A stretch of 64,000 nt of DNA from an uncultured virus (IMG/VR IMGVR_UViG_3300043101_000273) (lineage: Duplodnaviria > Heunggongvirae > Uroviricota > Caudoviricetes). A model generated the notes under the pieces. It did no database searches, had not been told where the DNA came from, and saw nothing but the letters and a program-made list of their open reading frames with translations. The translations under genes and the position numbers were made by a program. Shown piece after piece: positions 1 through 64,000 of this stretch. Numbering within the stretch: the first letter of the stretch is position 1; the number at the start of each line of letters is the position of its first letter. The stretch is taken from IMG/VR virus record IMGVR_UViG_3300043101_000273; one strand, given 5' to 3'.

Positions 1-189
1 ATATAACGCTTTATATAATGAAAAGCTTAATCAGATTATTAAACATTTAAGAGTTCTTTTTTAGATGTTGTTTTTTAAATATTGGTTTTAATAATCATAG
101 AATAATCAATCTGTTAAGTTTTTTAACAACAAAAGGGTAGAAAAATCTACCCTTATAAATAATCACCTTTTTAAACCCACTTTTTAAAA

Positions 190-1149
190 TCACCTTTCAA
201 ATATAATATTTTTTCTATATGTGATTTCTACAATATCTTTTGATGTTAAAGGTTTTTTATCTGAATGGGTTGGACGTTTTGCATCAAGCTTTTCTAACAT
301 TCTTGCACCGTCCGCAGAATTGCAAAACTCATAATCAGAAAAATAATAATTATTATTACAACCTTCTATAGCATACAATAAATTATTAGGTGTAATCTTT
401 ATAGTTTGTTTTACTCCATTCAATTCAAATGTAACATTGAGAGTTTTTGCCGTATCTTTTATTTCAGCTATTGCATTAGTCATTTCAAGTTCCCATTGTT
501 CTGCTGCCGTACCATTATTGATTTCTTCTTCAATAAAAACATTCATAGCTTTAAAAGCACTTATATTATTTTCATTTCTTTTTAAAATTTCATTAAATAC
601 CTTTTCAATACTTCTATAACTGCAAATATCAGCAAAAATATCAAAGTCCGTAATTATAAAAAGATTATCTGCATACTCTTTGATTTTATCTTCAATAGAT
701 ATATTATTTATTAAATATCTTCTTGCTGAATATTTATATTGTTTTATTTTGTTTTCATCAGTAATTGTTACCGCAGTTGTTTTTTTATAAATATTATTAA
801 AAGCTTTTCTAAATAAATCTTTTTTCATTTCATATACAGTTTCTTTTTCAATTACATTCTGTGGTAATTCTTCATTATTCCCGATTTTAAAGAAGTAACT
901 GTTTACAATATAAAACATTTCATTGGCATATACTGCAATAAGATTTGATTCATCAATAGTAAGATGTGAACCGCCGATAACTCCTTGTATTGCCTGTTTT
1001 TCAGAATAATAATATTTTGCATAAATATATATGGCATTGTAAACTTTATCAGTAGTAATATGATAGAAACCGTCTTTATAAGTAAAATCAAAACTTGTAT
1101 TACCATCTGTAATATTCTTTTTAATAATTTCAAATAATTCAGTTTTCAT
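190..1149 (-). CDS. Hypothetical protein, family A paralog 1 (~320 aa)
   Basis: AAGGAGG RBS and own promoter; shares C-terminal WE..IKD.AKT.NVTFELNG...ITY.K..IFER with 4533, 8281 and 11689. Confidence 0.9.
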   Translation of the reverse strand: MKTELFEIIKKNITDGNTSFDFTYKDGFYHITTDKVYNAIYIYAKYYYSEKQAIQGVIGGSHLTIDESNLIAVYANEMFYIVNSYFFKIGNNEELPQNVIEKETVYEMKKDLFRKAFNNIYKKTTAVTITDENKIKQYKYSARRYLINNISIEDKIKEYADNLFIITDFDIFADICSYRSIEKVFNEILKRNENNISAFKAMNVFIEEEINNGTAAEQWELEMTNAIAEIKDTAKTLNVTFELNGVKQTIKITPNNLLYAIEGCNNNYYFSDYEFCNSADGARMLEKLDAKRPTHSDKKPLTSKDIVEITYRKNIIFER

Positions 1150-1483
1150 AAATAAATCCTCCTTAAAGATAATTAGTAAAAATTTGTGTGTATTAGATTT
1201 AAAAACTATTATTTTTTATCTTGTTTATATTATACTATACTTTTTATCTTTTGTCAAGTATTTTTTGAAATTTTTATTATTTTATAAAACTTTATAAAAA
1301 GCGTTTAAATGGCTCATATTTAGTCTTTAACATTTTAATGAATTTTTCTTCTACTTCATTGTTAAAACTCAAATAACGGCAAATAGAATAGAAATAATCA
1401 TTGTAATAATCGCAATGTTGATTTTATCTAATATTTTATTAAAAAAGGGTGGAAAAATCCACCCATATTTTTAATAGTATAAT

Positions 1484-1774
1484 TTAACGGCACAAATCAT
1501 AAAGCATTTCTTCATTAAGTTCTACGTCTATAACATAAACTGTTGAATAATCTTCATAAAAATCTTCATTTGCATTATTGTAATGTATTGTTTTTTCAGT
1601 TTCATCAACTTCTACAATTTGTGGTGTATAGTTGCCTATTTCCTGTTCCTGTTCTACAGTATCTTCAATCCATTTGTTCATTGCCTTAATAGCCTCTTCC
1701 TCCGTTAAAAATGCCTTTGTAAGTTTATCTGCATCAAAACTGTGAATAACTGTCATAATATAAATTCTTTTCAT
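1484..1774 (-). CDS. Hypothetical acidic protein (start revised to MKRIY)
   Basis: AAGGAGG-N7-ATG at 1774; own promoter and terminator. Confidence 0.85.
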   Translation of the reverse strand: MKRIYIMTVIHSFDADKLTKAFLTEEEAIKAMNKWIEDTVEQEQEIGNYTPQIVEVDETEKTIHYNNANEDFYEDYSTVYVIDVELNEEMLYDLCR

Positions 1775-1910
1775 AATAAAATCCTCCTTAAAAATAATCA
1801 TTTAAAATAACTGTGTGTGATTGTTAAGTTTGTTTTTCTTAACTTATTTATATTATATCACATTTTTTACTATTTGTCAAGTGTTTTTTTAAAAAAAGTA
1901 AAAATCTTTT

Positions 1911-2354
1911 TTATAAATTACTAATTATCTTTTCAATCTGTTTAAGTATCTTTATATTACATTCTTTATAATCAATCGTTATAAGATGAGTATATGTTAA
2001 ATCATAATACAGAAAACTAAGAAAACCAGTAGTTTCTATTTTAATGTTTTTTAAATTCTTATTAAGATTTGTTCTTTCATTTTTTAATTTCTTAACCATT
2101 GATATATAATCTTTATGCTGCGTGTCTATATATGCCCTTGACAATTTGTTATATTTAAAAAAACTATAATTTCTTTCATCAAAATTCTTTTCAATATATG
2201 TATTAAATGACATACTTATTGAATTTTCTTTACGATAGTCTATCATCAAAACATAGTCACAATCTTTATCAATTTTATCTTTATATTCACGAAAAATACG
2301 ATTTATTTCACTTTCAAATTTTTCTTTACTTATTGTATCTATTTTATTTGTCAT
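1911..2354 (-). CDS. Hypothetical protein
   Basis: AAGGAG RBS; promoter -35 at 2454. Confidence 0.8.
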   Translation of the reverse strand: MTNKIDTISKEKFESEINRIFREYKDKIDKDCDYVLMIDYRKENSISMSFNTYIEKNFDERNYSFFKYNKLSRAYIDTQHKDYISMVKKLKNERTNLNKNLKNIKIETTGFLSFLYYDLTYTHLITIDYKECNIKILKQIEKIISNL

Positions 2355-2825
2355 AATAAAACTCTCCTTTCAATTTTTTAAAATTAGTGTTGTGTGTGAA
2401 TTAAATATTTATTTCCTTTAACTTATTTATATTATACTACATATTTTGTGATTTGTCAATAGTTTTTTAATATTTTTAATAATTACTTATATCTTTGTAT
2501 CCGATTGTATTTTCCATTATATTAAGTCTTTTATAAACAACAAAGAAATATTCAGTAAAATAAATTAAAGCGTTATACGAGCTTATTAACGTGCTTATAT
2601 TAAGAATTAAATATATGTTGATATATAGAAAAAACCAATACATACAAAAATAAAACATATAGAAATGAAATACATAGAAAAGAAATATATAAAAAGGTAT
2701 TATATAAAAAATAATTGCATAACAAGTATATTTTGTTATCCGACTTAAAAATTATTGTTAAAAAAATCAGCTGCATAAAAACATCCATATAGGAAAAATT
2801 TATAATATATAAAAATAAAATAGTT

Positions 2826-3040
2826 TCCGCTCGAGCGAAATAATAAAAAACTGGAGCGATTGTTAATTTTTTAACAAACAATATTTAACTATTTTGGAAT
2901 CAAAATTATATAAATAAAAACATAAGTCCTTTATTTTAAAGGGTTTTTAAGAAGTTTTATTTGTTATTTATTTAACAATAATATAGTAATCAGAAATTAA
3001 ACTCATAATAAAAAGAATAATATTGTTAATAAAATAACAA
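2826..3040. repeat. Dispersed ~200-bp triple-operator element, copy 1
   Basis: CGCTCGAGCG palindrome plus TTGTTAA-N4-TTAACAA-like sites at 2860, 2961, 3023. Confidence 0.8.
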
Positions 3041-3090
3041 GTAAATAGAAAAATAAAAAGGACGGTTATTTTTAACCGTCCTTTTGTTTA

Positions 3091-4146
3091 TCAAATTGCT
3101 ACATCTGTATATTTATCGTTGATTACAAGTGTATTTCCATCACAATCAACCTCATAGGTTATTGTGTTATCCTTTGACTTCTTTTCAACCGCATTGTTAA
3201 ACAATGTGTTGTTGAGGATTGCCATTGCTTTACTTGTGTTGAGGTTTACTCTTGCATTGGCTACCTTTACACCTGTTCTTTTCACAAGGTTTTTGAGGTA
3301 CTCCCTCTTTTCGTTTATATCCATATTTGCAAGGATATCATTCTGTTTGTCAAGTTCATTATTAATAGCTGTATCAAAAGCATTCAACTTTTTGCCACTC
3401 TCAATTTTTTTAAGTGTTGCATTGATTGAAGGTACTGTTTTAAGACCTTTGATATAGACTTCAATTTCTCTTGTCTGTCTTGCACCATTGATTTCCTTTT
3501 CGTTGTCGATACCCTCATACACGTTATCTGAAGTAACACCATACTGTTTAAGTACCTCAATTTGCTCTTCGGTATACTTGTTTGCATACGGGTTAGGAAA
3601 ATAAGTGTTATTAAGATACTTTGCGACTTTATTCTTAATACTTGCGTTATTAAGAACTTCAAGCATATCAACAAACTTTTTGTTATCAACAGCCGTATCG
3701 TCCGTAATAGGTCTGTTCAACAAATTGACAGTTGCTCTAACCTCATTTTCAGAATACTTTTTGATGTTTTCTAAGAAGTCCATATTATCAACAAATTTCT
3801 TAGGTACGATAACTTCCATAGTAGGAATGTTTACTGTGCCATTTACCACATAGGACTGATTTCTGTAAATGTGGCATCTGATTGTTTTATCCAAACCAAC
3901 AGCTTTTGCTGTTTTTGGGTTCAACTGAACCTCTCCATAGATTTTATTTCTTATTGAAAAATTCAATTCCATACCGCTAGTAACGATATTGTTGGCAAGT
4001 GATGTAATAATAGTTTCTTTATCTGCCTTAAACATATTAAAATTGTCATTAACCTTAGCTGTGATACGCTTGTAGTCATTTGCGTAAACTACCTTTGCAT
4101 TATTACTTGCAAGTGTGTTTATTACTGTAACGATTGATTTTGTCAT
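3091..4146 (-). CDS. Hypothetical protein, 351 aa
   Basis: Long ORF, AAGGAGG RBS, promoter -35 at 4242, terminator 3056-3085. Confidence 0.9.
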   Translation of the reverse strand: MTKSIVTVINTLASNNAKVVYANDYKRITAKVNDNFNMFKADKETIITSLANNIVTSGMELNFSIRNKIYGEVQLNPKTAKAVGLDKTIRCHIYRNQSYVVNGTVNIPTMEVIVPKKFVDNMDFLENIKKYSENEVRATVNLLNRPITDDTAVDNKKFVDMLEVLNNASIKNKVAKYLNNTYFPNPYANKYTEEQIEVLKQYGVTSDNVYEGIDNEKEINGARQTREIEVYIKGLKTVPSINATLKKIESGKKLNAFDTAINNELDKQNDILANMDINEKREYLKNLVKRTGVKVANARVNLNTSKAMAILNNTLFNNAVEKKSKDNTITYEVDCDGNTLVINDKYTDVAI

Positions 4147-4532
4147 ATTGATTTCCTCCTTAATAGTGAATAATTATTTGTGTGTTTGTTAAGTATTCAT
4201 TTCTCTTAACTTGTTATTATTATACTACATTTTTTATAATTTGTCAAGTGTTTTTTTGAATTTTTTTAAAAAATTTTATTTATATTTTTAATATGAAAAA
4301 TTGATTATATACTTGTAAAATTGATTACGCAGCATTTCAATAAATCATTCGATAAATAACACTTCGATAAATAACACATTAAATAATTAAAAAAAGGCAT
4401 ATAAGGGTATTTAACAGCTTTATGACGTGTGGTACAATTGTGGTACGATTGTGGAATAATTATGGTACGGTTATTTTTAATAAATAGTTTTTTCAATAAT
4501 AAAAAAAGGGTGATTTATTCACCCTTTAATTT

Positions 4533-5504
4533 TTATCTTTCAAACAAAACTTTTTTGCCATAAGTAATTTTTATAATGTTTTCTACTGTCAATGGAATCT
4601 TCTCATATTTATTAGTGTCTGTGTTATATCTACCGCCAGCATTTAATTTGTGGAGAAGTTCTTTTCCTTTAGCACCATTGCAAAAACTATAATCACTAAA
4701 TGTAGACTTATAAAAGATATAATCAATTAATCTTGTTATTTCTACTTTTTCTGTTCCTGTTATTTCATTTAATTCAAACGTAACATTTACAGTTTTTGCT
4801 ATATCTTTAATTTCATTTAAAGGTTTTACAATATCTAACTCCCACGGTTTAACAACTTCATTGTTTACAATTAAATTTTCAACATATGCTACTTTAGATT
4901 TTAACAATGCAAGCTTTTCTCTATTTGAATTTACAATATTTTTAATTGTATCTTCCTTAGATGTATAACCAATTACGCATTTTTTAATATCATTATATTC
5001 GATTTCATTCATTGTTACATATTCTTTAAGACTATCAAAAACATTAAGATTATAAATTTGATATTTCCTTGCTTTTTCTTTCAAGTTTATTATTTCTTCG
5101 GAAAAGTTATTAGTAACTGTGATACTATCATAAAGCTTTTTCATTTCTGTATCATAAATGTTTTTATACTCTTTTATAATTTCTTCCCAAGTTTTTACAT
5201 TACTAGGTAATGATTCACCATTATCGGGACGAGTTGAAAATACCCATTTACTAACAATAAAATTATTATCCTTTACTAACATAGCAAATTGCATTTTGTC
5301 AATTTTCCCTTCAATAAGCATATTGATTGCATCGTCTTTGTCATAACTATAATCGTAATATACATACTTTGCACCATATACTTCTGTTGTGATAACAATA
5401 TATATCTTTGGTTTTATATATCCATCTTCTTTGATTTCAAATATAAAATTACCTTTATTTTCTTTAATGCCCTGTGCAAACTTTTCAAATAATTCTTTGT
5501 TCAT
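4533..5504 (-). CDS. Hypothetical protein, family A paralog 2
   Basis: Clear similarity to 190, 8281, 11689. Confidence 0.9.
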   Translation of the reverse strand: MNKELFEKFAQGIKENKGNFIFEIKEDGYIKPKIYIVITTEVYGAKYVYYDYSYDKDDAINMLIEGKIDKMQFAMLVKDNNFIVSKWVFSTRPDNGESLPSNVKTWEEIIKEYKNIYDTEMKKLYDSITVTNNFSEEIINLKEKARKYQIYNLNVFDSLKEYVTMNEIEYNDIKKCVIGYTSKEDTIKNIVNSNREKLALLKSKVAYVENLIVNNEVVKPWELDIVKPLNEIKDIAKTVNVTFELNEITGTEKVEITRLIDYIFYKSTFSDYSFCNGAKGKELLHKLNAGGRYNTDTNKYEKIPLTVENIIKITYGKKVLFER

Positions 5505-5841
5505 ATTAAAATCCTCCTTATATATGTGTGATTGAGTATTTGTTTTTCTTAACTTGCTTATATTGTATCACATATTTTACAATTTGTCAAGTATCTTTTT
5601 TGAAAAATATAATGTTGTTTAAATACTTATATTTTCAAATATAAGACGTTTTATAAAATAGATAGAGAATTATATGATAAAATTAAAAACGGCTCTATAT
5701 GAGTCATAAACGCAGCGTTATTAGGTTTTTATAAATAATTTACTGTATTATTCTTAATCAAATATTTTTAAACATAATTATTCACCCGTAATAAAATAAT
5801 TCATTAAAAAAAGGTAGGATATTTCACCTACCTTTTATTTT

Positions 5842-6462
5842 TTATGCTTTATGATTTGCTACCTTGTATAATCTTTGGTATGTTAAATATAATGCCTTTA
5901 CATTTTTAACCCATACTGGCAATATTATATTTTTAGTAATATTATTTGCACTGTAACGAATGCCATCCATAACAATCTTTGAAATTTCTCTATCTGTCAA
6001 ATTACTGAAAATCTCCTTATTACTATCTATAAGATTTTCAATGTTTTCATTCAACTTACGATATTTATTCATAAAACGACAATTTTCACATTTACTGCAA
6101 GTAGATTTATCTCTTGTAGTATCATCAGTTAAATTATAAAAATATGTTGAGTAATCATTTGTTATCAACTCTACCATTTCATTTATTACCGCAGCTAAAA
6201 AATTTTCTTCAACAGATTTAATGTTTAAATTTTCAAAAGAAGATTTCTTAGTAATTGCATTGTTTGGATTTGTAAAACAATCTGTCGCACTATAAATGCG
6301 ATTAAACATTTTGACACTTAAAAAGCAATTATCATTTATAAATGACTTGAAAAAATCTTCAAATATCCCTTCCAATTCAATGTTGAATACAGTTAAATCA
6401 ACATTATTCTTTTTTTCATACTCATAAACCTTCTTAACATTTTCAAATAAATTAGTTTTCAT
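5842..6462 (-). CDS. Hypothetical protein with Cys cluster (CSKCENC)
   Basis: ORF with RBS, promoter and terminator. Confidence 0.85.
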   Translation of the reverse strand: MKTNLFENVKKVYEYEKKNNVDLTVFNIELEGIFEDFFKSFINDNCFLSVKMFNRIYSATDCFTNPNNAITKKSSFENLNIKSVEENFLAAVINEMVELITNDYSTYFYNLTDDTTRDKSTCSKCENCRFMNKYRKLNENIENLIDSNKEIFSNLTDREISKIVMDGIRYSANNITKNIILPVWVKNVKALYLTYQRLYKVANHKA

Positions 6463-6798
6463 AATAAAATCCTCCTTATATATGTGTGTAATTAAGTATT
6501 TGTTTTTCTTAACTTGGTTATATTATACCATATATTTTATTATTTGTCAAGTATTTTTTTAAAAAAATATTTATTATTCGGATGAGTTTATATCTAATGT
6601 TAAATAACACTTAAATCGTTTATATCGACTGTATTTGCCATTTAAATATTAGATTAAATGTTTTCCGCACTTTTTATTAAACGTTTAAATAAAGGCAAAT
6701 GAATGAATTTTACAATATATTTAAACAACATAAAACACTGAATACTTAAAGTTTATTATAATAAAAAAGAGGTAGTATCTACTACCTCTTAATAATTA

Positions 6799-6978
6799 TT
6801 ATCTACTCTTATAAAGACCAGACATAGACTTATAAAATTTATCTGATATAATCGGTAATCTTGCATCTCTTACAATTTCTGTTGTATTATCCATATAAAA
6901 AATTTTACCTACTTTGTTACCATTAATATCCATAGCTGCGTACCATTTTTTTACTTGTTTTCCATTCCATTCTGTCAT
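6799..6978 (-). CDS. Small protein, 59 aa (MTEWNGKQVKKWYAAMD...), missing from ORF track
   Basis: AAGGAGG RBS 6987-6993; hand translation open to TAA. Confidence 0.75.
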   Translation of the reverse strand: MTEWNGKQVKKWYAAMDINGNKVGKIFYMDNTTEIVRDARLPIISDKFYKSMSGLYKSR

Positions 6979-7019
6979 ATCAATAACCTCCTTGAAATAA
7001 TTATCCTCTTATATTTTTT

Positions 7020-7181
7020 TTAGTGAGAAAAATCATCCTCTACAAAATCAATTCCGTCATAGTTTTCGTAAATAACTTCGTTAGGAATATCTAACGCACA
7101 TTCATACTCATTGTCTTGTGAGTAAAAATAACTCCATTTTAAAGTTTCAAGTTGATTGTTGTTTAATTCTCGTACTGACAT
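7020..7181 (-). CDS. Small acidic protein, 53 aa (MSVRELNNNQLETLK...FVEDDFSH), missing from ORF track
   Basis: AAGGAGG RBS; promoter -35 at 7297; hand translation. Confidence 0.8.
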   Translation of the reverse strand: MSVRELNNNQLETLKWSYFYSQDNEYECALDIPNEVIYENYDGIDFVEDDFSH

Positions 7182-7425
7182 TTTAAAAACCTCCTTAAAA
7201 ATAATTGTTAAAAATGTTGTTTAGAAATAGTTGTGTGTGTTTACTAAGATTATGTATTTCTTAGCTTGTTATTATTATACTACACTTTTTATGTTTTGTC
7301 AAGTGTTTTTTTGAAAAAATATTGTACTGCGACAAAAAATATTATTCTTTATATATAAAAAATAAAGGGTGGAAATTCCACCCTCTTTAACATCACCTAC
7401 CTAACTTTATATTTAAAAAGTATAA

Positions 7426-7920
7426 TCAATCGAAAAGTGCATATATCCTTTTAATATCTTCACTGGGAATTGGTCTATATAACCAACCTGTGCCATATTT
7501 ATAAGGCTTTCCTTCGTATTCAACCTCATAAAGATTTATAGACTTTAAATATTCAACGACCTTAGTATAATCATAATCTTTCAATACACCAGTATCAATA
7601 GCATTATGTATTGCTTCTTCCTGTTCGATTGTGCCTGCGTGCATATCGTTTAAGTGATATTTTCTCCACAAGTTAATTATTTCAACTAACTTTTCATTTT
7701 CCAATAAATATGGATAATCTTCTGTTACCGTATCAAATGCCTGTCCAGCTATAAACATATCTGTTTTAATATGATTGTATACACCAATAGAAGCTGCAAA
7801 TACAATACCTTTGTTTTGATTTCTGATTTCTACGTCTGCATAAACAGGGCAATTCTTTACACCAATATTATATCCATCTACCTTGCCTACAAGTATCTTT
7901 TTTTCCTTTAATGTTTTCAT
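7426..7920 (-). CDS. Phage-type hypothetical protein (WxKYHLNDMHAGT / YKYGxGWLY)
   Basis: ORF with RBS, promoter and terminator; motif recalled from uncharacterised phage proteins. Confidence 0.85.
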   Translation of the reverse strand: MKTLKEKKILVGKVDGYNIGVKNCPVYADVEIRNQNKGIVFAASIGVYNHIKTDMFIAGQAFDTVTEDYPYLLENEKLVEIINLWRKYHLNDMHAGTIEQEEAIHNAIDTGVLKDYDYTKVVEYLKSINLYEVEYEGKPYKYGTGWLYRPIPSEDIKRIYALFD

Positions 7921-8280
7921 AATAAAATCCTCCTTAAGAATAATTGTTAAAAATATTTTTTAGAAATATTTTTTAATAATAAGTTGTGTGTGTTTTGTTA
8001 ATCTTTACTATCTCTTAACTTGTTTATATTATACTACATAATTTTCATTTTGTCAAGAGATTTTTTTTAAATTTTTTTATTTATATTTTTAATACATAAA
8101 ATTGATTATATTTCACTGTATGTAATATTTTAATAAACCATTCGATAAACACTATATTTAATAATTAAAAAGAAATATAAAGTATTTAACGGTTTTATGT
8201 GGGATAATTATTGCACAATTATGTTTCATTTAATAATTTTTCAATAATAAAGAAGGGTGAATAAATCACCCTTTAATTTT

Positions 8281-9240
8281 TTACTTTTCAAATAATACGT
8301 TTTTACCATAAGTAATTTTTACAATGTTTTTAGCTGCCAATCTATAACTTGCATTTAATTTATTCAGCAATTCTCTCCCTTTTGTGAAATTATTAAATTC
8401 ATAACAAGAAATTTGCTTTTTGTCAACAATACAATCAATAAGGTTATTAATATTTATTTTTTCTGTACCTGTTATCCCATTTAATTCAAATGTAACATTT
8501 ACTGTCTTTGCAATATCTTTAATTGCAATTAAAGGTCTTACAATATCTAATTCCCATTGCTCAACAACTTCGTTATTGGCAATTAAGTTTTCAATATATG
8601 TTGCCTTTGATTTTAACCATACAAGTTCTTTTTCATTTGATTTTACAATATTCTTAATTACTTCTTCTTTTTGTATATAACCAATTTCAGATTTCAATAT
8701 ATCTGTATATGGTAATTTTTTTTCTGTTGTATTGCGTTTCAAAGCATCGAACACATTTAAGTTATAAAATTGAAAATACCTTGCATCGTATTTCATATCT
8801 GAAATATTCTCTTCTGAAAAATTAGTATCAACCTCAACAATATCATTATAAAACTTTTTCATTTCCGTTTCATAAAGTGCATCATATTCCTGTCTAACAC
8901 TTATAAATGTTTTTATGTTATCGGGTAATGCTGTTCTATCTGTAACTTTAAAAATATGTTCATCTATAATGTAATTATCATCTTTTACTAACATTGAAAA
9001 ATCTCTATTATTAAGATTTCCTTTTACTAATTTTTCAATTAAATATTCTTTGTCATATTCATACTCAGAATAAACATATTTAGCACCTAAGACATTATCC
9101 ACTATTATAGAATATATTCGTGGGTTGTTTTCCTTTTCTATTTGGATTTCAAACATAAAGTGATTTTTGTTTTCCTTTATTCCTTGTGCAAATTTTTCAA
9201 ACAATTCGGCATTCCAACCGTATTTTATCATATTACCCAT
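8281..9240 (-). CDS. Hypothetical protein, family A paralog 3 (start revised to MGNMIK)
   Basis: AAGGAGG immediately upstream of ATG 9240; paralogy. Confidence 0.9.
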   Translation of the reverse strand: MGNMIKYGWNAELFEKFAQGIKENKNHFMFEIQIEKENNPRIYSIIVDNVLGAKYVYSEYEYDKEYLIEKLVKGNLNNRDFSMLVKDDNYIIDEHIFKVTDRTALPDNIKTFISVRQEYDALYETEMKKFYNDIVEVDTNFSEENISDMKYDARYFQFYNLNVFDALKRNTTEKKLPYTDILKSEIGYIQKEEVIKNIVKSNEKELVWLKSKATYIENLIANNEVVEQWELDIVRPLIAIKDIAKTVNVTFELNGITGTEKININNLIDCIVDKKQISCYEFNNFTKGRELLNKLNASYRLAAKNIVKITYGKNVLFEK

Positions 9241-9824
9241 AGATAAATCCTCCTTAAAGATAATTAGTAGTAATTGTGTGTTATTAACAGCATTCATATC
9301 TCTTAATTTGTTATCATTATACTATATGTTTTATGTTTTGTCAAGTATTTTTTGAAAAAATAAAAGATATTTTTGGTATTAAAAAGATTGATTTATAAAT
9401 TATTTGAGAATCATTCAATAATATTCTTTTAAATATGAGCTTTGTAAAAGATTTTAAAAAGTATAATATTAAAAAAAAGATATTGAAAAATATACATTGG
9501 AAAAATATTTGTTTTTTCTATATAAAGGATTTTTTATTTCTAGTAATATTAAAAACAATAATATTGTTACGGATGATAAACTATAAAAAATGATATACGA
9601 TATAATTTATTGATTAAGATATAAAATAATTCTTAGATAATTTGTTGATGTTGATAAATTGTTTTTATATAAAGAACTGCAATGTCTATTTTTATGATTT
9701 AATATTTATATATATCTAAAAACTTTATTACCGCATTATATATAAAACATTATGTATCGGATGATTATATTATTAAAAACACTCCTGTATAGGAAAAAAT
9801 TATGATATATTGAAAATATATAAT

Positions 9825-10037
9825 TTCCGCTCGAGCGGAATAATAAAAACTGGAGCGGTCGTTAATTTTTTAACAAACAATGTTTAACTATTTTGGAATA
9901 AAATATATATAAATAAAAATATAAACCTTTATTTTAAAGGGTTTTGAGAGTTTTATATTGTTAAAATAATAACAAACTCTTACTACCTAGATATAATAAT
10001 ATGAATTATACAGATAATATTGTTAAAAAATAAACAA
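9825..10037. repeat. Triple-operator element, copy 2
   Basis: TTCCGCTCGAGCGGAA palindrome; sites at 9859, 9958, 10020. Confidence 0.8.
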
Positions 10038-10318
10038 ATGATATATATTACAATGTTTATATATTACAACATTTTCTGAAATAAATTTATATACATTATA
10101 CTACAAACAAAATAGTCTGTCAATAGTCTTTAAATAGCTTTATTTTGGCTTTAAAGACGTTTACATATAAATGGTTAGTATTTCACTGGTAAAATAATTA
10201 CACGCTTAAATACAGCGAATAAACGCATATACATCGTATATGTTTTAAGTATATGTTTAGAATACTATAAATATATTTTTACACAATAAAAAAGGGTGAT
10301 TACTCACCCTTATATTTT

Positions 10319-10912
10319 TTATTCGGCTATCAATTCATAACTATCAATATATGACTTTGGTAAATAAGAATTAGTACCTTCCACGTTCCACCAATATTGC
10401 TTAAATTGGCGATTAGGCTGCATCTTGATAACCGTGTATTCATTACCGTTTTTAGTAGTAACTTTAACTTTACCACCAAAGTCAATTTTTTTCAACTCAC
10501 TTGATTTTGTTGTCTTGCTATTTGCTTTTTCAATACATTTATTTCTCCAATTTAAAGCATATTCATTATCAGTTGGTGATAACAGTTTAAGTATTGACTT
10601 TGGGCAATCATACGCATATGGACCTTCAGATTCACCCATTTCCTTATAAGAGAAATTGTAATAGTCATTATTATCAACAGATGTTAAACAAACAACTGCA
10701 AATATTTCTTTTTCATTTTCCTTATTGTTAGTACGCTCAACGGCTGCATAATATACACTGCCTATAACACTTGACTTTAATACTTTAAAACTAGGTGAAT
10801 AACCACCATTATCCCAATAATGCTCATCCTGTGTAAAAAGCTTATCGCATTCAGCTTTTTTATCTACCTTACCATTTTTATAACTTGTTGCGTGTGTTGA
10901 TGTCCATCCCAT
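10319..10912 (-). CDS. DUF6927-like protein of mobile elements
   Basis: MGWT start and YKEMGESEGPYAYDCPKSILKLLSPTDNEYALNWR motif (family recalled, not searched). Confidence 0.6.
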   Translation of the reverse strand: MGWTSTHATSYKNGKVDKKAECDKLFTQDEHYWDNGGYSPSFKVLKSSVIGSVYYAAVERTNNKENEKEIFAVVCLTSVDNNDYYNFSYKEMGESEGPYAYDCPKSILKLLSPTDNEYALNWRNKCIEKANSKTTKSSELKKIDFGGKVKVTTKNGNEYTVIKMQPNRQFKQYWWNVEGTNSYLPKSYIDSYELIAE

Positions 10913-11136
10913 AATCTTAATCTCCTTTCAGATTGTTAAAATAATATATTGTGTGTGAGTGTTAAGTATTTCTCTCTTAACTTGTTTATATTATATCATA
11001 TTTTTTATCGTTTGTCAACTACTTTTTTTAAAATTTTTTAAAAATTTTCTTTTGTTGATACAAAATTATATTTACCGTCATATTGATAAATACTACTAAT
11101 TCTTCCGTAAAAATTGTATTATTTATTAAAAACATA

Positions 11137-11304
11137 TTATTCATAATCACTATATTCATTATTCTTGTATTCAGAATTGAGGTAATCAACCATATTGGCA
11201 ATGTTGTCAAGTTCTGAATGACAATCTTTTAAATTCTCAATCCTTTCAATTTCTTTAGCTAACTGTTCTACCGTTAAAGTAACTAATCTTTCCTTTACTG
11301 TCAT
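11137..11304 (-). CDS. Small protein, 55 aa (MTVKERLVTLTVEQLAKE...), missing from ORF track
   Basis: AAGGAG RBS; promoter variant near 11387; hand translation. Confidence 0.75.
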   Translation of the reverse strand: MTVKERLVTLTVEQLAKEIERIENLKDCHSELDNIANMVDYLNSEYKNNEYSDYE

Positions 11305-11688
11305 TTTAAAAAAACTCCTTTAAAAATTACTGTATTAGATATATTGTTTTTTATCTTGTTTATATTATATCAAACATTTTATAATTTGTTAAGTATTTTT
11401 TTAAAAAAAATCACATAAATATATTTTTTTAAAACACGTCTGCAATGCCCATATTTTGAGTTTTAAGAGTGTTTTATATTTTATAATAGTATTTTGTGTT
11501 AAATTATTTATATCGTCTTATACGGGCAATTATAGCCGTTACATTTTAATATATTCTTATTTTAATATTCATTCGCATAGTAAATTGAATAATATTGTAT
11601 TTTTCTTGTTATGCTGCAAAAAACATCAATTACAGATATTTTTTTACAATAAAAAAGAGTGGTATTAAAACCACCCTTTTTAAAATTA

Positions 11689-12639
11689 TTATCTTTCGAA
11701 TATAACTTTTTTACCATAAGTAATTTTTATTATATGCTCTGTTGTTAAAATTACATTATCCTTATTGTAATAATATCCTACACCTAATTCATTAAGTGTC
11801 TTTTTTGCACTAGCACCATTATAAAAGCAATAAGCATCAAGCTCGGTTCTGTTATTAAGGCAATTAAGTAATCTTGGTATTTCCATCTTTTCTGTCGCAG
11901 TAGTGTTGTTTATCTTAAAAGTAACATTTACTGTTTTTGCTGTATCTTTTATTGATGATAAACCGTCTGCAATATCTTTTTCCCAATTTTCAATATTTTC
12001 ATTATTAGCAATTAAGTTTTCAATATATACAGTTTTAGATTTAATACCTAAAAGCCTTTTTTCATTTTTAGCTATAAGATTTTTAATTGAATTTTCTATC
12101 GGGTTATAACCGCAGATATCACTCAAAATATTGTTTTTGGATAATTCAATTTTTTTCTCATAACTCATAATATTATCTAATGGTTTTTTACCATAAATCT
12201 GACAGTACCTTGCTTCATTCTTCAATCTTTCGATTGTGGTTTCAGTAAAATCAGATACAGGATTGATATTATCATAGTATTCTTTTACTGCATCATTTAA
12301 CTGTTCATTGTATTCTGCAATAATATCAGACAACATCTTCACATTGCTAGGCAACTGTTCTCCATTATCGGGATGAGTTGAAAACATATATTCATCAACA
12401 ATATAGTAATTATCATCCTTTACAATCATTGTAAAGTTATAACTATATGTTTTTCTAAGTCCATTGATAAAGCTTTCAATTGCTTCATCATTAGAATAGA
12501 AATATTCAGAATATACATACTTTGCTTTAAAAACTTCCGTAACAGTAACAATATATGTTCGATTTTTAATAAAGAAAATAAAACTATTCTTGTTTTCCTT
12601 AATTCCCTGTTCAAATTTCTCAAATAATTCTTTATTCAT
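11689..12639 (-). CDS. Hypothetical protein, family A paralog 4
   Basis: Paralogy, RBS, promoter -35 at 12735. Confidence 0.9.
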   Translation of the reverse strand: MNKELFEKFEQGIKENKNSFIFFIKNRTYIVTVTEVFKAKYVYSEYFYSNDEAIESFINGLRKTYSYNFTMIVKDDNYYIVDEYMFSTHPDNGEQLPSNVKMLSDIIAEYNEQLNDAVKEYYDNINPVSDFTETTIERLKNEARYCQIYGKKPLDNIMSYEKKIELSKNNILSDICGYNPIENSIKNLIAKNEKRLLGIKSKTVYIENLIANNENIENWEKDIADGLSSIKDTAKTVNVTFKINNTTATEKMEIPRLLNCLNNRTELDAYCFYNGASAKKTLNELGVGYYYNKDNVILTTEHIIKITYGKKVIFER

Positions 12640-12975
12640 AATAAAATCCTCCTTAAAGATATTTAATAATTGTGTGTGATTGTTAAGTGTTTATCTCTTA
12701 ACTTGTTATTATTATACTATACTTTTTTATATTTTGTCAAGTACTTTTTTTGAAAAAATATAACTATTTTTTAAATAGTAATCAACTATATTTTATTTGT
12801 ATTTTTTATTATATACCCTATTAAAAGACCGAAGGGAATATATAAATATCTTATTTATAGTGTTTATATTGAGCCTGTGGCAGCGTTTAAACATTAAGAA
12901 AAAGAATTGTGAATAAAATTTACATTTAAGTTTTATATATATTGTTTTTATACATATTATTTTTTATATATTATC

Positions 12976-13203
12976 TTAGATGTTTTTACTCATAAGCTCA
13001 TCTACTGTTACAAAAATGCCTTTTTCCCATCTTACATCTTCGATGAGATTTTCAAGAGTTTTTTCAGATATTGCATCTCCAATTTTAGCACCACTCCTAC
13101 TAAAACATTGGTAATACTTTTCACCACCTAAATATCCAATAAATCTATACTCATCCATATTATTTTGTTTTAATATCTTGTTACCTTTCATTAAATCAAA
13201 CAT
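12976..13203 (-). CDS. Small hypothetical protein, weakly similar to 15842..16147
   Basis: AAGGAGG RBS; shared Y.[FY]IG..Y motif. Confidence 0.8.
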   Translation of the reverse strand: MFDLMKGNKILKQNNMDEYRFIGYLGGEKYYQCFSRSGAKIGDAISEKTLENLIEDVRWEKGIFVTVDELMSKNI

Positions 13204-13234
13204 AATTAAATCCTCCTTGTTTTTTTAATATATA

Positions 13235-13450
13235 TCAAGCAATTACCCATCCTATACCGTCAACTTTAGTTTCAATTTTACATTTGTCAAGTACGTTTTT
13301 AACATTACTACTAATAGTAGTAGGCTTTTCTTTTTTTACCATTCTGTTATAAATATCTATAAGTTCATAAACATCATTTAATGTTACAAAAACACCTTTT
13401 ACTTTTTCTCCGTTTATCCAATTTTCAATGTATTTCCTTAATTGTGCCAT
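13235..13450 (-). CDS. Small hypothetical protein (ends GIGWVIA)
   Basis: AAGGAGG RBS; promoter -35 at 13540. Confidence 0.8.
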   Translation of the reverse strand: MAQLRKYIENWINGEKVKGVFVTLNDVYELIDIYNRMVKKEKPTTISSNVKNVLDKCKIETKVDGIGWVIA

Positions 13451-13751
13451 ACTAAAATCCTCCTTATATTGTTTAATAAAGTATGTATATCACTAAGTAT
13501 CTCTTAGCTTGTTTATATTATACTACATTTTTTACAATTTGTCAAGCACTTTTTTTGAAAATTTTAAAATTATTTGTATTGCTGCGTCATAAAGTATAAA
13601 ACGCTTTATTTTGCGTTATATAGACGTTTATATTTAGGTAATATATTTTATCAAGCTAATATAAACAAACCTCATACAACGCAAAATACAAGGGATATAA
13701 CGGCATTTATTCTGTAATAAAAAGCGGACTTATTAAAGTCCGCTTAATTCA

Positions 13752-14912
13752 TTAAAAATTGCTTTTGAATCTGTTTAATCCATTAGTAACAACATTGTTA
13801 GTGCCTACTGGCAATATAGGCAATACAAGGAAATTATAATCACCGTCACCAGTAAAATATGTGATTGCCTTTTCATTATTAAAGCTGTATTCAACTTTAT
13901 TTGTATCAATGTTTGAAATGATATCATACAAGTATGAAGGATTATAGCAAACATAAAACTCACTGTTTATATTTACACTATCCGTTGTTATTTCATCCAT
14001 ACTATCGATTTTACCATTAGTAACAAAAGAATACAATTTGTTATTATCTGCGTGCATAAAAATCGGGTTATCCTTTGGACTTGTAATAATATCACAATCG
14101 TATTTAAGTACATTCAAAAAGTCACTTGTATCTATAATTGCTTTTTGTGTGGTGCTTGATATGCCATCAAATAATTTTTTAACATTAAGAAATTCAAGAT
14201 TGAGTTTACGCTGCGTATATCTAAAACCATTACCACTAACAACAACGCATTTATTACCTTGTGATACTACTACTGTACTTGTATCTTTTTTATCAATGAG
14301 TTTTTTAAACATTGCCATATTGTTACTGTTTATAAGTACGTTTGTTTTATTTTCAATTGTAGTGTTATTCATTGTACGGGTTACAGCTTTATAGCCATCG
14401 CACGCTTCAACTTGATTTTCTAAGGTATTGAAATTGACACATTCAAGTGCTTTTCGCACACTGTTTTTGTCGGTGAAATTTACAAGTCTTGCCATTGTAT
14501 CAATGAACCAGTCTGCGGTAGTGGTGAAAATTGTATTCTCATTTTTATCATTTACAAGATGTGAAAAATCAGTAGGTTCATATCCCATAAGAGTTATTTT
14601 CTTTTTGCCACAAGTGATATTTACATTTTTATTATCTGTATCATATGCAAAGTAAACATCGCCACTCAATTTTGTGATTGCCTTTATATCCTCATAATCA
14701 ATTGCAAAACTATCTATATCATAATCATATTTTGCATTAAGATATATTTCAAGCATTTGGTCTGAATGCCCTGTAATCAACTTTAAACCATTGATATCAT
14801 TTACAAAATTGATATGCTTGTAGTTTTCAAAACCACTCTTTTTATCAATGGCAGTAACAACCTTTTCCATAGCCTTTTTTATTTCCTTTGATGCAACCAT
14901 AATATTTTTCAT
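13752..14912 (-). CDS. dnaN: DNA polymerase III beta sliding clamp-like protein
   Basis: 386 aa; ACDGYKAV (cf. ATDGHRLA), YNPSYLYDII, C-terminal FLVLPI as in beta clamps; divergent. Confidence 0.75.
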   Translation of the reverse strand: MKNIMVASKEIKKAMEKVVTAIDKKSGFENYKHINFVNDINGLKLITGHSDQMLEIYLNAKYDYDIDSFAIDYEDIKAITKLSGDVYFAYDTDNKNVNITCGKKKITLMGYEPTDFSHLVNDKNENTIFTTTADWFIDTMARLVNFTDKNSVRKALECVNFNTLENQVEACDGYKAVTRTMNNTTIENKTNVLINSNNMAMFKKLIDKKDTSTVVVSQGNKCVVVSGNGFRYTQRKLNLEFLNVKKLFDGISSTTQKAIIDTSDFLNVLKYDCDIITSPKDNPIFMHADNNKLYSFVTNGKIDSMDEITTDSVNINSEFYVCYNPSYLYDIISNIDTNKVEYSFNNEKAITYFTGDGDYNFLVLPILPVGTNNVVTNGLNRFKSNF

Positions 14913-15078
14913 AATAAAAATCCTCCTTGTGTTATATATTGTTTTGTTTTGTAAAAATAAATGTGTGTGTGTTTTGTTTTTTATTTATTATCATTATACC
15001 ACGTTTTTTATAATTTGTCAACTACTTTTTTTATTTTTTTGAGTGTAGGATAGGCTTTTTACAGCTTATCCTTTTTTA

Positions 15079-15291
15079 TTACTCTTTAATGTTATTTATC
15101 ATTCTAGTTATTGATATTTCCGCTTTACTCTTTAAATAAAGAAAACTTAATTGACTTGTGTATTCTGCCTTTAACTGTTCAATAGTTGAAATTTTCTTTT
15201 CCAACATTTCATATTCACACATTAAACCTCTATCATAAAGAGTATCAATCTTTTCCATCATATTTACAAACTTTTCAACACTATATTCCAT
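15079..15291 (-). CDS. Small hypothetical protein
   Basis: RBS, promoter -35 at 15374, terminator. Confidence 0.8.
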   Translation of the reverse strand: MEYSVEKFVNMMEKIDTLYDRGLMCEYEMLEKKISTIEQLKAEYTSQLSFLYLKSKAEISITRMINNIKE

Positions 15292-15426
15292 ATTAAAATC
15301 CTCCTTTAAAATTGTATGTATATGTGTTTGCTATCTCTTAGCTTGCTTATATTATACTACACTTTTTATAATTTGTCAAGAACTTTTTTGAAAAAATTAA
15401 AAATTTTTTATTATTTTAAAATAAAA

Positions 15427-15632
15427 TCCGCTCGAGCGGAAAAACTCGAGCGGTCGTTAATTTTTTAATAAACAATGTTTAACTATTTTAAAATTAAAAT
15501 TATATGTATAAAAATACAAATCCTTATTTTAAAGGGTTTCAAGATTTTTTAATTGTTATTTGTTTAACAATATTACATAATGTGGATATAAAATATATTA
15601 CAATACACATAACTATGTTAAAAATTTAACAA
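15427..15632. repeat. Triple-operator element, copy 3
   Basis: TCCGCTCGAGCGGA palindrome; sites at 15454, 15553, 15615. Confidence 0.8.
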
Positions 15633-15841
15633 TATTGTTTTTTGCAATAAAAAAAGAATGATATATAATACATTTATTATAGCATAAACTAACATATAAG
15701 TCAATAAAAAAGGCGGTATAATACCACCTTTTTTACATTAAGAATATTTAGAAAAATATTTAGAGATATATTTAGAAAAGTGTTTAGAAATATGTTTAAT
15801 AAATTAGATGTTCATTATTAAATGTATACTTATGCTTTTTA

Positions 15842-16147
15842 TCAACAATCTATTTTATCTAACCACTTTTCAAACTCCGCTTTTTCCTGTTCATAATATT
15901 TGTTATATTCTTCCAAGCTCATATCGTTATACTCTTTTTCAAGTTTTTCGCTAATATCAATCTGTTCTATGATTTTTTCAAAATCTCTATTTGTAATTGG
16001 CTCATCAATCGAAGTATTAGTGCCAGCGATATAGTTCTGATACATTCTTTCCTTATATCCTCTTGAGCTAGTATAAAAACCTATATACTCATAACTTCCA
16101 TTATAGCCTCTTTTTTCCAATTCCCTATTAAATTCTCTTAAAGTCAT
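15842..16147 (-). CDS. Hypothetical protein
   Basis: AAGGGAG RBS; ORF. Confidence 0.8.
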   Translation of the reverse strand: MTLREFNRELEKRGYNGSYEYIGFYTSSRGYKERMYQNYIAGTNTSIDEPITNRDFEKIIEQIDISEKLEKEYNDMSLEEYNKYYEQEKAEFEKWLDKIDC

Positions 16148-16207
16148 AAATTATAATCTCCCTTCGATTTTTCAAAAATAGTGTGCTGCGTCCATATAAA
16201 TGTTTTT

Positions 16208-16447
16208 TCAAGCTTTCCAATATTTCTGTATTCCCGATATATGATAAATTGAATTTTCAATATATCTATTGTTTTTTAAAGATTCTGTATTGATTATAAT
16301 GTTTTCGATTTTTTTCATATAATCAGCATTTCTAATTCTAAACTCTTTTATATAGTTTTCGTCAATTAAAATATTAAGTTTGCTATTTTGTAAATCATCC
16401 GTAGTGTTATTAAAAACATAATAACAAAATTCTAAATTTTTCATCAT
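16208..16447 (-). CDS. Small hypothetical protein
   Basis: AAGGAGG RBS; promoter -35 at 16537. Confidence 0.75.
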   Translation of the reverse strand: MMKNLEFCYYVFNNTTDDLQNSKLNILIDENYIKEFRIRNADYMKKIENIIINTESLKNNRYIENSIYHISGIQKYWKA

Positions 16448-17112
16448 ATTGAAAACCTCCTTAAAAAATATATGTGTGTATTATTAAGAATTACGTACTC
16501 TTAATTTGTTATCATTATACTACATTTTTTATATTTTGTCAATATCTTTTTTTGAATTTCATAATATATTTTTGAATAATAAAAAACGCTGCGTCATATC
16601 TGTTATTCTTAAAAAATCAATATATACTTATTATAAGTGTTTTGTAAAACAATTCGGCAGTATTATTTTTATTATATATAATGATATGTTTTTTAACAAT
16701 ATATAATTTAATGATTGAATAACTTTATATTAAACTATCTATATATTAAGAATTAAATATATAAATACTTTTTTGCAATTGAATATCTTCCTATTATATG
16801 CAAGTAAATTGTATATCGTTTTTTATATATCTTCCTTTATTTATAATTCTTTTATGAGCTGATTATTCCTTATTACAAGACGTTAAAATGTTGAGTAGTA
16901 TTTTTCACCTAGCAATTTATTTAACCACCCTGTGAGCGTATTAAACCGCTTTATAAGCGGTTATTATTATTTATACTTTATTATACAGGTTCATTATATT
17001 TTCAGACACTATATGTTTAATTCATAATCAATATTTTTCGATATACCTTTATAAGGTACGTTACAATAACCATAGTAATATTAATTATATTTATATATCA
17101 GTTGATATAAAT

Positions 17113-17324
17113 ACTCGAGCGGTTGTTAATTTTTTAACAAACAATCTTTTTATTTAATTTTGTATATATTACTAATCATCAGAATATTTTATATATATTA
17201 TTATACAACAATAATAAAAACAAGGTGTTTTTACTTTAAAAACCCTGTTATTTATTTAACAATAATTTATGGTGCAGAAATAAGAATTTTTATTTTGGAT
17301 ATATAATTGTTAAAAATTTAACAA
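17113..17324. repeat. Triple-operator element, copy 4 (extra single site at 17558)
   Basis: ACTCGAGCGG followed by sites at 17123, 17245, 17307. Confidence 0.75.
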
Positions 17325-18390
17325 AACATAATTAAAAAATTATAATTAAAATTATATTTATAAGCAAAAATTATATACTGCCAATTTTTACCAATTTACA
17401 AAATAAAATATATAAATTATGGTACAAGATTCAAAATAAAATATTATATTATTTTTTAATAAAATGTTGCATAATCATAAAAAGTATGTTATAATTATGG
17501 TATAATGCAAAAACTATAATTATACAAAAATATATAATAAAAACTCGAGCGGAGAGATTGTTAAAAATTTAACAATATTGTAAAGGTTTTTAACAATCTT
17601 TTAGTGCCTGCTGCGTCCGTTTATAGCCTATTAGAATTGCTTAGAATAGACGTAAAGAACGTGCGTAATTTCCTTTGTGCAACATTTCAAGCGGTAAAAT
17701 AACAAGAATATAATCAAAAAATCGTTTATTTACAGTATATTCAAGACTTTATTATCAGAACCGAATCAATGGTATATGACTAACTTTTTTACCCATTGTG
17801 TACAAAACGCATAAAAAAAAGGCTTATTAAATGAGTTGATAAAAAACCGTTGTTAAAACTAGACAATAAAATTATAACTTTACAATACTGTAATTATATA
17901 CTATTCATAAATTGTTACAAAAATGTAACAATTTGTTGCAATATTGTTAAGCTGAAAATGTATTGATAAATAGTACGCAGTGTGGTATAATATAGATAGT
18001 TGATAAGAAAACATTAAATATGAAGTATTATTCAACACAGCAACACAGGAATAGATTGAAAATTTTTTAACAAACTCCATAATATTGTTTGACAGGGATA
18101 TGTTATCTTAAACATTATAACAAAAATATTATAATGTTTATCACGGGTAAGTTATACGCTAAAAGGTATAGAGTTGAACCTATAACTATAATAGGAATAG
18201 GATTTTCCTATTATAGGAAAAATGTTATAATCAATATAGCATAGGCGTTATGTTGAAAATTGGGAATTTTTCCATTTTTTGGAATCTTTCCAATGTTTCA
18301 ATAAAAATAACTTTTATATCTCCTCAACAATATTGCTATTATCGTAAAATGTTAAATACAACATAAGTGATATAATATGGAGGTTTCGTT

Positions 18391-18885
18391 ATGAAAAATT
18401 TAATTACTAAAGTTGCAGTAAGTGTTATAATGTGTTTATCGTTGATAATCAACGTACAAGCAAGAGAATTACCATTAACAAGAGGTATTAATAGTTATTC
18501 AAATGCTACAATCGAAGATATTCAAAAGATTACAGCAGGTACAAGATTATCAGGATATGAACAAGTCATATTAGACACGGAAAGAGAATATGAAGTAAAT
18601 GCGTTCTTTATCTTAGCTGTTGCTCAGGCAGAGACAGGATTTGGAAATGCAGGAGTAGGCAGGTCAAGAAATAATTGCTTTGGAACAACAGATGGTCATG
18701 GTTATGCTTATTACAGTAATACTGGTGAAAGCGTTAAAGCATTTGGTTCTAATATCAAAAGAAATTATTTCGATAAAGGACTTTATACTTTACCTAAGAT
18801 TGGTGCTAAGTATTGTACCAGTTATGGTTGGGCTAAGACAGTTGAAAATAATATCAACTCTATCTATAATAAGATGAATAAGTAA
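18391..18885 (+). CDS. Secreted GH73-like glucosaminidase (peptidoglycan hydrolase)
   Basis: Signal peptide ending VQA; AQAETGFG catalytic Glu, NNCFG, KYC...W motifs; GGAGG RBS. Confidence 0.85.
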   Translation: MKNLITKVAVSVIMCLSLIINVQARELPLTRGINSYSNATIEDIQKITAGTRLSGYEQVILDTEREYEVNAFFILAVAQAETGFGNAGVGRSRNNCFGTTDGHGYAYYSNTGESVKAFGSNIKRNYFDKGLYTLPKIGAKYCTSYGWAKTVENNINSIYNKMNK

Positions 18886-19713
18886 TTTGTTTTTTTAATT
18901 ATTTATTTGTTAAAAAAATAAAAATTATCTAATATAATAGGAAGTAGTTTTTCTTTCCCGTTATTCTTTTCTTTTATTATATTTTAAAAAAATAGCATAA
19001 AATAAAAAATTAAAAAGTATAGAAACTTAGTGGATATAATTTAAGAAAAGTTTTCAAAGAAAGATTATACATATTGCTTTATTAAATAGGTAACTTCTAT
19101 TAGATAATATTATTTTTTAAAATTATAGAAAAGTCGAGAGTTTGTTAAAAATTGTTTGGCATTCAATTTATTTCTTTTTTAGAGTTTTATTATTATAATA
19201 TTTTTATTAAAGCCGAGAGTGATTTCCTCGGCTTTAGTTATTTTTACATAAAAAATATAATTTTTTATAAATAACTACTTGACAAATAACAAAGAATATA
19301 TTATAATGTTTATTGTAATTGAAATGGCTGATATTTCAATTTTCTTTGTTTCTTGTAACAAGGTTTATAAGATAAGAATAAATATTATTTACTTTTAAAA
19401 TTAAGTTCTGAAATATTTTATTGGATTTCCGCTCCAATAGGAGTTTCTTCTTTACATACTGAATTTAATATATGGGTAAAAATGTTTATTCTTAATTATA
19501 AGCCTAAAATTACAAAAATGAGTTATACCCTGACAGGGTAGTAAAATTGGATTTTTCAACTACCCTGAATGGTAACAATATTATTAATCCTTTTTAGCAT
19601 ACAGTTCAAAAAAACACTGCATTAATCTAAAAACAACACGCTTATATAAACACAAATTGTATGCTAAAAGGTTAATATATTAAATAGTACAGTTAAGAGG
19701 AAGGAAGTAATAT

Positions 19714-19869
19714 ATGAAAGAATATATAAATACTATTTTATACAAAAAATATACTGCAAATATTCATAAAATGAATTTAATAGAAAGAATAAAAACTTAT
19801 ATATTATATAAGAAACATATAAAACGACTTTATTCTATAAATAAAGTAAAAAACAAATGTACTTTCTAA
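19714..19869 (+). CDS. Small basic protein, 51 aa
   Basis: Purine-rich RBS; ORF directly upstream of tRNA-Gln. Confidence 0.45.
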   Translation: MKEYINTILYKKYTANIHKMNLIERIKTYILYKKHIKRLYSINKVKNKCTF

Positions 19870-19893
19870 AAAGTATATAAAAAGTTTTAATAA

Positions 19894-19965
19894 TGAGCTA
19901 TAGTATAACGGTTAGTACATCAGATTTTGATTCTGAAAGCCCCAGTTCGATTCTGGGTAGCTCCG
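19894..19965 (+). tRNA. trnQ: tRNA-Gln(TTG)
   Basis: Cloverleaf: GAGCTA/TAGCTC acceptor (1:72 mismatch), anticodon arm TCAGA-TTTTGAT-TCTGA, T-arm CCCAG-TTCGATT-CTGGG; no encoded CCA. Confidence 0.93.
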
Positions 19966-20086
19966 CTCTTCATTTTTAAATAATTTTTTGTTGATGACCT
20001 TTTTTAGTAATCCCAAGTATAATAAATAAAAAAATATTTTTTAAAAAGTACTTGACAAATACTAAAAAATATAGTATAATATACTT

Positions 20087-20537
20087 GTGTCAATCAAAAA
20101 GAAACATTCTATGTTTCATTTTCTCCTAAGGGGAGTTTTTAAAAAAGCTCCCCCCTGAAATTTTAAAAATAATTTAAAAAAGTTGAAAAAAGTACTTGAC
20201 AAATAGCAAAAAAAATAGTATAATATATTTGTAATCAAGAAAGACTAAAAGACAACAACTAAAAAAACATGTTTGGTTGTTGTAGATAGATATAAAAATC
20301 TTCTTTTAGAAAAAAAGTGTGTGTGTGAAAAAGAGTGGATATTTTATCCGCTCTTTTTTCTTTCTAAAAATATTAAAAAAATGCTTGACAAAGGTTTAAT
20401 TATATAGTATAATATATTCGTGGTTAAGGGAAGAACCACAAGGGTTTGTATGTTTTCATATCGTACAAATTCCTCCTCGTAAGTAAGTTTTTTAGAGTTT
20501 TTGACAAAGAAGGGAGCATCAGGCAGCTCTCTTTTTT
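20087..20537 (+). ncRNA. Three tandem ORF-less promoter-terminator units (candidate sRNAs ~20087-20160, ~20231-20360, ~20420-20537)
   Basis: TTGACA-17-TATAAT at 20052, 20196, 20385, each followed by 70-130 nt ending in a GC hairpin; contain TTCTCCT, GTGTGTGTGTG and TTCCTCCT. Confidence 0.65.
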
Positions 20538-20636
20538 GTTGTGTGATTTTTCAAAAATACGTTGACAAAGAATAAAAAATGTGCTATAATTCATTTGTAC
20601 TTAAAAAACACATTACGAAAAAAGGAGGAAGATAGT

Positions 20637-22907
20637 ATGCTTTCAAAAGAACTAATAGAAAGATACAAAAATCTGTACATGGTTAATGGCAGTCTTTCAA
20701 AAATGATTTTGAAAACCATAAATGCTAATATTACTTATAATTATGCAGGATGGGAAAATAAATTAACCAAAGTACTTGGTTTTGCAGAACCAAAAGCTAC
20801 TTATAACTGGGTTAAAAAAACAATGCCAGAGTTTTATAGCGAACAATGTTATAATGAAAACAACAGAATTAATGAAGTCGCTAATATTATAAAGAACATG
20901 GATATTGTACCTTTTCTTGAAAAGAACTGGAATAAGAAATTATTTAAAGTTCTTAATAAAATTGATAACACAATATTAACAGAAGTAGATGCCTGTTTAT
21001 ATGTTTGTCATAATATGCCTGAATTTTTTGGTCTTACAACAGAGTTTTCTACTGATGAAGATATTGAAGAAGCAAAAGTTGTTATCATTGATAATTTGAG
21101 TGATGATTTTGCTCTTAATAGAAATGCCATTGAATGTATTAGTGAAATAACAAGCATTCCTATTTCAGAAGTCAATAATTGGTTGGATAAAAATATTCCT
21201 GATTTTTATTCAAGAGAATTTTTAAATAGTAAAGATAATATTGCAAAAAATACTATTGCAAAAGATAACATTACTAAAAACTCAAACAAAGAAGTTATTG
21301 AAACTAATACAGAAAATATTTCTGAGAAAGTTCCTGATAAGGAAGTTGTTAATGAAGAAATTTCTAATAGTATTTCTAATAATACTTCTGATAATAGTAC
21401 TGCTAATAATATAGAAGAAACTTCTAAGGAAAATATTGAAGTAATAGAAAAACCAAAAATTCTTACAAAAGAAGATATTATTAAAAATTCTAATATTGAC
21501 TTTTCAAAACAAAACTGGGAAGATGAATTATCTAAAGAGTTTAATCTTTCATCAGAAGAAACACATGATTGGGTTAAACAAAATATGCCTAATTTTTATA
21601 ATGAAAAATGTTTTAATGAAAATACTATTTTAAATAATAATAAAAAATTAGTATTGAATTGTAAAGTTGATTTTAATAAAAGGAACTGGCATATTGAATT
21701 ATCAAGAGTAATGAATAATACTCCTGAAGAAGCATATGTTTTTGTTAAAACTAATATGCCTGATTTTTATGATAAGTGTTTTGCTGATAAAAACTTTGGT
21801 GAAGATAGTATTATACATATAGCTAATTATATATCAATTGCTACTAACTCAGATATTATTTTTACTAATAAGAATTCAGATAAAGAAATAGCTCAATTAT
21901 TTAATTGTAGTATTGAAAAAGCTCGTAGTTTTATAAGTGATATTTTATTTATAAAGGTAGATTTTGAAAACGAAGAAACTATTGAAGATAATATTAATGC
22001 TTCTAATGATATTTCAATAAATAATGTTTCTGATGAAACACTTAATGAAACGTATTCTAACGAAGAAATGTTTTCTAATAATGAAGAAGTATTTTCTAGT
22101 AATGAAAACTTTTCTAATGATATTTCTAATAATACTTCTAATAATAATCTTTCTAATAATATAGAAAATTCTATTGAAGAAGATATTATGATAGAAAATG
22201 ATAAAATTATTGAAGAAAATGTTCCAGAAGAAAACATTATAGAAGATAGTTCAGAAAATGAAGTTAAAGAACCTTCTATAAGAGAGTTAAATAGGAAGCA
22301 TATTGAAGAAACTTTTGATTTAAGAGTTCTTAGAAATAGAAAAGCTACTGATGCTGCTCTTTTACTTAAAAGAATTGATATGTTGAAAAATTGTGATATT
22401 GATTTTTCACTCCCTGATTGGAAATATAAAATTGCTGATTTATTTGAAGTGGAAGTTGGAAGTTTATATGGCTACTTCGCTAGAAATCTTCCTAAGTTCT
22501 ACGAAAAATATTGTTTAAAACAAAGAAATTCAAAATTAAAAAGGCAACAGACTATTCGTTATGCAAACAAAAAAGAACTTATAATGAATAGCAATATAAA
22601 CTTTTCTCAAAAAGGTTGGACAGAAAAATTAGCAAAACTCTTTAATTCTACCCCTAAAAAAAGTAGTATGTGGGTAAGAAACAATATGTATGATTTCTAT
22701 ATCAATAATTGTTTTAAGGCAATTAAAAATGAAAATAAGAACACAGAAGTTCCAAGAAGAATCAATGAAATAAAGAAAGCTAATATTGACTTAACTAAGA
22801 ATGACCATGTAGAAAAGATTGCAAAATTATTCAATGTATCTAAATTAGAAGTACAACTTTTCATAGAAGAATATATTGAAGAAATATGCGAAGCTAATCT
22901 TATTTAA
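20637..22907 (+). CDS. Helical-repeat protein 1 (~9 NIDFSKxxW...WVxxNMPxFY units); start revised
   Basis: Track start is the TTG of the -35 box; AAGGAGG precedes ATG 20637. Confidence 0.9.
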   Translation: MLSKELIERYKNLYMVNGSLSKMILKTINANITYNYAGWENKLTKVLGFAEPKATYNWVKKTMPEFYSEQCYNENNRINEVANIIKNMDIVPFLEKNWNKKLFKVLNKIDNTILTEVDACLYVCHNMPEFFGLTTEFSTDEDIEEAKVVIIDNLSDDFALNRNAIECISEITSIPISEVNNWLDKNIPDFYSREFLNSKDNIAKNTIAKDNITKNSNKEVIETNTENISEKVPDKEVVNEEISNSISNNTSDNSTANNIEETSKENIEVIEKPKILTKEDIIKNSNIDFSKQNWEDELSKEFNLSSEETHDWVKQNMPNFYNEKCFNENTILNNNKKLVLNCKVDFNKRNWHIELSRVMNNTPEEAYVFVKTNMPDFYDKCFADKNFGEDSIIHIANYISIATNSDIIFTNKNSDKEIAQLFNCSIEKARSFISDILFIKVDFENEETIEDNINASNDISINNVSDETLNETYSNEEMFSNNEEVFSSNENFSNDISNNTSNNNLSNNIENSIEEDIMIENDKIIEENVPEENIIEDSSENEVKEPSIRELNRKHIEETFDLRVLRNRKATDAALLLKRIDMLKNCDIDFSLPDWKYKIADLFEVEVGSLYGYFARNLPKFYEKYCLKQRNSKLKRQQTIRYANKKELIMNSNINFSQKGWTEKLAKLFNSTPKKSSMWVRNNMYDFYINNCFKAIKNENKNTEVPRRINEIKKANIDLTKNDHVEKIAKLFNVSKLEVQLFIEEYIEEICEANLI

Positions 22908-23033
22908 ATACCATTTAAAGGAGCTGAAATATGCTCCTTTTTTATTATTTATTTATTGACAAAACATAAAAAATATGGTATAATACAAACGTACAAGAAA
23001 GTTTTTAATAAATACAATGAGGAGGACACTCTT

Positions 23034-24809
23034 ATGGAAGAGAATAAATTGGATTATTATTATAAAAAATATGCTAATAAGAGTTATACTTTTAGAAGCG
23101 TATTAAACAGTAAAGTTGATTTTTCAAAAAAAGATTGGCAAAATAAATTATGTGAAGTTGTTAATTTCTATAATCCTAAAGCAGCTCATGATTTTGTAAA
23201 AAATAATATGCCAGACTTTTATAACGAATGTTGTTATAATGATAACAATGCTTTAATAAACATTAAAGATATAATAAACCTAGTTGGCATTTCAATACAC
23301 GAAAAAAACTGGGATAAAAAAGTATTTAATATAATAAAAAATTACGATAATACAATTATTACTCCATTACAAGCTTTTAGTTGGTTGAAATATAATATGC
23401 CTGAGTTTTATGGTAATAAAAAAGAGTTATTACATAAAACAGATGTAAGGTCTAAAAATTCTCTTAATAAATTAAGAATAGAAATGATAAAGAATCTAAG
23501 TGATGGTTTTATTTTACAATCAGACGCATTAGATTCAATAAGTGTTATTATTTCTATGTCAAGAGATGATGCAAGAAGTTGGATGTTAAAGAATATTACC
23601 AATTCCGCTAAAAAAACAACAACTAATAATTATATGTTCGTTGATAAGAATGAATTTATAAAAAATACTGGTATTGATTTCAGTAAGGAAAATTGGAACG
23701 AATTATTATGTAAAAGATTTAGTAATGAAACTCCTGAAAGTATTAAAGAATATGTAAAAAATAATATGCCAGATTTTTATAATGAATGTTGTTTTAATGA
23801 AAATACTATTATAAATAACAAAAGAAATGTAGTTTTAAATTCTAAAGTAAATTTTAGTAATAGAAATTGGCATATTGAATTATCCAAAGTAATGAATAAT
23901 ACACCAGAAGAAGCTTATAACTTCGTTAAAGATAATATGGAGTCTTTATATAAAAGAGCTTTTAAGGATGATAGATACGGAGAAGATGGTATATTATCCA
24001 TTGCTAATCAATTACAAATTATTGTTAATTCAGGTATTAACTTATTTGATAAAAATTGCAATAAGAGAATAGGTGAGTTACTTAATATAAGTTATAATGA
24101 AGTTTACAATTTAACCACTAAACATTTATTATTAAATGAAAAATTAAAAACTATACCTAAAGGAAATATTATTAAAGAAGATATTATTCCAAATGAACAA
24201 TTAATTGAATTAAATAGGAAAAATATTGAAAATTGTAGTAGATATTATAAAAGCAACAGTAGTGAAGAAATTCAAACTTTTATAAATAGAAAAGAACTAA
24301 TGATTGAGTCAGGAATTAATTATACTAAAGAAAATTGGGCAAATCTATTAGCAGAAAAGCTTAACATGAATTATTTAGATATTTATTATTGGGTAAAGAA
24401 AAATATGAATATATTCTTTACTAATTATTGTTACCATTATGATGAAGAAAATTATAATGTAATACAATATAAAAAAAATATTATAGATAATAGTAATATA
24501 GATTTTTCAAAGTATGGTTGGGATAGTGAATTATCAAAGTTATTTACTACTACTCAACGTAAAACTCATGAATGGGTTAGAGATAATTTACCTGACTTTT
24601 ACAGAAATAATTGTTTTAAATACACTAATGGTTCAAATCGTTCAGATGAAATAAGAAGAAGATTACAAGTAATGAAACAGAATAATGTAAGTTTTCATTC
24701 TAGTGAATGTATTCCAAAGATTGCAAAGTTATTTAATATTTCTGTTTTATCTGCAAAAAACTTTATAAAAGAATGTAAAACTTATGTTCCTGCAGAAAAA
24801 CTTGTATAA
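23034..24809 (+). CDS. Helical-repeat protein 2 (~9 units); start revised
   Basis: Promoter at 22956; GAGGAGG before ATG 23034; collinear with proteins 1 and 3. Confidence 0.9.
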   Translation: MEENKLDYYYKKYANKSYTFRSVLNSKVDFSKKDWQNKLCEVVNFYNPKAAHDFVKNNMPDFYNECCYNDNNALINIKDIINLVGISIHEKNWDKKVFNIIKNYDNTIITPLQAFSWLKYNMPEFYGNKKELLHKTDVRSKNSLNKLRIEMIKNLSDGFILQSDALDSISVIISMSRDDARSWMLKNITNSAKKTTTNNYMFVDKNEFIKNTGIDFSKENWNELLCKRFSNETPESIKEYVKNNMPDFYNECCFNENTIINNKRNVVLNSKVNFSNRNWHIELSKVMNNTPEEAYNFVKDNMESLYKRAFKDDRYGEDGILSIANQLQIIVNSGINLFDKNCNKRIGELLNISYNEVYNLTTKHLLLNEKLKTIPKGNIIKEDIIPNEQLIELNRKNIENCSRYYKSNSSEEIQTFINRKELMIESGINYTKENWANLLAEKLNMNYLDIYYWVKKNMNIFFTNYCYHYDEENYNVIQYKKNIIDNSNIDFSKYGWDSELSKLFTTTQRKTHEWVRDNLPDFYRNNCFKYTNGSNRSDEIRRRLQVMKQNNVSFHSSECIPKIAKLFNISVLSAKNFIKECKTYVPAEKLV

Positions 24810-25017
24810 ATTGAAAAAACTTATATAAGTATGTTAATAAATAATTATTTTTGCAATATAAATAATTGATGTAATCATAATGTATATTGTCTTGGCATTT
24901 AAAAACATCATTCCTTTTTATAATTTTATAGTTTTAAAGAAAGAGAACGAAATTAATTTTCGTTCTTTTTTCTTAAAAGTACTTGACAAATATGAAAATA
25001 AGTATTATAATAATATC

Positions 25018-25397
25018 ATAATTCAAAGTTCATTGTAAGTTTTCAAAAGTATACAAATTCCTCCTAAGAATGATTGTATATTTTTAACCAAAACCAGTAG
25101 TTAAACAAACAGGAAGAAAGAGAGAGTTTTCTCTCTTTTTTCTTTTTATAAAAAACTTGCTTTATAATTGAAATGTTTTTATAAATTGGATAATAAGATA
25201 AATATTTTTATAAAAAATTAAAAATATTACTTGACAAATGTATTTTTTTATGATAACATATGATTAAATCACATTAATTATTTTTGTGATTTAGCCATAT
25301 AGTAGGACGTTTTTATCCTCCGTCCACATAGTTTTCTAAAATTTTGTGTTTTTCGTATTGATAAGAAAGGTAGATTATTCAGAATCTATCTTTTTTA
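25018..25397 (+). ncRNA. Two further ORF-less promoter-terminator units (~25018-25141, ~25266-25397)
   Basis: TTGACA at 24983 and 25231 (second -10 weak); ACAAATTCCTCCT and ATCCTCC motifs; terminators. Confidence 0.55.
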
Positions 25398-25618
25398 TTT
25401 TTATAGTTTTACAAATAGTATTTATAAATTAAAAAATTTATTTTTATTATTTATATTTGCTCTAATATTTAAAAAAATCTATTAAAATACAGTAAATTCC
25501 AATATTTTTTTAATAAATTATATTGACAAACATTAAAAAAAGTAGTATAATAATAATCAACATAAAATGTATGGCAATGTATAATTTTTAGAGCAACACA
25601 ATAAGGAGGGTAAATGTA

Positions 25619-27859
25619 TTGAAGAATATAGATTTATCTAAATACGAAAAAAAATACAATGCAATGGGAAGTCTATTTAGGAAAGTTTTAAGTAGCGACA
25701 TTGATTATGGTTACGCAGGTTGGGAATGGGAGTTAAAAAATGTATTTGGCTTCAATAATGAAAAAGCAGCCCGTACTTGGGTTAAAAACAATATGCCTGA
25801 TTTTTATGATGAATTTTGCTACAATGAAAGTGCAGAAGTAAAAGAAATTAAATATATAATAGATAAACAATTAAAAATTTCTATTTTTAGAAAGAATTGG
25901 AATATAGATGTTTTTAATGTTTTGTCAGATATGGCAGAAAATATCAATACACAAGTAGATGCTTGTTTGTGGGTAAAAAGAAATATGCCAGAGTTTTTTC
26001 AATTAAATGACAAAACAGACCCAATTTCACTTAATGTTGTAAGACAACAGATGGTTGATAAATTGAGCGATGATTTCGTAAGAAAGAATAAAAATATCGA
26101 AGGAATTATTAGTGAAATAACTAACATTCCTTATAACGAAGTAAGAACTTGGTTGGATGAAAATGTTCCTGATTTCTATACAAGAGCTTTTATTCAACAA
26201 AATAATACTTCTGAAAATATTTCTAATAAAGTAAATCAAGAAGAAGTTTCTTTCTTAGCTACTAAGGAAGAAATAGTTAAAAATTCTAAAATAGATTTTA
26301 AAAAACCTCTTTGGGAACGTAAATTATCAAAACAGTTTGGTTTATCTGATGCAGAAACTCATGAATGGGTAAAAAGAAATATGCCAGATTTCTACAATAA
26401 TGAATGTTACAATGAACGTACTGTTACAGATGCAAAAAAGAGATATATCTTAAATTGTAAAACAGTCAATTTTAATAAAAGAAATTGGCACATTGAACTT
26501 TCAAGATTGTTTGAAGAAATTCCTAAGCAAACATATTTCTTTGTAAAAGAAAATATGCCTGAGTTTTTTAAAAACTGTTATACAGACCCAAGGTTTGGTA
26601 AAGAAAATAGTTTAATATCTGTTGCTAATTATTTACAAATTATTTTTGAAGCAGATATAAACTTTTCTGAGTATGGTTGGGATAAAAAAGTAGCAGAATT
26701 ACTTAATATTCCTGTTGACCAAGCTCGTGCTTTTATTAAAAAGAAATTGAACGTAGCTTATGATGAAAGATTTTTAGCAAATGATAAGGAATTAAATAAT
26801 TCTAAGGAAAATGCAAAAACTCCTAGCGAAGAAAATATTTCTAATAATATGTCTAAAGATATTTCAACTAAAAATTCTAACGAGGAAAGTAATGATAACA
26901 CTACTAATATTATTCCTAACAAGAAAGTGCCTAGTAAAGAAATTTCTAATAGTAAAATTTCTAATAATAGAGAATCTTCTAACAAGGAAATTTCTAATAA
27001 AGTAGATAAAAATTCTATTAGTATAAGAGAATTAAATAAATTGCACATAGAAGAATGTAATGAAGTTGCTACTTCTAATCCAACACTTTTTCATAAAAGA
27101 AAGAATCTTATTATGAATTGTGATATAGATTTTAGTAAGTATGGTTGGATGGAAAAGTTAAATGAATTATTCGGCGTTGAAGGACACTCTACTTCTGCAA
27201 GATGGTTGACCATGAATATGCCTATCTTCTATAAGAAATATTGTAATACTTATAATTCTCGTTATCCTAATAAAAATAAATATCTAATTCAGAAAAGAAA
27301 AGCTATTATTGAAAATAGTAATATAAACTTTTCTCAAAAGGGTTGGGCTGAAGAATTAGGAAAGCTTTTTGGTATTAGTAGTAATTCTGCTTATATTTGG
27401 GTAAAAGCAAATATGCCTGAATTTTATAGAGAAAAGTGTGGTAACACAAGAGTATTTACAGAAGATGTTTTTGAAAAGAGAAAGATTATTATTGAAACTT
27501 GTAATATAGATTTCGCTAAGAGAGGCTGGTCTGTAAAGTTAGCTAACTTATTTGGTACTACTCCTGTCGCAGCTTCTATATGGATAAAAAATAATATGCC
27601 TGATTTCTATAATAAGAATTGTTATAGAAATGGTTTTAAAGAAAATTCAGAAAATATTATTTCAGAAGAAAATATTTCTGCTCCAGTAGAGAAAATCCCT
27701 TCTGATAAGAGAAAAGATGTTATTAAGAATAGTAATATAGATTTCTCTAAGAGGGGTTGGTCTGTAAAAGTTGCTAATTTATTAAATATTAGTTCAACAG
27801 CAGCTTCCGCTTGGGTAAGAAATAATATGCCAGAAGTGGTAAAAAAAGAAGCACAATAA
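25619..27859 (+). CDS. Helical-repeat protein 3 (~10 units)
   Basis: AAGGAGG RBS, TTG start, own promoter and terminator. Confidence 0.9.
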   Translation: MKNIDLSKYEKKYNAMGSLFRKVLSSDIDYGYAGWEWELKNVFGFNNEKAARTWVKNNMPDFYDEFCYNESAEVKEIKYIIDKQLKISIFRKNWNIDVFNVLSDMAENINTQVDACLWVKRNMPEFFQLNDKTDPISLNVVRQQMVDKLSDDFVRKNKNIEGIISEITNIPYNEVRTWLDENVPDFYTRAFIQQNNTSENISNKVNQEEVSFLATKEEIVKNSKIDFKKPLWERKLSKQFGLSDAETHEWVKRNMPDFYNNECYNERTVTDAKKRYILNCKTVNFNKRNWHIELSRLFEEIPKQTYFFVKENMPEFFKNCYTDPRFGKENSLISVANYLQIIFEADINFSEYGWDKKVAELLNIPVDQARAFIKKKLNVAYDERFLANDKELNNSKENAKTPSEENISNNMSKDISTKNSNEESNDNTTNIIPNKKVPSKEISNSKISNNRESSNKEISNKVDKNSISIRELNKLHIEECNEVATSNPTLFHKRKNLIMNCDIDFSKYGWMEKLNELFGVEGHSTSARWLTMNMPIFYKKYCNTYNSRYPNKNKYLIQKRKAIIENSNINFSQKGWAEELGKLFGISSNSAYIWVKANMPEFYREKCGNTRVFTEDVFEKRKIIIETCNIDFAKRGWSVKLANLFGTTPVAASIWIKNNMPDFYNKNCYRNGFKENSENIISEENISAPVEKIPSDKRKDVIKNSNIDFSKRGWSVKVANLLNISSTAASAWVRNNMPEVVKKEAQ

Positions 27860-27997
27860 TTATATTGTATTAGAGGAAATTTTTAGCGAATTTCCTCTTT
27901 TTTTGTAAAGTTTTTGTGAATAACTACTTGACAAAAACTGGGTTTTGGTATACAATAATAATATATTTTGACGATTTTTTAAAGGAGGAAACACTAT

Positions 27998-28921
27998 ATG
28001 GCAAGTTTAGGTAGAAAAGTTACATTTGAAAGAATTAATATCATTAACAATTCAGGTATAGATTTTACTATCCAAGGTTGGGAAAAAGATTTAAGTCATT
28101 TATTTGGCATCTCTACTCAAAAAACTCTTGAATGGGTTAAAACCGAAATGCCAGCTTTTTACAAAAATTGCTACCATAATGATGAAGAAGAACCAATCAG
28201 CAATATTGCTCCTAAGAAAAAAATTAAGAAGAATACTGATGAAAACATAAAAGAAGAAAGAATTGTTAAAAAGATTACTACTGATAATAATAATATTTTA
28301 AAAGATACTGTTACAAAAGACAATATATTAAATATTAAAAATAAAGAAGTTATTTTAAGCAACATAAAACTTTTACTTTGTAATGTGAACTGGACTGATA
28401 AAGATTGGTCTTCACAAGCAGCAAAGCTTCTTAATACTAATAAAACAGAAGCAATTAAATTCGTAAAGAAATACATGAATTATTGTTACAATATTGATTG
28501 TGCAGAAAATAAAGAATTTTCAACTAACTTTCTTTATAAAGATATTAATACCAAAGATAAGAAAATTATAGATATAATAAAAAATTCTAATATTGATTTT
28601 TCCCATTCAAATTGGGCAGCTCAATTAGGGAAACTTTTAAATATATCTTCTGACGAAGCTTATAATTACATCTCATTTTATATGCCAGAGGTATATCAGA
28701 CTTGTGCAAAGAGAGACCAGTTTTTATTTAGACAGGATTTAACTCATTCTGAAAAAGTAAAAATATTCTTTAATTCAAATATAAATTATAAAAATAAAGG
28801 GTGGGATTCTCAATTAGCAAAACTATTTGGGATATCCGATAATCATAAAAGTGTTTTAAGAAATTGGGTGAAGAATACTTTCCCTATATTCTATAATCAC
28901 TACTGTTTTAAAACTAATTAA
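27998..28921 (+). CDS. Helical-repeat protein 4 (4 units)
   Basis: Repeat motif, RBS, promoter. Confidence 0.9.
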   Translation: MASLGRKVTFERINIINNSGIDFTIQGWEKDLSHLFGISTQKTLEWVKTEMPAFYKNCYHNDEEEPISNIAPKKKIKKNTDENIKEERIVKKITTDNNNILKDTVTKDNILNIKNKEVILSNIKLLLCNVNWTDKDWSSQAAKLLNTNKTEAIKFVKKYMNYCYNIDCAENKEFSTNFLYKDINTKDKKIIDIIKNSNIDFSHSNWAAQLGKLLNISSDEAYNYISFYMPEVYQTCAKRDQFLFRQDLTHSEKVKIFFNSNINYKNKGWDSQLAKLFGISDNHKSVLRNWVKNTFPIFYNHYCFKTN

Positions 28922-29065
28922 ATTATTTTATAAAGAAGTGTTTTTAGCAACACTTCTTTTTTTATGAAAAAATATTGACAAACGCTAAAAAGTATGGTAT
29001 AATTTAAATCAGAAAAAGTAAAAATATAACTATGTCTTAATAAGACGAACAGTAGGAGGTATTGT

Positions 29066-31432
29066 ATGAATGCTATTTTAGACAATAAGGCTCTAACAGA
29101 TACTAATGATATTAAACAATTTAATTCTTCAAATAATTCATCAATTTCCGATGAAATAATTTCCTTTGTAAAGAAAAATATTCCTACTCTATGTGATGAA
29201 AATTTAGAAAGTTTCAATAATCCTAAGATTAATAATGAAATTATTAAAAGTTTAATATTAAATAGCAATATAAATTTTTATGCAGCCAATTGGAGTAAAA
29301 AATTATCAAAAACTTTAAACATTACAGAAGAAAAAAGTTTTATATGGTTAAAAAATAATTTACCACAATTATTTAAAAAAGCCCGTATATTTTCAAAGAT
29401 AAAAAAAGTAAGTTGTCCTGATGGTTATACTGTTGATTTTTATAAAGAAGATTTATTTAAAATCTATTCTAATGTTTCTAATGCTACTTTTATTAAGAAC
29501 TTAAAACGTAAAGAAGCAGTACTAAATAGTAATATAGATTTTAAAAAAATTGGTTGGAAAACAGAAGTAGCAAAACTTTTAGAACTTTCTCCTGCCAGTG
29601 CTAATAATTGGATAGACAAATATATGCCAGAATTGGTTAAAAATTCTTATCCAAATAAAGTAAATAAGAAGGAAGTAGCAAAGAAAGAACCTGCTTCAAG
29701 AGGAAGAAAACCTACTTTAAAGAAATGTGTTGATATTAACTTAAATAATAAAGTTACAACAGATAGACAAAGAATTAAAATTATCAATAGTTTAAATTCT
29801 GAGTTCATTAAAAAGAAAGGTTGGAGTGGAACTTTAAGTAAAATGATAAATATTCCTTTAACTCAATTATTTACTTGGCTTAATGAGAATGTTCCAGATT
29901 TCTATGATAATATTTATAAGGATGATATAGAAATAATCAATACCAATAATATGTCTAAAAGATTTGATGTTATTAATGAAGAACGTAAAAAGATAATTGA
30001 TAATTGTAATATAGACTTTGGTAAAAGTAATTGGGATAGTGAATTATCTAAATTGTTTGGCATATCAGATATGGCTACAAGAAATTGGTTAGAAAAGAAT
30101 ATGCCTGAATTTTATTCTAATATATTATCACTTCAAAAGAAAAATGGTCTTTATGCTAATCAAAAAAGAAAAAAGAGAACTGGTAAAGTAACCGAAGATA
30201 ACAAGAAACGTTTAAATATAGTCCATACTTGTAATATAGATTTTACTAATAGTGATTGGGCTTATGAATTATCTAAATTATTCGGTACTACCGAAGCTAG
30301 TACAAAGAGTTGGGTAAAAAATCATATGCCAAAAACGTATAAGAAAATAATTGCAAATCAACTTGTTCCTAATAATAGGCAGCAGATTGTTCTTAATTGC
30401 AATATAGATTTTTCTAAAAGAAATTGGTATATAGAATTATCTAAGTTATTTAATATTGGTTCTTTTGAAACTTATAATTGGGTAAAGGATAATATGAAAG
30501 ATTTCTTTAATGATAAATGTTATCATGATGTCTTTTCAGGTACTGATTATGATTTAATAAGAATTGTTAGTGAATATAACAATATAGATTTTTCTAAAAG
30601 AAACTGGTATATAGAATTATCTAAACTTCTTAATCAAACACCATTCAATTCTTATGAATGGATGAAAAAGAATATGCCTGTATTCTTTAAAGATAATTGT
30701 TATCAGGATGAATATTCTGCAACTAAGTTAGATTTAGTAAAAATTGTTAATGAAAGCGATATAGATTTTACTAAAGAAAACTGGGAAGAAGAATTATCTA
30801 AATTAATTAATATTAAAGAAAAAGATGCTAAAAAATGGTTAAAGACAAATCTATTTAATATAGAAAAGGATACTAGTCTTATTCAATTTATGAATAAAAG
30901 AGATATTCATTCTCTTGAAAGCAAAGTTGAAGCTAGAACTAATCTTATCCTTAATAGTGGTATAGATTTTTCTAATAAGAATTATATAGAAGATGTTGCA
31001 AAGCTTTTATGTGTTTCTAAACCTGCCGCTATGAGTTGGTTAAAAAAGCATATGCCAGAATTATATAATTCAGAGAATAAAAAAACAAATGATTCTTTAA
31101 CTAATAATCATTTTAATAATTCTAACAATGTTTCTAATAATACTATTTCTATGAATAGTAATTCTAATATAGAAACACCAGTAGAAATGTTGGAGAAAAC
31201 ACATACAGATACTTATGATAAAATTAATGCTTTGTTAGAAATAACTTACGATGCAAATCATAGAAAAAGACTAGAAATGATTAAATATAGTGGTATAGAT
31301 TTTTCTAAGAGAGGTTGGTCTAATAAACTTGGTACACTTTTAAACCTTAAACCTGCTTCTGCTTATGCTTGGATTAGAAATAATTATAGTAATTTCTATG
31401 AAAAGGAATGTTATAAAACACATTCTAAGTAA
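29066..31432 (+). CDS. Helical-repeat protein 5 (~10 units)
   Basis: Repeat motif, AGGAGG RBS, promoter. Confidence 0.9.
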   Translation: MNAILDNKALTDTNDIKQFNSSNNSSISDEIISFVKKNIPTLCDENLESFNNPKINNEIIKSLILNSNINFYAANWSKKLSKTLNITEEKSFIWLKNNLPQLFKKARIFSKIKKVSCPDGYTVDFYKEDLFKIYSNVSNATFIKNLKRKEAVLNSNIDFKKIGWKTEVAKLLELSPASANNWIDKYMPELVKNSYPNKVNKKEVAKKEPASRGRKPTLKKCVDINLNNKVTTDRQRIKIINSLNSEFIKKKGWSGTLSKMINIPLTQLFTWLNENVPDFYDNIYKDDIEIINTNNMSKRFDVINEERKKIIDNCNIDFGKSNWDSELSKLFGISDMATRNWLEKNMPEFYSNILSLQKKNGLYANQKRKKRTGKVTEDNKKRLNIVHTCNIDFTNSDWAYELSKLFGTTEASTKSWVKNHMPKTYKKIIANQLVPNNRQQIVLNCNIDFSKRNWYIELSKLFNIGSFETYNWVKDNMKDFFNDKCYHDVFSGTDYDLIRIVSEYNNIDFSKRNWYIELSKLLNQTPFNSYEWMKKNMPVFFKDNCYQDEYSATKLDLVKIVNESDIDFTKENWEEELSKLINIKEKDAKKWLKTNLFNIEKDTSLIQFMNKRDIHSLESKVEARTNLILNSGIDFSNKNYIEDVAKLLCVSKPAAMSWLKKHMPELYNSENKKTNDSLTNNHFNNSNNVSNNTISMNSNSNIETPVEMLEKTHTDTYDKINALLEITYDANHRKRLEMIKYSGIDFSKRGWSNKLGTLLNLKPASAYAWIRNNYSNFYEKECYKTHSK

Positions 31433-31747
31433 GCTTTCTAAGCAAGCTTTTTCATAATATTTTTTATACACCTATTTTAGAAATAATGTGGCATTTAGAT
31501 TTTTCTTTATGTCACATTATTTTTTTAGAAGTAAAAAAACATTTTCTAAAAATAAAAGTTAATATAAGAATCTTTATTAAATATAGTATTACTGGTAATA
31601 CTAATAGTAAAATTAAAATTAAAGTTAATAATAATAGTAGTAGTAAATTTTAGTTCTATCAAAAACTTGACAAAAAGTAAAATCTTTGTTATAATATAAC
31701 TAAGCGAAAGGTAATTTTTAAAATTAAAAATAGAGGGAGTTGTTAAT

Positions 31748-32296
31748 ATGAATAAAGTAATAGATAGCGTTGAAAGAAAGAGAATAATAGAAAATAGTAA
31801 TATTGATTTTTCTCAACAGCGTTGGTGCTTTGAAGTAGCAGAATTGTTAAATGTAAGTTATACAGCTGCATATCATTGGATAGAAAGAAATATGCCTGAT
31901 ATATTTAATGATGCTTATAAAGTAGATGACTTAATTGATATTAGAAAGAGTATTATTGAAAACTGTGATATTGATTTTTCAGATAGTAGTTGGATAACAA
32001 AGGTAGCAAATTTATTTGGAGTAACACCTAGTAATGCTTATGTATATATAAGAAAGTATATGCCTGAGTTTTATGAAAATCACTGTTATAATCAGCAAGC
32101 AATTATAAATGAAAGAATTGAAATTGTAAAGAATTGTAATATAGATTTCTCTAAAAATGGTTGGGGTAAAAAGTTAAGTTATTTATTCTGTTTATCTCCA
32201 TCTGCTACTCATACTTGGGTAAAAAGACATATGCCAGATTTCTATAATGAAAAATGCTGTAAAAGAACTAAAAAAACTGTTGTAAAAGGGAGCTAA
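31748..32296 (+). CDS. Helical-repeat protein 6 (3 units, essentially repeat only)
   Basis: Repeat motif, promoter, terminator. Confidence 0.9.
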   Translation: MNKVIDSVERKRIIENSNIDFSQQRWCFEVAELLNVSYTAAYHWIERNMPDIFNDAYKVDDLIDIRKSIIENCDIDFSDSSWITKVANLFGVTPSNAYVYIRKYMPEFYENHCYNQQAIINERIEIVKNCNIDFSKNGWGKKLSYLFCLSPSATHTWVKRHMPDFYNEKCCKRTKKTVVKGS

Positions 32297-32380
32297 TAAA
32301 AGCTCCTTTTTTTATATTTATATTGACAAACAATAAAAAATATGGTATAATATAGAAAAATGAAAGGAGGATATTTTTTA

Positions 32381-32842
32381 ATGGAATATTACGAAGTAGA
32401 ACTATATAATATGATGAATAGTTCTTTAATAGAATGTGAAAATAAACTAAAAATAATCAATAATAAATGTGATTGTAAATTAGAAAGTTTTTATATTAAT
32501 TTACCTCAATATAAAAACAAAACTTCTGAAGCTATTCATAAAATAATAGTTAATGCTATTCCTAAACGTATATATTTCTTTTTAAAACTTAATAATATAT
32601 ACGTAAAAACATATGGTTTTGAAATTTATTTTTTCACAAATAATAAAAAACTTACCAATGAAGATATGTTTAATATCCTTCCATTTGATATAGTTAAAGA
32701 ATTGTATGATAGTTTAGAAAAAATAAGTAGTCCTAAAATTTATAAATATATTTTCTTAAATGAAAAGAACTTAAATTCTGTAAACGAAGAAATAAAACCT
32801 TGTTTTTATTTTCATCGTATAAAGAAGAAAACATTAATATAA
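32381..32842 (+). CDS. Hypothetical protein, paralog of 32867 (start revised)
   Basis: AAGGAGG 32364-32370; shared LKLN...PF[DE] motif. Confidence 0.8.
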   Translation: MEYYEVELYNMMNSSLIECENKLKIINNKCDCKLESFYINLPQYKNKTSEAIHKIIVNAIPKRIYFFLKLNNIYVKTYGFEIYFFTNNKKLTNEDMFNILPFDIVKELYDSLEKISSPKIYKYIFLNEKNLNSVNEEIKPCFYFHRIKKKTLI

Positions 32843-32866
32843 CCTTTTTTAAGGGGATGAAATATT

Positions 32867-33301
32867 GTGTATAAAATAACTGGTAATTATTATTTAAATC
32901 TAACATTACAAGAAAAACTACTTAATTTATGTGATATCCCTATTGCAGAAAAAATATGGTTAAAAGAAGATATTAATATTTTTGATAAAGACTGGGAATA
33001 TACAATGATGGAAAAAGTAATTTATAATTCATTATCTAAAACTCTTAGGTTATTATTAAAATTAAATGGGTTATTATTACACGTTACTATAAATGAATTG
33101 TATATAATAGATTCCAATTATAAATTTTATAAAATAAATGATTTATTGGAAATGTTTCCTTTTGAAGTAATGGAAGAATTTATGAAAACATTAAGTAAAA
33201 CTTGTGAGTTTGATTGCACAGGTTTTCTTTTTAAAAAAGAAGAAAATTATTTAAAAGCACTAAAAGAAATAAATGAAGTATATGCTTTTTTGAAAGAATA
33301 A
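32867..33301 (+). CDS. Hypothetical protein, paralog of 32381
   Basis: ORF with RBS. Confidence 0.75.
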   Translation: MYKITGNYYLNLTLQEKLLNLCDIPIAEKIWLKEDINIFDKDWEYTMMEKVIYNSLSKTLRLLLKLNGLLLHVTINELYIIDSNYKFYKINDLLEMFPFEVMEEFMKTLSKTCEFDCTGFLFKKEENYLKALKEINEVYAFLKE

Positions 33302-33373
33302 GTTGACAAATAGTTAAAAATTAAATATAATATAGATATATATCAACCAATGTTAAAAAGGGAGGATTAACAA

Positions 33374-34192
33374 ATGGACAATAAAGACATTTCAATGTTA
33401 ATAAGAGATTTATTAGATAACGGATATCGTTTTCAGCAGCCAAACAAAAACACAGATATGATATGTACATTATGCCAAAAATATTATAACGGCTGCAACA
33501 AAGGTAGATTGTGTAAAGAGTTTTGTCCTATATCTAGTTTAAACAAATATGTACCAAAAGAAGGTACTGATAATGAACCTATTAAAAAAGCACCTATTCA
33601 AAATGTTAAGAAAAATGAAGTATTTAAAATTCCATATCCTCAATCACTTGATGATATAATTAAAAAGATGCCTACACAGGAGAATATAAAAGATAATAAA
33701 AAAGAAGAATTATCTAAAATTTCTCATTCTCAAACTCTCGAAGAACTTTCAAAATTATTTGAAACTAGTTTTAATAATATAAGAAACAATTTAGAAAGAA
33801 AGGAAACAGAAAAGAATATGAATGAAAAAAAGAATGACGAGCCTGTTAATAATACTTCTATTAATAATACTAAAGATATTGCAGATATTTTTAACAATAT
33901 TCCTGATAAGGAATATAAAGTTCCTGATAATAAAGTTTCTATAAGTTTTCCTAATAATACATACAATAAAAGCATTCTTAGTACTCTTTCAAATAATACT
34001 GAAAGAACTAATATGGAAAATACTATTAGTACTGAATGTAGTCATTGTACAAAGAAAGATGTATGTAAGTATCAAGGAACTAATATAAGTTCTGAAAAGA
34101 TTGCTTATGCTTTGAGTGTTAAATATCCTCATATTGATTTTTCTTCTGTACATTGTAAGTATTACTGTCCAGAACCTATACATTGTAAGTAA
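33374..34192 (+). CDS. Hypothetical protein with N- and C-terminal Cys clusters (putative metal binding)
   Basis: CTLC..C..C..C and CSHCTKKDVCKY...CKYY. Confidence 0.8.
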   Translation: MDNKDISMLIRDLLDNGYRFQQPNKNTDMICTLCQKYYNGCNKGRLCKEFCPISSLNKYVPKEGTDNEPIKKAPIQNVKKNEVFKIPYPQSLDDIIKKMPTQENIKDNKKEELSKISHSQTLEELSKLFETSFNNIRNNLERKETEKNMNEKKNDEPVNNTSINNTKDIADIFNNIPDKEYKVPDNKVSISFPNNTYNKSILSTLSNNTERTNMENTISTECSHCTKKDVCKYQGTNISSEKIAYALSVKYPHIDFSSVHCKYYCPEPIHCK

Positions 34193-34293
34193 TTATTATA
34201 ATTCAAAAATTAAAAAATAATATATTTTATTAAAGGGTGTTTGATTACACCCTTTTTTCTTAAAAAGAATAGTTTTTTAAAAGGTGATATTAT

Positions 34294-34695
34294 TTGTTTG
34301 CAGTAGAAAGAACTCAATTTTTAGAAGCAATTAAATGTAATTACATGGAACAATTAGAAAAAGCTTTAATAAATAAAGAAATTACCAATAATCTTTTTGT
34401 TAAAGGCAATCGATATTATAAAGAAGATGTCTTGACCGCAATAGATAATAAAGATATATATAACAAAATTGTATTAACAGAATATGTATTTGAAATACTT
34501 TATTTTATTGATTTTGATGATATGCCAGATAAGATAAAAATACTTATGAAAATTGACCAATATCAATCAAGATATATATTAGCAGAAATTATAGTAGATA
34601 ATTTTTATAATAAGAGAACAAATAATAAAGAATTAGATAATTTTTCTAATATTTTTATAAAAGAGTTTTTTAAGGAGGAATATAAAAATATATAA
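34294..34695 (+). CDS. Hypothetical protein, paralog of 34698
   Basis: Shared DN.Y.K..NNKE.DNF motif. Confidence 0.8.
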   Translation: MFAVERTQFLEAIKCNYMEQLEKALINKEITNNLFVKGNRYYKEDVLTAIDNKDIYNKIVLTEYVFEILYFIDFDDMPDKIKILMKIDQYQSRYILAEIIVDNFYNKRTNNKELDNFSNIFIKEFFKEEYKNI

Positions 34696-34697
34696 GT

Positions 34698-35084
34698 ATG
34701 GATGATATTTTTTTAGATATAAATAAAAAAGAATTTACTAAAGTGATGAATGGTAATCCTAATAACACAAATGATTATTTCAATATTGGATTGGATATAT
34801 ATAAATCTAATGTTAATGATTATGATTTTTTTGAAATTATGTTTGATGAAGAAAAATATAAAAAAATTATGTTATTAGGGTATATATATAAAACTTTACA
34901 ATTCATGGATAAAAATAATATTATAAAGAAATTTAAATTACTTAGAAAACTTTCATTACAAGAATATTTGTATACGTTATCAATATTTGTTATAGATAAC
35001 ATATATGGTAAAAAAGAAAATAATAAAGAAATAGATAATTTTATAGATACAATCATAGAGCAATATTTTTCAGACTTTAGATAA
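34698..35084 (+). CDS. Hypothetical protein, paralog of 34294
   Basis: AAGGAGG RBS; paralogy. Confidence 0.8.
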   Translation: MDDIFLDINKKEFTKVMNGNPNNTNDYFNIGLDIYKSNVNDYDFFEIMFDEEKYKKIMLLGYIYKTLQFMDKNNIIKKFKLLRKLSLQEYLYTLSIFVIDNIYGKKENNKEIDNFIDTIIEQYFSDFR

Positions 35085-35098
35085 GGAGTATATATACA

Positions 35099-35587
35099 AT
35101 GGCAGATAAAATTAGGTTATATTATATTTCAATTGCATATTCTTACATACATATACTAGATAATATAATTACATTCAATTCGTTATGTTTATACTTAGAT
35201 TCTTATGCTGCTAAAAGAATTATTGAAAATAACGCTATTGTTTTTAGTAAATATAGAATAGTAAGAAATAAAGAATTATTTCTAAAAAAATTAAAGAAGC
35301 ATATCTTTAACCATATTATTACAGGTACTATTAATCTTTCTATTAAAGATAATATATTATTTTTTAATGGAGAAGAATCTTTAGCTAAATTATATATAAA
35401 TAAAGTTCTTACTTCAGAAGAATGTAAAGATATAAATAATTATATTGAAAATAACTTAATGTGTCATATAAAAGTATACGATAAAGAAGTATGTTTTAAA
35501 AATAAAAAGAAAGCACAAGATGTTATTAAATATTTATCTTTTAATCAACAGAAGAATATTTTATATTTTTTTGCCCATGAATATTAA
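35099..35587 (+). CDS. Family B hypothetical protein
   Basis: KKLKKHIF..ITG.I....L.FN...SL motif shared with neighbours. Confidence 0.85.
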   Translation: MADKIRLYYISIAYSYIHILDNIITFNSLCLYLDSYAAKRIIENNAIVFSKYRIVRNKELFLKKLKKHIFNHIITGTINLSIKDNILFFNGEESLAKLYINKVLTSEECKDINNYIENNLMCHIKVYDKEVCFKNKKKAQDVIKYLSFNQQKNILYFFAHEY

Positions 35588-35693
35588 GAAACAACTCCTG
35601 AAAATATTTCTTGGGAGTTTATTTTTATATAAGTTTTATTTGACAAATAATAAATTTTGTAGTATAATGTAAATATCAAAAGGAGATGTAAGT

Positions 35694-36246
35694 ATGAAAA
35701 CTAATTTTTTTTAATATATATTTTTTAGTACAAGTAAAATTGACACCAAATTTTACTTATAGAAGCGAAGAATTAACAACTTGCAATCTTTTATATGATT
35801 TGAAATCAGAAAAAGATATATTGCCTATTCTAAATAAATATGATATTATTAAAATCAATAGATATACAGTTGTAAAGGATAAAGAAAAATTTATTAAAAA
35901 GCCTAAAAAACATATTTTTCCTTTCATGATAACAGGAATTATTAATAGCATTACTGTAAATAAAAAAGGAGAATTATTATTCAATAATAGTCGAAGTTTA
36001 TACAATGAATATGCTAACAATTATTTAACTCTTGAAGATTATAATTTTATTACAAATTATATTGAAGAACAATCAAGGGAATATATAATAATCGATGATG
36101 TTGAAATCTTTTTCAAATGTAAAGATGACATATATAACGCATATAAGGATTTAAAACCTTTTATAAAAGAGAAAGAACGTATGTCTAATTTTTATTATAA
36201 GATATTTAGTTCGCAAGATGTTTTTTCGGGTCATACCAAAATGTAA
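35694..36246 (+). pseudogene. Family B gene with frameshift in T8 run (35705-35712)
   Basis: RBS plus ATG 35694 stops after 6 codons; removing one T joins it in frame to ORF 35740. Confidence 0.65.
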
Positions 36247-36331
36247 GTAGTATAACTTTGATTTATAAAAGACACGATAAATAAAGAAATTTTTAATAAA
36301 TTTACATTAAAACAGGAGGTGGATATCTATT

Positions 36332-36910
36332 ATGGCAAGAAGAAAATTTTTAACTTATCTTTTTTCATCAACAAAAATATCTTCATTGCGTACTCATCCT
36401 CATGTAATTGAAAAATTATTAACGTGTAATGATTTGTATGCGTTGAAATCTAAAGAAGAAATATCACCTATTTTAAATAAATACGATACTATAAAAATGA
36501 ATAGGTATACAATTATAAAGGATAAAGAAATATTTGTTAAAAAACTTAAAAAGCATATGTTCCCTTTCATGATAACAGGAATTGTTAATAGTATTACTGT
36601 AAATGAAAAAGGCGAATTGTTTTTTAATAAAGATAGAAGTTTATATGAAGGATTTGCTGATGGAGATTTAACTCTTGAAGATTGTGAATACGTTACAAAT
36701 TATATTGAGAATCAGTTAAAAGAATATATAATGATTGATGATGTCGAAATCTTCTTTAAAAGCAGAGATGACATATTTAAAGCATATAAAGAATTAGAAT
36801 CTTTCATAGAAGATATGAAAAAGAAAGAATTTGCAAGGACGTATTATACTGTCCTAGTCAATATAAATAGTTCTCGTAGTTTTTGGGGAGACAAAGAATA
36901 TTATGGATAA
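36332..36910 (+). CDS. Family B hypothetical protein
   Basis: AGGAGG RBS; high similarity to 35740. Confidence 0.85.
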   Translation: MARRKFLTYLFSSTKISSLRTHPHVIEKLLTCNDLYALKSKEEISPILNKYDTIKMNRYTIIKDKEIFVKKLKKHMFPFMITGIVNSITVNEKGELFFNKDRSLYEGFADGDLTLEDCEYVTNYIENQLKEYIMIDDVEIFFKSRDDIFKAYKELESFIEDMKKKEFARTYYTVLVNINSSRSFWGDKEYYG

Positions 36911-37444
36911 TAAGAAATTATATATATTTACAAAATTAAAATACCATAAGAAATCTTCTTGTTATACTTCAAGAATAATAACTTGTAATGATTTATATAA
37001 TTTAAAATCTAAAGAAGATATATCCTTTATTATTGATAAATACGATACTATTAGATTTAATAGATATAAAATTGTAAAAGATAAAGATATTTTTTTTAAA
37101 AAACTTAGGAAGCATATCTTTCATTTTAAACTTGCAGGAATTATTACAAGTATAAATGTAAGTAAAAAAGAACTTTGTTATTCAATGAAAGAAGAAGTTT
37201 AGCAGACTTATATATAAAGAAGAAATTAAACCTTAATGAATGTAGATATATTATAAATTATATTGAAAAAGATTTAAACGAATATATAAGAATAGATAAT
37301 ACTGAAATTTTCTTTAAAAAATCAGGGGATGTAGAAAGAATTTATAAATATATATATCCTTTAGCAAGAGAAAATAGATATAATGAAAATTATTGGCAAT
37401 TTCATATGTCAAATACAATTGATATGATAAGTATTTTTAAGTAA
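36903..37444 (+). pseudogene. Family B gene split by a single frameshift near 37165-37175
   Basis: ORFs 36903 and 37175 match N- and C-halves of 36332. Confidence 0.75.
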
Positions 37445-37454
37445 GGAGAATGAA

Positions 37455-37949
37455 ATGTATTATAATTATTATATTGTATTACAAACAAAAAGATATACAA
37501 GAAAAGCGATGACTGCTTTAGATTTATCTGAGGTATTAAATAAACCATTACCAGAAGTAATTGATATAATACAAAATAAAACTAATCATACTTTTAAAAG
37601 TTTTAATATTCAGAATGAAAATATAATTAATTCTTTAAAGAAAAATGCTTTTTATTGTAAATTACAGAATAGAACAATTGTTTTCAGAATATCTCAAAAC
37701 GGGAATTTATTATTTAATGAACATCATAGTTTACAAAATCTCTATTTAGATAAACATATAAAACTTTCTTTAAATGAATGTAAAAAATTAGAAAATGTTA
37801 TTATTGATAATTTTATCTTAGATAAGGATTATAAAATAATAAATGCTAATATGATTTTTACTAAAAGAAAAACTGCGATGGATTTTAAATTATTCTTAGA
37901 AAAGGAATACAATATACATACAGATGTTTTTTGTTTCATTAGGGAGTAA
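37455..37949 (+). CDS. Family B hypothetical protein (divergent)
   Basis: SLKKN..LLFN..SL..LY..L.L.EC motif. Confidence 0.8.
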   Translation: MYYNYYIVLQTKRYTRKAMTALDLSEVLNKPLPEVIDIIQNKTNHTFKSFNIQNENIINSLKKNAFYCKLQNRTIVFRISQNGNLLFNEHHSLQNLYLDKHIKLSLNECKKLENVIIDNFILDKDYKIINANMIFTKRKTAMDFKLFLEKEYNIHTDVFCFIRE

Positions 37950-37967
37950 TAGAAAGGAATATATAAT

Positions 37968-38501
37968 ATGAAGTTATTTAAAGTAGTACAGTTGCCAATG
38001 AACAATTATTCGTTAGAAATATACAAAGATAAATTTTACTTTCATCCTAATGCTAATAAGAGTTATTATGAATACGATTATTTATATAATGTATTGCAGC
38101 AGGAAAATTTAGAAAATATTATATACGATTATGACATAGTTGAATTTAAAGCTTATTCTATAAAAAATAGAAAAGCTTTTAAAATTTTAAAAAAGAAATG
38201 GCTTGCATATATAATAACAGGTGACTTAAATATAAATGTTCTTGGAAATAGGAATAGTAATTATTTAATTTTCAACGGGAAATTTATTACTCTTGATGAA
38301 TTATGTTATGACAATACACTTACTTATAAAGATTGTAAGAAAATGATGAGAGATATAGAAAAATCTTTAGTTTTAAATGAAGATTACTCTATAAATGAAA
38401 TTAGCTTTTATTTTAAAAAGAAAAGTCAAGCAATGGATTTTATTCATAGAGTAGAAAATTTAACTAAATATCAGTTTGGAATTGATACCTTAAATTTTTA
38501 A
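37968..38501 (+). CDS. Family B hypothetical protein (divergent)
   Basis: LKKK..IITG..LIFN..FKKKSQAMDF. Confidence 0.8.
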   Translation: MKLFKVVQLPMNNYSLEIYKDKFYFHPNANKSYYEYDYLYNVLQQENLENIIYDYDIVEFKAYSIKNRKAFKILKKKWLAYIITGDLNINVLGNRNSNYLIFNGKFITLDELCYDNTLTYKDCKKMMRDIEKSLVLNEDYSINEISFYFKKKSQAMDFIHRVENLTKYQFGIDTLNF

Positions 38502-38594
38502 AAATATATATTAAAAAATACAAAAGATAATATTCTTATAGTAAAGAAATTTTTTAGAGTTACAAATGGAAATTTCATGAAGGAGTTTTAAGTA

Positions 38595-39149
38595 ATGATT
38601 TATTTTACAAGTGATTTACATTTTGGACATAAGAACGTAATTAGTTTTGATAATCGTCCTTTTGAAAACATTGAAAAAATGGATGAAACTATAATTACTA
38701 ATTGGAATAAAACAGTAAATAAGAATGATACTGTTTATATTCTAGGAGATATTTCTTTTTATAATAAGACAGAACAAGTTGTTGAAAAGTTACAGCAATT
38801 AAAAGGTAATAAGATTTTAATAAAAGGAAATCATGATAATGAATATTATAAAAAAGAAATTTTTAAAGATTGTTTTATTGATATAAAAGATTATTATGAA
38901 TTTAAATATAATCATAAATATTTTATTTTATCACATTATCCTATGATGTTTTATAATCATCAACATAGTAATGGAATTATGTGTTATGCACACGTACACA
39001 ATTCACAAGAAGAAGATTATATAAAGAAATTTATATTAGATTTAAAAAATAATGATATTCCCTGCAATATGTTTAATGTAGGAATAATGAATACTGAATA
39101 TAAACCTATTTCTATTGATGAAATAATAAAAAAGATGGAGGACAAATAA
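38595..39149 (+). CDS. Calcineurin-like metallophosphoesterase
   Basis: FTSDLHFGH, LGD, GNHD, HYP, AHVH motifs. Confidence 0.92.
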   Translation: MIYFTSDLHFGHKNVISFDNRPFENIEKMDETIITNWNKTVNKNDTVYILGDISFYNKTEQVVEKLQQLKGNKILIKGNHDNEYYKKEIFKDCFIDIKDYYEFKYNHKYFILSHYPMMFYNHQHSNGIMCYAHVHNSQEEDYIKKFILDLKNNDIPCNMFNVGIMNTEYKPISIDEIIKKMEDK

Positions 39150-39586
39150 TGGCTATAATTTACTATTGTTTAATAATTGTTATAAATTTTGCATATTTAG
39201 AAAGAAGAAAAAATTATCTTGTTAAAGAAATTGAAAATAAAGGAACAAACATTAGAGCGGTTACTTATGTAATGTATTCTCTTTTAAATCTTTTTGTATC
39301 TTTAATACCATTTATAAATATAGCAATATTATATTTTGTTGTATTTGAAAGAGAACTTTTAGATAAGATTTTAAAAGGCATGATTAATTTTGATTTAGAA
39401 TATAATTCCAAGAAAGAAGAAGTAAAAAAAGAAGAAGTAAATCAGGAAGAAGAAAAAGAAATTGATGAATTGTTAGAAAAGTTAAAGACAGATAAAAAAA
39501 CAAAAACAAAAAGAAAATCTAAAACTCCTGCTTCTATAAAGATATATGAAGAAATTACAGGTGACGACATTCAAATAAAAAAATAA
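39149..39586 (+). CDS. Putative membrane protein
   Basis: Two hydrophobic segments; GGAGG RBS; terminator 39590-39618. Confidence 0.75.
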   Translation: MAIIYYCLIIVINFAYLERRKNYLVKEIENKGTNIRAVTYVMYSLLNLFVSLIPFINIAILYFVVFERELLDKILKGMINFDLEYNSKKEEVKKEEVNQEEEKEIDELLEKLKTDKKTKTKRKSKTPASIKIYEEITGDDIQIKK

Positions 39587-40370
39587 AGAATAAAAGCTAC
39601 TTTTTAAGTAGCTTTTTTATTATAAATATTTAAAAAACTGGAGCGGGAATTATTTTTATAAATATTATTTTTATATCTTTAATTTTCTTATCAACTGGGT
39701 CAATAAGAAATTGTTTATTTTTGTAAAGAATACATAAGGAAAATTACCCGATGTATAAAGAATTACTGAAAATAAAAAACATGATTCAGAAGTATTGACT
39801 TTTCAACAAACTAGTAGTATAATAATAACTGTAATGAATAAGAAGTGATTATAAAAAGTAATTATAAAAAATGATTATTATATAACGTTTTAGAATCACT
39901 GAACAGTCAGGTATAAAAGCATTAAGTACTAATAATTTTTTACTAATAATCTTTTACTAATGTTTTTATATTAGACTGAGTAGTGAAAAAAACATAATAA
40001 AAACTTATTTTTACGACCCTAAAATAAATATATCTTTAGATATAACTCTTAAATGTAAGATGCTTTATAAGGGGGTAAAAAATATTTCTAAAGAGGTCTT
40101 TAGGAAACATATTTTTAATATATAAATTAAAATACACATTAAAAAATATTTTAAAGATAAGTTAATAAAATCAAATCTTTTCATTATAAATACTTGTAGC
40201 GAAAATCAAATAAAGATTTTCTAAAAATATTATATAATTATTTTAAAAATTTTTCAAAAAAAGTACTTGACAAATCATAAAAAATAATGTATAATAAACA
40301 AGTAAAGTCGTGAAAGACTTATTAAGAATAAATGTTATTCTTAATTGAACATTGAAAATAAATATAATTT

Positions 40371-41046
40371 GCACAACTGGTGGAATGGTATACACAAAAG
40401 ACTTTTGTCTGTCCTATAATATTGTTGTAATGTAAAATGGGGGTAATTTTTCAAAAAGTTACATCTTTTACCATTTTGAATATATATGTATTTTACATTA
40501 CTTGCGTAAACAATATTATACTACAAATTCTAAAGATTTGTAGAGAGTGCCTAAAGCGAAAGCTTTAGAGTAGAAGTCAACTAAACGGTGAATGCGGACA
40601 GAAAATACCGTGCCAATTCTTTTATTAAAAATTATTTTAAAGAAGAAGTGCGTAGAGGCTATACATTGACAACCTAAGTGATTGTAAAGATATTTCAAAT
40701 TATAAAGCAATATTTGTTCATAATATTTGTTCATATTGTAGAAAATATTAGACAACCTCCTTTTAGTAAGTTAAAAATTAGTGATATATGTGTGTTTTTG
40801 TTTTCTTAAAAATAGTTGTTAGTTTTTTCGATTTATAATTTGTTATGTTTTTGCCAATCATATGGTTAAGATAGAGTCCAGACCACAACATTTGTAAAAA
40901 ACCATTTTTTATAAAACATACCTCCAAGCATGTTTATCAGTAAATAATGTATTGCAATAAAAGTTACAAATGGCTATGGTGACATAGTGTGGTACGAAAA
41001 TCTTTCGAGGGTAATCCTCATACGGGTTCGACTCCCGTGTTGTGCA
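40371..41046 (+). tRNA. trnL: tRNA-Leu(TAA), exon 1 40371-40404, exon 2 40997-41046
   Basis: GCACAAC/GTTGTGC acceptor, AAAGA/TCTTT anticodon stem, joined loop CT-TAA-AA, long variable arm GAGG/CCTC, ACGGG-TTCGACT-CCCGT. Confidence 0.9.
40405..40996 (+). ncRNA. Group I intron (592 nt) in the tRNA-Leu anticodon
   Basis: Exon ends in U, intron ends in G; P3 GTCAA/TTGAC, P4 ACGGT/ACCGT, R-like GTAGAGGCTAT, S-like AAGATAGAGTCC, P9 ACCAC/GTGGT; no convincing ORF; P1 not resolved by eye. Confidence 0.85.
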
Positions 41047-41049
41047 TTT

Positions 41050-42000
41050 TCAGTATAGAATATTCTGTACTGATATTCCTTGCAGGGATAAAAAAAGACT
41101 ACGGTCTGCGAAAACATCAGATAATTTCATTATATAGATATTATCTGAAAACCATTACAAAGCGAAAACCAAACAAATAAAAAAGTGATGGTTAGTGCCC
41201 TTAGAGAACGTAGCTAACTCTCTTAAACAACAAGTGCTGTGATAAAGGGCAAATCTTAATAAATAAAAGATATAATAAAAAGGCTATTTTACAAAACCTA
41301 TTGATTCTTTCCTCAGAATCGTATCTTATCCCTTTGGTTTATTATATTGCCCTATTAGGGTAGTATATACAACACTTATTATATCTATTAAAATTAAGAA
41401 GTTCATAAGAGTATGTATTTACTTTTTGAGAACTGCATAAGATTAACGACCTTATGTGAATTTTATCATTCTCAACGACTGACTGCTAATATGTATTTAT
41501 TGGTGGCTTTGAGAATTAAAATCTTATTCTTTAGTAATGTGAATAAGAGTATTATTTAATAGTCTTATGAAATGAGGACACCCTAATAATACAAGTATCA
41601 TTACAGCTAAAACTTCCCTCTTGGGAGTTTGTTATTCAGCCTTTATGTTTTGATATTTTTCTCGTAAAGGACGTTTGACTGTACTACTGTGGGGACTTTT
41701 GTTTTCCTAAAAAAGCGATGTGGTTCAAGATGTATATCTTACCGCCGAATAATAAAACCTATGGAATTATAGGGTGTGTATATGTAGAGTACTCTATGTA
41801 TATGCTAACGGTTCAGAAACAAGTGATTGTAATTATGAGTAAGGAAACCTAAATCTTTTTTAGAATTAGTTCTTTTAAAGACATGGCAATACCGTGCTAT
41901 TTACTTAGTAGTGTGCATAATCTTTTGAAAGAAAAGATTATTAAGAATAAATAAAATACACTTATTCATTCAAGCATAATATGACTTCACAGTAGTATAA
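41050..42000 (+). ncRNA. Candidate large structured non-coding RNA downstream of tRNA-Leu
   Basis: ORF-free, more GC-rich than flanks, dense hairpins, 14-bp long-range helix GTACTACTGTGGGG (41681-41694) with CTTCACAGTAGTAT (41985-41998). Confidence 0.6.
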
Positions 42001-42468
42001 AAGATGAAGAAAAAAATATTATCAATCCCTTGTAGTTTTAATATTACAAGGGATTCTTAAAAAGAAATAAAAAGCATTCCTTAAATGTTTTTTATATATA
42101 TAGATGTGTCCAAAATTCATTTTTGGAAAATATCATAGCATAATTCCTTTCGTGTAGAAAATGACGTATTATTTTTTAATAATACGTTTTTTCTTTTTAT
42201 AAAATAAAAAAACAGCTCACAAAGAACTGTTTTTCAATATATCTTAAAAAATAAGAAAAATTAAAAAATTATGGCAAAATTTTTTCAACTTAAAAATACA
42301 AAATTATTTGGTAAATATAATATTTTTTAAAAAATACTTGACAAAAATTTGAAATTGTTGTATACTAAATTTACAAAAGTGTATAAGCTGTTTATTAAAA
42401 CTCATACACATTTGTAAAAACAGCCAGCCAAAAAAGAACTGCCCTTAAAAAGCAGTTCTTTTTTTTCA

Positions 42469-43869
42469 TTATAATCTATTTAATATATCTTTTACTAAAT
42501 CACTTCTAACACTTTCACCATCTTTTAACGTAATCTGACAAGCAAGAGGACTATCTTTCATTAATTCACTTGCCCAACTTAATCCATTATTCTTTTCATC
42601 AAGATATATATTATCTATCTGATTTATATCACCTAATATAATTATCTTTGTATCAATACCAATTCTTGTTAATATACCTTTCATTTGACTTACAGTACAA
42701 TTCTGTGCTTCGTCAATAATAATAAATTGTTTATTAATACTTCTACCTCTCATATAAGCAATAGCTTCTGCTGTAATTATATTCTGGTCAAATAAGTATT
42801 GTACTTTACCTTTTAATTCTTTCTCATTCTTATATCTTTCTTTTTCATTACTATCTACTAAAGCTTCTAAGTTATCCATAAAACCTCTTAAAAATGGATT
42901 TATCTTTTCTTCTTCTGTACCAGGTAAATAACCTATATCTTTACCCAAACTTTCTACTTCTCTTGTGATTAATATTCTTCTATAATCAGTATATCCATTA
43001 AAAGTCTGTTCTAATCCACAAGCTAATGTAATAAAGTCTTTACCTGTACCACTACCACCTTGAAGTATAACCAATGGTATATCTTCTGCACTTCTCATCA
43101 TTGCATCAATAGCAAATTTCTGACCTATATTCTTACCTGTTATACCATATGGATGATATTCATTTAATATAAATTCTATTTCAGTACAATCTTTTGTTAT
43201 TATTCCCATTAATGTAGAATTACTATCTTCTATTTTATGTATAAGCAAATATTCATTAGGATGAAATTCTCTGCTACTTAATTCACCTAATTCATTATAT
43301 ATATTATCTATTTCATCAATCTTAATTTTATTACCATTACTAAAAGCTTGACTTATATAAATTTCTGATATATAAATTTCCGCTCTACCTTTATATTCAT
43401 TGTCAACTTGTGTATTCTCATAATCTTCTGCTGTAATACCCATTATATCAGCTTTGATTTTTACATTTATATCTTTACTTATAATTATTACATTTTCTCC
43501 TGCTTCTTTTAAGAATTTGGCTACTTGAATAATCCTATTATCACTCTTAGATTTTTCCCAACTTTCGGGTAAATTCATATTATAATGATTGTTTTCAATT
43601 TTTAATATACCATAACTATCATCAATTTCATTTATACGAATACCGTCAATCAATGTCGTATTTTCTAATTTACCTTTTTCTCTTAATTTATTTATTTCTC
43701 TACTTACAGCTCTTGCATTATTATTGATATCTTTCTTGCCTTTCTTAAAATTATCAATTTCTTCAATAACTGCTTCTGTAAGTATAACTATATTATCTTC
43801 AAATTTATAAATACTTTGTGGGTCATCTAATAAGATGTTTGTATCTAATACATAATATTTTTTATTCAT
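42469..43869 (-). CDS. phoH: PIN domain plus PhoH-family ATPase (PhoH2/YlaK type)
   Basis: VLDTN PIN motif; GGSGTGKD Walker A; GYLPG, MRGRS, IIDEAQN, GDINQID. Confidence 0.93.
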   Translation of the reverse strand: MNKKYYVLDTNILLDDPQSIYKFEDNIVILTEAVIEEIDNFKKGKKDINNNARAVSREINKLREKGKLENTTLIDGIRINEIDDSYGILKIENNHYNMNLPESWEKSKSDNRIIQVAKFLKEAGENVIIISKDINVKIKADIMGITAEDYENTQVDNEYKGRAEIYISEIYISQAFSNGNKIKIDEIDNIYNELGELSSREFHPNEYLLIHKIEDSNSTLMGIITKDCTEIEFILNEYHPYGITGKNIGQKFAIDAMMRSAEDIPLVILQGGSGTGKDFITLACGLEQTFNGYTDYRRILITREVESLGKDIGYLPGTEEEKINPFLRGFMDNLEALVDSNEKERYKNEKELKGKVQYLFDQNIITAEAIAYMRGRSINKQFIIIDEAQNCTVSQMKGILTRIGIDTKIIILGDINQIDNIYLDEKNNGLSWASELMKDSPLACQITLKDGESVRSDLVKDILNRL

Positions 43870-44016
43870 ATATACACCTCAGTCTTTATGTATTAAGCAA
43901 AAAATATTTTGCTTGTTATTATATAAATAAAAAATTGCGGTTTATAAAAAATAGAAAAATTGTTAGAATATAAAAAAATACTTGACAAAAAAGAAAAGAT
44001 ATAGTATAATATACTT

Positions 44017-44245
44017 AGTAAGAAAATAGTAAGAAAAATATAATATATTTAATAAGCATCTTTTATCTTAGGTAAAAACTAAGATATATTCAAGATGACT
44101 TCGGGCGATTTGCCGTCCGAAAGGTGAGGGTAGTTCGTTTCACATATCGCTCAATACTTGCGATAGAACTTTAAGACTTGCACCGCTTTGACGAAAGAAG
44201 CCAACCACTCGCCAGATTCAATATATAGTATGTAATACTTTTTAT
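44017..44245 (+). ncRNA. Unidentified structured ncRNA, copy 1
   Basis: Promoter 43982-44010; covarying helices versus copy 2; 37-nt identical core 44096-44132. Confidence 0.75.
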
Positions 44246-45180
44246 TTTTTAGTTTTTAAAGTTTTATCTAGTAATATAATTTATTAAAAGATAGGCAAAA
44301 AACATTTTATTTACTTATATTTTTGTGAGAATATAGTAAATAATAAATAAAAAATAATATTTGAAGATAACTTTTCAATGAGTTCCAGAGTTAGTATTTC
44401 AAATACTAACAAAAAATACTATTATGTATTGGACAGGTATTATTACTAATATACTGGGAAGCAAAAGAGATTTCAATGGAGAATGGTTAATTCATTAAAA
44501 GCATTGATACTACTATGCTAAAAGGCAAAAGTTAAAACATAGTTGTTTTATTTATAAACCTTTAATAATTATTATATTTTTCATATTACTTAATATTTTA
44601 AAAATGAAAAACTAAATATAAGATAATTTACTTCTAAAAAGAGCAAATATTCTGAATTTATATACAGTGCATATGAAAATATGTGTTGTATATTAAAACC
44701 TTATTAATTGTCTTGATTATTAGTTTTTTTAGAAAATAAATATATTAGTTTTTACTTCTATTTTTGTAGGTTAAAGATGATTTTTAAAACTAATAATTAT
44801 TATTTTCGTATTATAATTAAATATATTTCTTTTAAATATTAAACAATTTACTTCTATTTAATTTTTTAATTATAGACTATGATTAACTTTAATTGTTTAA
44901 ATTGTTAAAATTAATATATTAAGAATCCTGAACATTAGATATGATTTAGTTTACTTCTATTTTTTGATTACAGCAAATATTTCAAATTTATTTAACTAAA
45001 CCAATTACTAATGTTTTTTATTTTCAATAACTAAGATTATATTGTCTTAGTTATTTTTTTATTAGAAAAATTCCTAATAATTATTTATATTTAAACAAAA
45101 AACTTCTTGACAAATTATAAAATGTATGGTATAATATATGTAAATCAAATAATAAATTTCTTTCAAAGGAGAAGTTTTAT

Positions 45181-45522
45181 ATGGAATTTTCATTTTTTGG
45201 AGAAACAATTAAAAACGAATTGGATTCTGATAACGAATTCTATTGTAAGTATAAAAATATTATTATAACAGCAAAAAAAGAAGAATATAGTTATAGTTGT
45301 TATATAAAAATTAAGAATACAGACTTCGAAATCTTTTCATACGAAGATACAATACAAGAAGCCATTCAAGACACAATTGAAGAACTGGAAATAGAAATTC
45401 AAAATCTTATATATGATTTTAAAAAGACAATGAATATTTTATCTAATATTCCAAACTTAGAAGAAAAAGAAAACTTCTATTGTACTAGTTGTGGTTGTAA
45501 AATGCTATATAAATTACAATAA
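45181..45522 (+). CDS. Hypothetical protein, paralog of 45541, C-terminal CxxC
   Basis: Promoter and RBS; shared Y.C.I.IK.T...AIQ.T..ELE. Confidence 0.85.
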   Translation: MEFSFFGETIKNELDSDNEFYCKYKNIIITAKKEEYSYSCYIKIKNTDFEIFSYEDTIQEAIQDTIEELEIEIQNLIYDFKKTMNILSNIPNLEEKENFYCTSCGCKMLYKLQ

Positions 45523-45540
45523 AGAAGGAGATGTTTAATA

Positions 45541-45864
45541 ATGAGATTCGTTTTTTTTAAAAAGAATATTGATGTAAGAAATGATTTAAAGAAAAAACAC
45601 GAATTTTATTCCGAATATGATAATTTTATTGTCGAAGGAGAGTATGATGAACTCAAAGAAGTATACTATTGTAGTATTTCTATTAAAGACACTAATCTTT
45701 ATGTTTCTGAATGTGCTAAAACAATGAAAGATGCTATTCAAAACACTTTTAATGAATTAGAAGAACAACTTTGTTTTATAGCGGAAAAAACAAAAAGGAA
45801 TATAAAAATGTTATCTAACACTAGTGATTTGCCAACAAAGCTTAAACCATTAGAAAATGTATAA
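45541..45864 (+). CDS. Hypothetical protein, paralog of 45181
   Basis: AAGGAG RBS; paralogy. Confidence 0.85.
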   Translation: MRFVFFKKNIDVRNDLKKKHEFYSEYDNFIVEGEYDELKEVYYCSISIKDTNLYVSECAKTMKDAIQNTFNELEEQLCFIAEKTKRNIKMLSNTSDLPTKLKPLENV

Positions 45865-45987
45865 CATTATATTTTAAATATAGTGCCGAGAACTCCCCGA
45901 ACCTTTAGGTTCGTGGGATGAATCGGCATATAAAAACTCAGATTGTGTTGTAATAAGCTCAGATATTTCTATTATTCATAGGAGGTA

Positions 45988-46398
45988 ATGCTTATGGGTA
46001 ATTGGAAATCTGCAAGTCATAACAAATACTTATTACAATATCATCTTATATTTGTATGTAAATACAGAAAAAAATTGCTGATAAGTCAGTATGTTTCTGA
46101 TGATATAAAAAGATTATCAAGGGAGATATGCTATAAGCATAATGTTTCTATAAAGTATATGGAAGTAGACAAAGACCATATTCATTATATGATAGAGACC
46201 AAACCAAACATAAACCTATCAGATTTTGTTAGGACTATGAAAAGTTATACAACTTATCATATATGACAAAAATATTCGCCATATCTAAGTAATTATTTTT
46301 GGAAAGAACATACTTTTTGGACAGATGGATATTTTATATGTTCGGTAGGTAATGTTAGTGAAAAGACTCTCAAAGAGTATATAGAAAATCAAGGTTAG
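45988..46398 (+). pseudogene. tnpA: Y1 HUH transposase with in-frame TGA at 46264-46266
   Basis: YHLIFVCKYR and DHIH motifs; frame continues past TGA with FWTDGYF and the catalytic YIENQ to TAG 46398. Confidence 0.9.
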
Positions 46399-46409
46399 GA
46401 GGTGTAGTT

Positions 46410-47510
46410 ATGAATAAAGCAATCAAATATAGAATATATCCAACAGAAGAACAGAAAATCTTATTTGCTAAGACATTTGGTTGTTGTCGCAAGATATGGA
46501 ACTTAATGCTTGCCGATAAAATAGCTTACTATCAGGCAAACAAGCAAATGTTACAGACTACACCTGCTCAGTACAAGAAAGAATATACATACTTAAAGGA
46601 AGTAGATTCTTTGGCACTTGCAAATGTTCAAATGCACTTACAGACAGCCTACAAAAACTTCTTTACTAACCAAAAAACAGGTTTTCCAAAGTACAAGTCA
46701 GCCAAACACAGTAAGAAAACTTACACTACTAACAACAACAAGCAGAAAGGTACGATTGCATTGTATGATAAAGGCATAAAGTTACCTAAACTTGGTATAG
46801 TAAAGGCTAAGATACACAGAAAACCCGATATAGACTGGGTACTTAAATCTGCTACCATTTCACAAGGCAGTGACGGTAAGTATTATGTATCTGTTCTTTT
46901 TGAGTATAATATTGTGATTGCAAAATCAACAGATAATAAATGTATCGGCTTAGATTACAAATCAGATGGTCTTTATGCAGACAGTGAAGGTAATATTTGT
47001 GGCAGTCCTAAATATTACAGAAAATCACAAGATAAGCTTGCTAAAGCACAGAGAAAACTTAGACACAAAACCATAGGTAGCAATAATTATAAGAAACAGC
47101 AGAAAAACATAGCAAGGATATATACACATATATCAAGCCAAAGAAAAGACTTTCTACACAAAAAATCCACCGAGATAGCCAATCAGTATGACATAGTTTG
47201 TGTGGAAACCCTTGATATGAAGGCTATGGCTAATAAAGGATTTGGTAATGGTAAAGCCACATTAGATAATGGTAATGGTATGTTTCTTACTATGTTGGAT
47301 TATAAACTTACAGATAGAGGTAAACAGCTTGTAAAGGTAGATAAGTGGTATGCCTCTACCCAGATATGTTCAGGTTGTGGTAACAGACACCCTATGAAAT
47401 TATCAGATAGGATATATCATTGTGAGTGCTGCGGTCTTACAATAGATAGAGATTACAATTCAGCAATAAACATAAAAAACGAAGGACTTAGGCTTATAAG
47501 TATAGCCTAA
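46410..47510 (+). CDS. tnpB: RNA-guided endonuclease TnpB
   Basis: AIKYRIYPT N-terminus; RuvC GLD / VETL / DRDYNSAIN; CxxC..CxxC Zn finger; putative omega RNA ~47500-47649. Confidence 0.95.
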   Translation: MNKAIKYRIYPTEEQKILFAKTFGCCRKIWNLMLADKIAYYQANKQMLQTTPAQYKKEYTYLKEVDSLALANVQMHLQTAYKNFFTNQKTGFPKYKSAKHSKKTYTTNNNKQKGTIALYDKGIKLPKLGIVKAKIHRKPDIDWVLKSATISQGSDGKYYVSVLFEYNIVIAKSTDNKCIGLDYKSDGLYADSEGNICGSPKYYRKSQDKLAKAQRKLRHKTIGSNNYKKQQKNIARIYTHISSQRKDFLHKKSTEIANQYDIVCVETLDMKAMANKGFGNGKATLDNGNGMFLTMLDYKLTDRGKQLVKVDKWYASTQICSGCGNRHPMKLSDRIYHCECCGLTIDRDYNSAINIKNEGLRLISIA

Positions 47511-47696
47511 GATACATAAACAGTAGGTTAGGAACTAGCCAAACTTATACGCTTGTGGACTTAATGGGAAAACTGCCCTTATGGGTGTGATAATAACCGT
47601 TGAGGTTGAAACAAGAAGCTCCGAGGTTTTAGCCTCGTGAGCAGTTCACCATAATATAACGTTTTTATATATAAAAATTTATAAGGAGAAATTATT

Positions 47697-48164
47697 ATGT
47701 ATACTATTATTCATCCAGTAATAAAATTTTCAAATAAAGTAAATACTCTTATAGAAATATTAAATATTTCTCAACGAGAACTTAATTCTTTATTATTAAA
47801 ATATAATTCTTTTTTATTGGATGAAATCTTTTTTAATAAAGAATGTAATAGAGATATTAAAAAGGAATTTTTTATTTTAAGAAAGAAAGGTTTTCATATA
47901 AACACAATTAATTTAAAAGATACTTTTTACTTGACTTTTACAGCTTCTGATAAAAAAGTTTATACATTATCACAATTAGTGTTATGCGACTTAATAAGTG
48001 TGGATTTGTATAAGTCAATTATTGCATCTATTCATAAGAATTTTTCAGATAAATATAAAGTTACTGAAACAATTATTTGCTTTGAAAAATACGAACAAGT
48101 TAATGATTTTGTACGATACTTAAATAAAACATATAATACTAAATTTTATATAACGAATGCTTAA
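47697..48164 (+). CDS. Hypothetical protein, distantly family B-like
   Basis: AAGGAG RBS; weak similarity to 37455 and 37968. Confidence 0.75.
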   Translation: MYTIIHPVIKFSNKVNTLIEILNISQRELNSLLLKYNSFLLDEIFFNKECNRDIKKEFFILRKKGFHINTINLKDTFYLTFTASDKKVYTLSQLVLCDLISVDLYKSIIASIHKNFSDKYKVTETIICFEKYEQVNDFVRYLNKTYNTKFYITNA

Positions 48165-48242
48165 ACACATTTGCAAATCATATAAATATTTTTGGATATA
48201 TAAATACACATTTTTACAAATTAAGAAAGGTGGAAGATAACT

Positions 48243-50438
48243 ATGAATATAATGAATGAAGTTTTATTGCGTAGAAAAAATTCTTTTATTATTACAGAAA
48301 AAGAATTTGCTTATGATTCTTTTGTTGCTGCTAAGAATAAAGAAGATTTGCTTGATTTCTTAAATGAAGATAGTAAATTAAAAGACCTCAATCACAAAAA
48401 GTTTAATAGTCTTGAAGAATTTTACATTGCTTTCGTACCTGACTATCTTGGTAAAAAAGATATTATTAATGATTGTAATGGATATTTTAAAAAATTAGGT
48501 TATACATTAGGTTCTTCTTTTGATGATTTAGTTTTTTATAAATTAGACCATATCAGAGATACTCTTATGGAAGTTTATGATATTCTTAAATCTTTAAAAG
48601 GAGCTGATGTTAATTATTCTACATTAAACGATATATCAACTGATACTGAATCAGAAGATAGTTCAGAAGATAGTGTAGAATTAGTTAAATTAGAAAAGGC
48701 TACTTTTAATGATTATGCAAAAATTATCAAAAACCTTCTTAGTTCAAAGACTTCTTTATCTAATAAAGACTTAGAAGATATAAAGAATTCTATTTCTGTT
48801 AATAGTAATATTATTCTTTCTATTAAAGAAATTCCATTTAAAGAGAATCTTATTGCTGTTACTAAACTCCTTATGGAAAATGATTTATCTTTATACACTA
48901 CTAAGTGGTTTAATAATACAACCGACGTATTAAGACTTATTGTTGGTTTATCTGACGGTGATATTTCTTTAGTTACTCCGTGTCGTTTTAAGAACCTTAA
49001 AAATAGAGAAAAGAAATTTATCGTATCTTTATTAAACACTGTTATTAAAAATAATAACAATGCTTACGAAGATATGTATAAAAAGAAAAATCTTTGGATA
49101 ACCGCAGCATATAAATTAAATGTAGGTACTTTTAAACAGTATGATTATGCTCTTAAAGCTATTTCTATGCTTAGAAACGGTGAACATATTGATACATTTA
49201 TGGGTAAAGTTAATAATCTTATTAATACTAACCAAATTATTCCTGCTGTTGATTTGCTTAAAACAAGACCAGGAGAATTTGCAAGAAGATTAAATGAATT
49301 TATCAATAAACCTGACCTTACTGAAAAAGACCTTCATTATATCATGAACACTTATAAGAATATTGTAGATAAATTAAGTTCTACTGTTCTTATTTCTATT
49401 ATTACTTTCTTTAAGAATTATAATAAGGAAGAATTAAGAGTGTTTAATGTAAAAGCTAATTCAAGTAAATCCTATGCAGTCTTAAATACTTGTAATGATT
49501 TAAAGAGTAAGTTTATTGATTATATTATTCAAGTAAGCAATAATGCTCTTGTTAATCTTTATATGAAGAAAGATTATATGGGTTATATTTATTTAGGATT
49601 AGATTTTAAAGACTTTGCTATTCCTAACACATTAAGAACCAGTAATTCTACAAGTAGAATTGTTACAAGAGGTAGTAGAGAATCTTTTGATTATGATAAG
49701 TTAAGAACTTTTATTCATTGGACTAATACCGAAAAAGGTGCAAGAATAGATATTGATTTATCATGTGGTTTCTTTACTGAAAACTTAACTTGTGTTGAAT
49801 ATGTAGATTTTACTCATTTGGAATGTAATGGTGTAAAGCATTCAGGTGACATTACCGATGGTGGAGATTTTAATGGTAATGGAGCAGCTGAATTTATTGA
49901 TGTAGATATAGATGTTCTTAAAGAACATAATATAAAATATATCATACCACAAGTTTATGTATTTTCAAGTATACCTTTTAGTAAGTTGAACTGCACTTTT
50001 GGTTATACTAATGAATTTACAAAAAATATAAATCCTAAAAATGTATTCAATAAAATGGCTATAACAGCAAATGAAACAAATATTATACCATTTATTATGG
50101 ATATTGAAACTAAAGAAATTATCTATGTGGATGCTCCTATTACTCATTGTGATAATATGAAAAATAAAACTCAAATGGTTGAAACTCATTTAAATGATTT
50201 ACAGGCTATTTTATACAACTTTATTCATACAAAGAGAATGAGTATGTATGATTTAATTAAATACAATATTCAAGCAAGAGGTATTGAAACGGATGATATA
50301 TATAATGCTGATGTTGTCTTTACAAATAAGCAAATAGATTTTTCTGAACTTAACAAAGAAAGAGAAGAAAATAATAAACCTTTAATTAGAGTTATTTCTG
50401 CTTATGATATTGACGAAATTGTAGGAGATTTATTATAA
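48243..50438 (+). CDS. Large protein with C-terminal TerD-like domain
   Basis: TTDVLR, RPGEFARRL, RGSR, IDIDLS, HSGDITDG...GAAEFIDVD motifs. Confidence 0.75.
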   Translation: MNIMNEVLLRRKNSFIITEKEFAYDSFVAAKNKEDLLDFLNEDSKLKDLNHKKFNSLEEFYIAFVPDYLGKKDIINDCNGYFKKLGYTLGSSFDDLVFYKLDHIRDTLMEVYDILKSLKGADVNYSTLNDISTDTESEDSSEDSVELVKLEKATFNDYAKIIKNLLSSKTSLSNKDLEDIKNSISVNSNIILSIKEIPFKENLIAVTKLLMENDLSLYTTKWFNNTTDVLRLIVGLSDGDISLVTPCRFKNLKNREKKFIVSLLNTVIKNNNNAYEDMYKKKNLWITAAYKLNVGTFKQYDYALKAISMLRNGEHIDTFMGKVNNLINTNQIIPAVDLLKTRPGEFARRLNEFINKPDLTEKDLHYIMNTYKNIVDKLSSTVLISIITFFKNYNKEELRVFNVKANSSKSYAVLNTCNDLKSKFIDYIIQVSNNALVNLYMKKDYMGYIYLGLDFKDFAIPNTLRTSNSTSRIVTRGSRESFDYDKLRTFIHWTNTEKGARIDIDLSCGFFTENLTCVEYVDFTHLECNGVKHSGDITDGGDFNGNGAAEFIDVDIDVLKEHNIKYIIPQVYVFSSIPFSKLNCTFGYTNEFTKNINPKNVFNKMAITANETNIIPFIMDIETKEIIYVDAPITHCDNMKNKTQMVETHLNDLQAILYNFIHTKRMSMYDLIKYNIQARGIETDDIYNADVVFTNKQIDFSELNKEREENNKPLIRVISAYDIDEIVGDLL

Positions 50439-50552
50439 TAAGTATATAAAAAAGATGGCTACTTTTTAGTCATCTTTTTTTGTTAAAAATTCTTGACAAA
50501 ACATAAAAAAAGTAGTATAATATAACCAAATTAAAAATAGGAGGTAAATCAA

Positions 50553-51050
50553 ATGACAGTAGGAGAAAGAATCAAAATAAAACGTAAAGAACTAGGTATT
50601 ACACAAGGTAATTTAGCTCAAAAACTTGGGTATAAATCTCGCTCATCAATCAATAAAATTGAGTTAGGTCAACAACAAGTAAGTCAGCATACACTTATTT
50701 TAATTGCTCAAATCTTACAAACAACACCAGATTACTTACTTGGTTACACACAAGACAAAGACGTTACACACGCAGATTTTATAAGAAAGTTGAACAGTTA
50801 TGAAATAAATCGTATAGTAAATGTATTCAACAATGCAACCGAAGCGGATAAGGATAAGTTTTTTGATTTATTAAAAAATTTAATGGAGCAATCAAACGAT
50901 GATAAAGATGCTTTTTTTGAAATATCAAAGAGAGTATTAAGAGCAACTTGTGAGGATAAAAAAATTATCTTAGATATAGTAAAAATACCATTTTTTACTA
51001 ACAGAGAGAAAAAATTACAAAAAGAGGAAGAAGAACAACAACAGACATAA
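50553..51050 (+). CDS. XRE/Cro-CI family HTH transcriptional regulator
   Basis: GERIKIKRKELGITQ..LA..LGYKSRSSINKIELG...YLLG. Confidence 0.92.
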   Translation: MTVGERIKIKRKELGITQGNLAQKLGYKSRSSINKIELGQQQVSQHTLILIAQILQTTPDYLLGYTQDKDVTHADFIRKLNSYEINRIVNVFNNATEADKDKFFDLLKNLMEQSNDDKDAFFEISKRVLRATCEDKKIILDIVKIPFFTNREKKLQKEEEEQQQT

Positions 51051-51184
51051 TAAAAACTAACAAAAAGGGATATTCCTACAACAATATTGGTTCTACAAGA
51101 TTAGAGGATAGCGTATCAACCTCTAATGAAGTTAATTTAGTACCACAAGTTGAAATAACAGAAGCTACTGGTGACATAGAAGAT

Positions 51185-51466
51185 TTGGAAGTTAGTGACA
51201 CTGATTTGAAATATGACGATAGAAGTCCTATTGTAACAGGTAGAATTACAAATACTACAAGTGAGGAAAAAGATTGTTATATTGAAGTAGTTTTCTATAA
51301 TTCAGAGGGTAAAGCAATTGCTGTTACCGAATCAAGTGTTGATAATATTCCTGTAAATGGTAAAAAGAGTTTTGAAAACTCAGGATATTTCATAGAGAAT
51401 AATATAAAATCTACTGATATTACTGATTATAAAGTTTTCGCTAGAATAACTAATTATTTTTATTAA
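51185..51466 (+). CDS. FxLYD-like beta-sandwich fragment (frame open from 51002, no clear start)
   Basis: VTGRITN...VVFYNSEGKAIA...IP..KKSFE. Confidence 0.6.
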   Translation: MEVSDTDLKYDDRSPIVTGRITNTTSEEKDCYIEVVFYNSEGKAIAVTESSVDNIPVNGKKSFENSGYFIENNIKSTDITDYKVFARITNYFY

Positions 51467-51519
51467 TATAAACGAGGGAGATATAATTCTCCCTCTCTTT
51501 TTTAGAAAGGAGAATATAT

Positions 51520-51922
51520 ATGAAAAAATTTGATATAGAAGATAAATTTCTTTATTATTTAGGAATATTTTCAATTGTAATGACAATTATTTATTTTATC
51601 TAAGTATTTCATCATAGAAACAAACTGCTTCTTGAAAAAAATTGTTAATATATATTGTCCTTTATGTGGAGGTACAAGAGCTACTATATTATTATTTCAA
51701 GGAGAGTTTTTAAAAAGCATCTATTATAACCCTATTGTAATTTATACAATATTATTAGGAAGTGTTTTTATGATTAAAAATACTATTGCCATATTGTTTG
51801 ATAAGATTAACGTTTTTAAAATCAACAATAACTATTTATATTTATTTATAGCAATACTAACTCTTAATTTTTTTATTAAGAATTATTTTGTAGTCTTTAA
51901 AAATATTTTCTTAATTGGATAA
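51520..51922 (+). pseudogene. DUF2752-like membrane protein, frameshifted near 51590
   Basis: RBS plus ATG 51520 stops at ~51603; CPLCGGTRA motif continues in another frame. Confidence 0.7.
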
Positions 51923-52149
51923 AAAATGTTTTTTAGTAATATAAAACCAATTATTATTTTTATATAATAAGTGAAGCTGTGTTTTGCAGTTTCCATAGTT
52001 TGCTGCAATGTTCTATTGCAGTTCCTCCTTAAAGTAGTGTGTAATTGTGGTATTTTAAAAGTTACAAAGAAAAGAGTGCTGTCCGATGGCACTCTTTTTT
52101 TGTTTTAAAAATACTTGATAAAAAAGAAAAAATATAGTATAATATACTT

Positions 52150-52375
52150 AATAAGAAAAATATAAAAATGATTTTAACAAGCACCCTTGTTTTTAGAATA
52201 TTCTAAAAATATGTTTCTGGTGACTTCGGGCGATTTGCCGTCCGAAAGGTGAGGGTAATTCATTTCACATACCATTCAACACTTGTGGTAGAATTTTAAG
52301 ACTACACCAAAAAATGACGAGTAGTAGCCCACCACTCACCAAATTCAATATATAGTATATAATACTTTTTTATTT
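52150..52375 (+). ncRNA. Unidentified structured ncRNA, copy 2
   Basis: Promoter 52115-52143; identical core 52221-52257; covariation versus copy 1. Confidence 0.75.
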
Positions 52376-52595
52376 TTTTAGTTTTTTTAAATTCTGTCGA
52401 TGTATTGTAATGTAAAAATGCTAAGAGATTGACAGAAAATTAAAAACGCTTTATTTGCCTATGTTTTTGTGAAAATATAGTAAATAATAAATAAGAAATA
52501 ATAATTGGAGGTAACTTTTCAATGAGTTCGACAAGATTAGTGTTTCAAATACTAACAAAATACACTATTGTATATTGAACGGGTATTAATACTAA

Positions 52596-52928
52596 TATAG
52601 TGGAAAAGCAAAACAAGTTGATATAATACCAGCGAATAAACAAATAACTGAATTTACTGTTACAGATACAGAATTAAAATATAAGAATAAAGTTCCTGTT
52701 GTTACAGGCAAAATAAATAATACTAATAATACAGAACAAAATGTTTGTTTAAAAGTCATATTCTATGATTTTGATAATGAAGCTATTGCTATTAGCGATA
52801 CAAATATTATTATTCCTGCAAATTGTAAAAAGACTTTTGAAATAAAAGGATATTATATAAAGGATAAAGTTGAAGAAGGAATTATAACTAATTATAAAAT
52901 ATCCGCTCAAACTAAATATTTACAATAA
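52596..52928 (+). pseudogene. Start-less FxLYD-like paralog of 51185
   Basis: Hand translation TDTELKY..PVVTGKINN..VIFYDFDNEAIA..IPANCKKTFE; in-frame stop upstream, no ATG. Confidence 0.7.
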
Positions 52929-53003
52929 TTATTGTATAAATAAAGAAAATCAAGCATATAATATAAATATCTTATTAAATCTTTTTGTTAAGGAGAAAAT
53001 TAT

Positions 53004-53426
53004 ATGTTTAGTATGAATGAAATTGAAACCATTACAAATGATTTTAAAAATTATTTAATAAACAATTATATTGAAAAAGAAAATGTAGAAATTATAGAAG
53101 AAAAAACTTCATTAGCAGAACTTATTGATACTTTAAAAACAGATAAAAATGTTAGTTTAGAATGGTGGAGCGAATATAAAAGAAAAATTAAATCTGGTGA
53201 TATTGTTTATATACCTAATATTAAAAAGTTTGGTATATTCATTTGTCCAGCAGTAAAAAAAGATAAGGTAAGAATTAGATTACTTAAAAATGAAGATAAA
53301 AATAGTGCATATACAACTGATTGGTTCTTTGATTATAATGAAATAAAGATAGTTAAGCATAATAATAAATTAACAAGAAGTTTTACTGAAACAGAAGATA
53401 ATTTTATTTATAAATATGCTCAATAA
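53004..53426 (+). CDS. Hypothetical protein, possible SH3/KOW-like C-terminus
   Basis: AAGGAG RBS; IKSGDIVYI motif. Confidence 0.75.
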   Translation: MFSMNEIETITNDFKNYLINNYIEKENVEIIEEKTSLAELIDTLKTDKNVSLEWWSEYKRKIKSGDIVYIPNIKKFGIFICPAVKKDKVRIRLLKNEDKNSAYTTDWFFDYNEIKIVKHNNKLTRSFTETEDNFIYKYAQ

Positions 53427-53475
53427 TTTTAAAAAAGATATTGACAAAGTTTAAAAAATATGGTATAATATATTT

Positions 53476-53675
53476 GTTCTTAAAAGAGAACGGTAGGAGA
53501 ATTTCAACTCCTCCCTTAAATATTGTCGTTAATGGAAAGGTATCTTTCCTTGGCAATAAAGCTTGTTTTGGAAGAAGTTACAGTGCTTCTTGCTTTTATA
53601 ACATTATGTTTATATTTAGTAAGCAGAGAAAAACTTTGTGTACAAACAAGGTATATATATTGTAAAGTTGCATTT
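53476..53675 (+). ncRNA. tracrRNA-like scaffold RNA, copy 1
   Basis: Promoter TTGACA 53441 / TATAAT 53464; loop AATTTCAA 53500-53507 complementary to repeat 3' end; anti-repeat 53651-53673 complementary to repeat 5' part. Confidence 0.8.
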
Positions 53676-53684
53676 AGAATACAA

Positions 53685-53869
53685 GTGCGAATCTTAAAAA
53701 GCAATATTATTTTTATATAATTAAAAAATTAGATTCGCACCTGAAATTTTGCACAAAATTCAATATTTTTTAATGGTAAATGATTTTTATAAAAAGTTAT
53801 TTACTTGCTAGTTGTTTATTATAACAAAGCAAAATTTAAAAATCGAATATTTTTTTGTGCAATATCGCA
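53685..53869 (+). promoter_or_regulatory. CRISPR leader 1 with two inverted repeats
   Basis: GTGCGAATCT 53685 / AGATTCGCAC 53731; TTGCACAAAA / TTTTGTGCAA; homologous to leader 2. Confidence 0.75.
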
Positions 53870-54087
53870 GTTGCAACTTATACACATATATGTATTGAAA
53901 TTGTAATGGTTCTGAACAAAATGAATCAGCAGCTATGTTGCAACTTATACACATATATATATTGAAATTATAAAAAAATTCTCTTCACCGTGTGTGGAAT
54001 TGTTGCAATTCATATATGTATATATGTTGGAATTATCTAAAAAATAAATGTTATGCAGGGAATGTTCCAACTCATATATATTGGAAT
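53870..54087 (+). CRISPR. CRISPR array 1: 4 repeats (GTTGCAACTTATACACATATATGTATTGAAAT, degenerating distally), 3 spacers of 35, 33, 30 nt
   Basis: Repeats at 53870, 53937, 54002 and 54064 (truncated). Confidence 0.88.
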
Positions 54088-54197
54088 TTAATATTGAAAA
54101 CACACTTGATAAAATTAAAATAAAATTTTTATTATTTCGTTTAATATTTCTCTTTATTTATATATATAATATATGAAAATAAAAAGGGAGGTAAAAA

Positions 54198-54416
54198 ATG
54201 ATGACAATAACTTTTAGTAATATTCAAACAGTCAAAGATTTTGTAAATACAACTAATAAATGCACAGGTGATATTGAAGTAAAATCAGATAGATATGTAG
54301 TAGACGGTAAGTCTATTATGGGACTGTTTTCTTTAGACTTTTCTTTACCAGTAGAGGTTATTACTCATAATCCAGATGATTTAAATACAATCAAAGATTT
54401 TATAAACACATTGTAA
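54198..54416 (+). CDS. HPr-family phosphocarrier-like protein (Ser46 motif kept, no His15)
   Basis: VDGKSIMGLFSL motif; GGAGG RBS; 72 aa. Confidence 0.85.
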   Translation: MMTITFSNIQTVKDFVNTTNKCTGDIEVKSDRYVVDGKSIMGLFSLDFSLPVEVITHNPDDLNTIKDFINTL

Positions 54417-54624
54417 TTTATTTAATTGATTATCCATTTTTGCCATTTTGTGATAATCCTCCTTGCAAATAATAGATTACAATTCAAAAAAGAGCTTAGT
54501 TTCGCCACTAAGTTCTTTTTTTATTGAAAAATTGCAGAAAATGTTGACAAATGATAAAAAATGTAGTATAATATGATTACAAAAAACACAAAATTATTTT
54601 AAATTATCAAAGGAGAAAATAAAA

Positions 54625-56301
54625 ATGGCTAAATCAGAAAAGAAATGCTTTGTAGTACAAATACCTTTGAACCTTGAAAAATTCCAAATTGATTTTTTAA
54701 ATAAGAAATTGGAAGATTGTAGAAAGGTATATAATACGGTTCTTAGTATAACATTAAAAAGATATAAAGAAATGCAAAAGACTAAGAAATATAAGTATAT
54801 AGAAAAAACTACTGAAAAATATTGGAAACCTATCAATGATTATAAAAATCAAATAGATGAGTTGAACAATGAAGTAGCTGATATAAACGAACTTTTAAAA
54901 AATAATAATTTGTCTAACGAAGAAATTATTGATTTAAATAATAAGAAGAAAGATATTGCAGCTCAGATAAAAACACTTATAGCAGAAAAGAAAAAATTAA
55001 ATGATGAATTTAAATTAATTAAACCTGAATTCAATAACATAAAAAACGGATTATTAAAAGAATATCATATTTCTAAATATGGGTTCGATAAAGATATTCG
55101 AAAAGTATATTCTCATTTTAACATACCATCTAAAACAGCTGAAAGTATTAGAGACGATATTTGGAGAGCTTATGATAAAAACTTATGGGGTAATGGAAAA
55201 AGATTTCATTTCAAGCGTTATAATACTGTTGATTCTATAAATGGCAGTTCTAATAATCAAACTGTTAAGTTAGACCTTGAAAAGAATTGTGTAACCTACA
55301 TGAAAAAAGATTATCCTATTAAGTTTCCTAAAAATAACAACTACATTATAGAAGCTTTAAATAATAACAAAATAATTAGATGTAGAATTGTTCGTAAGTC
55401 CATAAAGAAAAAAGATAGATTTTTTGTACAGGCAACATTAAATGGTACTCCACCTACTAATTACAATCGTCTTATGGGCAACGGTAAAGTTGGTATTGAT
55501 ATTGGTACTCAGACTATTGCTGTCGTTGGAAAAAACGATATAAAGTTGGAAGAACTTGCCAAAGGAGTACAAGATATTCAAAATCAACTTAGAATAATTA
55601 ACAGAAAAATGGATAGAAGTAGAAGAGCTACTAATCCTGATAATTATAATGAAGATGGTACTATTGTTAAAGTAAAAAAAGGTGAAAAGCGTAATTGGCA
55701 TTATTCTAAAAACTATAAAAAATTAGCAGCAGAAAGAAAAGAACTTTTCAGGAAGCAAGTTGATTTAAGAAAACTTTCTCACGAAACACTTGCAAATGAA
55801 ATTATTGGAATGGGTGATGAGTTCTATATAGAAGATATGGAGTTTCAAGCATTACAGAAAAAAGCAAAAGAAACCACTAAAAACTCAAAAGGCAAGTTTA
55901 ATAGCAAAAAAAGGTTTGGCAAGTCTATTGCTAATAAAGCTCCTGCAATGGCTAAGTCTATTTTGAAAAGAAAACTTGGATATTACGGTAAAGAGCTTAT
56001 TGAAATAAAAACTAAAAAAGCTAAAGCAAGTCAATATAATCATGTGGATAATACTTATATTAAGGCTGAATTAAGCGTAAGAAGCAAAGATATTGGTGGT
56101 CATAAAATACAGCGTGATTTATATAGTGCTTTTCTTATTAGTAACATCAATCCTGACTTGGAAACATTTAATAGAGTTGGTTGTAATATTAAGTTTGATA
56201 ACTTTTGTAAAATGCATGATAAAAAAATAATCGAGCTTAAAAATGATGATTCAATTCATAATTTATCAAGTTTAGGTTTGAAAGATTTTTCTGAAAAATA
56301 A
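54625..56301 (+). CDS. CRISPR-associated TnpB-derived RuvC nuclease (compact Cas12-like effector), 558 aa
   Basis: RuvC-I GIDIG (D292), RuvC-II IEDM (E403), RuvC-III QRDLYSA (D498); TnpB-like N-terminus CRKVYN; no CxxC; own promoter 54544-54572. Confidence 0.88.
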   Translation: MAKSEKKCFVVQIPLNLEKFQIDFLNKKLEDCRKVYNTVLSITLKRYKEMQKTKKYKYIEKTTEKYWKPINDYKNQIDELNNEVADINELLKNNNLSNEEIIDLNNKKKDIAAQIKTLIAEKKKLNDEFKLIKPEFNNIKNGLLKEYHISKYGFDKDIRKVYSHFNIPSKTAESIRDDIWRAYDKNLWGNGKRFHFKRYNTVDSINGSSNNQTVKLDLEKNCVTYMKKDYPIKFPKNNNYIIEALNNNKIIRCRIVRKSIKKKDRFFVQATLNGTPPTNYNRLMGNGKVGIDIGTQTIAVVGKNDIKLEELAKGVQDIQNQLRIINRKMDRSRRATNPDNYNEDGTIVKVKKGEKRNWHYSKNYKKLAAERKELFRKQVDLRKLSHETLANEIIGMGDEFYIEDMEFQALQKKAKETTKNSKGKFNSKKRFGKSIANKAPAMAKSILKRKLGYYGKELIEIKTKKAKASQYNHVDNTYIKAELSVRSKDIGGHKIQRDLYSAFLISNINPDLETFNRVGCNIKFDNFCKMHDKKIIELKNDDSIHNLSSLGLKDFSEK

Positions 56302-56346
56302 TTAAAAACCATTGACAAAGTTTAAAAAATATGGTATAATATAATT

Positions 56347-56546
56347 GTTCTTAAAAAAAGAATAGTAGGAGAATTTCAACTCCTTCTTTAAATGTTACCG
56401 CTAATGGATGGGTTACTGTCCTTGGTAATAAAGCTTGTTTGGAAAAAGTTTTAGTGCTATTTGCTTTTGTAACATTATGTTTATATTTAGTAGGTAGAGA
56501 AGAATTTTGTGTACAAACAAGGCATATATATAGTAAAGTTGTAATT
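56347..56546 (+). ncRNA. tracrRNA-like scaffold RNA, copy 2
   Basis: Promoter 56312-56340; loop AATTTCAA 56372-56379; anti-repeat 56522-56545; compensatory changes versus copy 1. Confidence 0.82.
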
Positions 56547-56556
56547 AAAAATATAA

Positions 56557-56741
56557 GTGCGAATCCCTAAAATCTAATACCGATTTTAGGCGTTTGAAAA
56601 TGGGGTTCGCACCTATAAAATTGTACAAAAGTTAATATTCATTTAACAACAAATAACTTTTGTAATTTGTTATTTATATATTATTTGTTTAATGCGAGTA
56701 AATAATAATTCGAAAATTGAATATTTTTGTGCAATTTTGCT
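56557..56741 (+). promoter_or_regulatory. CRISPR leader 2
   Basis: GTGCGAATCCC 56557 / GGGGTTCGCAC 56602; TTGTACAAAA / TTTTGTGCAA. Confidence 0.75.
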
Positions 56742-57100
56742 GTTGCAACTTATACATATGTATGTATTGGAATGTGTTTGGTAAAACAACATCAGTAGTA
56801 TTTGATGTTGCAACTTATACATATGTATGTATTGGAATTGATGCTGTAACTCACAAGGGTTGGATTGCTAGGTTGCAACTTATACATATGTATGTATTGG
56901 AATTAAGAAAAATGAGCCTTATGTTGTGGCAACAGCGTTGCAACTTATACATATGTATGTATTGGAATTGTATTGCTATTATTTGATTTCACTTGCATTT
57001 CAGTTGCAACTTATACATATATATGTATTGGAATTGTAACGGAAGTTAATGATTTATTCACAGAAGATGTTGCAACTTACATATGTATATGTATTGGAAT
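56742..57100 (+). CRISPR. CRISPR array 2: 6 repeats of 32 nt (GTTGCAACTTATACATATGTATGTATTGGAAT), 5 spacers of 33, 33, 33, 34, 34 nt
   Basis: Repeats at 56742, 56807, 56872, 56937 identical; 57003 and 57069 carry variants. Confidence 0.97.
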
Positions 57101-57334
57101 TTACCAACTAATCAACTTGGCGGTACAGGTAAGATTTTTAATTGGGAATTTGCAGCTACTTTTGCAAAAACTCACAATACCGTACTTGCAGGTGGTATAA
57201 ATAGTAAAAACATAATAAAAGCATACAAAACCGTACTTCCACAAGTGATTGATTTAAGTTCATCAGTTGAGAAAAACGGTTTTAAAAGTTATAACAAAAT
57301 AAAAGAATTAATACAAACAATTAGAAAGGAATGA
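57101..57334 (+). pseudogene. trpF: C-terminal fragment of phosphoribosylanthranilate isomerase
   Basis: GGTGKIFNW, LAGGINSKNI, IDLSSSVE.NGFKS..KI match TrpF motifs; N-terminal half absent. Confidence 0.85.
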
Positions 57335-57340
57335 TATTAA

Positions 57341-57664
57341 ATGGCTGAATTTGAAGATATTAATATAGATTTATCTAAACGTACTCCTGCCGAATGGTCG
57401 GATATCTACCATTTAAAACTTTATAATTCTCCACCACGTCAGCTTTGGACTGAATTTGAGTGGGCTTATAATCTTCCTAATTTGGATTATCAATATATCC
57501 TCATAAATGATTCTTCCGAAGAAGCAGAGGAAATGGAACTTAGAGCTTTTGATATTAAAAATCTTATTTTCCATCTTGCTGATAAAAGCGAAAAGGAAAT
57601 TCTTAAAACAAAATACATTGAAACTGAATGGATAAGGAAAAAACTTATTATAAACGATTTTTAA
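57341..57664 (+). CDS. Hypothetical protein
   Basis: AAAGGA RBS; closely follows the trpF fragment. Confidence 0.8.
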   Translation: MAEFEDINIDLSKRTPAEWSDIYHLKLYNSPPRQLWTEFEWAYNLPNLDYQYILINDSSEEAEEMELRAFDIKNLIFHLADKSEKEILKTKYIETEWIRKKLIINDF

Positions 57665-57680
57665 GATTGGAGATACCATA

Positions 57681-58262
57681 ATGAATAAAATATTGCACAC
57701 TAAAAATCCTATAAATGATACTATTGATGAAATTTTATTAAAAGAGTATTTAGATAAAGCTATATCAGCAACTTCTGAAAAGATAAGAAATTTACTTTAT
57801 GAGTATTCTTCTTCTCATAAAAATGAAGTTTACATAATAATAGATATCCTTTCTGATATAATCTCAAATAAGGATTATACTAAAGAAGCTCGTTCTTTAA
57901 ATAAAATAAAGAATATTATTAATATTGGTATTTTAGGAATGATAGATGATGAGTTTGTTAATGACTTATATAAATTAAAAAATATTAACCCTGATGGAAA
58001 TAAAATAAATTTGTTAGATTTTTGTACTCAACAAAATTTACTTATTCATTGTGCAAACTTTTCTCATCTTATAAAACAATTTGTTTATATATCACTTATT
58101 TCAAAAGACCCAAATACTATAAATAATATTATAACAAATGAAGAAATAACTATTCCTGACCAAGATGCTATGAATATTATTTGTTGTTTTTCACTTCTTT
58201 TTATTGAGAGTCTAAAAACTGATATCGTTTATATTTCTTATTTTTCTAATTTAGAAAAATGA
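57681..58262 (+). CDS. Hypothetical protein, paralog of 61214
   Basis: Shared TS.KI..LL, IISNK, NIICCF. Confidence 0.85.
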   Translation: MNKILHTKNPINDTIDEILLKEYLDKAISATSEKIRNLLYEYSSSHKNEVYIIIDILSDIISNKDYTKEARSLNKIKNIINIGILGMIDDEFVNDLYKLKNINPDGNKINLLDFCTQQNLLIHCANFSHLIKQFVYISLISKDPNTINNIITNEEITIPDQDAMNIICCFSLLFIESLKTDIVYISYFSNLEK

Positions 58263-58390
58263 ACCTTTTAGTCACGATTGTTTTATCGTGACTTTTTGTC
58301 GAAAAAACTCCATTATTTCTTGACAAATCATAAAAAATATGGTATAATATAAACATAAAAATAATATTTTTCCAAAAGGAGGTCTTTATT

Positions 58391-59536
58391 TTGCAAAGCA
58401 TTGATTTTATAAAAACTGATAGTCTTATATATAAGGAATATTTAAAAATAATAAAAGACACTTTTTCTACTTATGTTGTTTGTGATAAAGAAAAAGATGC
58501 AGTTAAAACTATGTGTGAATATATAGAAGATTTAATCAAAAAATCACCAATAAAGTATAAAAATAATTATTTTAAATCTTTTATTAATGAATATTTTAAA
58601 ACTATTAATATTGATAGTATGCAAGAATTTTATAATAATCATCAGGAGTTCTCTTTTTTTGAGTATAATACTTCTTATCATTATGGATATATTCTCCTTG
58701 CTTCTTGTTTGAATATTTCAATTTCTTCACATTTGATAAATCATCCAGAAGAAAATTATGTTTTAACAGAAGAAAGAACTTTAAACATTATTCTTAATTA
58801 TATTGATACTTATTTGACAGTACTTAATAGTAGCTTTATTTCTTCAAAACACGCTATGGATTCTATATCTAATAGAAATTTTCATGAATTTGAAGGTCTT
58901 GTTGTTTTAAAAGATGATTTAAATAAACTACAAGATAAGTATGATAAATTAAAAGCTTCTATTGATATTAAGGTTTCTGATGAAATAAAAAAACAGTCTA
59001 ATAGCATAGAACAAGAAAAAACTACTATGTTATCTGAACAGAAACATCTTAAAGAAAAAATTAAAGCTTTAGAAGAAAAGAATAATGAACTTCAAAAAAA
59101 TCTTAATAAGCAAATAAAAATAAACACTCATAATGAAAATTTGCTTAATAAAATGAAGTCCAATAATACTTCTTCTAAAAATATTACTACTAATATTCCT
59201 GAAAGCAATTCTACAATCTCAGAAGAACCACAAGATAGAAGTATTAATATTAATAGAAAAATACTTTTTGTAGGAGCTTCTCCTAGTATGCTTAGTAAAT
59301 TACAAAATATATATTCTAATGCACAAAATACTGATTTCAATTCTGCTAAGATAAATAAGAATTTTGTTAGTAAATTCGATTGTATTGTTTTCTTAAATGC
59401 AAAGCCTACTACAAATCCTTATAATGCTTATGCAAAGATTAAAACCATTGCTGATAAATGTAAAATTAAATATATCAATTGTAAAAATAATAATATAGAC
59501 TTAATTGTAGATAATATTGAAAATACTTTTACTTGA
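58391..59536 (+). CDS. Coiled-coil protein with C-terminal DUF2325-like domain
   Basis: ILFVG...IVFL...KIK..ADK.KIKYI.C; paralog of 59555. Confidence 0.75.
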   Translation: MQSIDFIKTDSLIYKEYLKIIKDTFSTYVVCDKEKDAVKTMCEYIEDLIKKSPIKYKNNYFKSFINEYFKTINIDSMQEFYNNHQEFSFFEYNTSYHYGYILLASCLNISISSHLINHPEENYVLTEERTLNIILNYIDTYLTVLNSSFISSKHAMDSISNRNFHEFEGLVVLKDDLNKLQDKYDKLKASIDIKVSDEIKKQSNSIEQEKTTMLSEQKHLKEKIKALEEKNNELQKNLNKQIKINTHNENLLNKMKSNNTSSKNITTNIPESNSTISEEPQDRSININRKILFVGASPSMLSKLQNIYSNAQNTDFNSAKINKNFVSKFDCIVFLNAKPTTNPYNAYAKIKTIADKCKIKYINCKNNNIDLIVDNIENTFT

Positions 59537-59554
59537 TAATTGGAGGTACACACT

Positions 59555-61210
59555 ATGAATGGAATACATATTGATAGTAAAGCAAGGCAACTTGCAGATT
59601 TTATGGAAATAACTGATAAAACACTTACTAATAATGTTGGTATTAGTACTAAAAAAGGTTTTTCTTCTGCAATTCTTGATATCGTAGAAAAAACAATAAA
59701 AAAAGAATCTATTGCTTTTAAAAATGAACAATTTGAAAAATTTATTGATGTCTTTTGCATTAAGAATAGTCAGGTAAGTATAAATAAAATAACAGACTTA
59801 TATACTAATCATCCCGAAAAAATCAATCAAAAGGAAATTCTTAATTATATAGATGAAAGATATCAATATAATATGTTCTTCTGCTTCTGTACTAAAGAAT
59901 TTTCTAAGAAAGGGAATATTACAGAAATAACTCCTAATGAAGCATTACAAGTTATTTTCCTTTGTATTGTTGATACTTTTAAGTTCTTATCTCAAAAAGC
60001 AGACAGTATTACCCTTAATAATACAGAATCTCAGGTTTGTTTTAAAACTACCGAAGAAGTAGGTAAATATACAACAGATTTGTTAAGGAAATTACTTAAT
60101 AATTGTATTAATACTTCAACTCGTAATATAGGAGATATTGTCTTAGAACTTATTGAAGCAGCTGTAAATAAAAAAGAATTAAATATTAAAGATTCTTATT
60201 TTGAAAGTTATGTTCAAGAAATTCTAACAGAAGAATTTATTTATCTTATTCGTAAACAGTATTGTACATTTCAAGGCACTTTTGAATTTTCAAGTAAGGA
60301 AGTAGAAGTTTTTGCTAATATCCTTAATGATATCGTAAGAATGTTTTATGCGTCTGAAACAGTTATGACTCCTGATGGAGAACCTTACCTTACGGATGAA
60401 CAAGGAATGTCTATAATCTTTATGTTTATATATACTATCGTGAATGTTATGACTCATCACGCTAAATATGACGAACTTAAAAAAGAAAAAAAGATAGATG
60501 ATAAAGTTTATAAGGATGATGTAGATAGTTGTTATAAACTCGTTGATAAATTGAAGAATAAAAATACTTCTCTTGAAAATGATTTAATAACAATTAAAGG
60601 CAAGTATGAAAAATTAAAAAACTCTTTAGATGCAAGAATAGAAAAGAAAGTAGAAAAGCAGTCTAAACTCTTAGAACAAGAAAAAAGTTCTATTGTTTCT
60701 GAAAATAACAGATTGAAAGCTAAATTGGAACAGTTACAAGAAGAAAATACAAAACTTCAAAATACTCTTAACAAACACGAGAAACAAGCCATTAATAATG
60801 AAAAGATTGATACTCTTAATAAGAGAATAAAAACTCTTACGGAACAAAATGCTCAGTTAAGACAGGCAATTGCAAATCCTACTACGGAAGATTTTGATGA
60901 GTTTGAAGATATGCCTGATGATAGAGCTATAAACATCAATAGAAATCTTTTGTTTATTGGCGGTCATACTACTACTCTGGATAAGTTGCAGAATATTTAT
61001 TCAAAAGCTGATTATGTTTCTAATGAAACGACTGAAATAAATCAGAATTATATGAATAACTTTGAAGGTATTGTTTTCTTAACTGATTTCTTATCTCATA
61101 ACCTTTATAAGAAGATTAAGAAGTTAGCAGATAAATATAAAATTAAATATATACATTGTAAAAATAACAATGTTGATTTGATTGTGGATGATATAGAAAA
61201 TAATTTTTAA
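59555..61210 (+). CDS. Coiled-coil protein with C-terminal DUF2325-like domain (start revised)
   Basis: LFIGGH...IVFLTDFLSHNLY motif; GGAGG before ATG 59555. Confidence 0.8.
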   Translation: MNGIHIDSKARQLADFMEITDKTLTNNVGISTKKGFSSAILDIVEKTIKKESIAFKNEQFEKFIDVFCIKNSQVSINKITDLYTNHPEKINQKEILNYIDERYQYNMFFCFCTKEFSKKGNITEITPNEALQVIFLCIVDTFKFLSQKADSITLNNTESQVCFKTTEEVGKYTTDLLRKLLNNCINTSTRNIGDIVLELIEAAVNKKELNIKDSYFESYVQEILTEEFIYLIRKQYCTFQGTFEFSSKEVEVFANILNDIVRMFYASETVMTPDGEPYLTDEQGMSIIFMFIYTIVNVMTHHAKYDELKKEKKIDDKVYKDDVDSCYKLVDKLKNKNTSLENDLITIKGKYEKLKNSLDARIEKKVEKQSKLLEQEKSSIVSENNRLKAKLEQLQEENTKLQNTLNKHEKQAINNEKIDTLNKRIKTLTEQNAQLRQAIANPTTEDFDEFEDMPDDRAININRNLLFIGGHTTTLDKLQNIYSKADYVSNETTEINQNYMNNFEGIVFLTDFLSHNLYKKIKKLADKYKIKYIHCKNNNVDLIVDDIENNF

Positions 61211-61213
61211 CAA

Positions 61214-61867
61214 ATGAAAGGAATATTTATTATGACTAAAAAAATAAAGTTACCATTAAATAATTCAACCAAAGAAGATACAAAAGAAATAAATTCTAAT
61301 CAACTGATTAGCACGGATGAATTATCTGAATATATACAAAATGTTCAATTGACAACTAGTAACAAAATTAAAGATTTACTTGTTGAAAACTTTTCATTAA
61401 AAAGTGAAGATGTAGTTTCTATGATTATAGAAATCATATCAAATATAATCTCAAACAAAAATTGCGAAGAAGATATGAACGATTATGTGTTTTCTCTTAA
61501 GGGAGCTATTAACATTAGTATCTCAGAAATGTTAAGTGATGACTTTATTCATAATTTACACGAAATCTTTAATGTAAATCCTAATAAACCATTGAATATA
61601 GATTTGTTACGTTTATATTCAGATGCAAGTTTGATTGCAGCGTGTGAATTTTTAGTTGATACAATTTCTCATTTTGTTTATACAACATTTTTAACCCAAA
61701 ATAATTTAACAAGTGCTGATTGGGTAAAAAGTTCTAACTTTGATATCATTACAGAACAGCAATTATTAAATATAATCTGTTGTTTTGCTCATCATATTAT
61801 TTCAGATTTGACTTCTGGTTTTTATTATGCAAAAGAAATGTTAGCTTTAGAAGAAAAGTTAAAATAA
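61214..61867 (+). CDS. Hypothetical protein, paralog of 57681
   Basis: Paralogy; both followed by a GTCACGA...TCGTGAC hairpin. Confidence 0.85.
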   Translation: MKGIFIMTKKIKLPLNNSTKEDTKEINSNQLISTDELSEYIQNVQLTTSNKIKDLLVENFSLKSEDVVSMIIEIISNIISNKNCEEDMNDYVFSLKGAINISISEMLSDDFIHNLHEIFNVNPNKPLNIDLLRLYSDASLIAACEFLVDTISHFVYTTFLTQNNLTSADWVKSSNFDIITEQQLLNIICCFAHHIISDLTSGFYYAKEMLALEEKLK

Positions 61868-62052
61868 TATTCTTTGTCACGATTATTGTATGATTTTCGT
61901 GACAATTTTTTAAAATTTACTAATTCTGCAAGATTTAATTCGCAAAAATTCATTTTTATTTATTTTTCTCTATAGAAAAATATAAAAAATAGCCATTTTT
62001 TGAATTTTTTAAGATTGAATCTTGCATTTTTTAAAAACTAAGGAGGTTTATT

Positions 62053-62283
62053 ATGGTACAATTATTAAATATTAATTTGACAGATACTTATATTGAATGT
62101 CATTATTATCCTGAAAACAATAAAACAGATAAAGGATATATAAGATTAAACACTAAGACAAAAGAAATAATTGATTTTATATATACAAGAAATGAAGATA
62201 TTCTTACTCCATATTTTAATCTTGCTAAAATACAATTAATTAAAATTTTAGAAGATACAACTCTTTCTAAAAATATTGTATGA
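62053..62283 (+). CDS. Small hypothetical protein
   Basis: AAGGAGG RBS; YYPE...GYI motif. Confidence 0.75.
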   Translation: MVQLLNINLTDTYIECHYYPENNKTDKGYIRLNTKTKEIIDFIYTRNEDILTPYFNLAKIQLIKILEDTTLSKNIV

Positions 62284-62404
62284 AACTCTTGACTTTATAA
62301 GAAAAATAGTCTATAATAATATAGATGTTTGCTTTTTAACATCCTGCTTTTGTTAAAAGACCACCTTGTATTATTCACAAAGTGGTCTTTCTCTCTTTAT
62401 GTTT

Positions 62405-63289
62405 CTATATATATTCTTTTTCATAAATCGCATTATATATTTCTTCTATATACCCCTTTATATCTTCTCTCTTAAAAAGAAGTATATACTCCTTATCTTC
62501 TTTTATATTTAATTCTTTACATAACTCTTTATATTGTTCCTCTATATATATTTTATCTCTTATTAACAGGAGATAATTTTCTTTTTCTATATTGTCTTTA
62601 TATTCTATGTTATATATATCAATTATATTCTCATTTAACTTATTCATCATATCTTTTAATGTTACTTCCAAATAAGTATTTAATGTTCTTATTATTTGAA
62701 AAGTTTTCAATGGATAAGATATATGGTCATTCTTTATATCTATCTTATCTCTTATTCCTATTAAAAAACAATAATTATATATATTATATTCTTTACCAAA
62801 ATTCGGACAGCTTATATATTCAGATACATTATTACCATAATAAAGATTAAAATAATTTTCTTTATCCAATTCCAGATTTATCATTTCTTGATAGCTATTA
62901 TCAATTATTTCTTTTGCTCCTATTATATTCCCTATTAAAGAAAACAACAAACGATTCATTTTCTTGAAATATAATATACTTTCAATATTTATATTAGCTA
63001 ATAATATCGTTTCTACATTTGTAATATAAAATTCTTCTTTTCTTAAATTTTTGTTTATTATATTTAATACTGTATTTATTTCTTCCAGATTGTTTTCTTT
63101 ATTATAAGGAAAATAAAAATTAACATATAAATGTCCTGACTCCATTCCATAATTAATTACATAGGATTGTATTTCTTCTAATACTTCATTTAAACATATA
63201 TGATTATTTTTTAATATTAACTTAAAGGATTTTATTTGTATTGTTGAATTATTTATTATCTTATTCATTTTTATCAACTCTTTTATCAT
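62405..63289 (-). CDS. Hypothetical protein
   Basis: 294-aa ORF. Confidence 0.75.
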   Translation of the reverse strand: MIKELIKMNKIINNSTIQIKSFKLILKNNHICLNEVLEEIQSYVINYGMESGHLYVNFYFPYNKENNLEEINTVLNIINKNLRKEEFYITNVETILLANINIESILYFKKMNRLLFSLIGNIIGAKEIIDNSYQEMINLELDKENYFNLYYGNNVSEYISCPNFGKEYNIYNYCFLIGIRDKIDIKNDHISYPLKTFQIIRTLNTYLEVTLKDMMNKLNENIIDIYNIEYKDNIEKENYLLLIRDKIYIEEQYKELCKELNIKEDKEYILLFKREDIKGYIEEIYNAIYEKEYI

Positions 63290-63370
63290 AATATTTGTTA
63301 TATTCTAATAATAAAAAATAACCACTTATTAAAAGTGGCTTGATAAAAATAATATTAAAAATTTTTATAA

Positions 63371-63859
63371 TCAATTTAATATATGCACTGCTCCTGAAAA
63401 AGTTTTAGTGCAAGGCAATTTATTTAAAGAAGATATAACATCGTCAATATCTTCTTCTTTAAAATAAGGAATTTCATTACTAACGAAATCCTTATTATAT
63501 ATATAATTATTAGAAATAATATCTTCCAATATTTTTAATTCTTCAATATCAAATCCTGCATACTCATTTAATTGACAAGATGTATAATAATTATCTATAT
63601 ATAACATATCGTTTATTATCTTTATATTCGTAATTTTCCCTGTTATATAAAAACTTAATAAATGTCTTTTTAAAGAAGCAACGTCACGATTATAAAATTT
63701 ATAATATATATCCTTAAAAAAGATTTTACCCATAATATCATTTATATTTTCTTTAATACGAGTATTATTAAATTCATCTTTTATCTCTTTTAATTTTTTT
63801 AATGTCAAATAATCTAACTTACAATTATGGTCTTTAATAATTATCTTATAAAGAATCAT
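63371..63859 (-). CDS. Family B hypothetical protein (divergent)
   Basis: SLKRHLLSFYITGKI motif; AAGGAG RBS. Confidence 0.8.
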   Translation of the reverse strand: MILYKIIIKDHNCKLDYLTLKKLKEIKDEFNNTRIKENINDIMGKIFFKDIYYKFYNRDVASLKRHLLSFYITGKITNIKIINDMLYIDNYYTSCQLNEYAGFDIEELKILEDIISNNYIYNKDFVSNEIPYFKEEDIDDVISSLNKLPCTKTFSGAVHILN

Positions 63860-64000
63860 ATTATTTCTCCTTCCTTTTAATATTTTTTCTATATATACAT
63901 TTTAAAAAAATTTTATTATTAATTCTATATTATTGTTTCTATATATATTATATCTTATATTTTGTAATTTGTCAATTTAAAAAAGAATTTAATATTTTTA

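Follow-up and report, generated by a model that had tools for sequence, protein, structure and literature searches.

To our knowledge, little has been charted of the small RNAs made by lytic or giant phages, and the phage antisense regulators that we know of are for the most part solitary RNAs from temperate phages. Among the closest described regulators are the Rsa RNAs and RNAIII of Staphylococcus aureus, representatives of the C-rich RNAs of low-GC Gram-positives, which are reported to combine a 5′ hairpin with an unpaired C-rich motif and a terminator and to bind the Shine-Dalgarno (SD) sequence, thereby blocking the initiation complex (PMC2790875). GcvB of the enterobacteria is reported to bind a C/A-rich enhancer element in the 5′ UTR (PMC4474525). 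With phages, the c4 RNA of P1 and P7 and the sar RNA of P22 are reported as antisense RNAs that mask a phage mRNA's ribosome-binding site and so stop its translation, sar being entered as acting in trans in the table of a review (PMC12197685).

The locus described here is found in an AT-rich giant phage. It lies in a stretch of 64,000 nucleotides (the window), while genome-wide tests were conducted over 395 kb and 438 called genes of this one genome. Five units lacking an open reading frame (ORF), named U1 to U5, of 74-135 nt each, are situated on the plus strand between 20052 and 25400. Our best explanation, which is put forward tentatively and falls somewhat short of being probable, is that they specify trans-acting antisense small RNAs which would block translation initiation, partly that of the phage's own early mRNAs.

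As with Rsa, RsaE, RoxS and RNAIII, the units have their own promoter, a Rho-independent terminator (atypical in the case of U1) and no frame, and their C-rich motif is predicted to be unpaired in U1, U4 and U5, but mostly paired in U3, and is missing from U2. However, they have no sequence or Rfam relationship to the Rsa class, their motif is a full CCUCC(U) instead of UCCC, and they are phage-encoded, clustered and under early promoters of constitutive appearance. U2 resembles GcvB in possessing a predicted single-stranded GU-rich seed matching C/A-rich sites, here in 24 leaders. It differs in having no homology or Rfam match to GcvB, in its predicted target being a strict AC dinucleotide repeat in the phage's own early leaders, and in that no domain of Hfq, nor of RNase III or ProQ, was found in the 379-kb phage record (a record without positions 48165-64000 of the window). 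The units may resemble c4 and sar in an antisense action of phage-encoded RNA against ribosome-binding sites of phage mRNAs, the complementarity being strong for a class of leaders with U2, equalled by 3 of 200 shuffles with U4 and not above chance with U1, U3 and U5. While c4 is presumably cut from the transcript under its control and sar presumably overlaps its target, the present units are five separate trans-encoded units in a giant phage, each with a promoter of its own and at a distance of 12-30 kb from the candidate targets.

Architecture and coding capacity of the units

The preliminary description of this DNA had claimed at least five ORF-less promoter-terminator units. Five are present, each of which has a host-type promoter, folds stably and closes with a hairpin, and all of the motifs that had been quoted were located at the positions given for them. 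This architecture is read directly from the sequence, the gene calls, the terminators and the points at which transcripts would start being predictions of the present analysis. The promoters of U1 (20052..20080), U2 (20196..20224), U3 (20385..20413) and U4 (24983..25011), all on the plus strand, are perfect TTGACA-17-TATAAT sites (12/12), while that of U5 (25231..25259, plus strand) is weaker (10/12), reading TTGACA-17-TAACAT with a TG before the -10 element. They are of the same type as 37 perfect sites which drive phage genes, and the U1 promoter has the extended consensus AAAAGTAC-TTGACAAATA...TAGTATAAT in common with such gene-driving promoters. The fold of each unit is better than that of 200 out of 200 shuffles (z -3.8 to -5.4). 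The terminators of U2 and U5, which were unlisted by the terminator scan, were assigned by sequence inspection, folding and our own terminator finder. The units adjoin a tRNA-Gln gene, and their region is one of repeated, rapidly duplicating genes.

The putative U1 RNA (20087..20160, plus strand) would be approximately 54-74 nt in length, or would read through into U2. Its fold of -20.2 kcal/mol (z -3.97) contains the motif TTTCATTTTCTCCT at 20114-20127, of which UCUCCU at 20122-20127 is flanked by a 5′ hairpin and a GGGGAG...CUCCCC hairpin and is predicted to be unpaired with a probability of 0.82, the value for the anti-start AUGUUUCAU, which is inside a stem, being 0.19. Its terminator is atypical, consisting of a large hairpin without an adjoining U-tract; only a small CUCC:GGAG hairpin with T5 was flagged, in which the anti-SD can be locked, and our own terminator finder extended the unit into U2. 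The putative U2 RNA (20231..20360, plus strand; approximately 130 nt, z -5.45) comprises a 5′ hairpin, UCUUCUUUUAG at 20299-20309, A7, (GU)5G at 20317-20327 and a terminator hairpin with U6. The (GU)5G element, GTGTGTGTGTG, is an 11-nt GU run present as a single copy in the window and matched by none of 100 shuffles; its predicted probability of being unpaired is 0.58.

The putative U3 RNA (20420..20541, plus strand; approximately 120 nt, z -5.02, terminator 20502-20541) has the anti-start AUGUUUUCAUA at 20450-20460 in a hairpin loop with a predicted probability of being unpaired of 0.67, and UCCUCCU at 20471-20477, which is predicted to be mostly paired (0.28). In the putative U4 RNA (25018..25147, plus strand; approximately 130 nt, z -3.84, terminator 25116-25141), GUUUUCA at 25039-25045 is followed by UCCUCCU at 25059-25065 in a hairpin loop (predicted probability of being unpaired 0.69). 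The putative U5 RNA (25266..25400, plus strand; approximately 135 nt, z -5.00) presents UCCUCC at 25316-25321 in the loop of a GGACG...CGUCC hairpin (0.74) and terminates in a hairpin with a U-run. The repetition of a U3 motif in U4, as previously claimed, is exact: the 14-mer TACAAATTCCTCCT occurs at 20464-20477 and 25052-25065 (2 copies versus 0.00 in 100 shuffles), while two copies are reached by 20 of 100 shuffles when two mismatches are allowed. The term family, by which the five units had been described, is thus applicable to U3 and U4, which are sequence paralogues with a shared core, but not to U1, U2 and U5, which are unrelated in transcribed sequence; it is their promoters that the units have in common.

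No sense ribosome-binding site was found in any of the units, neither AGGAG nor GGAGG occurring in sense orientation within the unit bodies; of the 438 called phage genes, 420 have an SD matching at least four of five positions. The mechanically called ORFs that overlap the units (25-56 aa) either have no properly spaced ribosome-binding site or cross terminators and promoters. In appearance, each unit is transcribed independently and is non-coding. A decayed sense cassette was rejected for want of a sense SD, and a riboswitch or attenuator leader because another full promoter or unit comes after each unit before the next gene; there were also no Rfam cis-regulatory matches at threshold. That the units are instead genes for micro-proteins is highly improbable. 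The frames in question have 9, 11, 7 and 6 codons on the minus strand of U1, U3, U4 and U5, respectively, or 15 (U1) and 10 (U3) codons on the plus strand. In these four units AGGAG(G) is followed by a start codon on the minus strand, and the U3 and U4 frames would both begin with MKTY. However, the distance from SD to start is 3, 12, 13 and 17 nt as against approximately 8 in phage genes, the frames are unlike in length and content, and the unit hairpins lie upstream in the minus-strand direction. In addition, the only minus-strand promoter-like sites of at least 11/12 between 17 and 29 kb are at 21837 and 28813, neither of which adjoins a unit, and the plus-strand frames have no sense SD, with the U3 start lying inside a stem. 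A type I toxin-antitoxin system was also rejected, the frames behind the antisense SD-like words having 6-11 codons and aberrant spacing in comparison to a hydrophobic toxin of about 20-60 aa.

Relatives of the locus were sought in several collections. A protein-anchored scan of viral contigs returned only the same phage (two records, 100% identity), and a protein scan of metagenome contigs found no relatives. The motif scan gave 15 other matches among viral contigs, all antisense to ordinary gene starts or in unrelated DNA, and 84 among metagenome contigs, where none of the 80 loci inspected resembled window positions 17001-29500. A scan with promoter words found six phages, all unrelated. 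At gathering thresholds, Rfam 15 identified tRNA only, and with loose E-values all matches were far below their own threshold; other ORF-less units at 39.7-57 kb had no Rfam match either.

Anti-Shine-Dalgarno words and possible targets

The claim that the units carry anti-SD motifs is borne out. TCCTCC occurs three times in the 414 nt of unit bodies as against three times in the 52,290 nt of remaining intergenic DNA read in the same sense, and CCTCC three times as against six in the same co-oriented DNA, an enrichment of approximately 100-fold, with the motif being predicted mostly unpaired in U1, U4 and U5. The C-rich motif is absent from U2. A pattern describing a reversed start site has 32 occurrences in the 395 kb, of which 25 are on real gene starts and seven are orphans, three of the latter being U1, U3 and U4. 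A strong SD precedes almost every phage gene, so that an anti-SD on its own could not tell these genes apart. Any preference would be set by flanking bases.

Predictions of individual targets were in large part not above chance. The start-codon matches of U4 and U5 do not go beyond shuffles; for U1 and U3, where 4-5 of 100 shuffles do as well, the matches are borderline. Best-target energies are within the shuffle range for U1 (minimum -20.8 versus -21.9 kcal/mol in shuffles), U3 (-30.8 versus -25.5 +/- 3.6), U4 (-26.5 versus -22.6 +/- 2.3) and U5 (-26.9, with 8 of 20 shuffles as good). The best antisense alignment was equalled by 192 of 200 shuffles for U1, 23 of 200 for U3 and 42 of 200 for U5, and a 16/17 antisense match of U5 to the start of the gene at 54625 (E 0.42) was likewise not above shuffles. 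Judged by duplex energies and alignments against shuffles, there is no specific phage target beyond chance for U1, U3 or U5.

This last result would fit real small RNAs aimed at host mRNAs, which would assist takeover by anti-SD pairing, with the U3/U4 14-mer as the seed for a host start AGGAGGAAUUUGUA. The exact 14-mer has been retained in two otherwise diverged paralogues, and no phage start region holds a perfect site for its complement, the best having 12 of 14 positions. On the other hand, the complementarities of U2 and U4 point to phage leaders, and the closest cellular relatives of a transposase-like gene of the phage, at 69% (a Lachnospiraceae MAG) and 45% (Fusobacterium), are too distant to name a host. 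A host-directed role is considered unlikely.

The weakness of specific targets for three of the five units could also be accommodated by small RNAs with another kind of action, either as a sponge or decoy for a protein (a factor that binds GGA or the SD, or a sensor of host defence) or as stable products of processing, which we would liken to the small RNAs from the tRNA region of T4. The position beside tRNA-Gln, the strong folding and the GGA and AAGGG words in loops and terminator arms are in keeping with this. It is nevertheless very unlikely, given that neither a repeated protein-binding motif nor an Rfam family was found and that the enriched word is the anti-SD itself.

Complementarity to the early leaders

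The complementarity of U2 to CACAC leaders, which had been proposed in the preliminary description, stands, both in that the leaders are real and in that the GU run is specific for their class. An (AC) run of at least 7 nt is present in the leaders of 24 of the 438 genes, all of them early cassettes. Within the window, the minus strand has 17 promoters from 1257 to 16542, and such a run comes after 12 of them. These twelve early-cassette leaders (1138..16489, minus strand), with gene starts at 1149, 1774, 2354, 4146, 6462, 7181, 7920, 9240, 10912, 12639, 14912 and 16447, form the predicted target class of U2 together with twelve further leaders of the same record which are situated left of the window. 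The mean duplex energy of U2 is -25.3 kcal/mol with the AC-leader genes and -12.6 kcal/mol with the rest, a class difference of -12.7 as compared to -2.6 +/- 1.7 in 20 shuffles, and the mean cofold gain is -18.8 versus -6.1 kcal/mol. The reverse complement of U2 20293-20326 matches a profile of the early leaders with an E-value of 0.0047 in the 1,182-nt space of the five units and of 3.4 genome-wide, and the alignment of U2 read backwards spans the whole of this profile. In plain antisense alignment, the best match of U2 is to the phoH leader and is of low complexity.

With U4, the best predicted target is the leader and start of the early gene 7426..7920 (7906..8021, minus strand), this leader having a 5′ hairpin, ACACACACA and then AAGGAGGATTTTATTATGAAAACAT. 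The gene ranks first of 438 by duplex energy (-26.5 kcal/mol) and second by cofold. Its leader is the top antisense match of U4 over the 395 kb, the reverse complement of U4 being colinear with it for approximately 58 nt (score 40; 3 of 200 shuffles as good), a match which is no more than suggestive after correction for five tests. The preliminary description had assigned this gene to U3, on the basis of an 11-mer, ATGTTTTCATA, at 20450-20460. The 11-mer is indeed identical to plus-strand 7911-7921 and has three matches in the window versus 0.25 expected; however, exact 11-mers are at chance level genome-wide (blastn-short E 2.4-6.7), and it was rejected as stand-alone evidence. The best antisense alignment of U3 is equalled by 23 of 200 shuffles, and the gene emerged as the top predicted target of U4 instead. 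The U3 loop matches all four of the genes that start with NTGAAAAC, three of which are early cassettes in the window.

When read backwards, the units have the layout of the 5′ end of a cassette, namely a hairpin, a spacer, an SD-like word and a start codon that opens a frame with a length of 6-11 codons. Inverted copying of leaders would fit as the origin of the units because of this mirror layout. In the mirror image of U2, the SD-like word is degraded to AAGAAGA and ATC is found where ATG would be expected; the two G-to-A changes still allow G-U pairs with the true SD. Truncated cassette ends of this kind, the decayed word and start codon of U2 and a region of repeated, rapidly duplicating genes are also what might be seen if the units were functionless relics, i.e., inverted and decayed cassette 5′ ends that came to lie by chance between plus-strand promoters and hairpins, with any transcription being without regulatory effect. 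Relics are a distinctly unlikely explanation, as each of the five units is immediately preceded by its own promoter and immediately followed by a strong hairpin on the plus strand, while decay leaves unexplained the exact UCCUCC in three units and the exact 14-mer in U3 and U4. The G-to-A changes of U2, moreover, still permit pairing with a true SD.

Proposed action and meaning

The preliminary description had inferred a network of silencing RNAs for early-gene shut-off or for host mRNAs, and this is supported in part, through the non-coding architecture, the anti-SD enrichment and the fit of U2 to the early leaders, while shut-off and host mRNAs are both conjectural. Under the antisense reading, host-type early promoters would drive five separate small RNA genes whose transcripts would end at hairpin terminators and would pair in trans with the regions where translation is initiated. 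There, the SD would be occupied by an exposed stretch of the CCUCC type. U2 would pair along the (AC)n-spacer-SD segment of approximately 24 early-cassette leaders, while the partner of U4 and, more weakly, of its paralogue U3 would be the SD and start region in cassettes resembling 7426..7920. The outcome would be less ribosome loading, and perhaps faster decay, of the targeted early mRNAs. It is from the architecture, the missing sense SD and ORF, the motif enrichment and the complementarity that we infer transcription, pairing in vivo, repression and timing.

It is doubtful, though conceivable, that the units make up a post-transcriptional module built from mirror copies of the phage's own early leaders, which would progressively silence some 24 early genes. 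In such a module, cassette 5′ ends inverted behind early promoters would give antisense RNAs that cover the enhancer-like (AC)n run, the SD and the start codon. One type of promoter serves both the small RNAs and their proposed targets, so a temporal switch is not readable from the sequence. If the module did exist, early shut-off would be achieved by RNA alone in a giant phage whose promoters are apparently of the host type throughout the region.

The five putative anti-initiation RNAs would form a loosely related cluster that is a variation on a known kind of regulator. One of them, U2, is matched to the leader motif of two dozen early genes, which gives the (AC)n element a testable role. 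Since the GU/AC and CCUCC/GGAGG pairs are short and explicit, compensatory reporter tests should be practicable in a surrogate host despite the uncultured state of the phage. If the antisense reading is true, the phage could time or tune a whole class of genes through RNA pairing alone.

Genome setting and unit architecture

The window has a G+C content of about 24% and a strand bias which switches near 18 kb, with minus-strand genes to the left and plus-strand genes to the right. Over positions 1-48164 it matches, at 100% identity, the reverse complement of a public virus record of 379,029 bases (G002, classed as a provirus), while the final 15.8 kb (48165-64000) extend past the end of that record. 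As the same promoter type persists in this extension, G002 probably falls short of the full phage genome. PHROGs matches point to a large phage, the proteins matched being a sliding-clamp-like protein, PhoH, an endolysin-like glucosaminidase and two TnpB-like transposases. For statistics, G002 was joined with the window tail into a single sequence of 394,865 bases, on which 438 genes were called by a simple ORF-plus-SD (Shine-Dalgarno) rule; these calls are rough, with 420 of them possessing an SD matching at least 4/5. The analysis covers one phage genome, its two records being 100% identical, and no diverged relatives were found in any collection scanned.

The window has 37 perfect TTGACA-17/18-TATAAT sites (21 on the plus strand, 16 on the minus strand) and 58 sites scoring at least 11/12. 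Their flanks are conserved and most precede a gene whose ribosome-binding site is a strong AAGGAGG. Five ORF-less promoter-terminator units lie on the plus strand, namely U1 (20087-20160), U2 (20231-20360), U3 (20420-20541) and U4 (25018-25147), each with a 12/12 promoter, and U5 (25266-25400) with a 10/12 promoter. The fold of each beats 200/200 dinucleotide shuffles (z -3.8 to -5.4), and the predicted plan has a hairpin at either end, with U's after the terminal one. The exception is U1, which has no U-tract beside its large hairpin; a terminator scan gave just a small CUCC:GGAG hairpin plus T5, and a second finder ran U1 on into U2. Neither AGGAG nor GGAGG occurs in sense in any unit body, and mechanical ORFs over the units either have no spaced SD or cross terminators. 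On alignment it is the promoters that are common to the units and not the transcribed sequence, with only U3 and U4 having a common core, an exact 14-mer with GTTTTCA upstream. This architecture is evident from the sequence, and the motifs quoted in the preliminary description were all located where it had placed them. Rfam gave no match in the units, finding only a neighbouring tRNA-Gln; strongly folded RNAs of this kind could have some function other than that proposed below, although given their anti-SD content we consider this improbable.

The units are located among five adjacent plus-strand genes (20637-31432) which encode arrays of a repeated module of ~60 aa (...NW...W.K.NMPDFY...), with weak matches to helix-turn-helix and phrog_14736 only. 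A sixth 12/12 promoter (19279) precedes ~135 nt without a frame (19314-19460, plus strand), with a weak hairpin-T run at 19431-19444 and a weak fold (z -1.9), upstream of a 51-aa ORF and the tRNA-Gln. Other ORF-less units on the plus strand include the structured, promoter-driven paralogs 44017-44240 and 52150-52370, both with GACTTCGGGCGATTTGCCGTCCGAAAGGTGAGGGTA and with more copies (81-84% identity) elsewhere in the 379-kb record, and the ~270-nt paralogs 53476-53750 and 56347-56620 with identical promoters; neither pair has an Rfam match. The position of 56347-56620 directly behind the TnpB-like gene 54625-56301 raises the possibility of a guide-type (omega-like) RNA transcribed from a promoter of its own. 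Promoter-to-terminator units without a frame are also present at 40302-40623 and 42373-42466 (plus strand), the latter (94 nt, z -5.0) reaching precisely to the 3′ end of the phoH-like gene 42469..43869, which is convergent with it. On the minus strand, the ~250-nt ORF-less paralogs 15423-15669 and ~9840-10088 lie behind strong promoters and both terminate in ...AACGACCGCTCGAG...CGCTCGAGCGG hairpins.

Anti-SD words and mirrored leaders

In the 414 nt of unit bodies, TCCTCC and CCTCC occur three times each, against three and six times respectively in 52,290 nt of other co-oriented intergenic sense strand and densities of 0.009/kb and 0.016/kb in the coding sense strand. This enrichment of anti-SD words is beyond chance. 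They are predicted to be mostly unpaired in U1 (P = 0.82), U4 (0.69) and U5 (0.74), U3 (0.28) being the exception. Of the 32 occurrences of the pattern TTTCA-N(2-20)-TYCTCCT in 395 kb, 25 are antisense to called gene starts; the other seven are orphans, three of them being U1, U3 and U4. A bare anti-SD would meet nearly every phage mRNA, and AGGAGGAA, the perfect partner of UUCCUCCU, is present in 17 genes, including the units' neighbours 20637 and 27998.

The reverse complement of each unit reads as a hairpin, a spacer (with an AC run in U2 and ACAC in U5), an SD-like word, a start codon and a frame of 6-11 codons. Such frames could suggest micro-ORFs; however, their SD-to-start spacing is 3 (U1), 12 (U3), 13 (U4) and 17 nt (U5) against ~8 nt in this phage's genes, and no minus-strand promoter scoring at least 11/12 adjoins a unit. 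Minus-strand genes were rejected on these grounds, micro-ORFs are considered very improbable, and the units are read instead as mirror images of the 5′ ends of cassettes. This anatomy would be consistent with the units having arisen as inverted duplicates of leaders. It is rather doubtful that the units are just inverted relics without function; relics of this kind would have the same anatomy.

Candidate targets among phage genes

The early cassettes (minus strand, 1138-16542) have a near-identical promoter, a 5′ hairpin (AAGTTAAGAG...CTTAAC), an (AC)3-5 run, a spacer and AAGGAGGATTTTATTATG. Of the 43 (AC) runs of at least 7 nt in the genome, 24 lie in 5′ leaders, belonging to 24/438 genes that all map from about -59 kb to +16.4 kb on the coordinates of the window; such a run follows 12 of the 17 left-arm promoters in the window. 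The order is constant, these being the 5′ hairpin, (AC)n, spacer and then AAGGAGGATTTTATTATG. U2 has an 11-nt GU run with no second copy in the window. Its mean cofold gain is -18.8 kcal/mol with AC-leader genes versus -6.1 with others, the class difference in duplex energy for its single-stranded part is -12.7 versus -2.6 +/- 1.7 in 20 shuffles, and its best duplex (-34.1) was equalled by 0/20 shuffles. The proposed complementarity of this run to the CACAC early leaders is supported by predicted class-specific energies exceeding those of shuffles. The reverse complement of U2 (20326-20293) is also colinear with the profile of the 24 leaders, with an AC run, a T-rich spacer and AAGAAGATTTTTA against AAGGAGGATTT (E 0.0047 among the five units, 3.4 genome-wide). 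The two A-for-G differences in this mirror are U in the RNA, so that G-U pairs with a true SD are still possible.

With U4, the minus-strand gene 7426..7920 ranks 1/438 by duplex energy (-26.5 kcal/mol) and 2/438 by cofold, although the best-target duplex energy of U4 is within the shuffle range. The strongest antisense local alignment of U4 is likewise to the leader of this gene; it scores 40 over ~58 nt that begin upstream of the SD and run beyond the start, and 3/200 shuffles against the 438 leaders reach this score. The same leader is also the highest-scoring window across the genome, six shuffles there having reached 33-39.

The same gene had been assigned to U3 through an 11-mer (20450-20460) identical to plus-strand 7911-7921. 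Exact 11-mers between units and genome are plentiful (E 2.4-6.7), so this tie is at chance level by itself. The 11-mer sits in the predicted hairpin loop of U3, which matches 4/4 genes starting NTGAAAAC, three of them left-arm cassettes. Start-overlapping complements of at least 9 nt are in borderline excess for U1 (11 vs. 3.4; 4/100 shuffles) and U3 (14 vs. 2.6; 5/100 shuffles), with no excess for U2, U4 and U5. The complement of the 14-mer of U3 and U4 reaches 12/14 in its best phage start region. U5 matches the TnpB-like gene 54625 at 16/17 positions over its start (E 0.42), a match that duplex energy does not support, although this gene is the best cofold partner of U5. For U1, U3 and U5, best-target duplex energies lie inside the shuffle range and the best antisense alignments are no better than chance (192/200, 23/200 and 42/200 shuffles respectively). 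Small RNAs directed at host mRNAs would not need phage partners, but with U2 matching the phage's own leaders we regard this reading of the five units as unlikely.

Proposed action and precedents

Our preferred reading, held tentatively and at somewhat short of even confidence, is that U1-U5 are trans-acting antisense small RNAs at translation-initiation regions, with U2 and, less surely, U4 aimed at the phage's early cassettes. The silencing network of the preliminary description is therefore retained in part, with support from the anti-SD enrichment and from U2 against the AC leaders but not from the 11-mer alone. Host RNA polymerase would transcribe the units from their early-type promoters, and the 5′ hairpin and terminator would stabilise the RNAs. 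The exposed CCUCC stretch could then pair with the SD, with flanking sequence, for example (GU)n or the complement of AUGAAAAC in a loop, setting the preference, and paired mRNAs would have reduced ribosome loading. The complementarity is present in the sequence, whereas transcription, pairing, repression and timing are inferred; as a single promoter type serves both the small RNAs and the genes they are proposed to target, a temporal switch is not readable from the sequence.

The Rsa RNAs and RNAIII are described as terminator-ended RNAs with a hairpin at the 5′ end and an unpaired UCCC, and as blocking initiation at the SD (PMC2790875), and the c4 RNA of phages P1/P7 is reviewed as binding around a ribosome-binding site (PMC12197685). 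Rfam shows no homology of the units to these RNAs, so they are not members of any of these families, and their genomic arrangement also differs from that of c4 and sar. No Hfq, RNase III or ProQ domains were found in the 379-kb record. Particular to this phage are the cluster of five units, the putative GU/AC pairing with a leader class of 24 genes and the mirror-leader anatomy.

Follow-up and report, generated by a model that had tools for sequence, protein, structure and literature searches.

The tracrRNAs of type V-F1 (Cas12f) CRISPR systems form a family that has been described and used experimentally and has no entry in Rfam. RhCas12f1 comes from Ruminiclostridium herbifermentans; its tracrRNA is listed in PMC10090079 Supplementary Data 1, and the RhCas12f structure 9NZP is described in PMC13186708. 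In the CnCas12f1 system, the gene, the tracrRNA and the array are adjacent in a single locus, and 8HR5 appears, from its matching residues, to be CnCas12f1 (Clostridium novyi). Cas12 tracrRNAs have been reported to form a pseudoknot in which the repeat takes part through its 3′ end (10.1101/2025.01.20.633832). Huge phages carry type V-F and V-U systems, described in PMC7162821 as class 2 type V with compact arrays and without Cas1, Cas2 or Cas4; the main text of that paper does not use the word tracrRNA.

The two copies studied here, A and B, lie in the window, a stretch of 64,000 nucleotides, and are carried by a very large bacteriophage with a genome of ~395 kb or more. The genome examined is a composite of 394,865 bp and holds six copies of the RNA in all. 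An earlier note had proposed that the duplicated structured RNA is a novel trans-acting ncRNA or an orphan riboswitch; the trans-acting kind is right, and neither novelty nor an orphan riboswitch is supported. We suggest, with a probability of roughly 0.9, that each copy encodes the tracrRNA of a type V-F1 (Cas12f) CRISPR system carried by the phage, and it is just as probable that each copy heads a module of tracrRNA, leader and CRISPR array. Because each copy precedes a short CRISPR array, the RNA is of a known kind and not a new class. The following features, all on the + strand, were assigned; R1 stands for a covariance model built from the six phage copies alone.

43982..44010, +, copy A promoter, TTGACA-17-TATAAT (12/12 consensus positions)
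44017..44250, +, tracrRNA copy A, ends approximate, predicted transcription start near 44017 (model R1, fold, covariation)
44057..44097, +, P1 helix of copy A, CATC 44057-44060 with GATG 44094-44097 (compensatory changes)
44100..44121, +, P2 hairpin of copy A (covariation)
44108-44113, +, P2 loop AUUUGC of copy A, proposed pseudoknot partner (R:AR-1) of the repeat 3′ end GCAAA
44123..44213, +, P3 long-range helix of copy A, 44123-44131 with 44204-44213 (covariation)
44132-44136/44166-44170, +, P4 of copy A, inside P3
44145-44150/44160-44165, +, P5 of copy A, inside P3
44185-44201, +, variable hairpin of copy A, inside P3
44238..44244, +, proposed anti-repeat CUUUUUA (R:AR-2) of copy A, partner UGGGAAG of the repeat (read from the sequence)
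44251..44436, +, CRISPR leader of copy A (kept in 5/6 copies)
44310-44337, +, promoter-like site in the copy A leader (9/12 consensus positions)
44391-44409, +, conserved hairpin in the copy A leader
44437..44530, +, mini-array A (repeat, spacer, degenerate repeat)
44437-44466, +, first repeat of mini-array A
44467-44500, +, single spacer of mini-array A
44501-44530, +, degenerate second repeat of mini-array A
52115..52143, +, copy B promoter, TTGATA-17-TATAAT (11/12 consensus positions)
52150..52380, +, tracrRNA copy B, ends approximate (model R1, covariation)
52225-52246, +, P2 of copy B, loop 52233-52238
52248-52256 with 52331-52340, +, P3 of copy B
52365..52372, +, CUUUUUUA, proposed copy B anti-repeat (read from the sequence)
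52381..52582, +, copy B leader (alignment)
52583..52613, +, single 31-nt CRISPR repeat after copy B

What had been observed about the two copies was borne out. The homology of 43975-44466 with 52110-52613 holds, as 43940-44520 and 52080-52660 align with a mean column identity of 85% (BLAST, 78% over 517 nt), the 37-nt identical stretch is found in both, and each copy is preceded by a near-consensus promoter. The conserved cores, 44094-44220 in copy A and 52219-52347 in copy B, score 153 and 136.8 bits with R1. The GC-rich core does fold into helices with compensatory changes, and the pairs singled out before are real: CATC/GATG in copy A, where the other five have CACC/GGTG (P1), TATCGC/GCGATA against TACCAT/GTGGTA (P5), and GGTGAG with CTCGCC or CTCACC (P3). 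P1 of copy A encloses an optional hairpin (44065-44085) that two sister copies do without. Across the six paralogues, which amount to five distinct sequences, standard pairs fill 94.5% of cells against 41-46% when the partners are slid; both sides change at six pairs, a number reached in 6/500 shuffles, and none of 500 shuffles reaches the observed covariation score. Copy A also folds better than its own shuffles (z = −3.8; 0/200 as good). A U run follows the proposed anti-repeat in copy A. The "U-rich end" is not a canonical terminator, and the + strand has no terminator-like sites.

The earlier note was correct that no intact gene follows either copy and missed the reason, namely that a CRISPR leader and one or more repeats follow. 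The end coordinates it gave, 44466 and 52613, fall exactly where the first CRISPR repeat ends, and the homology of copies A and B stops at the final base of this 30/31-nt repeat. Such repeats stand at a fixed distance after five of the six copies (9, 9, 4, 2 and 1 repeats), and in the same five the upstream neighbor of the array on the same strand is the tracrRNA; the remaining sister copy, L005, consists of the RNA and is accompanied by no array and no same-strand gene. Sister copies run into arrays of 4-9 repeats and hold 3 to 8 spacers per module, copy A has one spacer, and copy B has one repeat and no spacer; a search for a second repeat after 52583..52613 found none, and the repeat abuts coding-like sequence without a start codon. 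Spacers in the phage arrays are 34-37 nt long, and no target outside the phage itself was found for any of them.

A search against Rfam returned no family at gathering score except a tRNA at 19894-19965, and only four weak matches (E 6.6-8.4) in the region 43700-53000. Since the type V-F1 tracrRNA family is absent from Rfam, the RNA could not be assigned from knowledge of that type. Building a covariance model and surveying genomic contexts, as had been proposed, led to the published RhCas12f1 tracrRNA and to Cas12f loci. In a 15-kb bacterial region, the best R1 match (L077 6852-6948, − strand, 20 bits, E 0.0014) lies between a cas12f ortholog (46% identical to the phage 456-aa protein discussed below) and a CRISPR array; this stretch and the 30-nt repeat are identical, letter for letter, to the tracrRNA and DR of RhCas12f1 (PMC10090079 Supplementary Data 1), and it differs from the phage RNA by compensatory changes in P2 and P3. 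A second match (20.4 bits, E 0.0008) comes directly after the stop codon of a cas12f ortholog (in genome G689; 40% identical) and before an array of 36-nt repeats. As these R1 scores are modest (~20 bits), the case from the bacterial loci rests on position, strand and covariation. A strong match to a known family, which the earlier note had named as grounds against its reading, was thereby found in context and covariation, the bit score being not high.

Like the phage RNA, the RhCas12f1 tracrRNA has a P2 hairpin with a GAUUUA-type loop, a P3 helix with a GAGGG...CCACUC core, an anti-repeat (a proposed one in the phage) just before the array side, and a place upstream of the array on the same strand; its 30-nt repeat ends in ...TGGAAxGTAAAT, the 3′ half being common to the phage repeat. 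The two differ in the insert inside P3 (72 nt in the phage, 41 nt in RhCas12f1) and in a GC-rich hairpin before the anti-repeat, which the phage RNA lacks. Unlike the RhCas12f1 tracrRNA, the phage RNA is preceded by a strong promoter of its own, is longer by ~80 nt on the 5′ side (P1), has a U-rich proposed anti-repeat with G-U pairs, stands ~190 nt from its first repeat, and lies away from cas12f. The CnCas12f1 system has an effector of the same clade as the phage protein, a 29-nt repeat ending GAAATGTAAAT that can be likened to the phage repeat, and a tracrRNA (PMC10090079 supplement row 37) that, compared by eye, begins with the same type of hairpin; unlike the phage modules, it occupies a single locus. 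The phage resembles the huge-phage systems of PMC7162821 in class, compact arrays and missing adaptation genes (no Cas1, Cas2 or Cas4 was found among 142 ORFs of ≥220 aa) and differs from them, as they are presented in that main text, in having six tracrRNA copies, each with its own array, away from the effector.

We also surveyed 80 metagenomic Cas12f loci for R1 matches at E ≤ 1. There were 101 matches in 56 of the loci, with scores of up to 44 bits, and all 101 were on the gene strand. Fifty-five lay ≤400 nt downstream and 39 ≤800 nt upstream of the gene, a downstream match was present in 49 of the 77 loci with enough flank, and an array-like repeat followed 69 of the 101. In the model-fitted alignment of the 78 distinct matches, 93.6% of cells were paired (30-50% when slid) and double changes occurred at 12 pairs. 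The conserved core of the RNA is the P2 hairpin and the P3 long-range helix.

The P2 loop is complementary to the 3′-terminal bases of the repeat next to it and covaries with them, both in the phage and across the family. Two combinations occur in the phage, ATTTGC with the repeat end GCAAAA in copies A and B and ATTTAC with GTAAAT in three sister copies; metagenomic pairs include ATTTTG/CAAAA, ATTTTA/TAAAA, ATTTCG/CGAAA, ATTTGA/TCAAA, ATTCGA/TCGAA and ACTTTG/CAAAG. Over 55 distinct metagenomic pairs, the mean complement of cognate partners was 4.05 nt against 2.96 ± 0.14 nt for shuffled partners (0/500 as high). This complementarity suggests that loop and repeat end pair as a pseudoknot (R:AR-1). 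Pairing of the anti-repeat with the repeat UGGRAAG (R:AR-2) is proposed, as CUUUUUA is positionally homologous to CAUUCCA, the partner of UGGAAUG in the RhCas12f1 tracrRNA. Read from the sequence, CUUUUUA and UGGAAAG form 7 bp, two of them G-U, and across the copies the pairing comprises just 7-8 bp including 2-3 G-U pairs. In copy B, the anti-repeat has one U more than in the other copies, and its repeat (UGGAAAAG) has one A more, matching it. An unbiased duplex search was marginal: it preferred a register other than R:AR-2 in four of six repeat queries, and 5, 86, 14 and 10 of 300 shuffles reached the observed energy.

By this account, a sigma-70-type (host) phage promoter, as its consensus match suggests, would drive a structured RNA of ~200-250 nt; the loop AUUUGC of both window copies would pair as a pseudoknot with GCAAA, and CUUUUUA, just after the core, would pair with UGGRAAG. 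By analogy with solved relatives, a dimer of a 456-aa Cas12f may bind the tracrRNA:crRNA hybrid, and the complex may be guided to cut DNA matching the spacer.

This protein, a third RuvC protein encoded outside the window (G001 54309-55679), is the likely partner. It matches the PADLOC Cas12f over its full length (3e-116), and its closest solved structures are 8HR5 (1.7e-96, the alignment covering the C-terminal nuclease and zinc-ribbon part) and 9NZP (6.5e-85). Its gene lies ~6 kb beyond the left end of the window and ~50 kb from copy A, with no tracrRNA or array beside it. Because cas12f is not adjacent, the match of effector and RNA is inferred from an orphan gene, orphan modules and family membership. 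The two RuvC proteins in the window, put forward before as pull-down partners, are probably the wrong ones. The 558-aa ORF (54625-56301) is followed by a separate RNA region and array. TnpB 46410-47510 has no R1 match at its 3′ end, which separate RNA-library contigs overlie, and none was found at any TnpB 3′ end in the 443 kb searched. A TnpB omega-RNA extends over the end of its tnpB gene (3′), holds its guide in the same molecule and ends at the right end of the transposon, a layout that the phage RNA does not show in the sequence searched. Omega-RNAs are established evolutionary relatives of Cas12f guide RNAs (compare PMC10097598). An IS200/IS605 tnpA-tnpB pair lies between copies A and B, and a weak R1 match at 45803-45922 (− strand) lacks the conserved motifs.

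Contigs from four gut metatranscriptome runs span the copy A core without differences (44042-44192, 44076-44199 and 44072-44294), and another (44163-44436) bridges the RNA and the leader; such contigs do not reveal the strand or the ends of an RNA and are no proof of transcription. They cover copy A, which speaks against the view that copies A and B are decaying relics without present function and that only the long-array sister copies still work. Array A, with one spacer and a degenerate second repeat, the single repeat of array B, and repeats unlike the long-array consensus, which ends in GTAAAT, would fit that view, and the two copies, with their degenerate arrays, may be decaying. However, compensatory changes have preserved every helix in the two RNAs, both keep near-consensus promoters, their P2 loops fit their own variant repeat ends, and the insertion in copy B is matched; together these suggest continued joint selection. 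A tracrRNA is, moreover, able to work with arrays at other sites of the genome, and we consider loss of function improbable.

Still more improbable is that the RNA and solitary repeats are directed at a host Cas12f, as decoys or hijackers (RNA anti-CRISPR or guide supply), and do not serve the phage nuclease. No cas gene lies near the modules, copy B has a lone repeat, and huge phages with arrays and no effector may, according to PMC7162821, use host Cas proteins; but this phage itself encodes a full-length Cas12f, which belongs to the matching clade, and the 3′ half of its repeat occurs in no array of the bacterial species-representative genomes, which gave 12 single, chance-like matches. A riboswitch or cis-acting leader controlling a downstream gene or array transcription, as a structured RNA after a promoter, a U-rich tract and the contig running on into the leader might suggest, can practically be dismissed, as no ORF follows any copy, L005 has no array and no same-strand gene, there is no terminator-like site or Rfam riboswitch match, and the family adjoins cas12f genes with loops that covary with repeat ends.

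The tracrRNA reading gives a previously unassigned structured RNA a concrete assignment. Because the family has no Rfam model, such RNAs will go on being flagged as novel; the P2 and P3 core with the covariation of loop and repeat end offers a way to find tracrRNAs in this Cas12f clade, and the same rule pairs them with their arrays. The layout of dispersed, multicopy tracrRNAs in a megaphage is moderately interesting: one effector gene apart from six tracrRNA-array modules, alongside a second nuclease, derived from TnpB, that has an array to itself, bears on how phages organize compact RNA-guided nucleases, and the copies could supply natural tracrRNA variants for Cas12f engineering. We speculate, as a rather unlikely extension, that the Cas12f system of the megaphage is a distributed one: each of the six diverged tracrRNA paralogues would co-evolve with its own array, in at least two pairing dialects, and one nuclease gene would be served by guide modules that are partly orthogonal and driven from separate phage promoters, with single-repeat modules using flanking phage sequence as the guide. 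If this were true, single-repeat modules such as copy B would act much as an omega-RNA does, possibly in self-regulation and not in defense.

The covariance model and survey of genomic contexts that the earlier note had proposed now lead from the duplicated RNA to Cas12f loci. The model, R1, was built from the six phage copies only, and orthologs of the 456-aa protein, the likely effector, which lies outside the window, were then sought in bacterial genomes; R1 has a match at both bacterial cas12f loci. One ortholog, with 46% identity, was found among 399 scored genomes of one class, and the best R1 match in the 15 kb surrounding it (L077, from R. herbifermentans) lies on the gene strand between the gene stop and the CRISPR array (20 bits, E 0.0014). 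The GAUUUA loop is shared, and helices P2 and P3 show compensatory changes. This stretch and the 30-nt repeat are identical to the RhCas12f1 tracrRNA and DR of Kong et al. (PMC10090079 Supplementary Data 1, row 27), who describe the RhCas12f1 guide, fused into an sgRNA, as active in cells (PMC10090079). The 3′ half of the Rh repeat is common to the phage repeat. The second ortholog, from another phylum among 399 scored genomes, has 40% identity, and there R1 matches right after the stop codon (20.4 bits, E 0.0008), followed by an array of 36-nt repeats.

Copies A (43975-44466) and B (52110-52613) are homologous, as had been claimed, with a mean column identity of 85% in the alignment and a 37-nt identical run common to both. 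Each is headed by a near-perfect promoter of the sigma-70 type (12/12 and 11/12 consensus positions), and every compensatory pair listed in the earlier note was borne out, including CATC/GATG versus CACC/GGTG in P1, a helix that lies just outside the core alignment and also covaries. The nearest IMG/VR record, G001, holds five core copies, and copy B makes six in a composite genome. In these six copies (five distinct sequences), the four core helices are 94.5% paired compared with 41-46% for slid partners, and six pairs have both sides changed. An R1 search of 443 kb returned exactly the six copies and no further strong match; a weak match at 45803-45922(-) was rejected because it is without the GAUUU loop and the GAGGG/CCACUC core and overlaps the hairpin just upstream of tnpA. 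No Rfam family matched the element at the gathering score, and E values up to 10 gave only four weak matches, none of them credible. BLAST against GenBank phages with copy A and two sister arrays found no match, and in IMG/VR the core and repeat patterns occurred mostly in five or six phage records that are nearly identical, the repeat pattern also giving a few putative single matches in other contigs.

Arrays follow the copies. In the sister copy L003, the conserved 490 nt continues directly into nine 30-nt repeats separated by 34-36-nt spacers. Of the six copies, two carry nine repeats, one carries four, copy A has two, of which the second is degenerate, copy B has one, and the sixth has none. 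The ends previously assigned to copies A and B, 44466 and 52613, proved to be the last base of the first repeat; the homology stops there because the spacers differ. The 30-nt phage repeats resemble clostridial type I-B repeats, a reading that would exclude a tracrRNA, but no type I genes occur in the 142 scanned ORFs and the repeat fits the Cas12f1 family. The 3′ half of the repeat gave 12 single matches in bacterial genome contigs, all in unrelated genomes and taken as chance, and the copy A spacer has no match in IMG/VR other than itself. In the L003 array, the last spacer has a 32/32 self-match about 2 kb away in the same phage genome, and spacer 1 (56774-56806) of a second array, that of a 558-aa ORF, matches composite positions 184585-184614 at 30/30; self-targeting, regulation, and duplication are candidate meanings of these two self-matches. 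Directly 3′ of the solitary repeat of copy B, a coding-like open frame without a start codon was seen by eye (52613-53004), possibly a gene truncated by the module. Two hairpins are conserved in the leader:

44391-44409 (copy A), 52390-52440 (copy B), and about 6770-6815 of L077: conserved leader hairpins

One, TTAGTATTTCAAATACTAA, immediately precedes the first repeat, and a sister copy shows compensatory changes in it. The other, TTCTGTCGA...GACAGAA, comes after the U run; copy A has a degenerate form of it, and the R. herbifermentans locus has it at the corresponding place.

The family extends to metagenomic Cas12f loci, 80 of which were retrieved by searching with 13 aligned relatives. In 56 of these loci, R1 has matches at E ≤ 1, altogether 101 and scoring up to 44 bits, and every one of the 101 is on the gene strand. 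They lie ≤400 nt downstream of the gene in 55 cases, ≤800 nt upstream in 39, and farther away in 7; of the 77 loci whose downstream flank is ≥300 nt long, 49 have a downstream match. An array-like repeat (a 13-mer repeated at 50-80-nt spacing) occurs within 700 nt after 69 of the 101 matches, and the first repeat usually begins 11-37 nt past the match. Pairing in P2 and P3 over 78 distinct matches is 93.6%, versus 30-50% when slid, with 12 pairs changed on both sides, in an alignment that is fitted to the model and so favors the structure. Several loci of the clade have two or three RNA-array modules around one gene, for example in L083:

1964-2420: first RNA-array module
3893-4080: second RNA-array module

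Therefore, one tracrRNA per array is common in the clade and not a peculiarity of the phage.

A pseudoknot with the 3′ terminus of the repeat is characteristic of Cas12 tracrRNAs (10.1101/2025.01.20.633832). In the present family, the last bases of the adjacent repeat are complementary to the P2 loop, and the two covary (ATTTTG/CAAAA, ATTTTA/TAAAA, ATTTCG/CGAAA, ATTTGA/TCAAA, ATTCGA/TCGAA, and ACTTTG/CAAAG). For 55 distinct pairs, the mean cognate complement is 4.05 nt versus 2.96 ± 0.14 for shuffled partners, and none of 500 shuffles was as high. Copies A and B have the loop ATTTGC and repeats ending in GCAAAA, and in the three sister copies whose arrays are longer, the loop is ATTTAC and the repeat end GTAAAT. 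The Rh anti-repeat CAUUCCA pairs with UGGAAUG, and the phage CUUUUUA sits at the same place opposite UGGAAAG; by this homology, we propose that CUUUUUA may make a second contact, weak and with G-U pairs. In copy B, one extra U in the anti-repeat stands opposite one extra A in the repeat. An unbiased duplex search was marginal against shuffles and preferred a register other than CUUUUUA/UGGAAAG. An initial idea, pairing of the 3′ tail ATTCAATAT...AATAC with repeat nt 1-23, was likewise marginal against shuffles and was set aside for the register homologous to Rh, although both registers may contribute. The U-rich end described in the earlier note is present, yet it is probably part of the anti-repeat, since the register homologous to Rh falls there. 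No terminator-like site was found at copies A and B.

Contigs identical to 44042-44192, 44076-44199, 44072-44294, and 44163-44436 were found in four gut metatranscriptome runs from four studies; such RNA-library contigs are no proof of transcription and give no RNA ends. One contig spans the RNA into the leader. Contig cover from the four runs is missing over many parts of 43900-57200. Three of the runs have contigs over 53491-53902, where there are only short ORFs of 65-74 aa.

Two RuvC-type proteins are encoded within the window:

46410-47510: IS200/IS605 tnpB, adjoining tnpA, intact
54625-56301: 558-aa TnpB/Cas12-like ORF, with its own promoter, downstream RNA region, and array

A third candidate emerged from a PADLOC scan of all 142 G001 ORFs of ≥220 aa: the 456-aa protein (G001 54309-55679), which matches the Cas12f model over its full length (3e-116). 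Among solved structures, it is closest to 8HR5 (1.7e-96) and 9NZP (6.5e-85), the latter being RhCas12f (PMC13186708), and the printed 8HR5 alignment spans residues 76-434 and takes in the nuclease and zinc-ribbon part at the C terminus. No array or structured RNA was found beside the 456-aa gene, no cas gene was found among the genes flanking the modules, and the 142 ORFs include no Cas1, Cas2, Cas4, Cas6, Cas9, or type I genes. One orphan effector and six orphan RNA-array modules in the same genome fit together.

The 558-aa ORF belongs to a second RNA-guided system, and an IS element lies between copies A and B:

54625-57110: second RNA-guided system, with the ORF, then a consensus promoter (56312-56345), a structured region, and six 32-nt repeats (56742-57110)
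45895-47650: IS200/IS605 element

The ORF matches PADLOC Cas12u4 (2.8e-11) and NCBIfam guided_TnpB (6.8e-17) and has no match among PDB sequences. Its relatives of about 486 aa number in the thousands in metagenomes, and the system may be related to the phage "Cas12 hacker" proteins (10.1101/2025.01.20.633832). The 32-nt repeat is unrelated to that of the tracrRNA modules, and R1 has no match in the region downstream of the gene; a link of the element to this region was rejected, as it comprised a marginal leader-like stretch only (score 42 versus a shuffle maximum of 36). RNA-library contigs over 56368-56526 are the deepest in the stretch, and one has adapter sequence at its flanks. In the IS element, tnpA (45988-46266) is shortened by an in-frame TGA, and read-through would extend it to 46398. 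The hairpin just 5′ of tnpA resembles the left-end structure, and RNA-library contigs cover the 3′ end of tnpB (47429-47624).

The window has a G+C content of about 24%, and positions 1-48164 match the start of G001, its first 48,164 bases, exactly in reverse complement. G001 has 379,029 bp, and IMG/VR lists it as a provirus with 100% completeness. Past the G001 cut, 48165-64000 contains a promoter motif that recurs dozens of times in G001 and one more copy of the element; therefore, the whole was treated as one phage genome. For counting copies, a composite of 394,865 bp was built, which is part of the genome, two nuclease proteins of which are recorded on a 502,690-bp contig. The provirus boundary at 48164/48165 looks like a trimming artifact rather than a phage-host junction, because the same G+C content, the promoter motif, and a further tracrRNA copy are found beyond it. 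As protein queries against IMG/VR, the 558-aa ORF and the sliding clamp returned only the same phage. The modules have ordinary large-phage genes as neighbors (gyrase, methyltransferases, DnaB, exonuclease, and thymidylate synthase). The motif, about 50 nt long and containing a promoter, has dozens of occurrences in the phage and its relatives (G001-G006), and the tracrRNA promoters are of the same type. Its sites in the window are as follows:

50486-50538: recurrent promoter motif
53403-53471: recurrent promoter motif
56290-56347: recurrent promoter motif
58320-58360: recurrent promoter motif

Huge phages with type V-F and V-U systems without adaptation genes are in print (PMC7162821), Cas12f tracrRNAs are well characterized (PMC10090079, PMC13186708), and Cas12f1 is described as working as a homodimer with one RNA of about 200 nt (PMC12255294). 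The published phage systems and the characterized tracrRNAs therefore indicate that the phage RNA belongs to a known kind. A limited literature search found no description of dispersed multicopy Cas12f tracrRNAs in phages, which may still have been published. Less ordinary are the six diverged copies, each linked to an array of its own and none of them beside the effector gene, together with the two variants of loop and repeat end in one phage.

Follow-up and report, generated by a model that had tools for sequence, protein, structure and literature searches.

The window, a stretch of 64,000 nucleotides, carries a gene for a 558-aa RuvC nuclease flanked by two non-coding modules, each composed of a promoter, a structured RNA of about 200 nt with an anti-repeat at its end, then a spacer region and, last, a CRISPR array (Table 1). 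The upstream module (A) and the downstream one (B) are diverged copies of each other, the segments 53433-53860 and 56304-56735 being 77-92% identical in blocks. Array B lies 440 nt downstream of the nuclease gene and array A 537 nt upstream; a single RuvC effector gene beside CRISPR arrays with unique spacers is the layout of type V systems. An earlier reading, made from the sequence only, had described a promoter, a structured RNA and a six-repeat array following the gene, with a diverged copy of the same module upstream, and both parts of this description are borne out.

Table 1. Features identified at the locus, in window coordinates
Feature	Position	Strand	Evidence
Module A promoter, TTGACA-17-TATAAT with TG extension	53441..53469	+	12/12 consensus match
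Predicted tracrRNA A, omegaRNA-derived scaffold; anti-repeat 53649-53673 at its end	53476..53673	+	R1 match, duplex, RNA contigs
Conserved stem GTGCGAATCT...AGATTCGCAC, between anti-repeat A and array A	53685..53740	+	read from sequence
Array A: 3 repeats, 24-nt degenerate remnant, 3 spacers	53870..54087	+	repeat search; remnant read from sequence
72-aa ORF, weak HPr-like match, between array A and nuclease promoter	54198..54416	+	Pfam PTS-HPr
Nuclease gene promoter	54544..54572	+	12/12 sigma-70 consensus match
Effector gene, 558-aa TnpB-derived RuvC nuclease	54625..56301	+	ORF, profiles, alignment, AlphaFold2 model
Module B promoter	56312..56340	+	12/12 consensus match
Predicted tracrRNA B, omegaRNA-derived scaffold, stems 1-3; anti-repeat 56517-56546 at its end	56347..56546	+	R1 match, duplex, fold, RNA contigs
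Conserved stem GTGCGAATCCC...GGGGTTCGCAC around a small hairpin	56557..56612	+	read from sequence
Array B: 6 repeats of 32 nt, 5 spacers of 33-34 nt	56742..57100	+	repeat search
trpF (PRAI), C-terminal third, adjoining the last repeat of array B	57101..57334	+	Pfam PRAI

All three promoters of the locus, including the one which the nuclease gene had been said to possess, are of the sigma-70 type and match the consensus throughout; that of module A belongs to a promoter family present in 5 copies across 51-59.5 kb. The six repeats of array B have 0-4 mismatches, the leading five being identical or different at 1 position, while the three of array A, at 53870-54033, have 3-7 mismatches each, and its shortened repeat remnant lies at 54064-54087. 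Together, the arrays contain 8 distinct spacers of 30-35 nt. In agreement with the earlier statement that cas1 and cas2 are missing, a Pfam scan detected no Cas1, Cas2 or Cas4 family among the 62 ORFs of the window; G001, a 379-kb record overlapping it, likewise yielded no Cas1. An adaptation module (cas1/cas2/cas4) is not obligatory in V-U, V-K, V-M and most V-F systems.

The nuclease is predicted, by its AlphaFold2 model (pLDDT 85.6) and by Foldseek, to adopt a WED-REC-RuvC-TNB fold, with WED strands at the N-terminus and at aa ~204-273 and a REC insertion at aa 54-146. The catalytic residues D292, E403 and D498, previously described as an intact triad, are unchanged in all 22 sequences of the family alignment (A3). 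The absence of a zinc finger, also claimed before, holds as well: CxxC pairs are missing, the TNB region has no cysteines, and the TNB positions read A468/S469...H473...Q496-R497-D498 throughout the family. Loss of the four cysteines is known in some TnpBs, according to a figure legend in the supplement of PMC10691335. The long insertion, formerly placed at ~aa 65-140, was located at ~aa 60-145 by comparison with the ~486-aa relatives and is modelled as a helical hairpin of two long helices (H54-91 and H98-146) within REC; it makes the protein ~70 aa longer than its IS relatives, and a C-terminal extension of 9 residues is also present.

The Foldseek search against the PDB produced 55 matches with E <= 0.001, and among the matches listed all are TnpB, Cas12 or Fanzor chains. 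The best is ISFba1 TnpB (8iaz; E 7e-12, TM 0.73 on the target), followed by Cas12p, Cas12m2, CnCas12f1 and AsCas12f. By sequence, the nuclease scores highest against transposon families, namely phrog_506 'transposase' (E 1e-35) and NCBIfam guided_TnpB (E 7e-17). Of the Cas profiles in PADLOC, Cas12u4 (E 2.8e-11) and Cas12f (E 1e-9) match best, neither of them over its full length: the former reaches 41 bits, confined to aa 280-505, and the latter 35.9 bits. A phmmer search of PDB sequences with the nuclease returned no Cas12 match at E <= 1; the nuclease-family profile weakly matches 9j09_A, deposited as 'Transposase' (E 6e-4).

The nuclease has its nearest relatives in IS200/IS605 elements, which carry TnpA and a conserved omegaRNA; 38 pairs are predicted for this RNA, 26 of them with compensatory changes. 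The closest single relative, P0002, is 64% identical, TnpA-linked multi-copy relatives are 42-47% identical, and in trees the nuclease nests among TnpA-linked TnpBs of ~486 aa. Y1 TnpA lies directly upstream in all 4 IS-type loci tested; in one genome 5 identical copies are found, whose shared sequence stops precisely behind ...GAGTTTCAG at the right end and, at the left, behind TTAC. As the sequence-only reading had noted, no tnpA adjoins the gene studied here: a Pfam scan of the window ORFs detected no Y1 TnpA beside it, and the sole Y1_Tnp match in the window, at 45988-46266, is a separate, ordinary IS ~8 kb away.

Co-occurrence of homologues with arrays was observed at 7 of 80 genome loci (L036, L046, L059, L060, L062, L078 and L083) and at 1 of 80 viral loci (L165). 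These eight relatives carry 2-9 repeats of 32-33 nt, the first located 195-245 nt past the stop codon; the omegaRNA model matches between gene and array in 7 of the 8, and TnpA was found in none of the 7 with upstream ORFs to test. The start of the window repeats, the TTTTGC(T/C) preceding the array and the TTCGCACC motif of the conserved stem, which in array-linked relatives is also found directly 3' of the stop codon, are like those of the other, array-linked clade. In the protein tree, by contrast, the clade of the window falls among IS-type TnpBs. A bold reading of the sequences would be that array linkage arose twice within one TnpB family, or that nuclease lineages exchanged the tracr-array module.

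The structured RNAs were searched with R1, a covariance model of the omegaRNA of related IS200/IS605 transposons. In a search of the whole 64-kb window, module B gave the sole match below E 1 (56350-56454, 25.7 bits, E 1.2e-4); with filters off, module A was matched at 53453-53583 (23.3 bits, E 3.4e-5), the next best hit having E 0.23. Since matches to the model are confined, within the window, to these modules, the structured RNA of both is predicted to be an omegaRNA-derived tracrRNA. The alignments cover stems 1-2 only and omit the omegaRNA terminal hairpin, the place of which appears to be taken by the anti-repeat:repeat duplex, with computed energies of -21.2 kcal/mol for anti-repeat A with repeat A and -24.0 kcal/mol for anti-repeat B with its repeat, the latter to be compared with -13.9 +/- 2.7 in random windows (n=200). 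The MFE fold of tracrRNA B recovers the omegaRNA stems. In a natural variant, seen in RNA-library contigs of 2 runs, A56459>G and its partner in the predicted fold, T56495>C, are both changed, and four more changes retain G-U/A-U pairing; both strands of the GTGCGAATCCC...GGGGTTCGCAC stem differ from copy A with pairing retained.

Both modules are represented in gut metatranscriptomes, tracr B under contigs from 4 of 4 runs and tracr A from 3 of 4. The tracr A contigs start at 53491, 53496 and 53499 and end at 53675, 53680 and 53743, positions to be read with the limit that such contigs hold no strand or end information and may include DNA carry-over. One contig (X3) spans 53752-53902, reaching into array A, two from different runs (56741-56835 and 56744-56838) cover repeat1-spacer1-repeat2 of array B, and another, from 56393 to 56770, links tracr B with the first repeat of array B.

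Spacer B1 matches, at 32 of 33 positions, a tail-fibre-like gene of the element itself (ORF of 1229 aa), the protospacer having a single mismatch at spacer position 3 and a T-rich 5' flank. None of the remaining 7 spacers aligned over at least 23 nt in the 379-kb record; searches of the arrays against GenBank phages and PLSDB plasmids yielded no match, nor did a search of IMG/VR with spacer B2. The role in inter-element competition put forward by the sequence-only reading thus has one spacer of the eight behind it, with a near-match in the element's own gene, the other seven having no match; the near-match suggests that the system may act in competition between related elements.

The 72-aa ORF scores 22.1 bits against Pfam PTS-HPr (E 1.5e-4), under the cut-off of 23, and a hairpin followed by a T-run was read after it at 54484-54520. 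The trpF fragment matches Pfam PRAI (E 2.3e-17) at profile positions 125-192 of 193 only; its best identity among 300 Clostridia-class genomes searched is <= 46%, and PRAI was not found in G001. The locus lies 5-9 kb beyond the end of the IMG/VR virus record, and the term phage-borne therefore rests on shared promoter modules and composition; in the best explanation the locus belongs to a very large AT-rich phage-like element from the animal gut.

Taken as a whole, the locus is likely (probability about 0.8) to represent a domesticated IS200/IS605 TnpB that serves as effector in a compact type V-like CRISPR system, one that depends on a tracrRNA and is of the TranC / V-U kind. The data behind this reading are the anatomy of the locus, the homology of protein and RNA, a layout conserved in relatives and the presence of the RNAs in RNA libraries. 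The recruitment of this TnpB clade to CRISPR, already proposed from the sequence, is upheld because omegaRNA homology at both modules, anti-repeats, eight array-linked, TnpA-less relatives and RNA contigs all point to it. From these elements we infer RNP assembly, processing, a PAM, cleavage and a biological target. Transcription of each module would start at the consensus promoter in front of it. Over its initial ~170 nt the transcript would adopt the fold that the omegaRNA has in the related transposons (stems 1-3); some ~30 nt of anti-repeat would come next, and transcription probably continues across the spacer region of ~195 nt until it enters the array. By pairing, anti-repeat and repeat would rebuild the ancestral omegaRNA terminal hairpin from two RNAs, with the spacer in the former place of the transposon's flank-derived guide. 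The nuclease would bind the tracr:crRNA pair, find spacer-complementary DNA, probably beside a short 5' motif, and cut it with the D292/E403/D498 site. As adaptation genes are absent, the arrays would either be static or receive their spacers in trans. For the target, our best guess is relatives that compete with the element.

Other explanations may be considered. It is unlikely that the system, while a functional RNA-guided nuclease, serves outside the usual defence, either by cutting allelic variants of the element's own genes in co-infecting relatives, which would amount to marker exclusion or to homing with gene conversion, or by regulating its own tail-fibre-like gene. The only protospacer found, with its mismatch and its T-rich flank, does lie in that gene, and such a use would resemble the ancestral role of TnpB, the homing-like retention of its transposon; however, this is one spacer of 8, an exact-match allele was found in no relative's sequence, and protection of the resident copy by the position-3 mismatch is a supposition. 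RNA-guided allele exclusion, a similarly improbable scheme, would have spacers aimed at variable genes common to close relatives, here the tail-fibre-like gene: the own copy would be spared by the PAM-proximal mismatch and co-infecting relatives would be cut, then eliminated or repaired from the resident genome, so that resident alleles would spread. If true, this would be a CRISPR-format version of the homing role of TnpB.

The degeneracy of array A (3-7 mismatches per repeat) and the lack of adaptation genes, which weigh against the TranC / V-U reading together with the location of the sole spacer match, a near-match of 32/33, within the genome of the element itself, would also suit a decaying relic, where nuclease and RNAs are still made and the arrays are past directing useful cleavage. 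The truncated trpF adjoining array B and the failure to find an external target (GenBank phages, PLSDB; B2 in IMG/VR) go in the same direction. We consider such a relic very unlikely, given the intact triad, three perfect promoters, anti-repeats retained in both modules, the near-uniform leading five repeats of array B and the RNA-library contigs covering the modules. An ordinary mobile IS200/IS605 element, as the top family matches (phrog_506, guided_TnpB) might suggest, or an unrelated host array lying by chance beside a TnpB gene, as is the case for the relative L041, is highly improbable and was disfavoured: TnpA, the omegaRNA terminal hairpin and an RE motif are absent at the nuclease gene, an omegaRNA homologue with a matching anti-repeat precedes the array, twice, and the same layout with related repeats recurs in eight relatives.

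Under the TranC / V-U reading, the system would be a natural snapshot of a transposon guide RNA turning into a CRISPR guide, in which transposon relatives, their omegaRNA, array-linked relatives and the split version can be compared side by side; the terminal hairpin shows where the split occurred, and the RNAs are represented in gut RNA libraries. Compact nucleases as a group would gain a candidate effector of 558 aa that lacks a zinc finger, depends on a tracr and comes from a very large phage-like element.

Among known systems, IS200/IS605 TnpBs are represented by ISFba1 (8iaz), the best structural match, and ISDra2 (8exa/8h1j), and the predicted tracrRNA retains stems 1-3 of their omegaRNA. 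Neither an adjacent Y1 TnpA nor LE/RE ends with omegaRNA were found at the nuclease gene, in contrast, and here the guides would be array spacers and the terminal hairpin appears opened into anti-repeat and repeats. Cas12n (V-U4) and Cas12f (V-F) are likewise small, tracrRNA-dependent effectors and provide the best PADLOC Cas profiles, but the matches span the RuvC half only with low scores, Cas12f has a TNB/ZF zinc finger absent here, and the nearest sequence relatives of the nuclease are transposon TnpBs instead. Cas12p 'hacker' (bioRxiv 10.1101/2025.01.20.633832; PDB 9jfs), the second-best structural match (E 2.7e-11, 11% identity), is, in the available part of its description, a phage-encoded early TnpB-to-Cas12 intermediate of 500-700 aa with a ~185-nt tracrRNA and omegaRNA-like stems, but has a zinc-finger domain and a thioredoxin-binding domain, neither of which was seen here.

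Some 40-50 independent V-U branches have been published (PMC10691335, PMC12669027 and bioRxiv 10.64898/2026.03.27.714800). The V-U6 to V-U45 candidates, 40 branches (Altae-Tran et al. 2023, PMC10691335; 2025 classification, PMC12669027), share with the window, as far as the available parts of these sources go, Cas12-like effectors of independent TnpB origin, an array downstream in the former omegaRNA place, short arrays, a frequent location on mobile elements and, mostly, the absence of cas1/2/4. The closest resemblance in kind is to TranC, the transposon-CRISPR intermediates of Jin et al. (Cell 2025), known here through bioRxiv 10.64898/2026.03.27.714800 and 10.1101/2025.09.28.678669 and PDB 9jfq and 9jfo. 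As described there in part, TranC nucleases are TnpB-sized (300-600 aa) and near IS-encoded TnpBs, as the window protein is; their guide consists of two parts, a tracrRNA with homology to the RNA of the transposon's right end and a crRNA that comes from a short array lying downstream of the nuclease gene. The repeats measure 32-33 nt, adaptation genes are absent and some members (CauTranC9) are phage-borne. A split guide is indicated here by R1 matches at both modules, anti-repeat:repeat duplexes and RNA-library contigs. Differences from TranC as so described are the presence of a pair of tracr-array modules with separate promoters, placed wholly past the stop codon, the ~195 nt from anti-repeat to array, the missing zinc finger and the helical-hairpin REC insertion; LaTranC is a distant structural match (Foldseek rank 28, 12% identity) and is not matched by the nuclease-family profile. 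The earlier suggestion of an undescribed miniature effector thus fails as to the kind of system, already published as TranC / V-U, and may stand as to the lineage, which, compared by description only, was matched to no described clade and may be new. The concept of a transposon-to-CRISPR step, also published, is left unchanged, and the window offers a fresh natural example of it.

The locus is organized as two homologous non-coding modules, A and B, of about 430 nt each and 77-92% identical in blocks, which are opened by the first and the third of three sigma-70 consensus promoters and each end in a CRISPR array. The 32-nt repeat reads GTTGCAACTTATACATATGTATGTATTGGAAT, and the two arrays contain eight spacers, 30-35 nt long. 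Each module includes an anti-repeat, about 170-200 nt past its predicted start; the duplex energies reported in the table compare with a background of -13.9 +/- 2.7 kcal/mol, obtained from 200 random windows of the same length. Rfam, searched over 53000-57400, returned chance matches under threshold only. A 72-aa ORF (54198-54416), with a strong ribosome-binding site and followed by a hairpin and T-run, sits between array A and the nuclease promoter; its HPr-like match is sub-threshold (22.1 bits, cut-off 23).

Features of the CRISPR locus, in window coordinates
Feature	Position	Strand	Details
Module A	53433-53860		promoter, tracrRNA and spacer region
Promoter, module A	53441		perfect sigma-70 consensus
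Anti-repeat, module A	53649-53673		-21.2 kcal/mol
Array A	53870-54033		three repeats, plus a shortened remnant at 54064-54087
Promoter	54544		perfect sigma-70 consensus
Nuclease ORF	54625-56301	+	558 aa
Module B	56304-56735		promoter, tracrRNA and spacer region
Promoter, module B	56312		perfect sigma-70 consensus
Anti-repeat, module B	56517-56546		-24.0 kcal/mol
Array B	56742-57100		six repeats

In curated libraries, the nuclease is recognizable as a distant TnpB only: its match to guided_TnpB of NCBIfam (E 6.8e-17, 61.8 bits) does not reach the cut-off of 100, OrfB_IS605 and its HTH domain both fall under the Pfam cut-offs, and PHROG 506, 'transposase', is matched at E 1e-35. Of the profile and phylogenetic comparison proposed by the sequence-only reading, the first part yielded PADLOC matches to Cas12u4 (E 2.8e-11) and Cas12f (E 1e-9), both confined to the RuvC half of the protein. 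The AlphaFold2 model (mean pLDDT 85.6, from an input alignment of 22 sequences) ranks ISFba1 TnpB (8iaz, E 7e-12) first among PDB structures, followed in order by Cas12p, Cas12m2, CnCas12f1, AsCas12f and ISDra2 TnpB; LaTranC appears only at rank 28, with 12% identity. The same reading had described an intact D292/E403/D498 triad, no Zn finger and a long coiled-coil insertion at about aa 65-140. The first two points were borne out, the catalytic residues being invariant in the 22-sequence alignment and the cysteine pairs of the TNB region being absent in every family member aligned. The insertion is also present in comparison with the ~486-aa relatives, together with a short C-terminal extension, and is modelled with different limits, as two long helices at aa 54-91 and 98-146.

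Searching by protein similarity, we found exact matches to the nuclease on nine contigs, the longest of 502,690 bp, followed by P0002, a single protein of 547 aa at 64% identity seen on three contigs, and, at 41-47% identity, by a very large family whose members have ~486 aa. A genome scan gave 80 loci, almost all from Bacillota, many of them multi-copy or lying on contigs of ~2 kb, and a Y1 TnpA was found directly upstream of the gene in all four loci tested. These ~486-aa relatives are IS200/IS605 elements. One metagenome-assembled genome (L028-L032) contains a TnpA-TnpB element in five identical copies, the boundaries of which are exact: their right ends read ...GAGTTTCAG, with unrelated sequence thereafter, and all left flanks end in TTAC, which is likely to be the TAM. 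About 170 nt 3' of the stop codon are conserved in the relatives; in a 34-sequence alignment, their fold has 38 pairs, and compensatory changes are seen for 26 of these. The P0002 locus, when sought in metagenome contigs, led only to L010, a TnpA-linked element at 35% identity; searches of IMG/VR returned neither this locus nor the window protein.

The covariance model of the omegaRNA of these transposons, R1, found one significant place over the 64-kb window, 56350-56454 in module B (25.7 bits, E 1.2e-4), starting 3 nt past the predicted start of the module. With filters off, module A was also matched (53453-53583, 23.3 bits, E 3.4e-5), while no other place did better than E 0.23. The aligned part corresponds to stems 1 and 2 (CGCUAAUGG...CCUUGG), and the long-range stem 3 (GCUUGUUUG / CAAACAAG) reappears in the MFE fold. 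In the transposon RNA, the 3' part is made of a terminal hairpin, CCAACG-loop-CGUUGG, then AGUGUCAG, then the guide; in the window, the hairpin is replaced by two pieces, the anti-repeat and an array-supplied repeat ending ...UAUUGGAAU, with the spacer next. The structured RNA of the modules is thus the transposon omegaRNA, split; the split at the terminal hairpin is the 'functional RNA splitting' already described, according to 10.64898/2026.03.27.714800 and 10.1101/2025.09.28.678669, for TranC systems (transposon-CRISPR intermediates).

A run index pointed to six animal gut metatranscriptome runs, each with 5-16% of the sampled words of the window, and contigs of four of them were examined; such contigs carry no strand or RNA ends, and may derive from DNA carry-over. 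The tracr B region is covered in all four runs (starts at 56368-56399, ends at 56521-56526 or beyond) and tracr A in three (53491-53499 to 53675-53743). Three runs have contigs over the stretch that joins the anti-repeat of module B to repeat 1 of its array, one contig spanning 56393-56770; two runs cover the repeat1-spacer1-repeat2 unit of array B, and one run covers leader A plus repeat 1 of array A. Contigs of the four runs leave uncovered 56956-57200 and 53908-56320, the latter including the remainder of array A together with the HPr-like ORF and the nuclease gene; this gap is read neither as a silent gene nor as excluding DNA carry-over. Recurrent contig ends near 56521-56526, seen in three runs, and those of a 123-nt contig (56399-56521) with adapter sequence on its flanks were not taken as RNA ends. 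In two runs, tracr B occurs in a variant form that carries 12 differences: A56459>G and T56495>C affect bases predicted to pair with each other, and G-U/A-U pairing is kept at four more of the changes.

Co-occurrence of homologs and arrays, another check that had been proposed, was indeed detected: arrays accompany 7 of the 80 genome loci (L036, L046, L059, L060, L062, L078 and L083) and 1 of the 80 viral IMG/VR loci (L165). They contain 2-9 repeats of 32-33 nt, the first at 195-245 nt past the stop codon, and R1 matches between gene and array in seven of the eight loci (E 3e-11 to 2e-3), missing L046. TnpA is absent in all seven loci with testable upstream ORFs; the upstream neighbours are varied and unrelated. 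The first 12 nt of the L036 repeat are those of the window repeat, and TTTTGC[C/T] before the first repeat and the TTCGCACC motif are common to array-linked loci and window modules, being absent from the transposon omegaRNA. Periodic-repeat signals in L041, L071, L088 and L151 were not counted, being due to an unrelated upstream array or to repeats lying over 1 kb away from the gene; that of L088 is a tandem repeat of 52-nt period. At L041 (1545-1760), an IS-type relative directly follows an unrelated CRISPR array, whose repeat core is GCCCTCGTGCGTGTGGGTGTCAG; this is a case of a TnpB element that landed beside a pre-existing array.

Quick trees place the window protein among IS-type TnpBs: the six array-linked proteins that are full-length fall into a single clade, and the window protein and P0002 stand apart from them, on a long stem amid IS-type proteins (SH-aLRT 96). 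A single clade of all array-linked proteins is not rejected by the AU test (p 0.208), in which P0002 was entered as 'array', a label assumed with its locus not seen; one origin, two origins or exchange of the RNA module are therefore all compatible with the data.

G001, a 379-kb IMG/VR record with the status of complete provirus, opens with 48,164 bases that agree at 100% with positions 1-48164 of the window. The two therefore represent one genome or nearly identical ones, and an initial reading of G001 as a related competitor phage was dropped. The CRISPR locus lies 5-9 kb past the end of that record, and is assigned, on sequence grounds, to the same element because of its promoter modules, unchanged composition and phage-family neighbour. 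The promoter module recurs at 50.5, 52.1, 53.4, 54.5, 56.3 and 58.3 kb and accounts for most of 83 matches in G001, GC is 0.19-0.31 throughout with no shift across the record boundary, and the neighbouring 731-aa protein matches phage family phrog_33734 (E 1e-50). Most window ORFs lack a Pfam family; TAG or TGA readthrough adds few ORFs, so that the standard genetic code fits.

The promoter module is highly stereotyped (TTGACAAA, an A-rich spacer with AAAAAATATGG, TATAAT) both across G001 and in the window, where the six copies span 50473-58365; this recurrence suggests a single dominant promoter class of the element. A repeated element of ~400-500 nt, 78-85% identical, is found at least twice in the window (52107-52613, 44096-44465) and in about five copies in G001 (3699-4191, 278967-279356, 332568-332958, 354233-354718, and a shorter match at 83296-83488). 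The copy at 52107 has a consensus promoter at its start and lacks a long ORF, and Rfam gave nothing at E <= 0.1; the family may consist of non-coding RNAs or small genes. At 45988-47510, shortly before the IMG/VR record ends and where GC is locally raised (0.31), lies an ordinary IS200/IS605 element distinct from the CRISPR locus. Its Y1 TnpA is a 92-aa fragment (E 9e-21), and its 366-aa TnpB shows the full set of three Pfam domains, the zinc-finger TNB among them. At 57069-57334, the last and most degenerate repeat of array B abuts the C-terminal third of trpF (PRAI, profile 125-192 of 193), with no other PRAI in G001; this fragment could be a relic of the flank where the ancestral transposon or locus inserted. 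Of 300 Clostridia-class genomes, 96 gave a TrpF match to it, none above 46% identity, so that donor or host cannot be deduced from it. The first four bases past array B are TTAC, the left-flank motif of the IS relative, which we take as a coincidence. The coiled-coil proteins of 381 and 556 aa encoded side by side at 58391-61210 are paralogous and have in common a C-terminal DUF2325-like region, whose match in the 556-aa protein is under cut-off (E 6.5e-7).

Comparison of spacers with phage and plasmid databases, also suggested earlier, produced one self near-match and no phage or plasmid match. Spacer B1 matches G001 168749-168781 at 32 of 33 positions, differing at spacer position 3, and the flank on the 5' side reads ...TTCTTTT. 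G001 being the same genome, this is a near-match to self and not a match to a competitor. The site falls inside a 1229-aa ORF, similar at its N-terminus to the neighbouring large ORF, and tail-fibre-like as judged from sequence and position. Its TTTT flank (or TTTG, for a 33-nt repeat) was set aside as a PAM, since the site is presumably not cut. Arrays A and B found no match in GenBank phages, nor did array B in PLSDB plasmids, and in IMG/VR both the degenerate repeat pattern and the 29-nt core of spacer B2 gave 0 matches; beyond B1, these searches, as run, and that of G001 provided no target for any spacer. The arrays of L165, L078 and L059 did not match GenBank phages either, and no PAM was therefore derived. 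As the B1 self near-match is the sole target found, the biological role is one that we infer.

Transitions from TnpB to Cas12 with downstream arrays are reported to be frequent, with 40 branches of type V-U, TnpB-derived type V candidate systems (PMC10691335), and 'about 50 events' (PMC12669027). TranC clades are described as including phage-borne and Ruminococcaceae/Oscillospiraceae members, with repeats of 32-36 nt (10.64898/2026.03.27.714800), and Cas12p as phage-borne (10.1101/2025.01.20.633832). Each testable hallmark of TranC / type V-U is present in the window system, which does not show those of a mobile IS, of Cas12f or of Cas12n. Of the undescribed miniature effector proposed by the sequence-only reading, the novelty of kind does not hold, TranC / V-U systems being already published; phmmer against the PDB gave no relevant match, no solved structure being matched by sequence, and GenBank phages contained no nuclease match above 47% identity. 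The lineage is set beside the published clades by their described features. Particular to the system are tracr-array modules on both sides of the gene, each driven by a promoter, a tracr moved wholly outside the ORF, and a nuclease with a zinc-finger-less TNB and a predicted helical-hairpin insertion in REC.

Follow-up and report, generated by a model that had tools for sequence, protein, structure and literature searches.

The omega RNA of the ISDra2 TnpB is described as a natural single guide RNA: a UUUA tetraloop joins its crRNA-like and tracrRNA-like parts, a pseudoknot lies beside the guide, and pairs of tracrRNA and crRNA were proposed to have arisen by the splitting of such an RNA (Nakagawa et al., Nature 2023, PMC10097598). 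TranC systems are described as having this split, with the omega RNA or reRNA divided functionally into a tracrRNA and a crRNA; the descriptions give them a TnpB-like effector of 300–600 amino acids and a short CRISPR array without adaptation genes, with 3–17 repeats of 32–36 bp in clade 11, and place some members, such as CauTranC9, on phages (Jin et al., Cell 2025, doi 10.1016/j.cell.2025.09.004, as described in bioRxiv 10.1101/2025.09.28.678669, bioRxiv 10.64898/2026.03.27.714800, and PMC13565253). For Cas12f, a long structured tracrRNA with a main repeat:anti-repeat duplex and a second, short duplex that forms a pseudoknot is reported (PMC10097598), and the RNA is given as about 200 nt (PMC12255294).

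We analyzed a stretch of 64,000 nucleotides from an uncultured giant phage (IMGVR_UViG_3300043101_000273; hereafter, the window). Two non-coding paralogs of ~205 nt each, tracr1 and tracr2, flank the gene for a 558-amino-acid nuclease, and each lies ~190 nt 5' of its own CRISPR array, outside the repeats (Table 1). These RNAs are very probably the tracrRNAs of a compact, TranC-like type V CRISPR system, each corresponding to the 5' four-fifths of an IS200/IS605 omega RNA. What sets the locus apart is that its tracr-array modules are duplicated, that its host is a giant phage, and that one array runs up against a truncated trpF.

Table 1. Features of the locus, with positions counted from the first nucleotide of the window.
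Feature	Position	Strand	Description
tracr1 promoter	53441..53469	+	TTGACA-17-TATAAT, 12/12 match, TG-extended -10
tracr1	53476..53680	+	Omega-RNA-derived scaffold: P0, P1 with pseudoknot loop, P2/P2b, P3, P4, anti-repeat; fold, covariance model match, RNA contigs
P1 hairpin of tracr1	53495..53512	+	AGGAG-AATTTCAA-CTCCT; loop 53500-53507
Anti-repeat of tracr1	53652..53672	+	RNAduplex -21.2 kcal/mol with repeat nt 2-26
Conserved hairpin 3' of tracr1	53685..53740	+	GTGCGAATCT...AGATTCGCAC; not a canonical terminator
CRISPR array 1	53870..54087	+	Three 32-nt repeats (53870, 53937, 54002) and a 24-nt degenerate repeat (54064); 3 spacers
Small ORF, 72 aa	54198..54416	+	Between array 1 and the nuclease gene; weak HPr-like match under the cut-off
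Nuclease gene promoter	54544..54572	+	12/12 consensus match
TnpB-derived, Cas12-like effector, 558 aa	54625..56301	+	Zinc finger absent; D292, E403, D498 conserved; predicted nuclease
tracr2 promoter	56312..56340	+	TTGACA-17-TATAAT, 12/12 match
tracr2	56347..56551	+	Placed 3' of the nuclease gene as an omega RNA is 3' of tnpB; fold, covariance model match, RNA contigs
P1 hairpin of tracr2	56367..56384	+	AGGAG-AATTTCAA-CTCCT; loop 56372-56379
Anti-repeat of tracr2	56523..56544	+	RNAduplex -24.0 kcal/mol with array 2 repeat, -19.5 with array 1 repeat
Conserved hairpin 3' of tracr2	56557..56612	+	GTGCGAATCCC...GGGGTTCGCAC
CRISPR array 2	56742..57100	+	Six 32-nt repeats, five 33-34-nt spacers
trpF (PRAI) C-terminal fragment	57101..57334	+	Abuts last repeat of array 2; Pfam PRAI 2.3e-17, profile positions 125-192 of 193; NCBIfam

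The duplicated block runs from the promoter to the first repeat, with a start-to-start spacing of 2,871–2,874 nt. Across the two modules (promoter and downstream hairpin included), the mean column identity is 88%. A reading of this DNA from its sequence alone had proposed that both RNAs start from identical promoters, and the two are indeed identical over ~33 nt and match the consensus perfectly; similar promoters are numerous across the phage genome. In the 74 window frames that we scanned against Pfam, there was no cas1, cas2, or cas4. No Y1 transposase (tnpA) was found in 51000–58262, and the only IS200/IS605 pair in the window (45988–47510) belongs to another TnpB family than the 558-amino-acid nuclease. 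PHROG and PADLOC searches with the small ORF gave no match.

Apart from one homolog with 64% identity (P0002), the nearest relatives of the nuclease are IS200/IS605 TnpBs (41–47% identity, about 43%, over 97% of the length). A tnpA gene adjoins these relatives in all three of the annotated records that we examined. Across 43 aligned sequences, D292, E403, and D498 are invariant. The effector has no match to PF07282 or PF01385, and its sequence contains no CxxC pairs. PADLOC's models for Cas12f and Cas12u4 match it weakly (36–41 bits) and in the RuvC part only; the best Cas12f match has 35.9 bits and covers residues 278–336. Searches of the PDB with phmmer and with profiles found nothing below E = 0.1, LaTranC included. 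Foldseek matched the effector to Cas12m2, ISFba1 TnpB, Cas12f, ISDra2 TnpB, and LaTranC (E = 2e-10 to 3e-6, with LaTranC in 23rd place at 13% identity), and on this structural comparison it is predicted to have the TnpB/Cas12 fold.

A search of viral contigs for the loci of the nuclease and of P0002, its only close homolog, found nothing, and a metagenome scan for these loci found only a 35%-identical relative without an array. We did not find the locus of P0085, the nearest neighbour of the nuclease in the tree. In a quick tree (the careful search was unfinished), the link to CRISPR within this TnpB clade needs two changes, while the starred branches allow one.

Tracr1 and tracr2 differ at 33 of 206 columns. 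Seventeen of these columns are unpaired and include two 1-nt indels, which argues against the region being coding. The other 16 fall in 13 predicted pairs, and every one of the 13 is a standard pair in both copies (3 with changes on both sides and 10 with a change on one side); the structure used for this count was itself predicted from the two paralogs. The substitutions that the sequence-only reading had quoted as preserving the pairing are real. P2, P2b, P3, and the pseudoknot have independent support from 43 omega RNAs. The fold of tracr1 is better than that of all 200 shuffles (z = -3.24), and the fold of tracr2 is weaker (z = -1.85; 10/200 shuffles as good). A third variant of the RNA, present among the RNA contigs, has three G-U to A-U changes and one U-A to U-G change when it is mapped onto the paralogs' structure. 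An Rfam scan of 50000–60000 gave nothing relevant. Blastn of tracr2 against plasmids and phages found no match, a DNA search of a 379-kb phage record (G001) with tracr1 and its leader found nothing, and exact-pattern scans of viral contigs for the P1 hairpin and the repeat gave 0 matches.

We built a covariance model from 43 omega RNAs of IS200/IS605 TnpB relatives only. With filters off, the model matched tracr2 at 28.8 bits and tracr1 at 26.3 bits, with E-values (1.2e-4 and 4.3e-4) that are rough owing to the short calibration; the alignments (53470–53583 in tracr1 and 56352–56454 in tracr2) cover P1–P2 alone and skip P3/P4. These were the only matches in the window under E = 0.7, the next having 12 bits. 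With Infernal's default filters, both were missed. The tracr of a CRISPR-linked relative (L065) matched the model over its full length (37.1 bits, E = 8.8e-7); the tracr-like regions of two other loci (L062 and L086) did not match, and there was no copy in G001.

The structure of the omega RNAs is itself well supported. Their consensus, including the pseudoknot, pairs in 95.2% of cells vs. 74.2% in shuffles (0/500), and 25 of its 37 pairs have changed on both sides. The pseudoknot helix joins the loop of the first hairpin to the 6 nt that precede the guide; it is 97.3% paired and has two covarying pairs. When tracr1, tracr2, the L065 tracr, and 13 omega RNAs are taken jointly, P2/P2b is 96.9% paired vs. 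77.5% (0/500), and slid controls reach at most 56%. Over alignment columns 28–101, tracr1 and tracr2 are identical to the 13 omega RNAs at 30–42 of 65–66 positions. The omega RNAs end in ...TCAG, and in 5 of 7 groups this is precisely the point beyond which copies of one element no longer agree (the remaining two diverge at +1 and at +13). Thus, the pseudoknot strand abuts the guide, as the repeat end abuts the spacer. The terminal hairpin of the omega RNA, with its TTTA/UUUA loop, corresponds in position to the pairing of the tracr anti-repeat with the 5' part of the repeat. The tracr itself lacks the 3' arm of this hairpin, the pseudoknot strand, and the guide; these lie in the repeats and spacers ~190 nt downstream.

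These results support the homology of the tracr scaffold to the omega RNAs of related TnpBs. They also support the view that the guide RNA is a putative functionally split reRNA, with tracrRNA and crRNA as its parts, as judged from sequence and structure homology. The sequence-only reading had reached the split omega RNA from its shape alone; the shared stems, the covarying pseudoknot, and a model made from omega RNAs only now back it.

Each tracr meets the repeat at two places, much as the sequence-only reading had it. First, the 8-nt P1 loop (AATTTCAA) is the exact reverse complement of TTGAAATT, the 3' end of repeats 1 and 2 of array 1. The repeats of array 2 end in TTGGAATT, except for the first, which ends in TTGGAATG; the internal G leads to one G-U pair. 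The 8-mer occurs 13 times on both strands of the window, where 22.7 occurrences would be expected, and the chance that a given loop matches it exactly is therefore ~2e-4. Cofolding of module 2 also pairs the P1 loop region with the repeat end. Second, the best site for the repeat across each whole tracr, according to RNAduplex, is the anti-repeat at its 3' end, which pairs with the 5' part of the repeat. The anti-repeats are AT-rich and of low complexity, and 2/1000 mononucleotide shuffles of the repeat reach each of the energies. Tracr2 favours the repeat of its own array by 4.5 kcal/mol (RNAduplex).

We propose that the split occurred within the terminal hairpin loop of an ancestral omega RNA that was a single molecule. 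The 5' arm of this hairpin would have expanded into the tracr anti-repeat, the 3' arm and the pseudoknot strand would have become the CRISPR repeat, and the guide would have become the spacer. A consensus promoter would drive each tracr, and reading on into the array may occur. The RNA would be processed, and the anti-repeat would pair with ~25 nt at the 5' end of each repeat. The pseudoknot of the omega RNA would be rebuilt by pairing between the P1 loop and the final 8 nt of the repeat, which directly precede the spacer. The 558-amino-acid nuclease, with the three acidic residues expected of a RuvC site, would bind this two-piece scaffold and cut DNA that matches the 32–34-nt spacer beside a 5' motif, the presumed PAM.

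Just one of the eight spacers has any match, and its target is in the phage's own genome: spacer 1 of array 2 matches at 32 of 33 positions, with the mismatch at spacer nt 3. The 5' flank of this single protospacer is AATTCTTTT, without the TTAC motif that the TnpB relatives carry at their left ends. Neither array had a spacer target among 50,697 phage records, and array 1 had only chance-level matches to G001. The N-terminal half of trpF was absent from 17 stop-to-stop frames of 51002–54413 and from G001, so an in-place insertion into trpF is left without support. A bolder account, which we consider doubtful, is that the locus preserves, as a living fossil, a conversion from transposon to CRISPR that happened in place within a giant phage. 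Array 2 would end at the ancestral junction of right end and flank in a disrupted trpF, so that its last "spacer" would be the old transposon guide, and the GTGCGAA hairpins would be remnants of the left end. The two copies of the module would now be drifting apart, so that a single nuclease would be supplied with two sets of guides that are orthogonal in part. Their targets would be sister phages in which the tail-fibre-like gene is distinguished from this phage's version by a seed mismatch.

Both tracrs are present in RNA libraries. Contigs from four gut metatranscriptome runs (from four studies) are confined to the two tracrs, their leaders, and the first repeat-spacer units; the depth is 0 over 53000–53440, 54029–56233, and 56969–57400 and peaks at 154 on tracr2, where contigs give no strand, ends, or level of RNA. 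The nuclease gene and the flanks of the locus are not covered in the same four runs. Contigs on tracr1 span 53491–53680, 53496–53675, and 53499–53743, the last of which ends just past the downstream hairpin. Those on tracr2 span 56368–56523, 56368–56526, 56399–56521, and 56393–56770. The leader and first repeat of array 1 are covered by contig 53752–53902, and array 2 by 56741–56835 and 56744–56838. The most abundant tracr2 piece (56399–56521) is adapter-flanked. Since it contains neither P1 nor the anti-repeat, it may have arisen by degradation.

Some of these contigs bear on another explanation, namely a single long precursor with a mainly cis-acting role. One transcript would then comprise everything from the tracr through the hairpin and leader to the array, and the tracr part would be a built-in scaffold or processing platform instead of a free, trans-acting RNA. 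Contig 56393–56770 (X4) does extend without a gap from tracr2 across the hairpin and the leader and into repeat 1. We found no canonical terminator after either tracr in 53350–57200 (the sole terminator-like site there is formed by the P1 hairpin when the minus strand is read), the promoter-like sites preceding both arrays are weak (10/12), and the scaffold is contiguous with the first repeat in L065, L062, and L086. However, contigs are no proof of single molecules, and 53491–53680 and 53496–53675 stop short of the hairpin, which suggests a separate short form. Also, a single scaffold would be unable to serve 3–6 repeats in cis. We consider a mainly cis-acting precursor to be quite unlikely.

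It is less probable still that the tracrs are decaying omega-RNA relics, or the right ends of old insertions, which strong phage promoters transcribe but nothing uses, with the nuclease working on crRNA alone or inactive. Array 1 is decaying (its third repeat has diverged and its fourth is truncated), and this fits with relics, as do the lack of adaptation genes in the frames scanned and of an external target in the phage records. On the other hand, the paralogs have kept all of their changed pairs, the anti-repeats track their own repeats, and the 8-nt loop complement is kept in both copies. The nuclease ORF is intact and retains its acidic residues, and the repeat alone would not provide the scaffold stems that omega-RNA-dependent relatives need. 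Least probable of all is that the RNAs are regulatory guides whose partial complementarity directs the nuclease to repress its own promoter or other promoters of the phage, instead of or besides licensing crRNAs: there are precedents (the long-form tracrRNA with Cas9, and the TnpB-derived TldR repressors), three near-identical promoters at the locus with many similar ones across the phage genome, and a self-matching spacer with a PAM-proximal mismatch, but the tracr has no guide-like 3' extension after the pseudoknot strand and, unlike in nuclease-dead repressors, the acidic triad is intact.

If the tracrs are indeed split omega RNAs, then the route from transposon guide to CRISPR guide can be read here base by base. 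The unsplit omega RNAs of TnpBs with 43% identity can be aligned stem for stem with the split pair, including the pseudoknot and the cut tetraloop. The principle of splitting is already published (TranC, Jin et al. 2025; proposed by Nakagawa et al. 2023), and, as those sources present it, the concept is unchanged by this locus, which is a clear natural example of the recently described route from transposon to CRISPR. It is a further case of a giant phage with a system of this kind, and there is RNA evidence for it from gut samples. The pair of diverged tracr-array modules is a natural experiment on the co-evolution of tracrRNA and repeat. The nuclease is compact and comes from a zinc-finger-less TnpB clade for which our search of PDB chain sequences found no solved structure, and nature itself already suggests a guide design for it: fusion into a single guide RNA through the tetraloop would restore the ancestral topology.

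The likeness to Cas12f and TnpB guides that the sequence-only reading had drawn is correct in kind, as these guides are described in PMC10097598. As with the Cas12f described there, the tracrRNA meets the repeat at two places and would serve a miniature nuclease; the effector here lacks the Cas12f1-like TNB zinc-finger domain (PF07282). The omega RNAs of the relatives, like the published ISDra2 RNA, have a TTTA loop at the split point. In contrast, the ISDra2 TnpB has 408 amino acids and a zinc finger, and we found no sequence similarity between it and this system.

By definition, TranC can use CRISPR RNA as well as unsplit reRNA. The locus resembles the TranC systems described above in that its effector is related to transposon TnpBs (41–47% identity), it has two CRISPR arrays and no adaptation genes were found in the frames scanned, and its reRNA appears to be split, by sequence and structure homology. 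It differs in that the PDB searches detected no sequence similarity of LaTranC to the effector, which comes from the zinc-finger-less clade, and in having two diverged tracr-array modules, with their own promoters, that flank the effector. Judged by titles and the starts of abstracts, none of 13 papers found on natural loci with two tracrRNAs describes a type V case.

There is also a close likeness to the omega RNAs of the IS200/IS605 relatives, which we compared from a Clostridium plasmid (pCLK, L009), Geobacillus virus E3 (L010), phage phiCD211 (L011), and 80 genome loci. Each of these omega RNAs is one molecule, in which an 8-bp hairpin with a TTTA loop is followed by the pseudoknot strand and then by the flank-derived guide, and it lies within a mobile element with tnpA and a TTAC-type left end; here, the tnpA of this element is absent. 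The 8-bp hairpin is replaced here by an intermolecular duplex of ~22–25 bp, and two pairs of the pseudoknot differ (UGAAAC/GUUUCA in the omega RNAs and AAUUUCAA/UUGAAAUU here). The omega RNAs and the tracrs share the same order of stems, from P1 with its pseudoknot loop through P2/P2b with CGTTAAT to the long-range P3, and the inner part AGTG...GAGAAG is common to both. Tracr2 also lies directly 3' of its nuclease gene, as the omega RNAs do.

The tracr feature is real, it is expressed, and it is well explained. A block that runs from a promoter to a first repeat occurs twice, with the starts 2871–2874 nt apart, and the two modules, each with a tracr RNA upstream of its own mini CRISPR array, are 88% identical. 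We found no cas1, cas2, or cas4 among 74 frames scanned against Pfam. The 72-amino-acid ORF weakly resembles HPr phosphocarrier proteins, below threshold (1.5e-4 in Pfam, 2.5e-5 in NCBIfam), and it had no match in PHROG or PADLOC searches. The N-terminal part of trpF (phosphoribosylanthranilate isomerase) was not found at positions 51002–54413 or in G001, a 379-kb phage record.

Table. Features of the tracr-array locus and the RNA contigs that map to it
Feature	Position	Strand	Remarks
ORF, no assigned function	53004–53426	+	
Promoter before tracr1	53441–53469	+	perfect
tracr1	53476–53680	+	
Hairpin GTGCGAATCT...AGATTCGCAC after tracr1	53685–53740	+	
Leader 1, ~130 nt	between hairpin and array 1	+	
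Array 1	53870–54087	+	three 32-nt repeats, progressively degenerate, then 24-nt remnant
72-aa ORF between array 1 and nuclease	54198–54416	+	
Promoter before nuclease gene	54544–54572	+	perfect
Nuclease gene	54625–56301	+	
Promoter before tracr2	56312–56340	+	perfect
tracr2	56347–56551	+	
Second copy of hairpin, after tracr2 and before leader 2	56557–56612	+	
Array 2	56742–57100	+	six repeats, five spacers
trpF C-terminal third, abutting array 2	57101–57334	+	Pfam PRAI 2.3e-17, profile positions 125–192 of 193
tracr1 RNA contigs	53491–53680, 53496–53675, 53499–53743		
Leader 1 + repeat 1 RNA contig	53752–53902		
tracr2 RNA contigs	56368–56523, 56368–56526, 56399–56521, 56393–56770		
Leader 2 + first repeat-spacer-repeat RNA contigs	56497–56770, 56521–56717, 56741–56835, 56744–56838		

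What the sequence-only reading had stated about the sequences of the two RNAs was all correct on re-checking. Their common fold has helices P0, P1, P2 with an inner P2b, and a long-range P3 around P4, followed by a free 3' tail. The folding z-score is −3.24 for tracr1 (0 of 200 shuffles as good) and only −1.85 for tracr2 (10 of 200). The RNAs differ at 33 of 206 aligned columns. Sixteen of these columns lie in 13 predicted pairs, and pairing is preserved across the substitutions, as had been proposed: all 13 pairs are standard in both copies, although this count is biased towards structure because the same two sequences served to predict it. In three pairs both bases changed (G-C to A-U in two, A-U to U-G in one), and in ten a single base did. 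The remaining 17 differences lie outside the pairs and include two single-base indels, which disfavour a coding frame. Independent support for the structure comes from the omega RNAs of relatives.

Both proposed pairings with the repeat are borne out by the sequence. When each whole tracr is compared with its own repeat (RNAduplex), the best site is the 3' tail, that is, the anti-repeat (−21.2 kcal/mol for tracr1 and −24.0 kcal/mol for tracr2; 2 of 1,000 shuffled repeats match each energy). tracr2 binds the array 1 repeat more weakly than its own, by 4.5 kcal/mol, and tracr1 binds both repeats equally. The 8-nt loop of P1, AAUUUCAA, complements UUGAAAUU, which is the end of repeats 1 and 2 of array 1; the repeats of array 2 end in UUGGAAUU, except that the first ends in UUGGAAUG. 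At this composition, the chance of such a match for any given 8-mer loop is about 2 in 10,000.

tracr1 and tracr2 are homologous to the omega RNAs of TnpB relatives. Starting from the 3' flanks of 64 relatives, of which 59 were cut back to a conserved end (...TCAG), we aligned 43 distinct sequences of 160–216 nt. RNAalifold predicted 31 pairs, with compensatory changes in 23. To this consensus we added the pseudoknot, in which the first hairpin's loop (UUGAAAC or a variant of it) pairs with the 6 nt just ahead of the guide (GUUUCA or a variant of it). With the pseudoknot, 95.2% of cells are paired, versus 74.2% in shuffled alignments (0 of 500 shuffles as good). The pseudoknot helix itself is 97.3% paired and has two covarying pairs, one with A-U 29 times, C-G 11, U-A 2, and U-G 1, and the other with A-U 30 times, U-A 5, C-G 4, and others. 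When copies of an element within one genome or between sister genomes are compared, the likeness stops exactly at ...TCAG in five of seven groups (the others diverge at +1 and +13), so the right end of the element lies there and the guide comes from the adjoining DNA.

We searched the window with a covariance model based on these omega RNAs alone. With filters off, it matches tracr2 at 28.8 bits (E = 1.2e-4) and tracr1 at 26.3 bits (E = 4.3e-4), and these are the sole matches below E = 0.7 on both strands of the 64 kb; with the default filters there is no match in the window. The alignment to the model covers P1 and P2/P2b and leaves out the variable interior. By eye and with MAFFT, the correspondence spans the entire scaffold. 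Shared elements are CGTTAAT following the 5' strand of P2, AAAG preceding P3, GGAA...AGTG within P3, and GAGAA preceding the 3' strand of P3. P3 itself is GUCUUAGG/CCUAAGAC in omega RNAs versus GCUUGUUU/AAACAAGG in the tracrs, and in five of its seven pairs both bases differ. In a joint count over P2/P2b of tracr1, tracr2, one CRISPR-linked relative, and 13 omega RNAs, 96.9% of pairs form, versus 77.5% in shuffled sequences (0 of 500 as good) and at most 56% in slid controls.

The order of elements indicates where the split lies. In omega RNAs, the 3' strand of P3 leads directly to an 8-bp hairpin with TTTA as its loop, which is followed by the pseudoknot strand and the guide. In the window, the anti-repeat directly follows the 3' strand of P3; the repeat is made up of ~25 nt for the duplex with the anti-repeat and, after them, an 8-nt pseudoknot strand, and the spacer comes next. 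This places the cut in the TTTA loop. The ancestral terminal hairpin has been lengthened into the intermolecular tracr:repeat duplex. Two pseudoknot pairs are flipped between omega RNAs and the window (G-C to U-A and A-U to C-G). Together, the homology and the matching stem order around the cut support the earlier proposal of a split omega RNA.

The RNAs are present in gut metatranscriptomes. Six runs contain 5–16% of the sampled words of the locus, and contigs from four runs of four studies, which report presence and not strand, ends, or level, map to both tracrs and both leaders. Depth is zero at 53000–53440, 54029–56233 (the nuclease gene), and 56969–57400; stray DNA would not be expected to produce such coverage. 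A variant tracr2 contig in two runs differs by 12 letters and one gap in one tally, and by 10 substitutions and one inserted base in another. Four of its substitutions fall in predicted tracr pairs and keep or improve pairing, and one would disrupt a weak 2-bp helix. The most abundant piece (56399–56521) is adapter-flanked; it covers P2 through P3 but includes neither P1 nor the anti-repeat, and could be either a protected core or a degradation product. Another contig starts in tracr2, crosses the hairpin, and reaches into the array, so tracr2 and the array may be co-transcribed.

The hairpin behind each tracr has the stem GTGCGAAyC/GrTTCGCAC and a variable loop (two in the window versus 0.01 expected). 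It lacks a T-run, and one RNA contig continues through it. Among 93 loci, it is found only in two CRISPR-linked relatives: directly 3' of the nuclease stop codon in L062 (4878–4917) and within the L086 ORF. The left ends of IS relatives contain (A/T)GTGCG(A/G)AAAGCCCAC, and the hairpin resembles this left-end motif (GTGCGAAAAGCCCAC), so it is conceivable that it is a left-end remnant.

The nuclease has one close homolog (P0002, 64% identity) in a search of 5.8 billion proteins. The next relatives, among the 120 matches listed, are many proteins of ~486 amino acids (41–47% identity over 73–99% of the query). In all three annotated records that we examined (a Clostridium plasmid, Geobacillus virus E3, and phage phiCD211), an IS200-type tnpA adjoins the relative. 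Family searches gave HTH_OrfB_IS605 only, below threshold (Pfam); guided_TnpB below the model's cut-off (NCBIfam, E = 6.8e-17); "transposase" (PHROGs, 9.6e-36); and weak matches to Cas12u4 and Cas12f (PADLOC). Sequence and profile searches of the PDB found nothing below E = 0.1. The structural model (pLDDT 84.1, pTM 0.53) matches Cas12m2, ISFba1 TnpB, Cas12f, Cas12p, ISDra2 TnpB, and LaTranC at 9–15% identity. D292, E403, and D498 are invariant across 43 aligned sequences and, from motif position and the fold match rather than residue-level superposition, are the putative RuvC triad. The usual zinc finger is missing throughout this TnpB clade, and the nuclease differs from the clade mainly by a ~60-amino-acid insertion, which AlphaFold places in the N-terminal lobe as a long helical hairpin.

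Short arrays are found at three of 80 genome loci of relatives (L062, L065, and L086; 34–37% identity), with 3, 4, and 10 repeats, and in each the scaffold is continuous with the first repeat. The omega-only model matches the L065 scaffold over its full length (37.1 bits, E = 8.8e-7) and has no match to those of L062 and L086. In those two, the loop of the first hairpin is GGGCA and the repeats end in UUGCCAG, a predicted version of the same two-point contact with yet another sequence. In a quick tree, the nuclease and P0002 lie beside P0085 and the three array-linked loci form a separate clade; the link to arrays may have a single origin.

In our reading, the locus belongs to a very large phage, or a phage-like element, whose host is a low-G+C gut bacterium. 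The window is ~24% G+C, and 28200–48164 is 100% identical to one end of G001, which IMG/VR classes as a provirus. Phage-like genes continue past that edge (ORF 48243–50438 matches phrog_33734, E = 1e-50), contigs that carry the nuclease's protein cluster reach 502,690 bp, and most window ORFs have no family in Pfam. Together with its flanks, the consensus promoter (TTGACAAAGTTTAAAAAATATGGTATAAT type; 53403–53471, 54528–54603, and 56290–56347) recurs at dozens of G001 sites with 77–97% identity, which suggests a phage-wide promoter class. Just upstream of the locus, a ~390–500 bp stretch (52109–52607), which may be a small gene or an RNA, has 4–5 copies in G001 (78–85% identity). The window also contains phage-typical auxiliary genes (a PIN-PhoH fusion, 42469–43869; a DNA polymerase III beta-clamp-like protein, 13752–14912; a glucosaminidase, 18391–18885) and an IS200/IS605 element of a different family (45988–47510; G+C 0.31 versus ~0.24 around it), with a 92-amino-acid Y1 transposase fragment (Pfam, 9e-21) and a 366-amino-acid canonical TnpB with OrfB_IS605 and zinc-finger TNB domains.

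The leader-proximal (newest) spacer of array 2 (56774–56806) matches the phage's own genome at 32 of 33 bases (G001:168748–168782, L093). The matched stretch is part of a large ORF with abundant Ser, Thr, and Asn. Only spacer base 3 is mismatched, and AATTCTTTT flanks the match on the 5' side. This single case is consistent with targeting of sister phages while sparing the own phage.

The ISDra2 omega RNA has been described as a natural sgRNA joined through a UUUA tetraloop, and such a split was proposed as the source of tracrRNA-crRNA pairs (Nakagawa et al., PMC10097598); the split that we read in the window is of the same kind. Judging by titles and abstract openings, none of 13 papers surveyed describes duplicated, diverging tracr-array modules at a type V locus. 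TranC systems are described as TnpB-like nucleases with arrays whose guide is a split reRNA (bioRxiv 10.64898/2026.03.27.714800, 10.1101/2025.09.28.678669, and PMC13565253, citing Jin et al., Cell 2025). The design of the locus (nuclease, array, and split guide) equals that of TranC as described there, and its principle is already published. The window effector is not close to LaTranC and comes from the zinc-finger-less TnpB clade.
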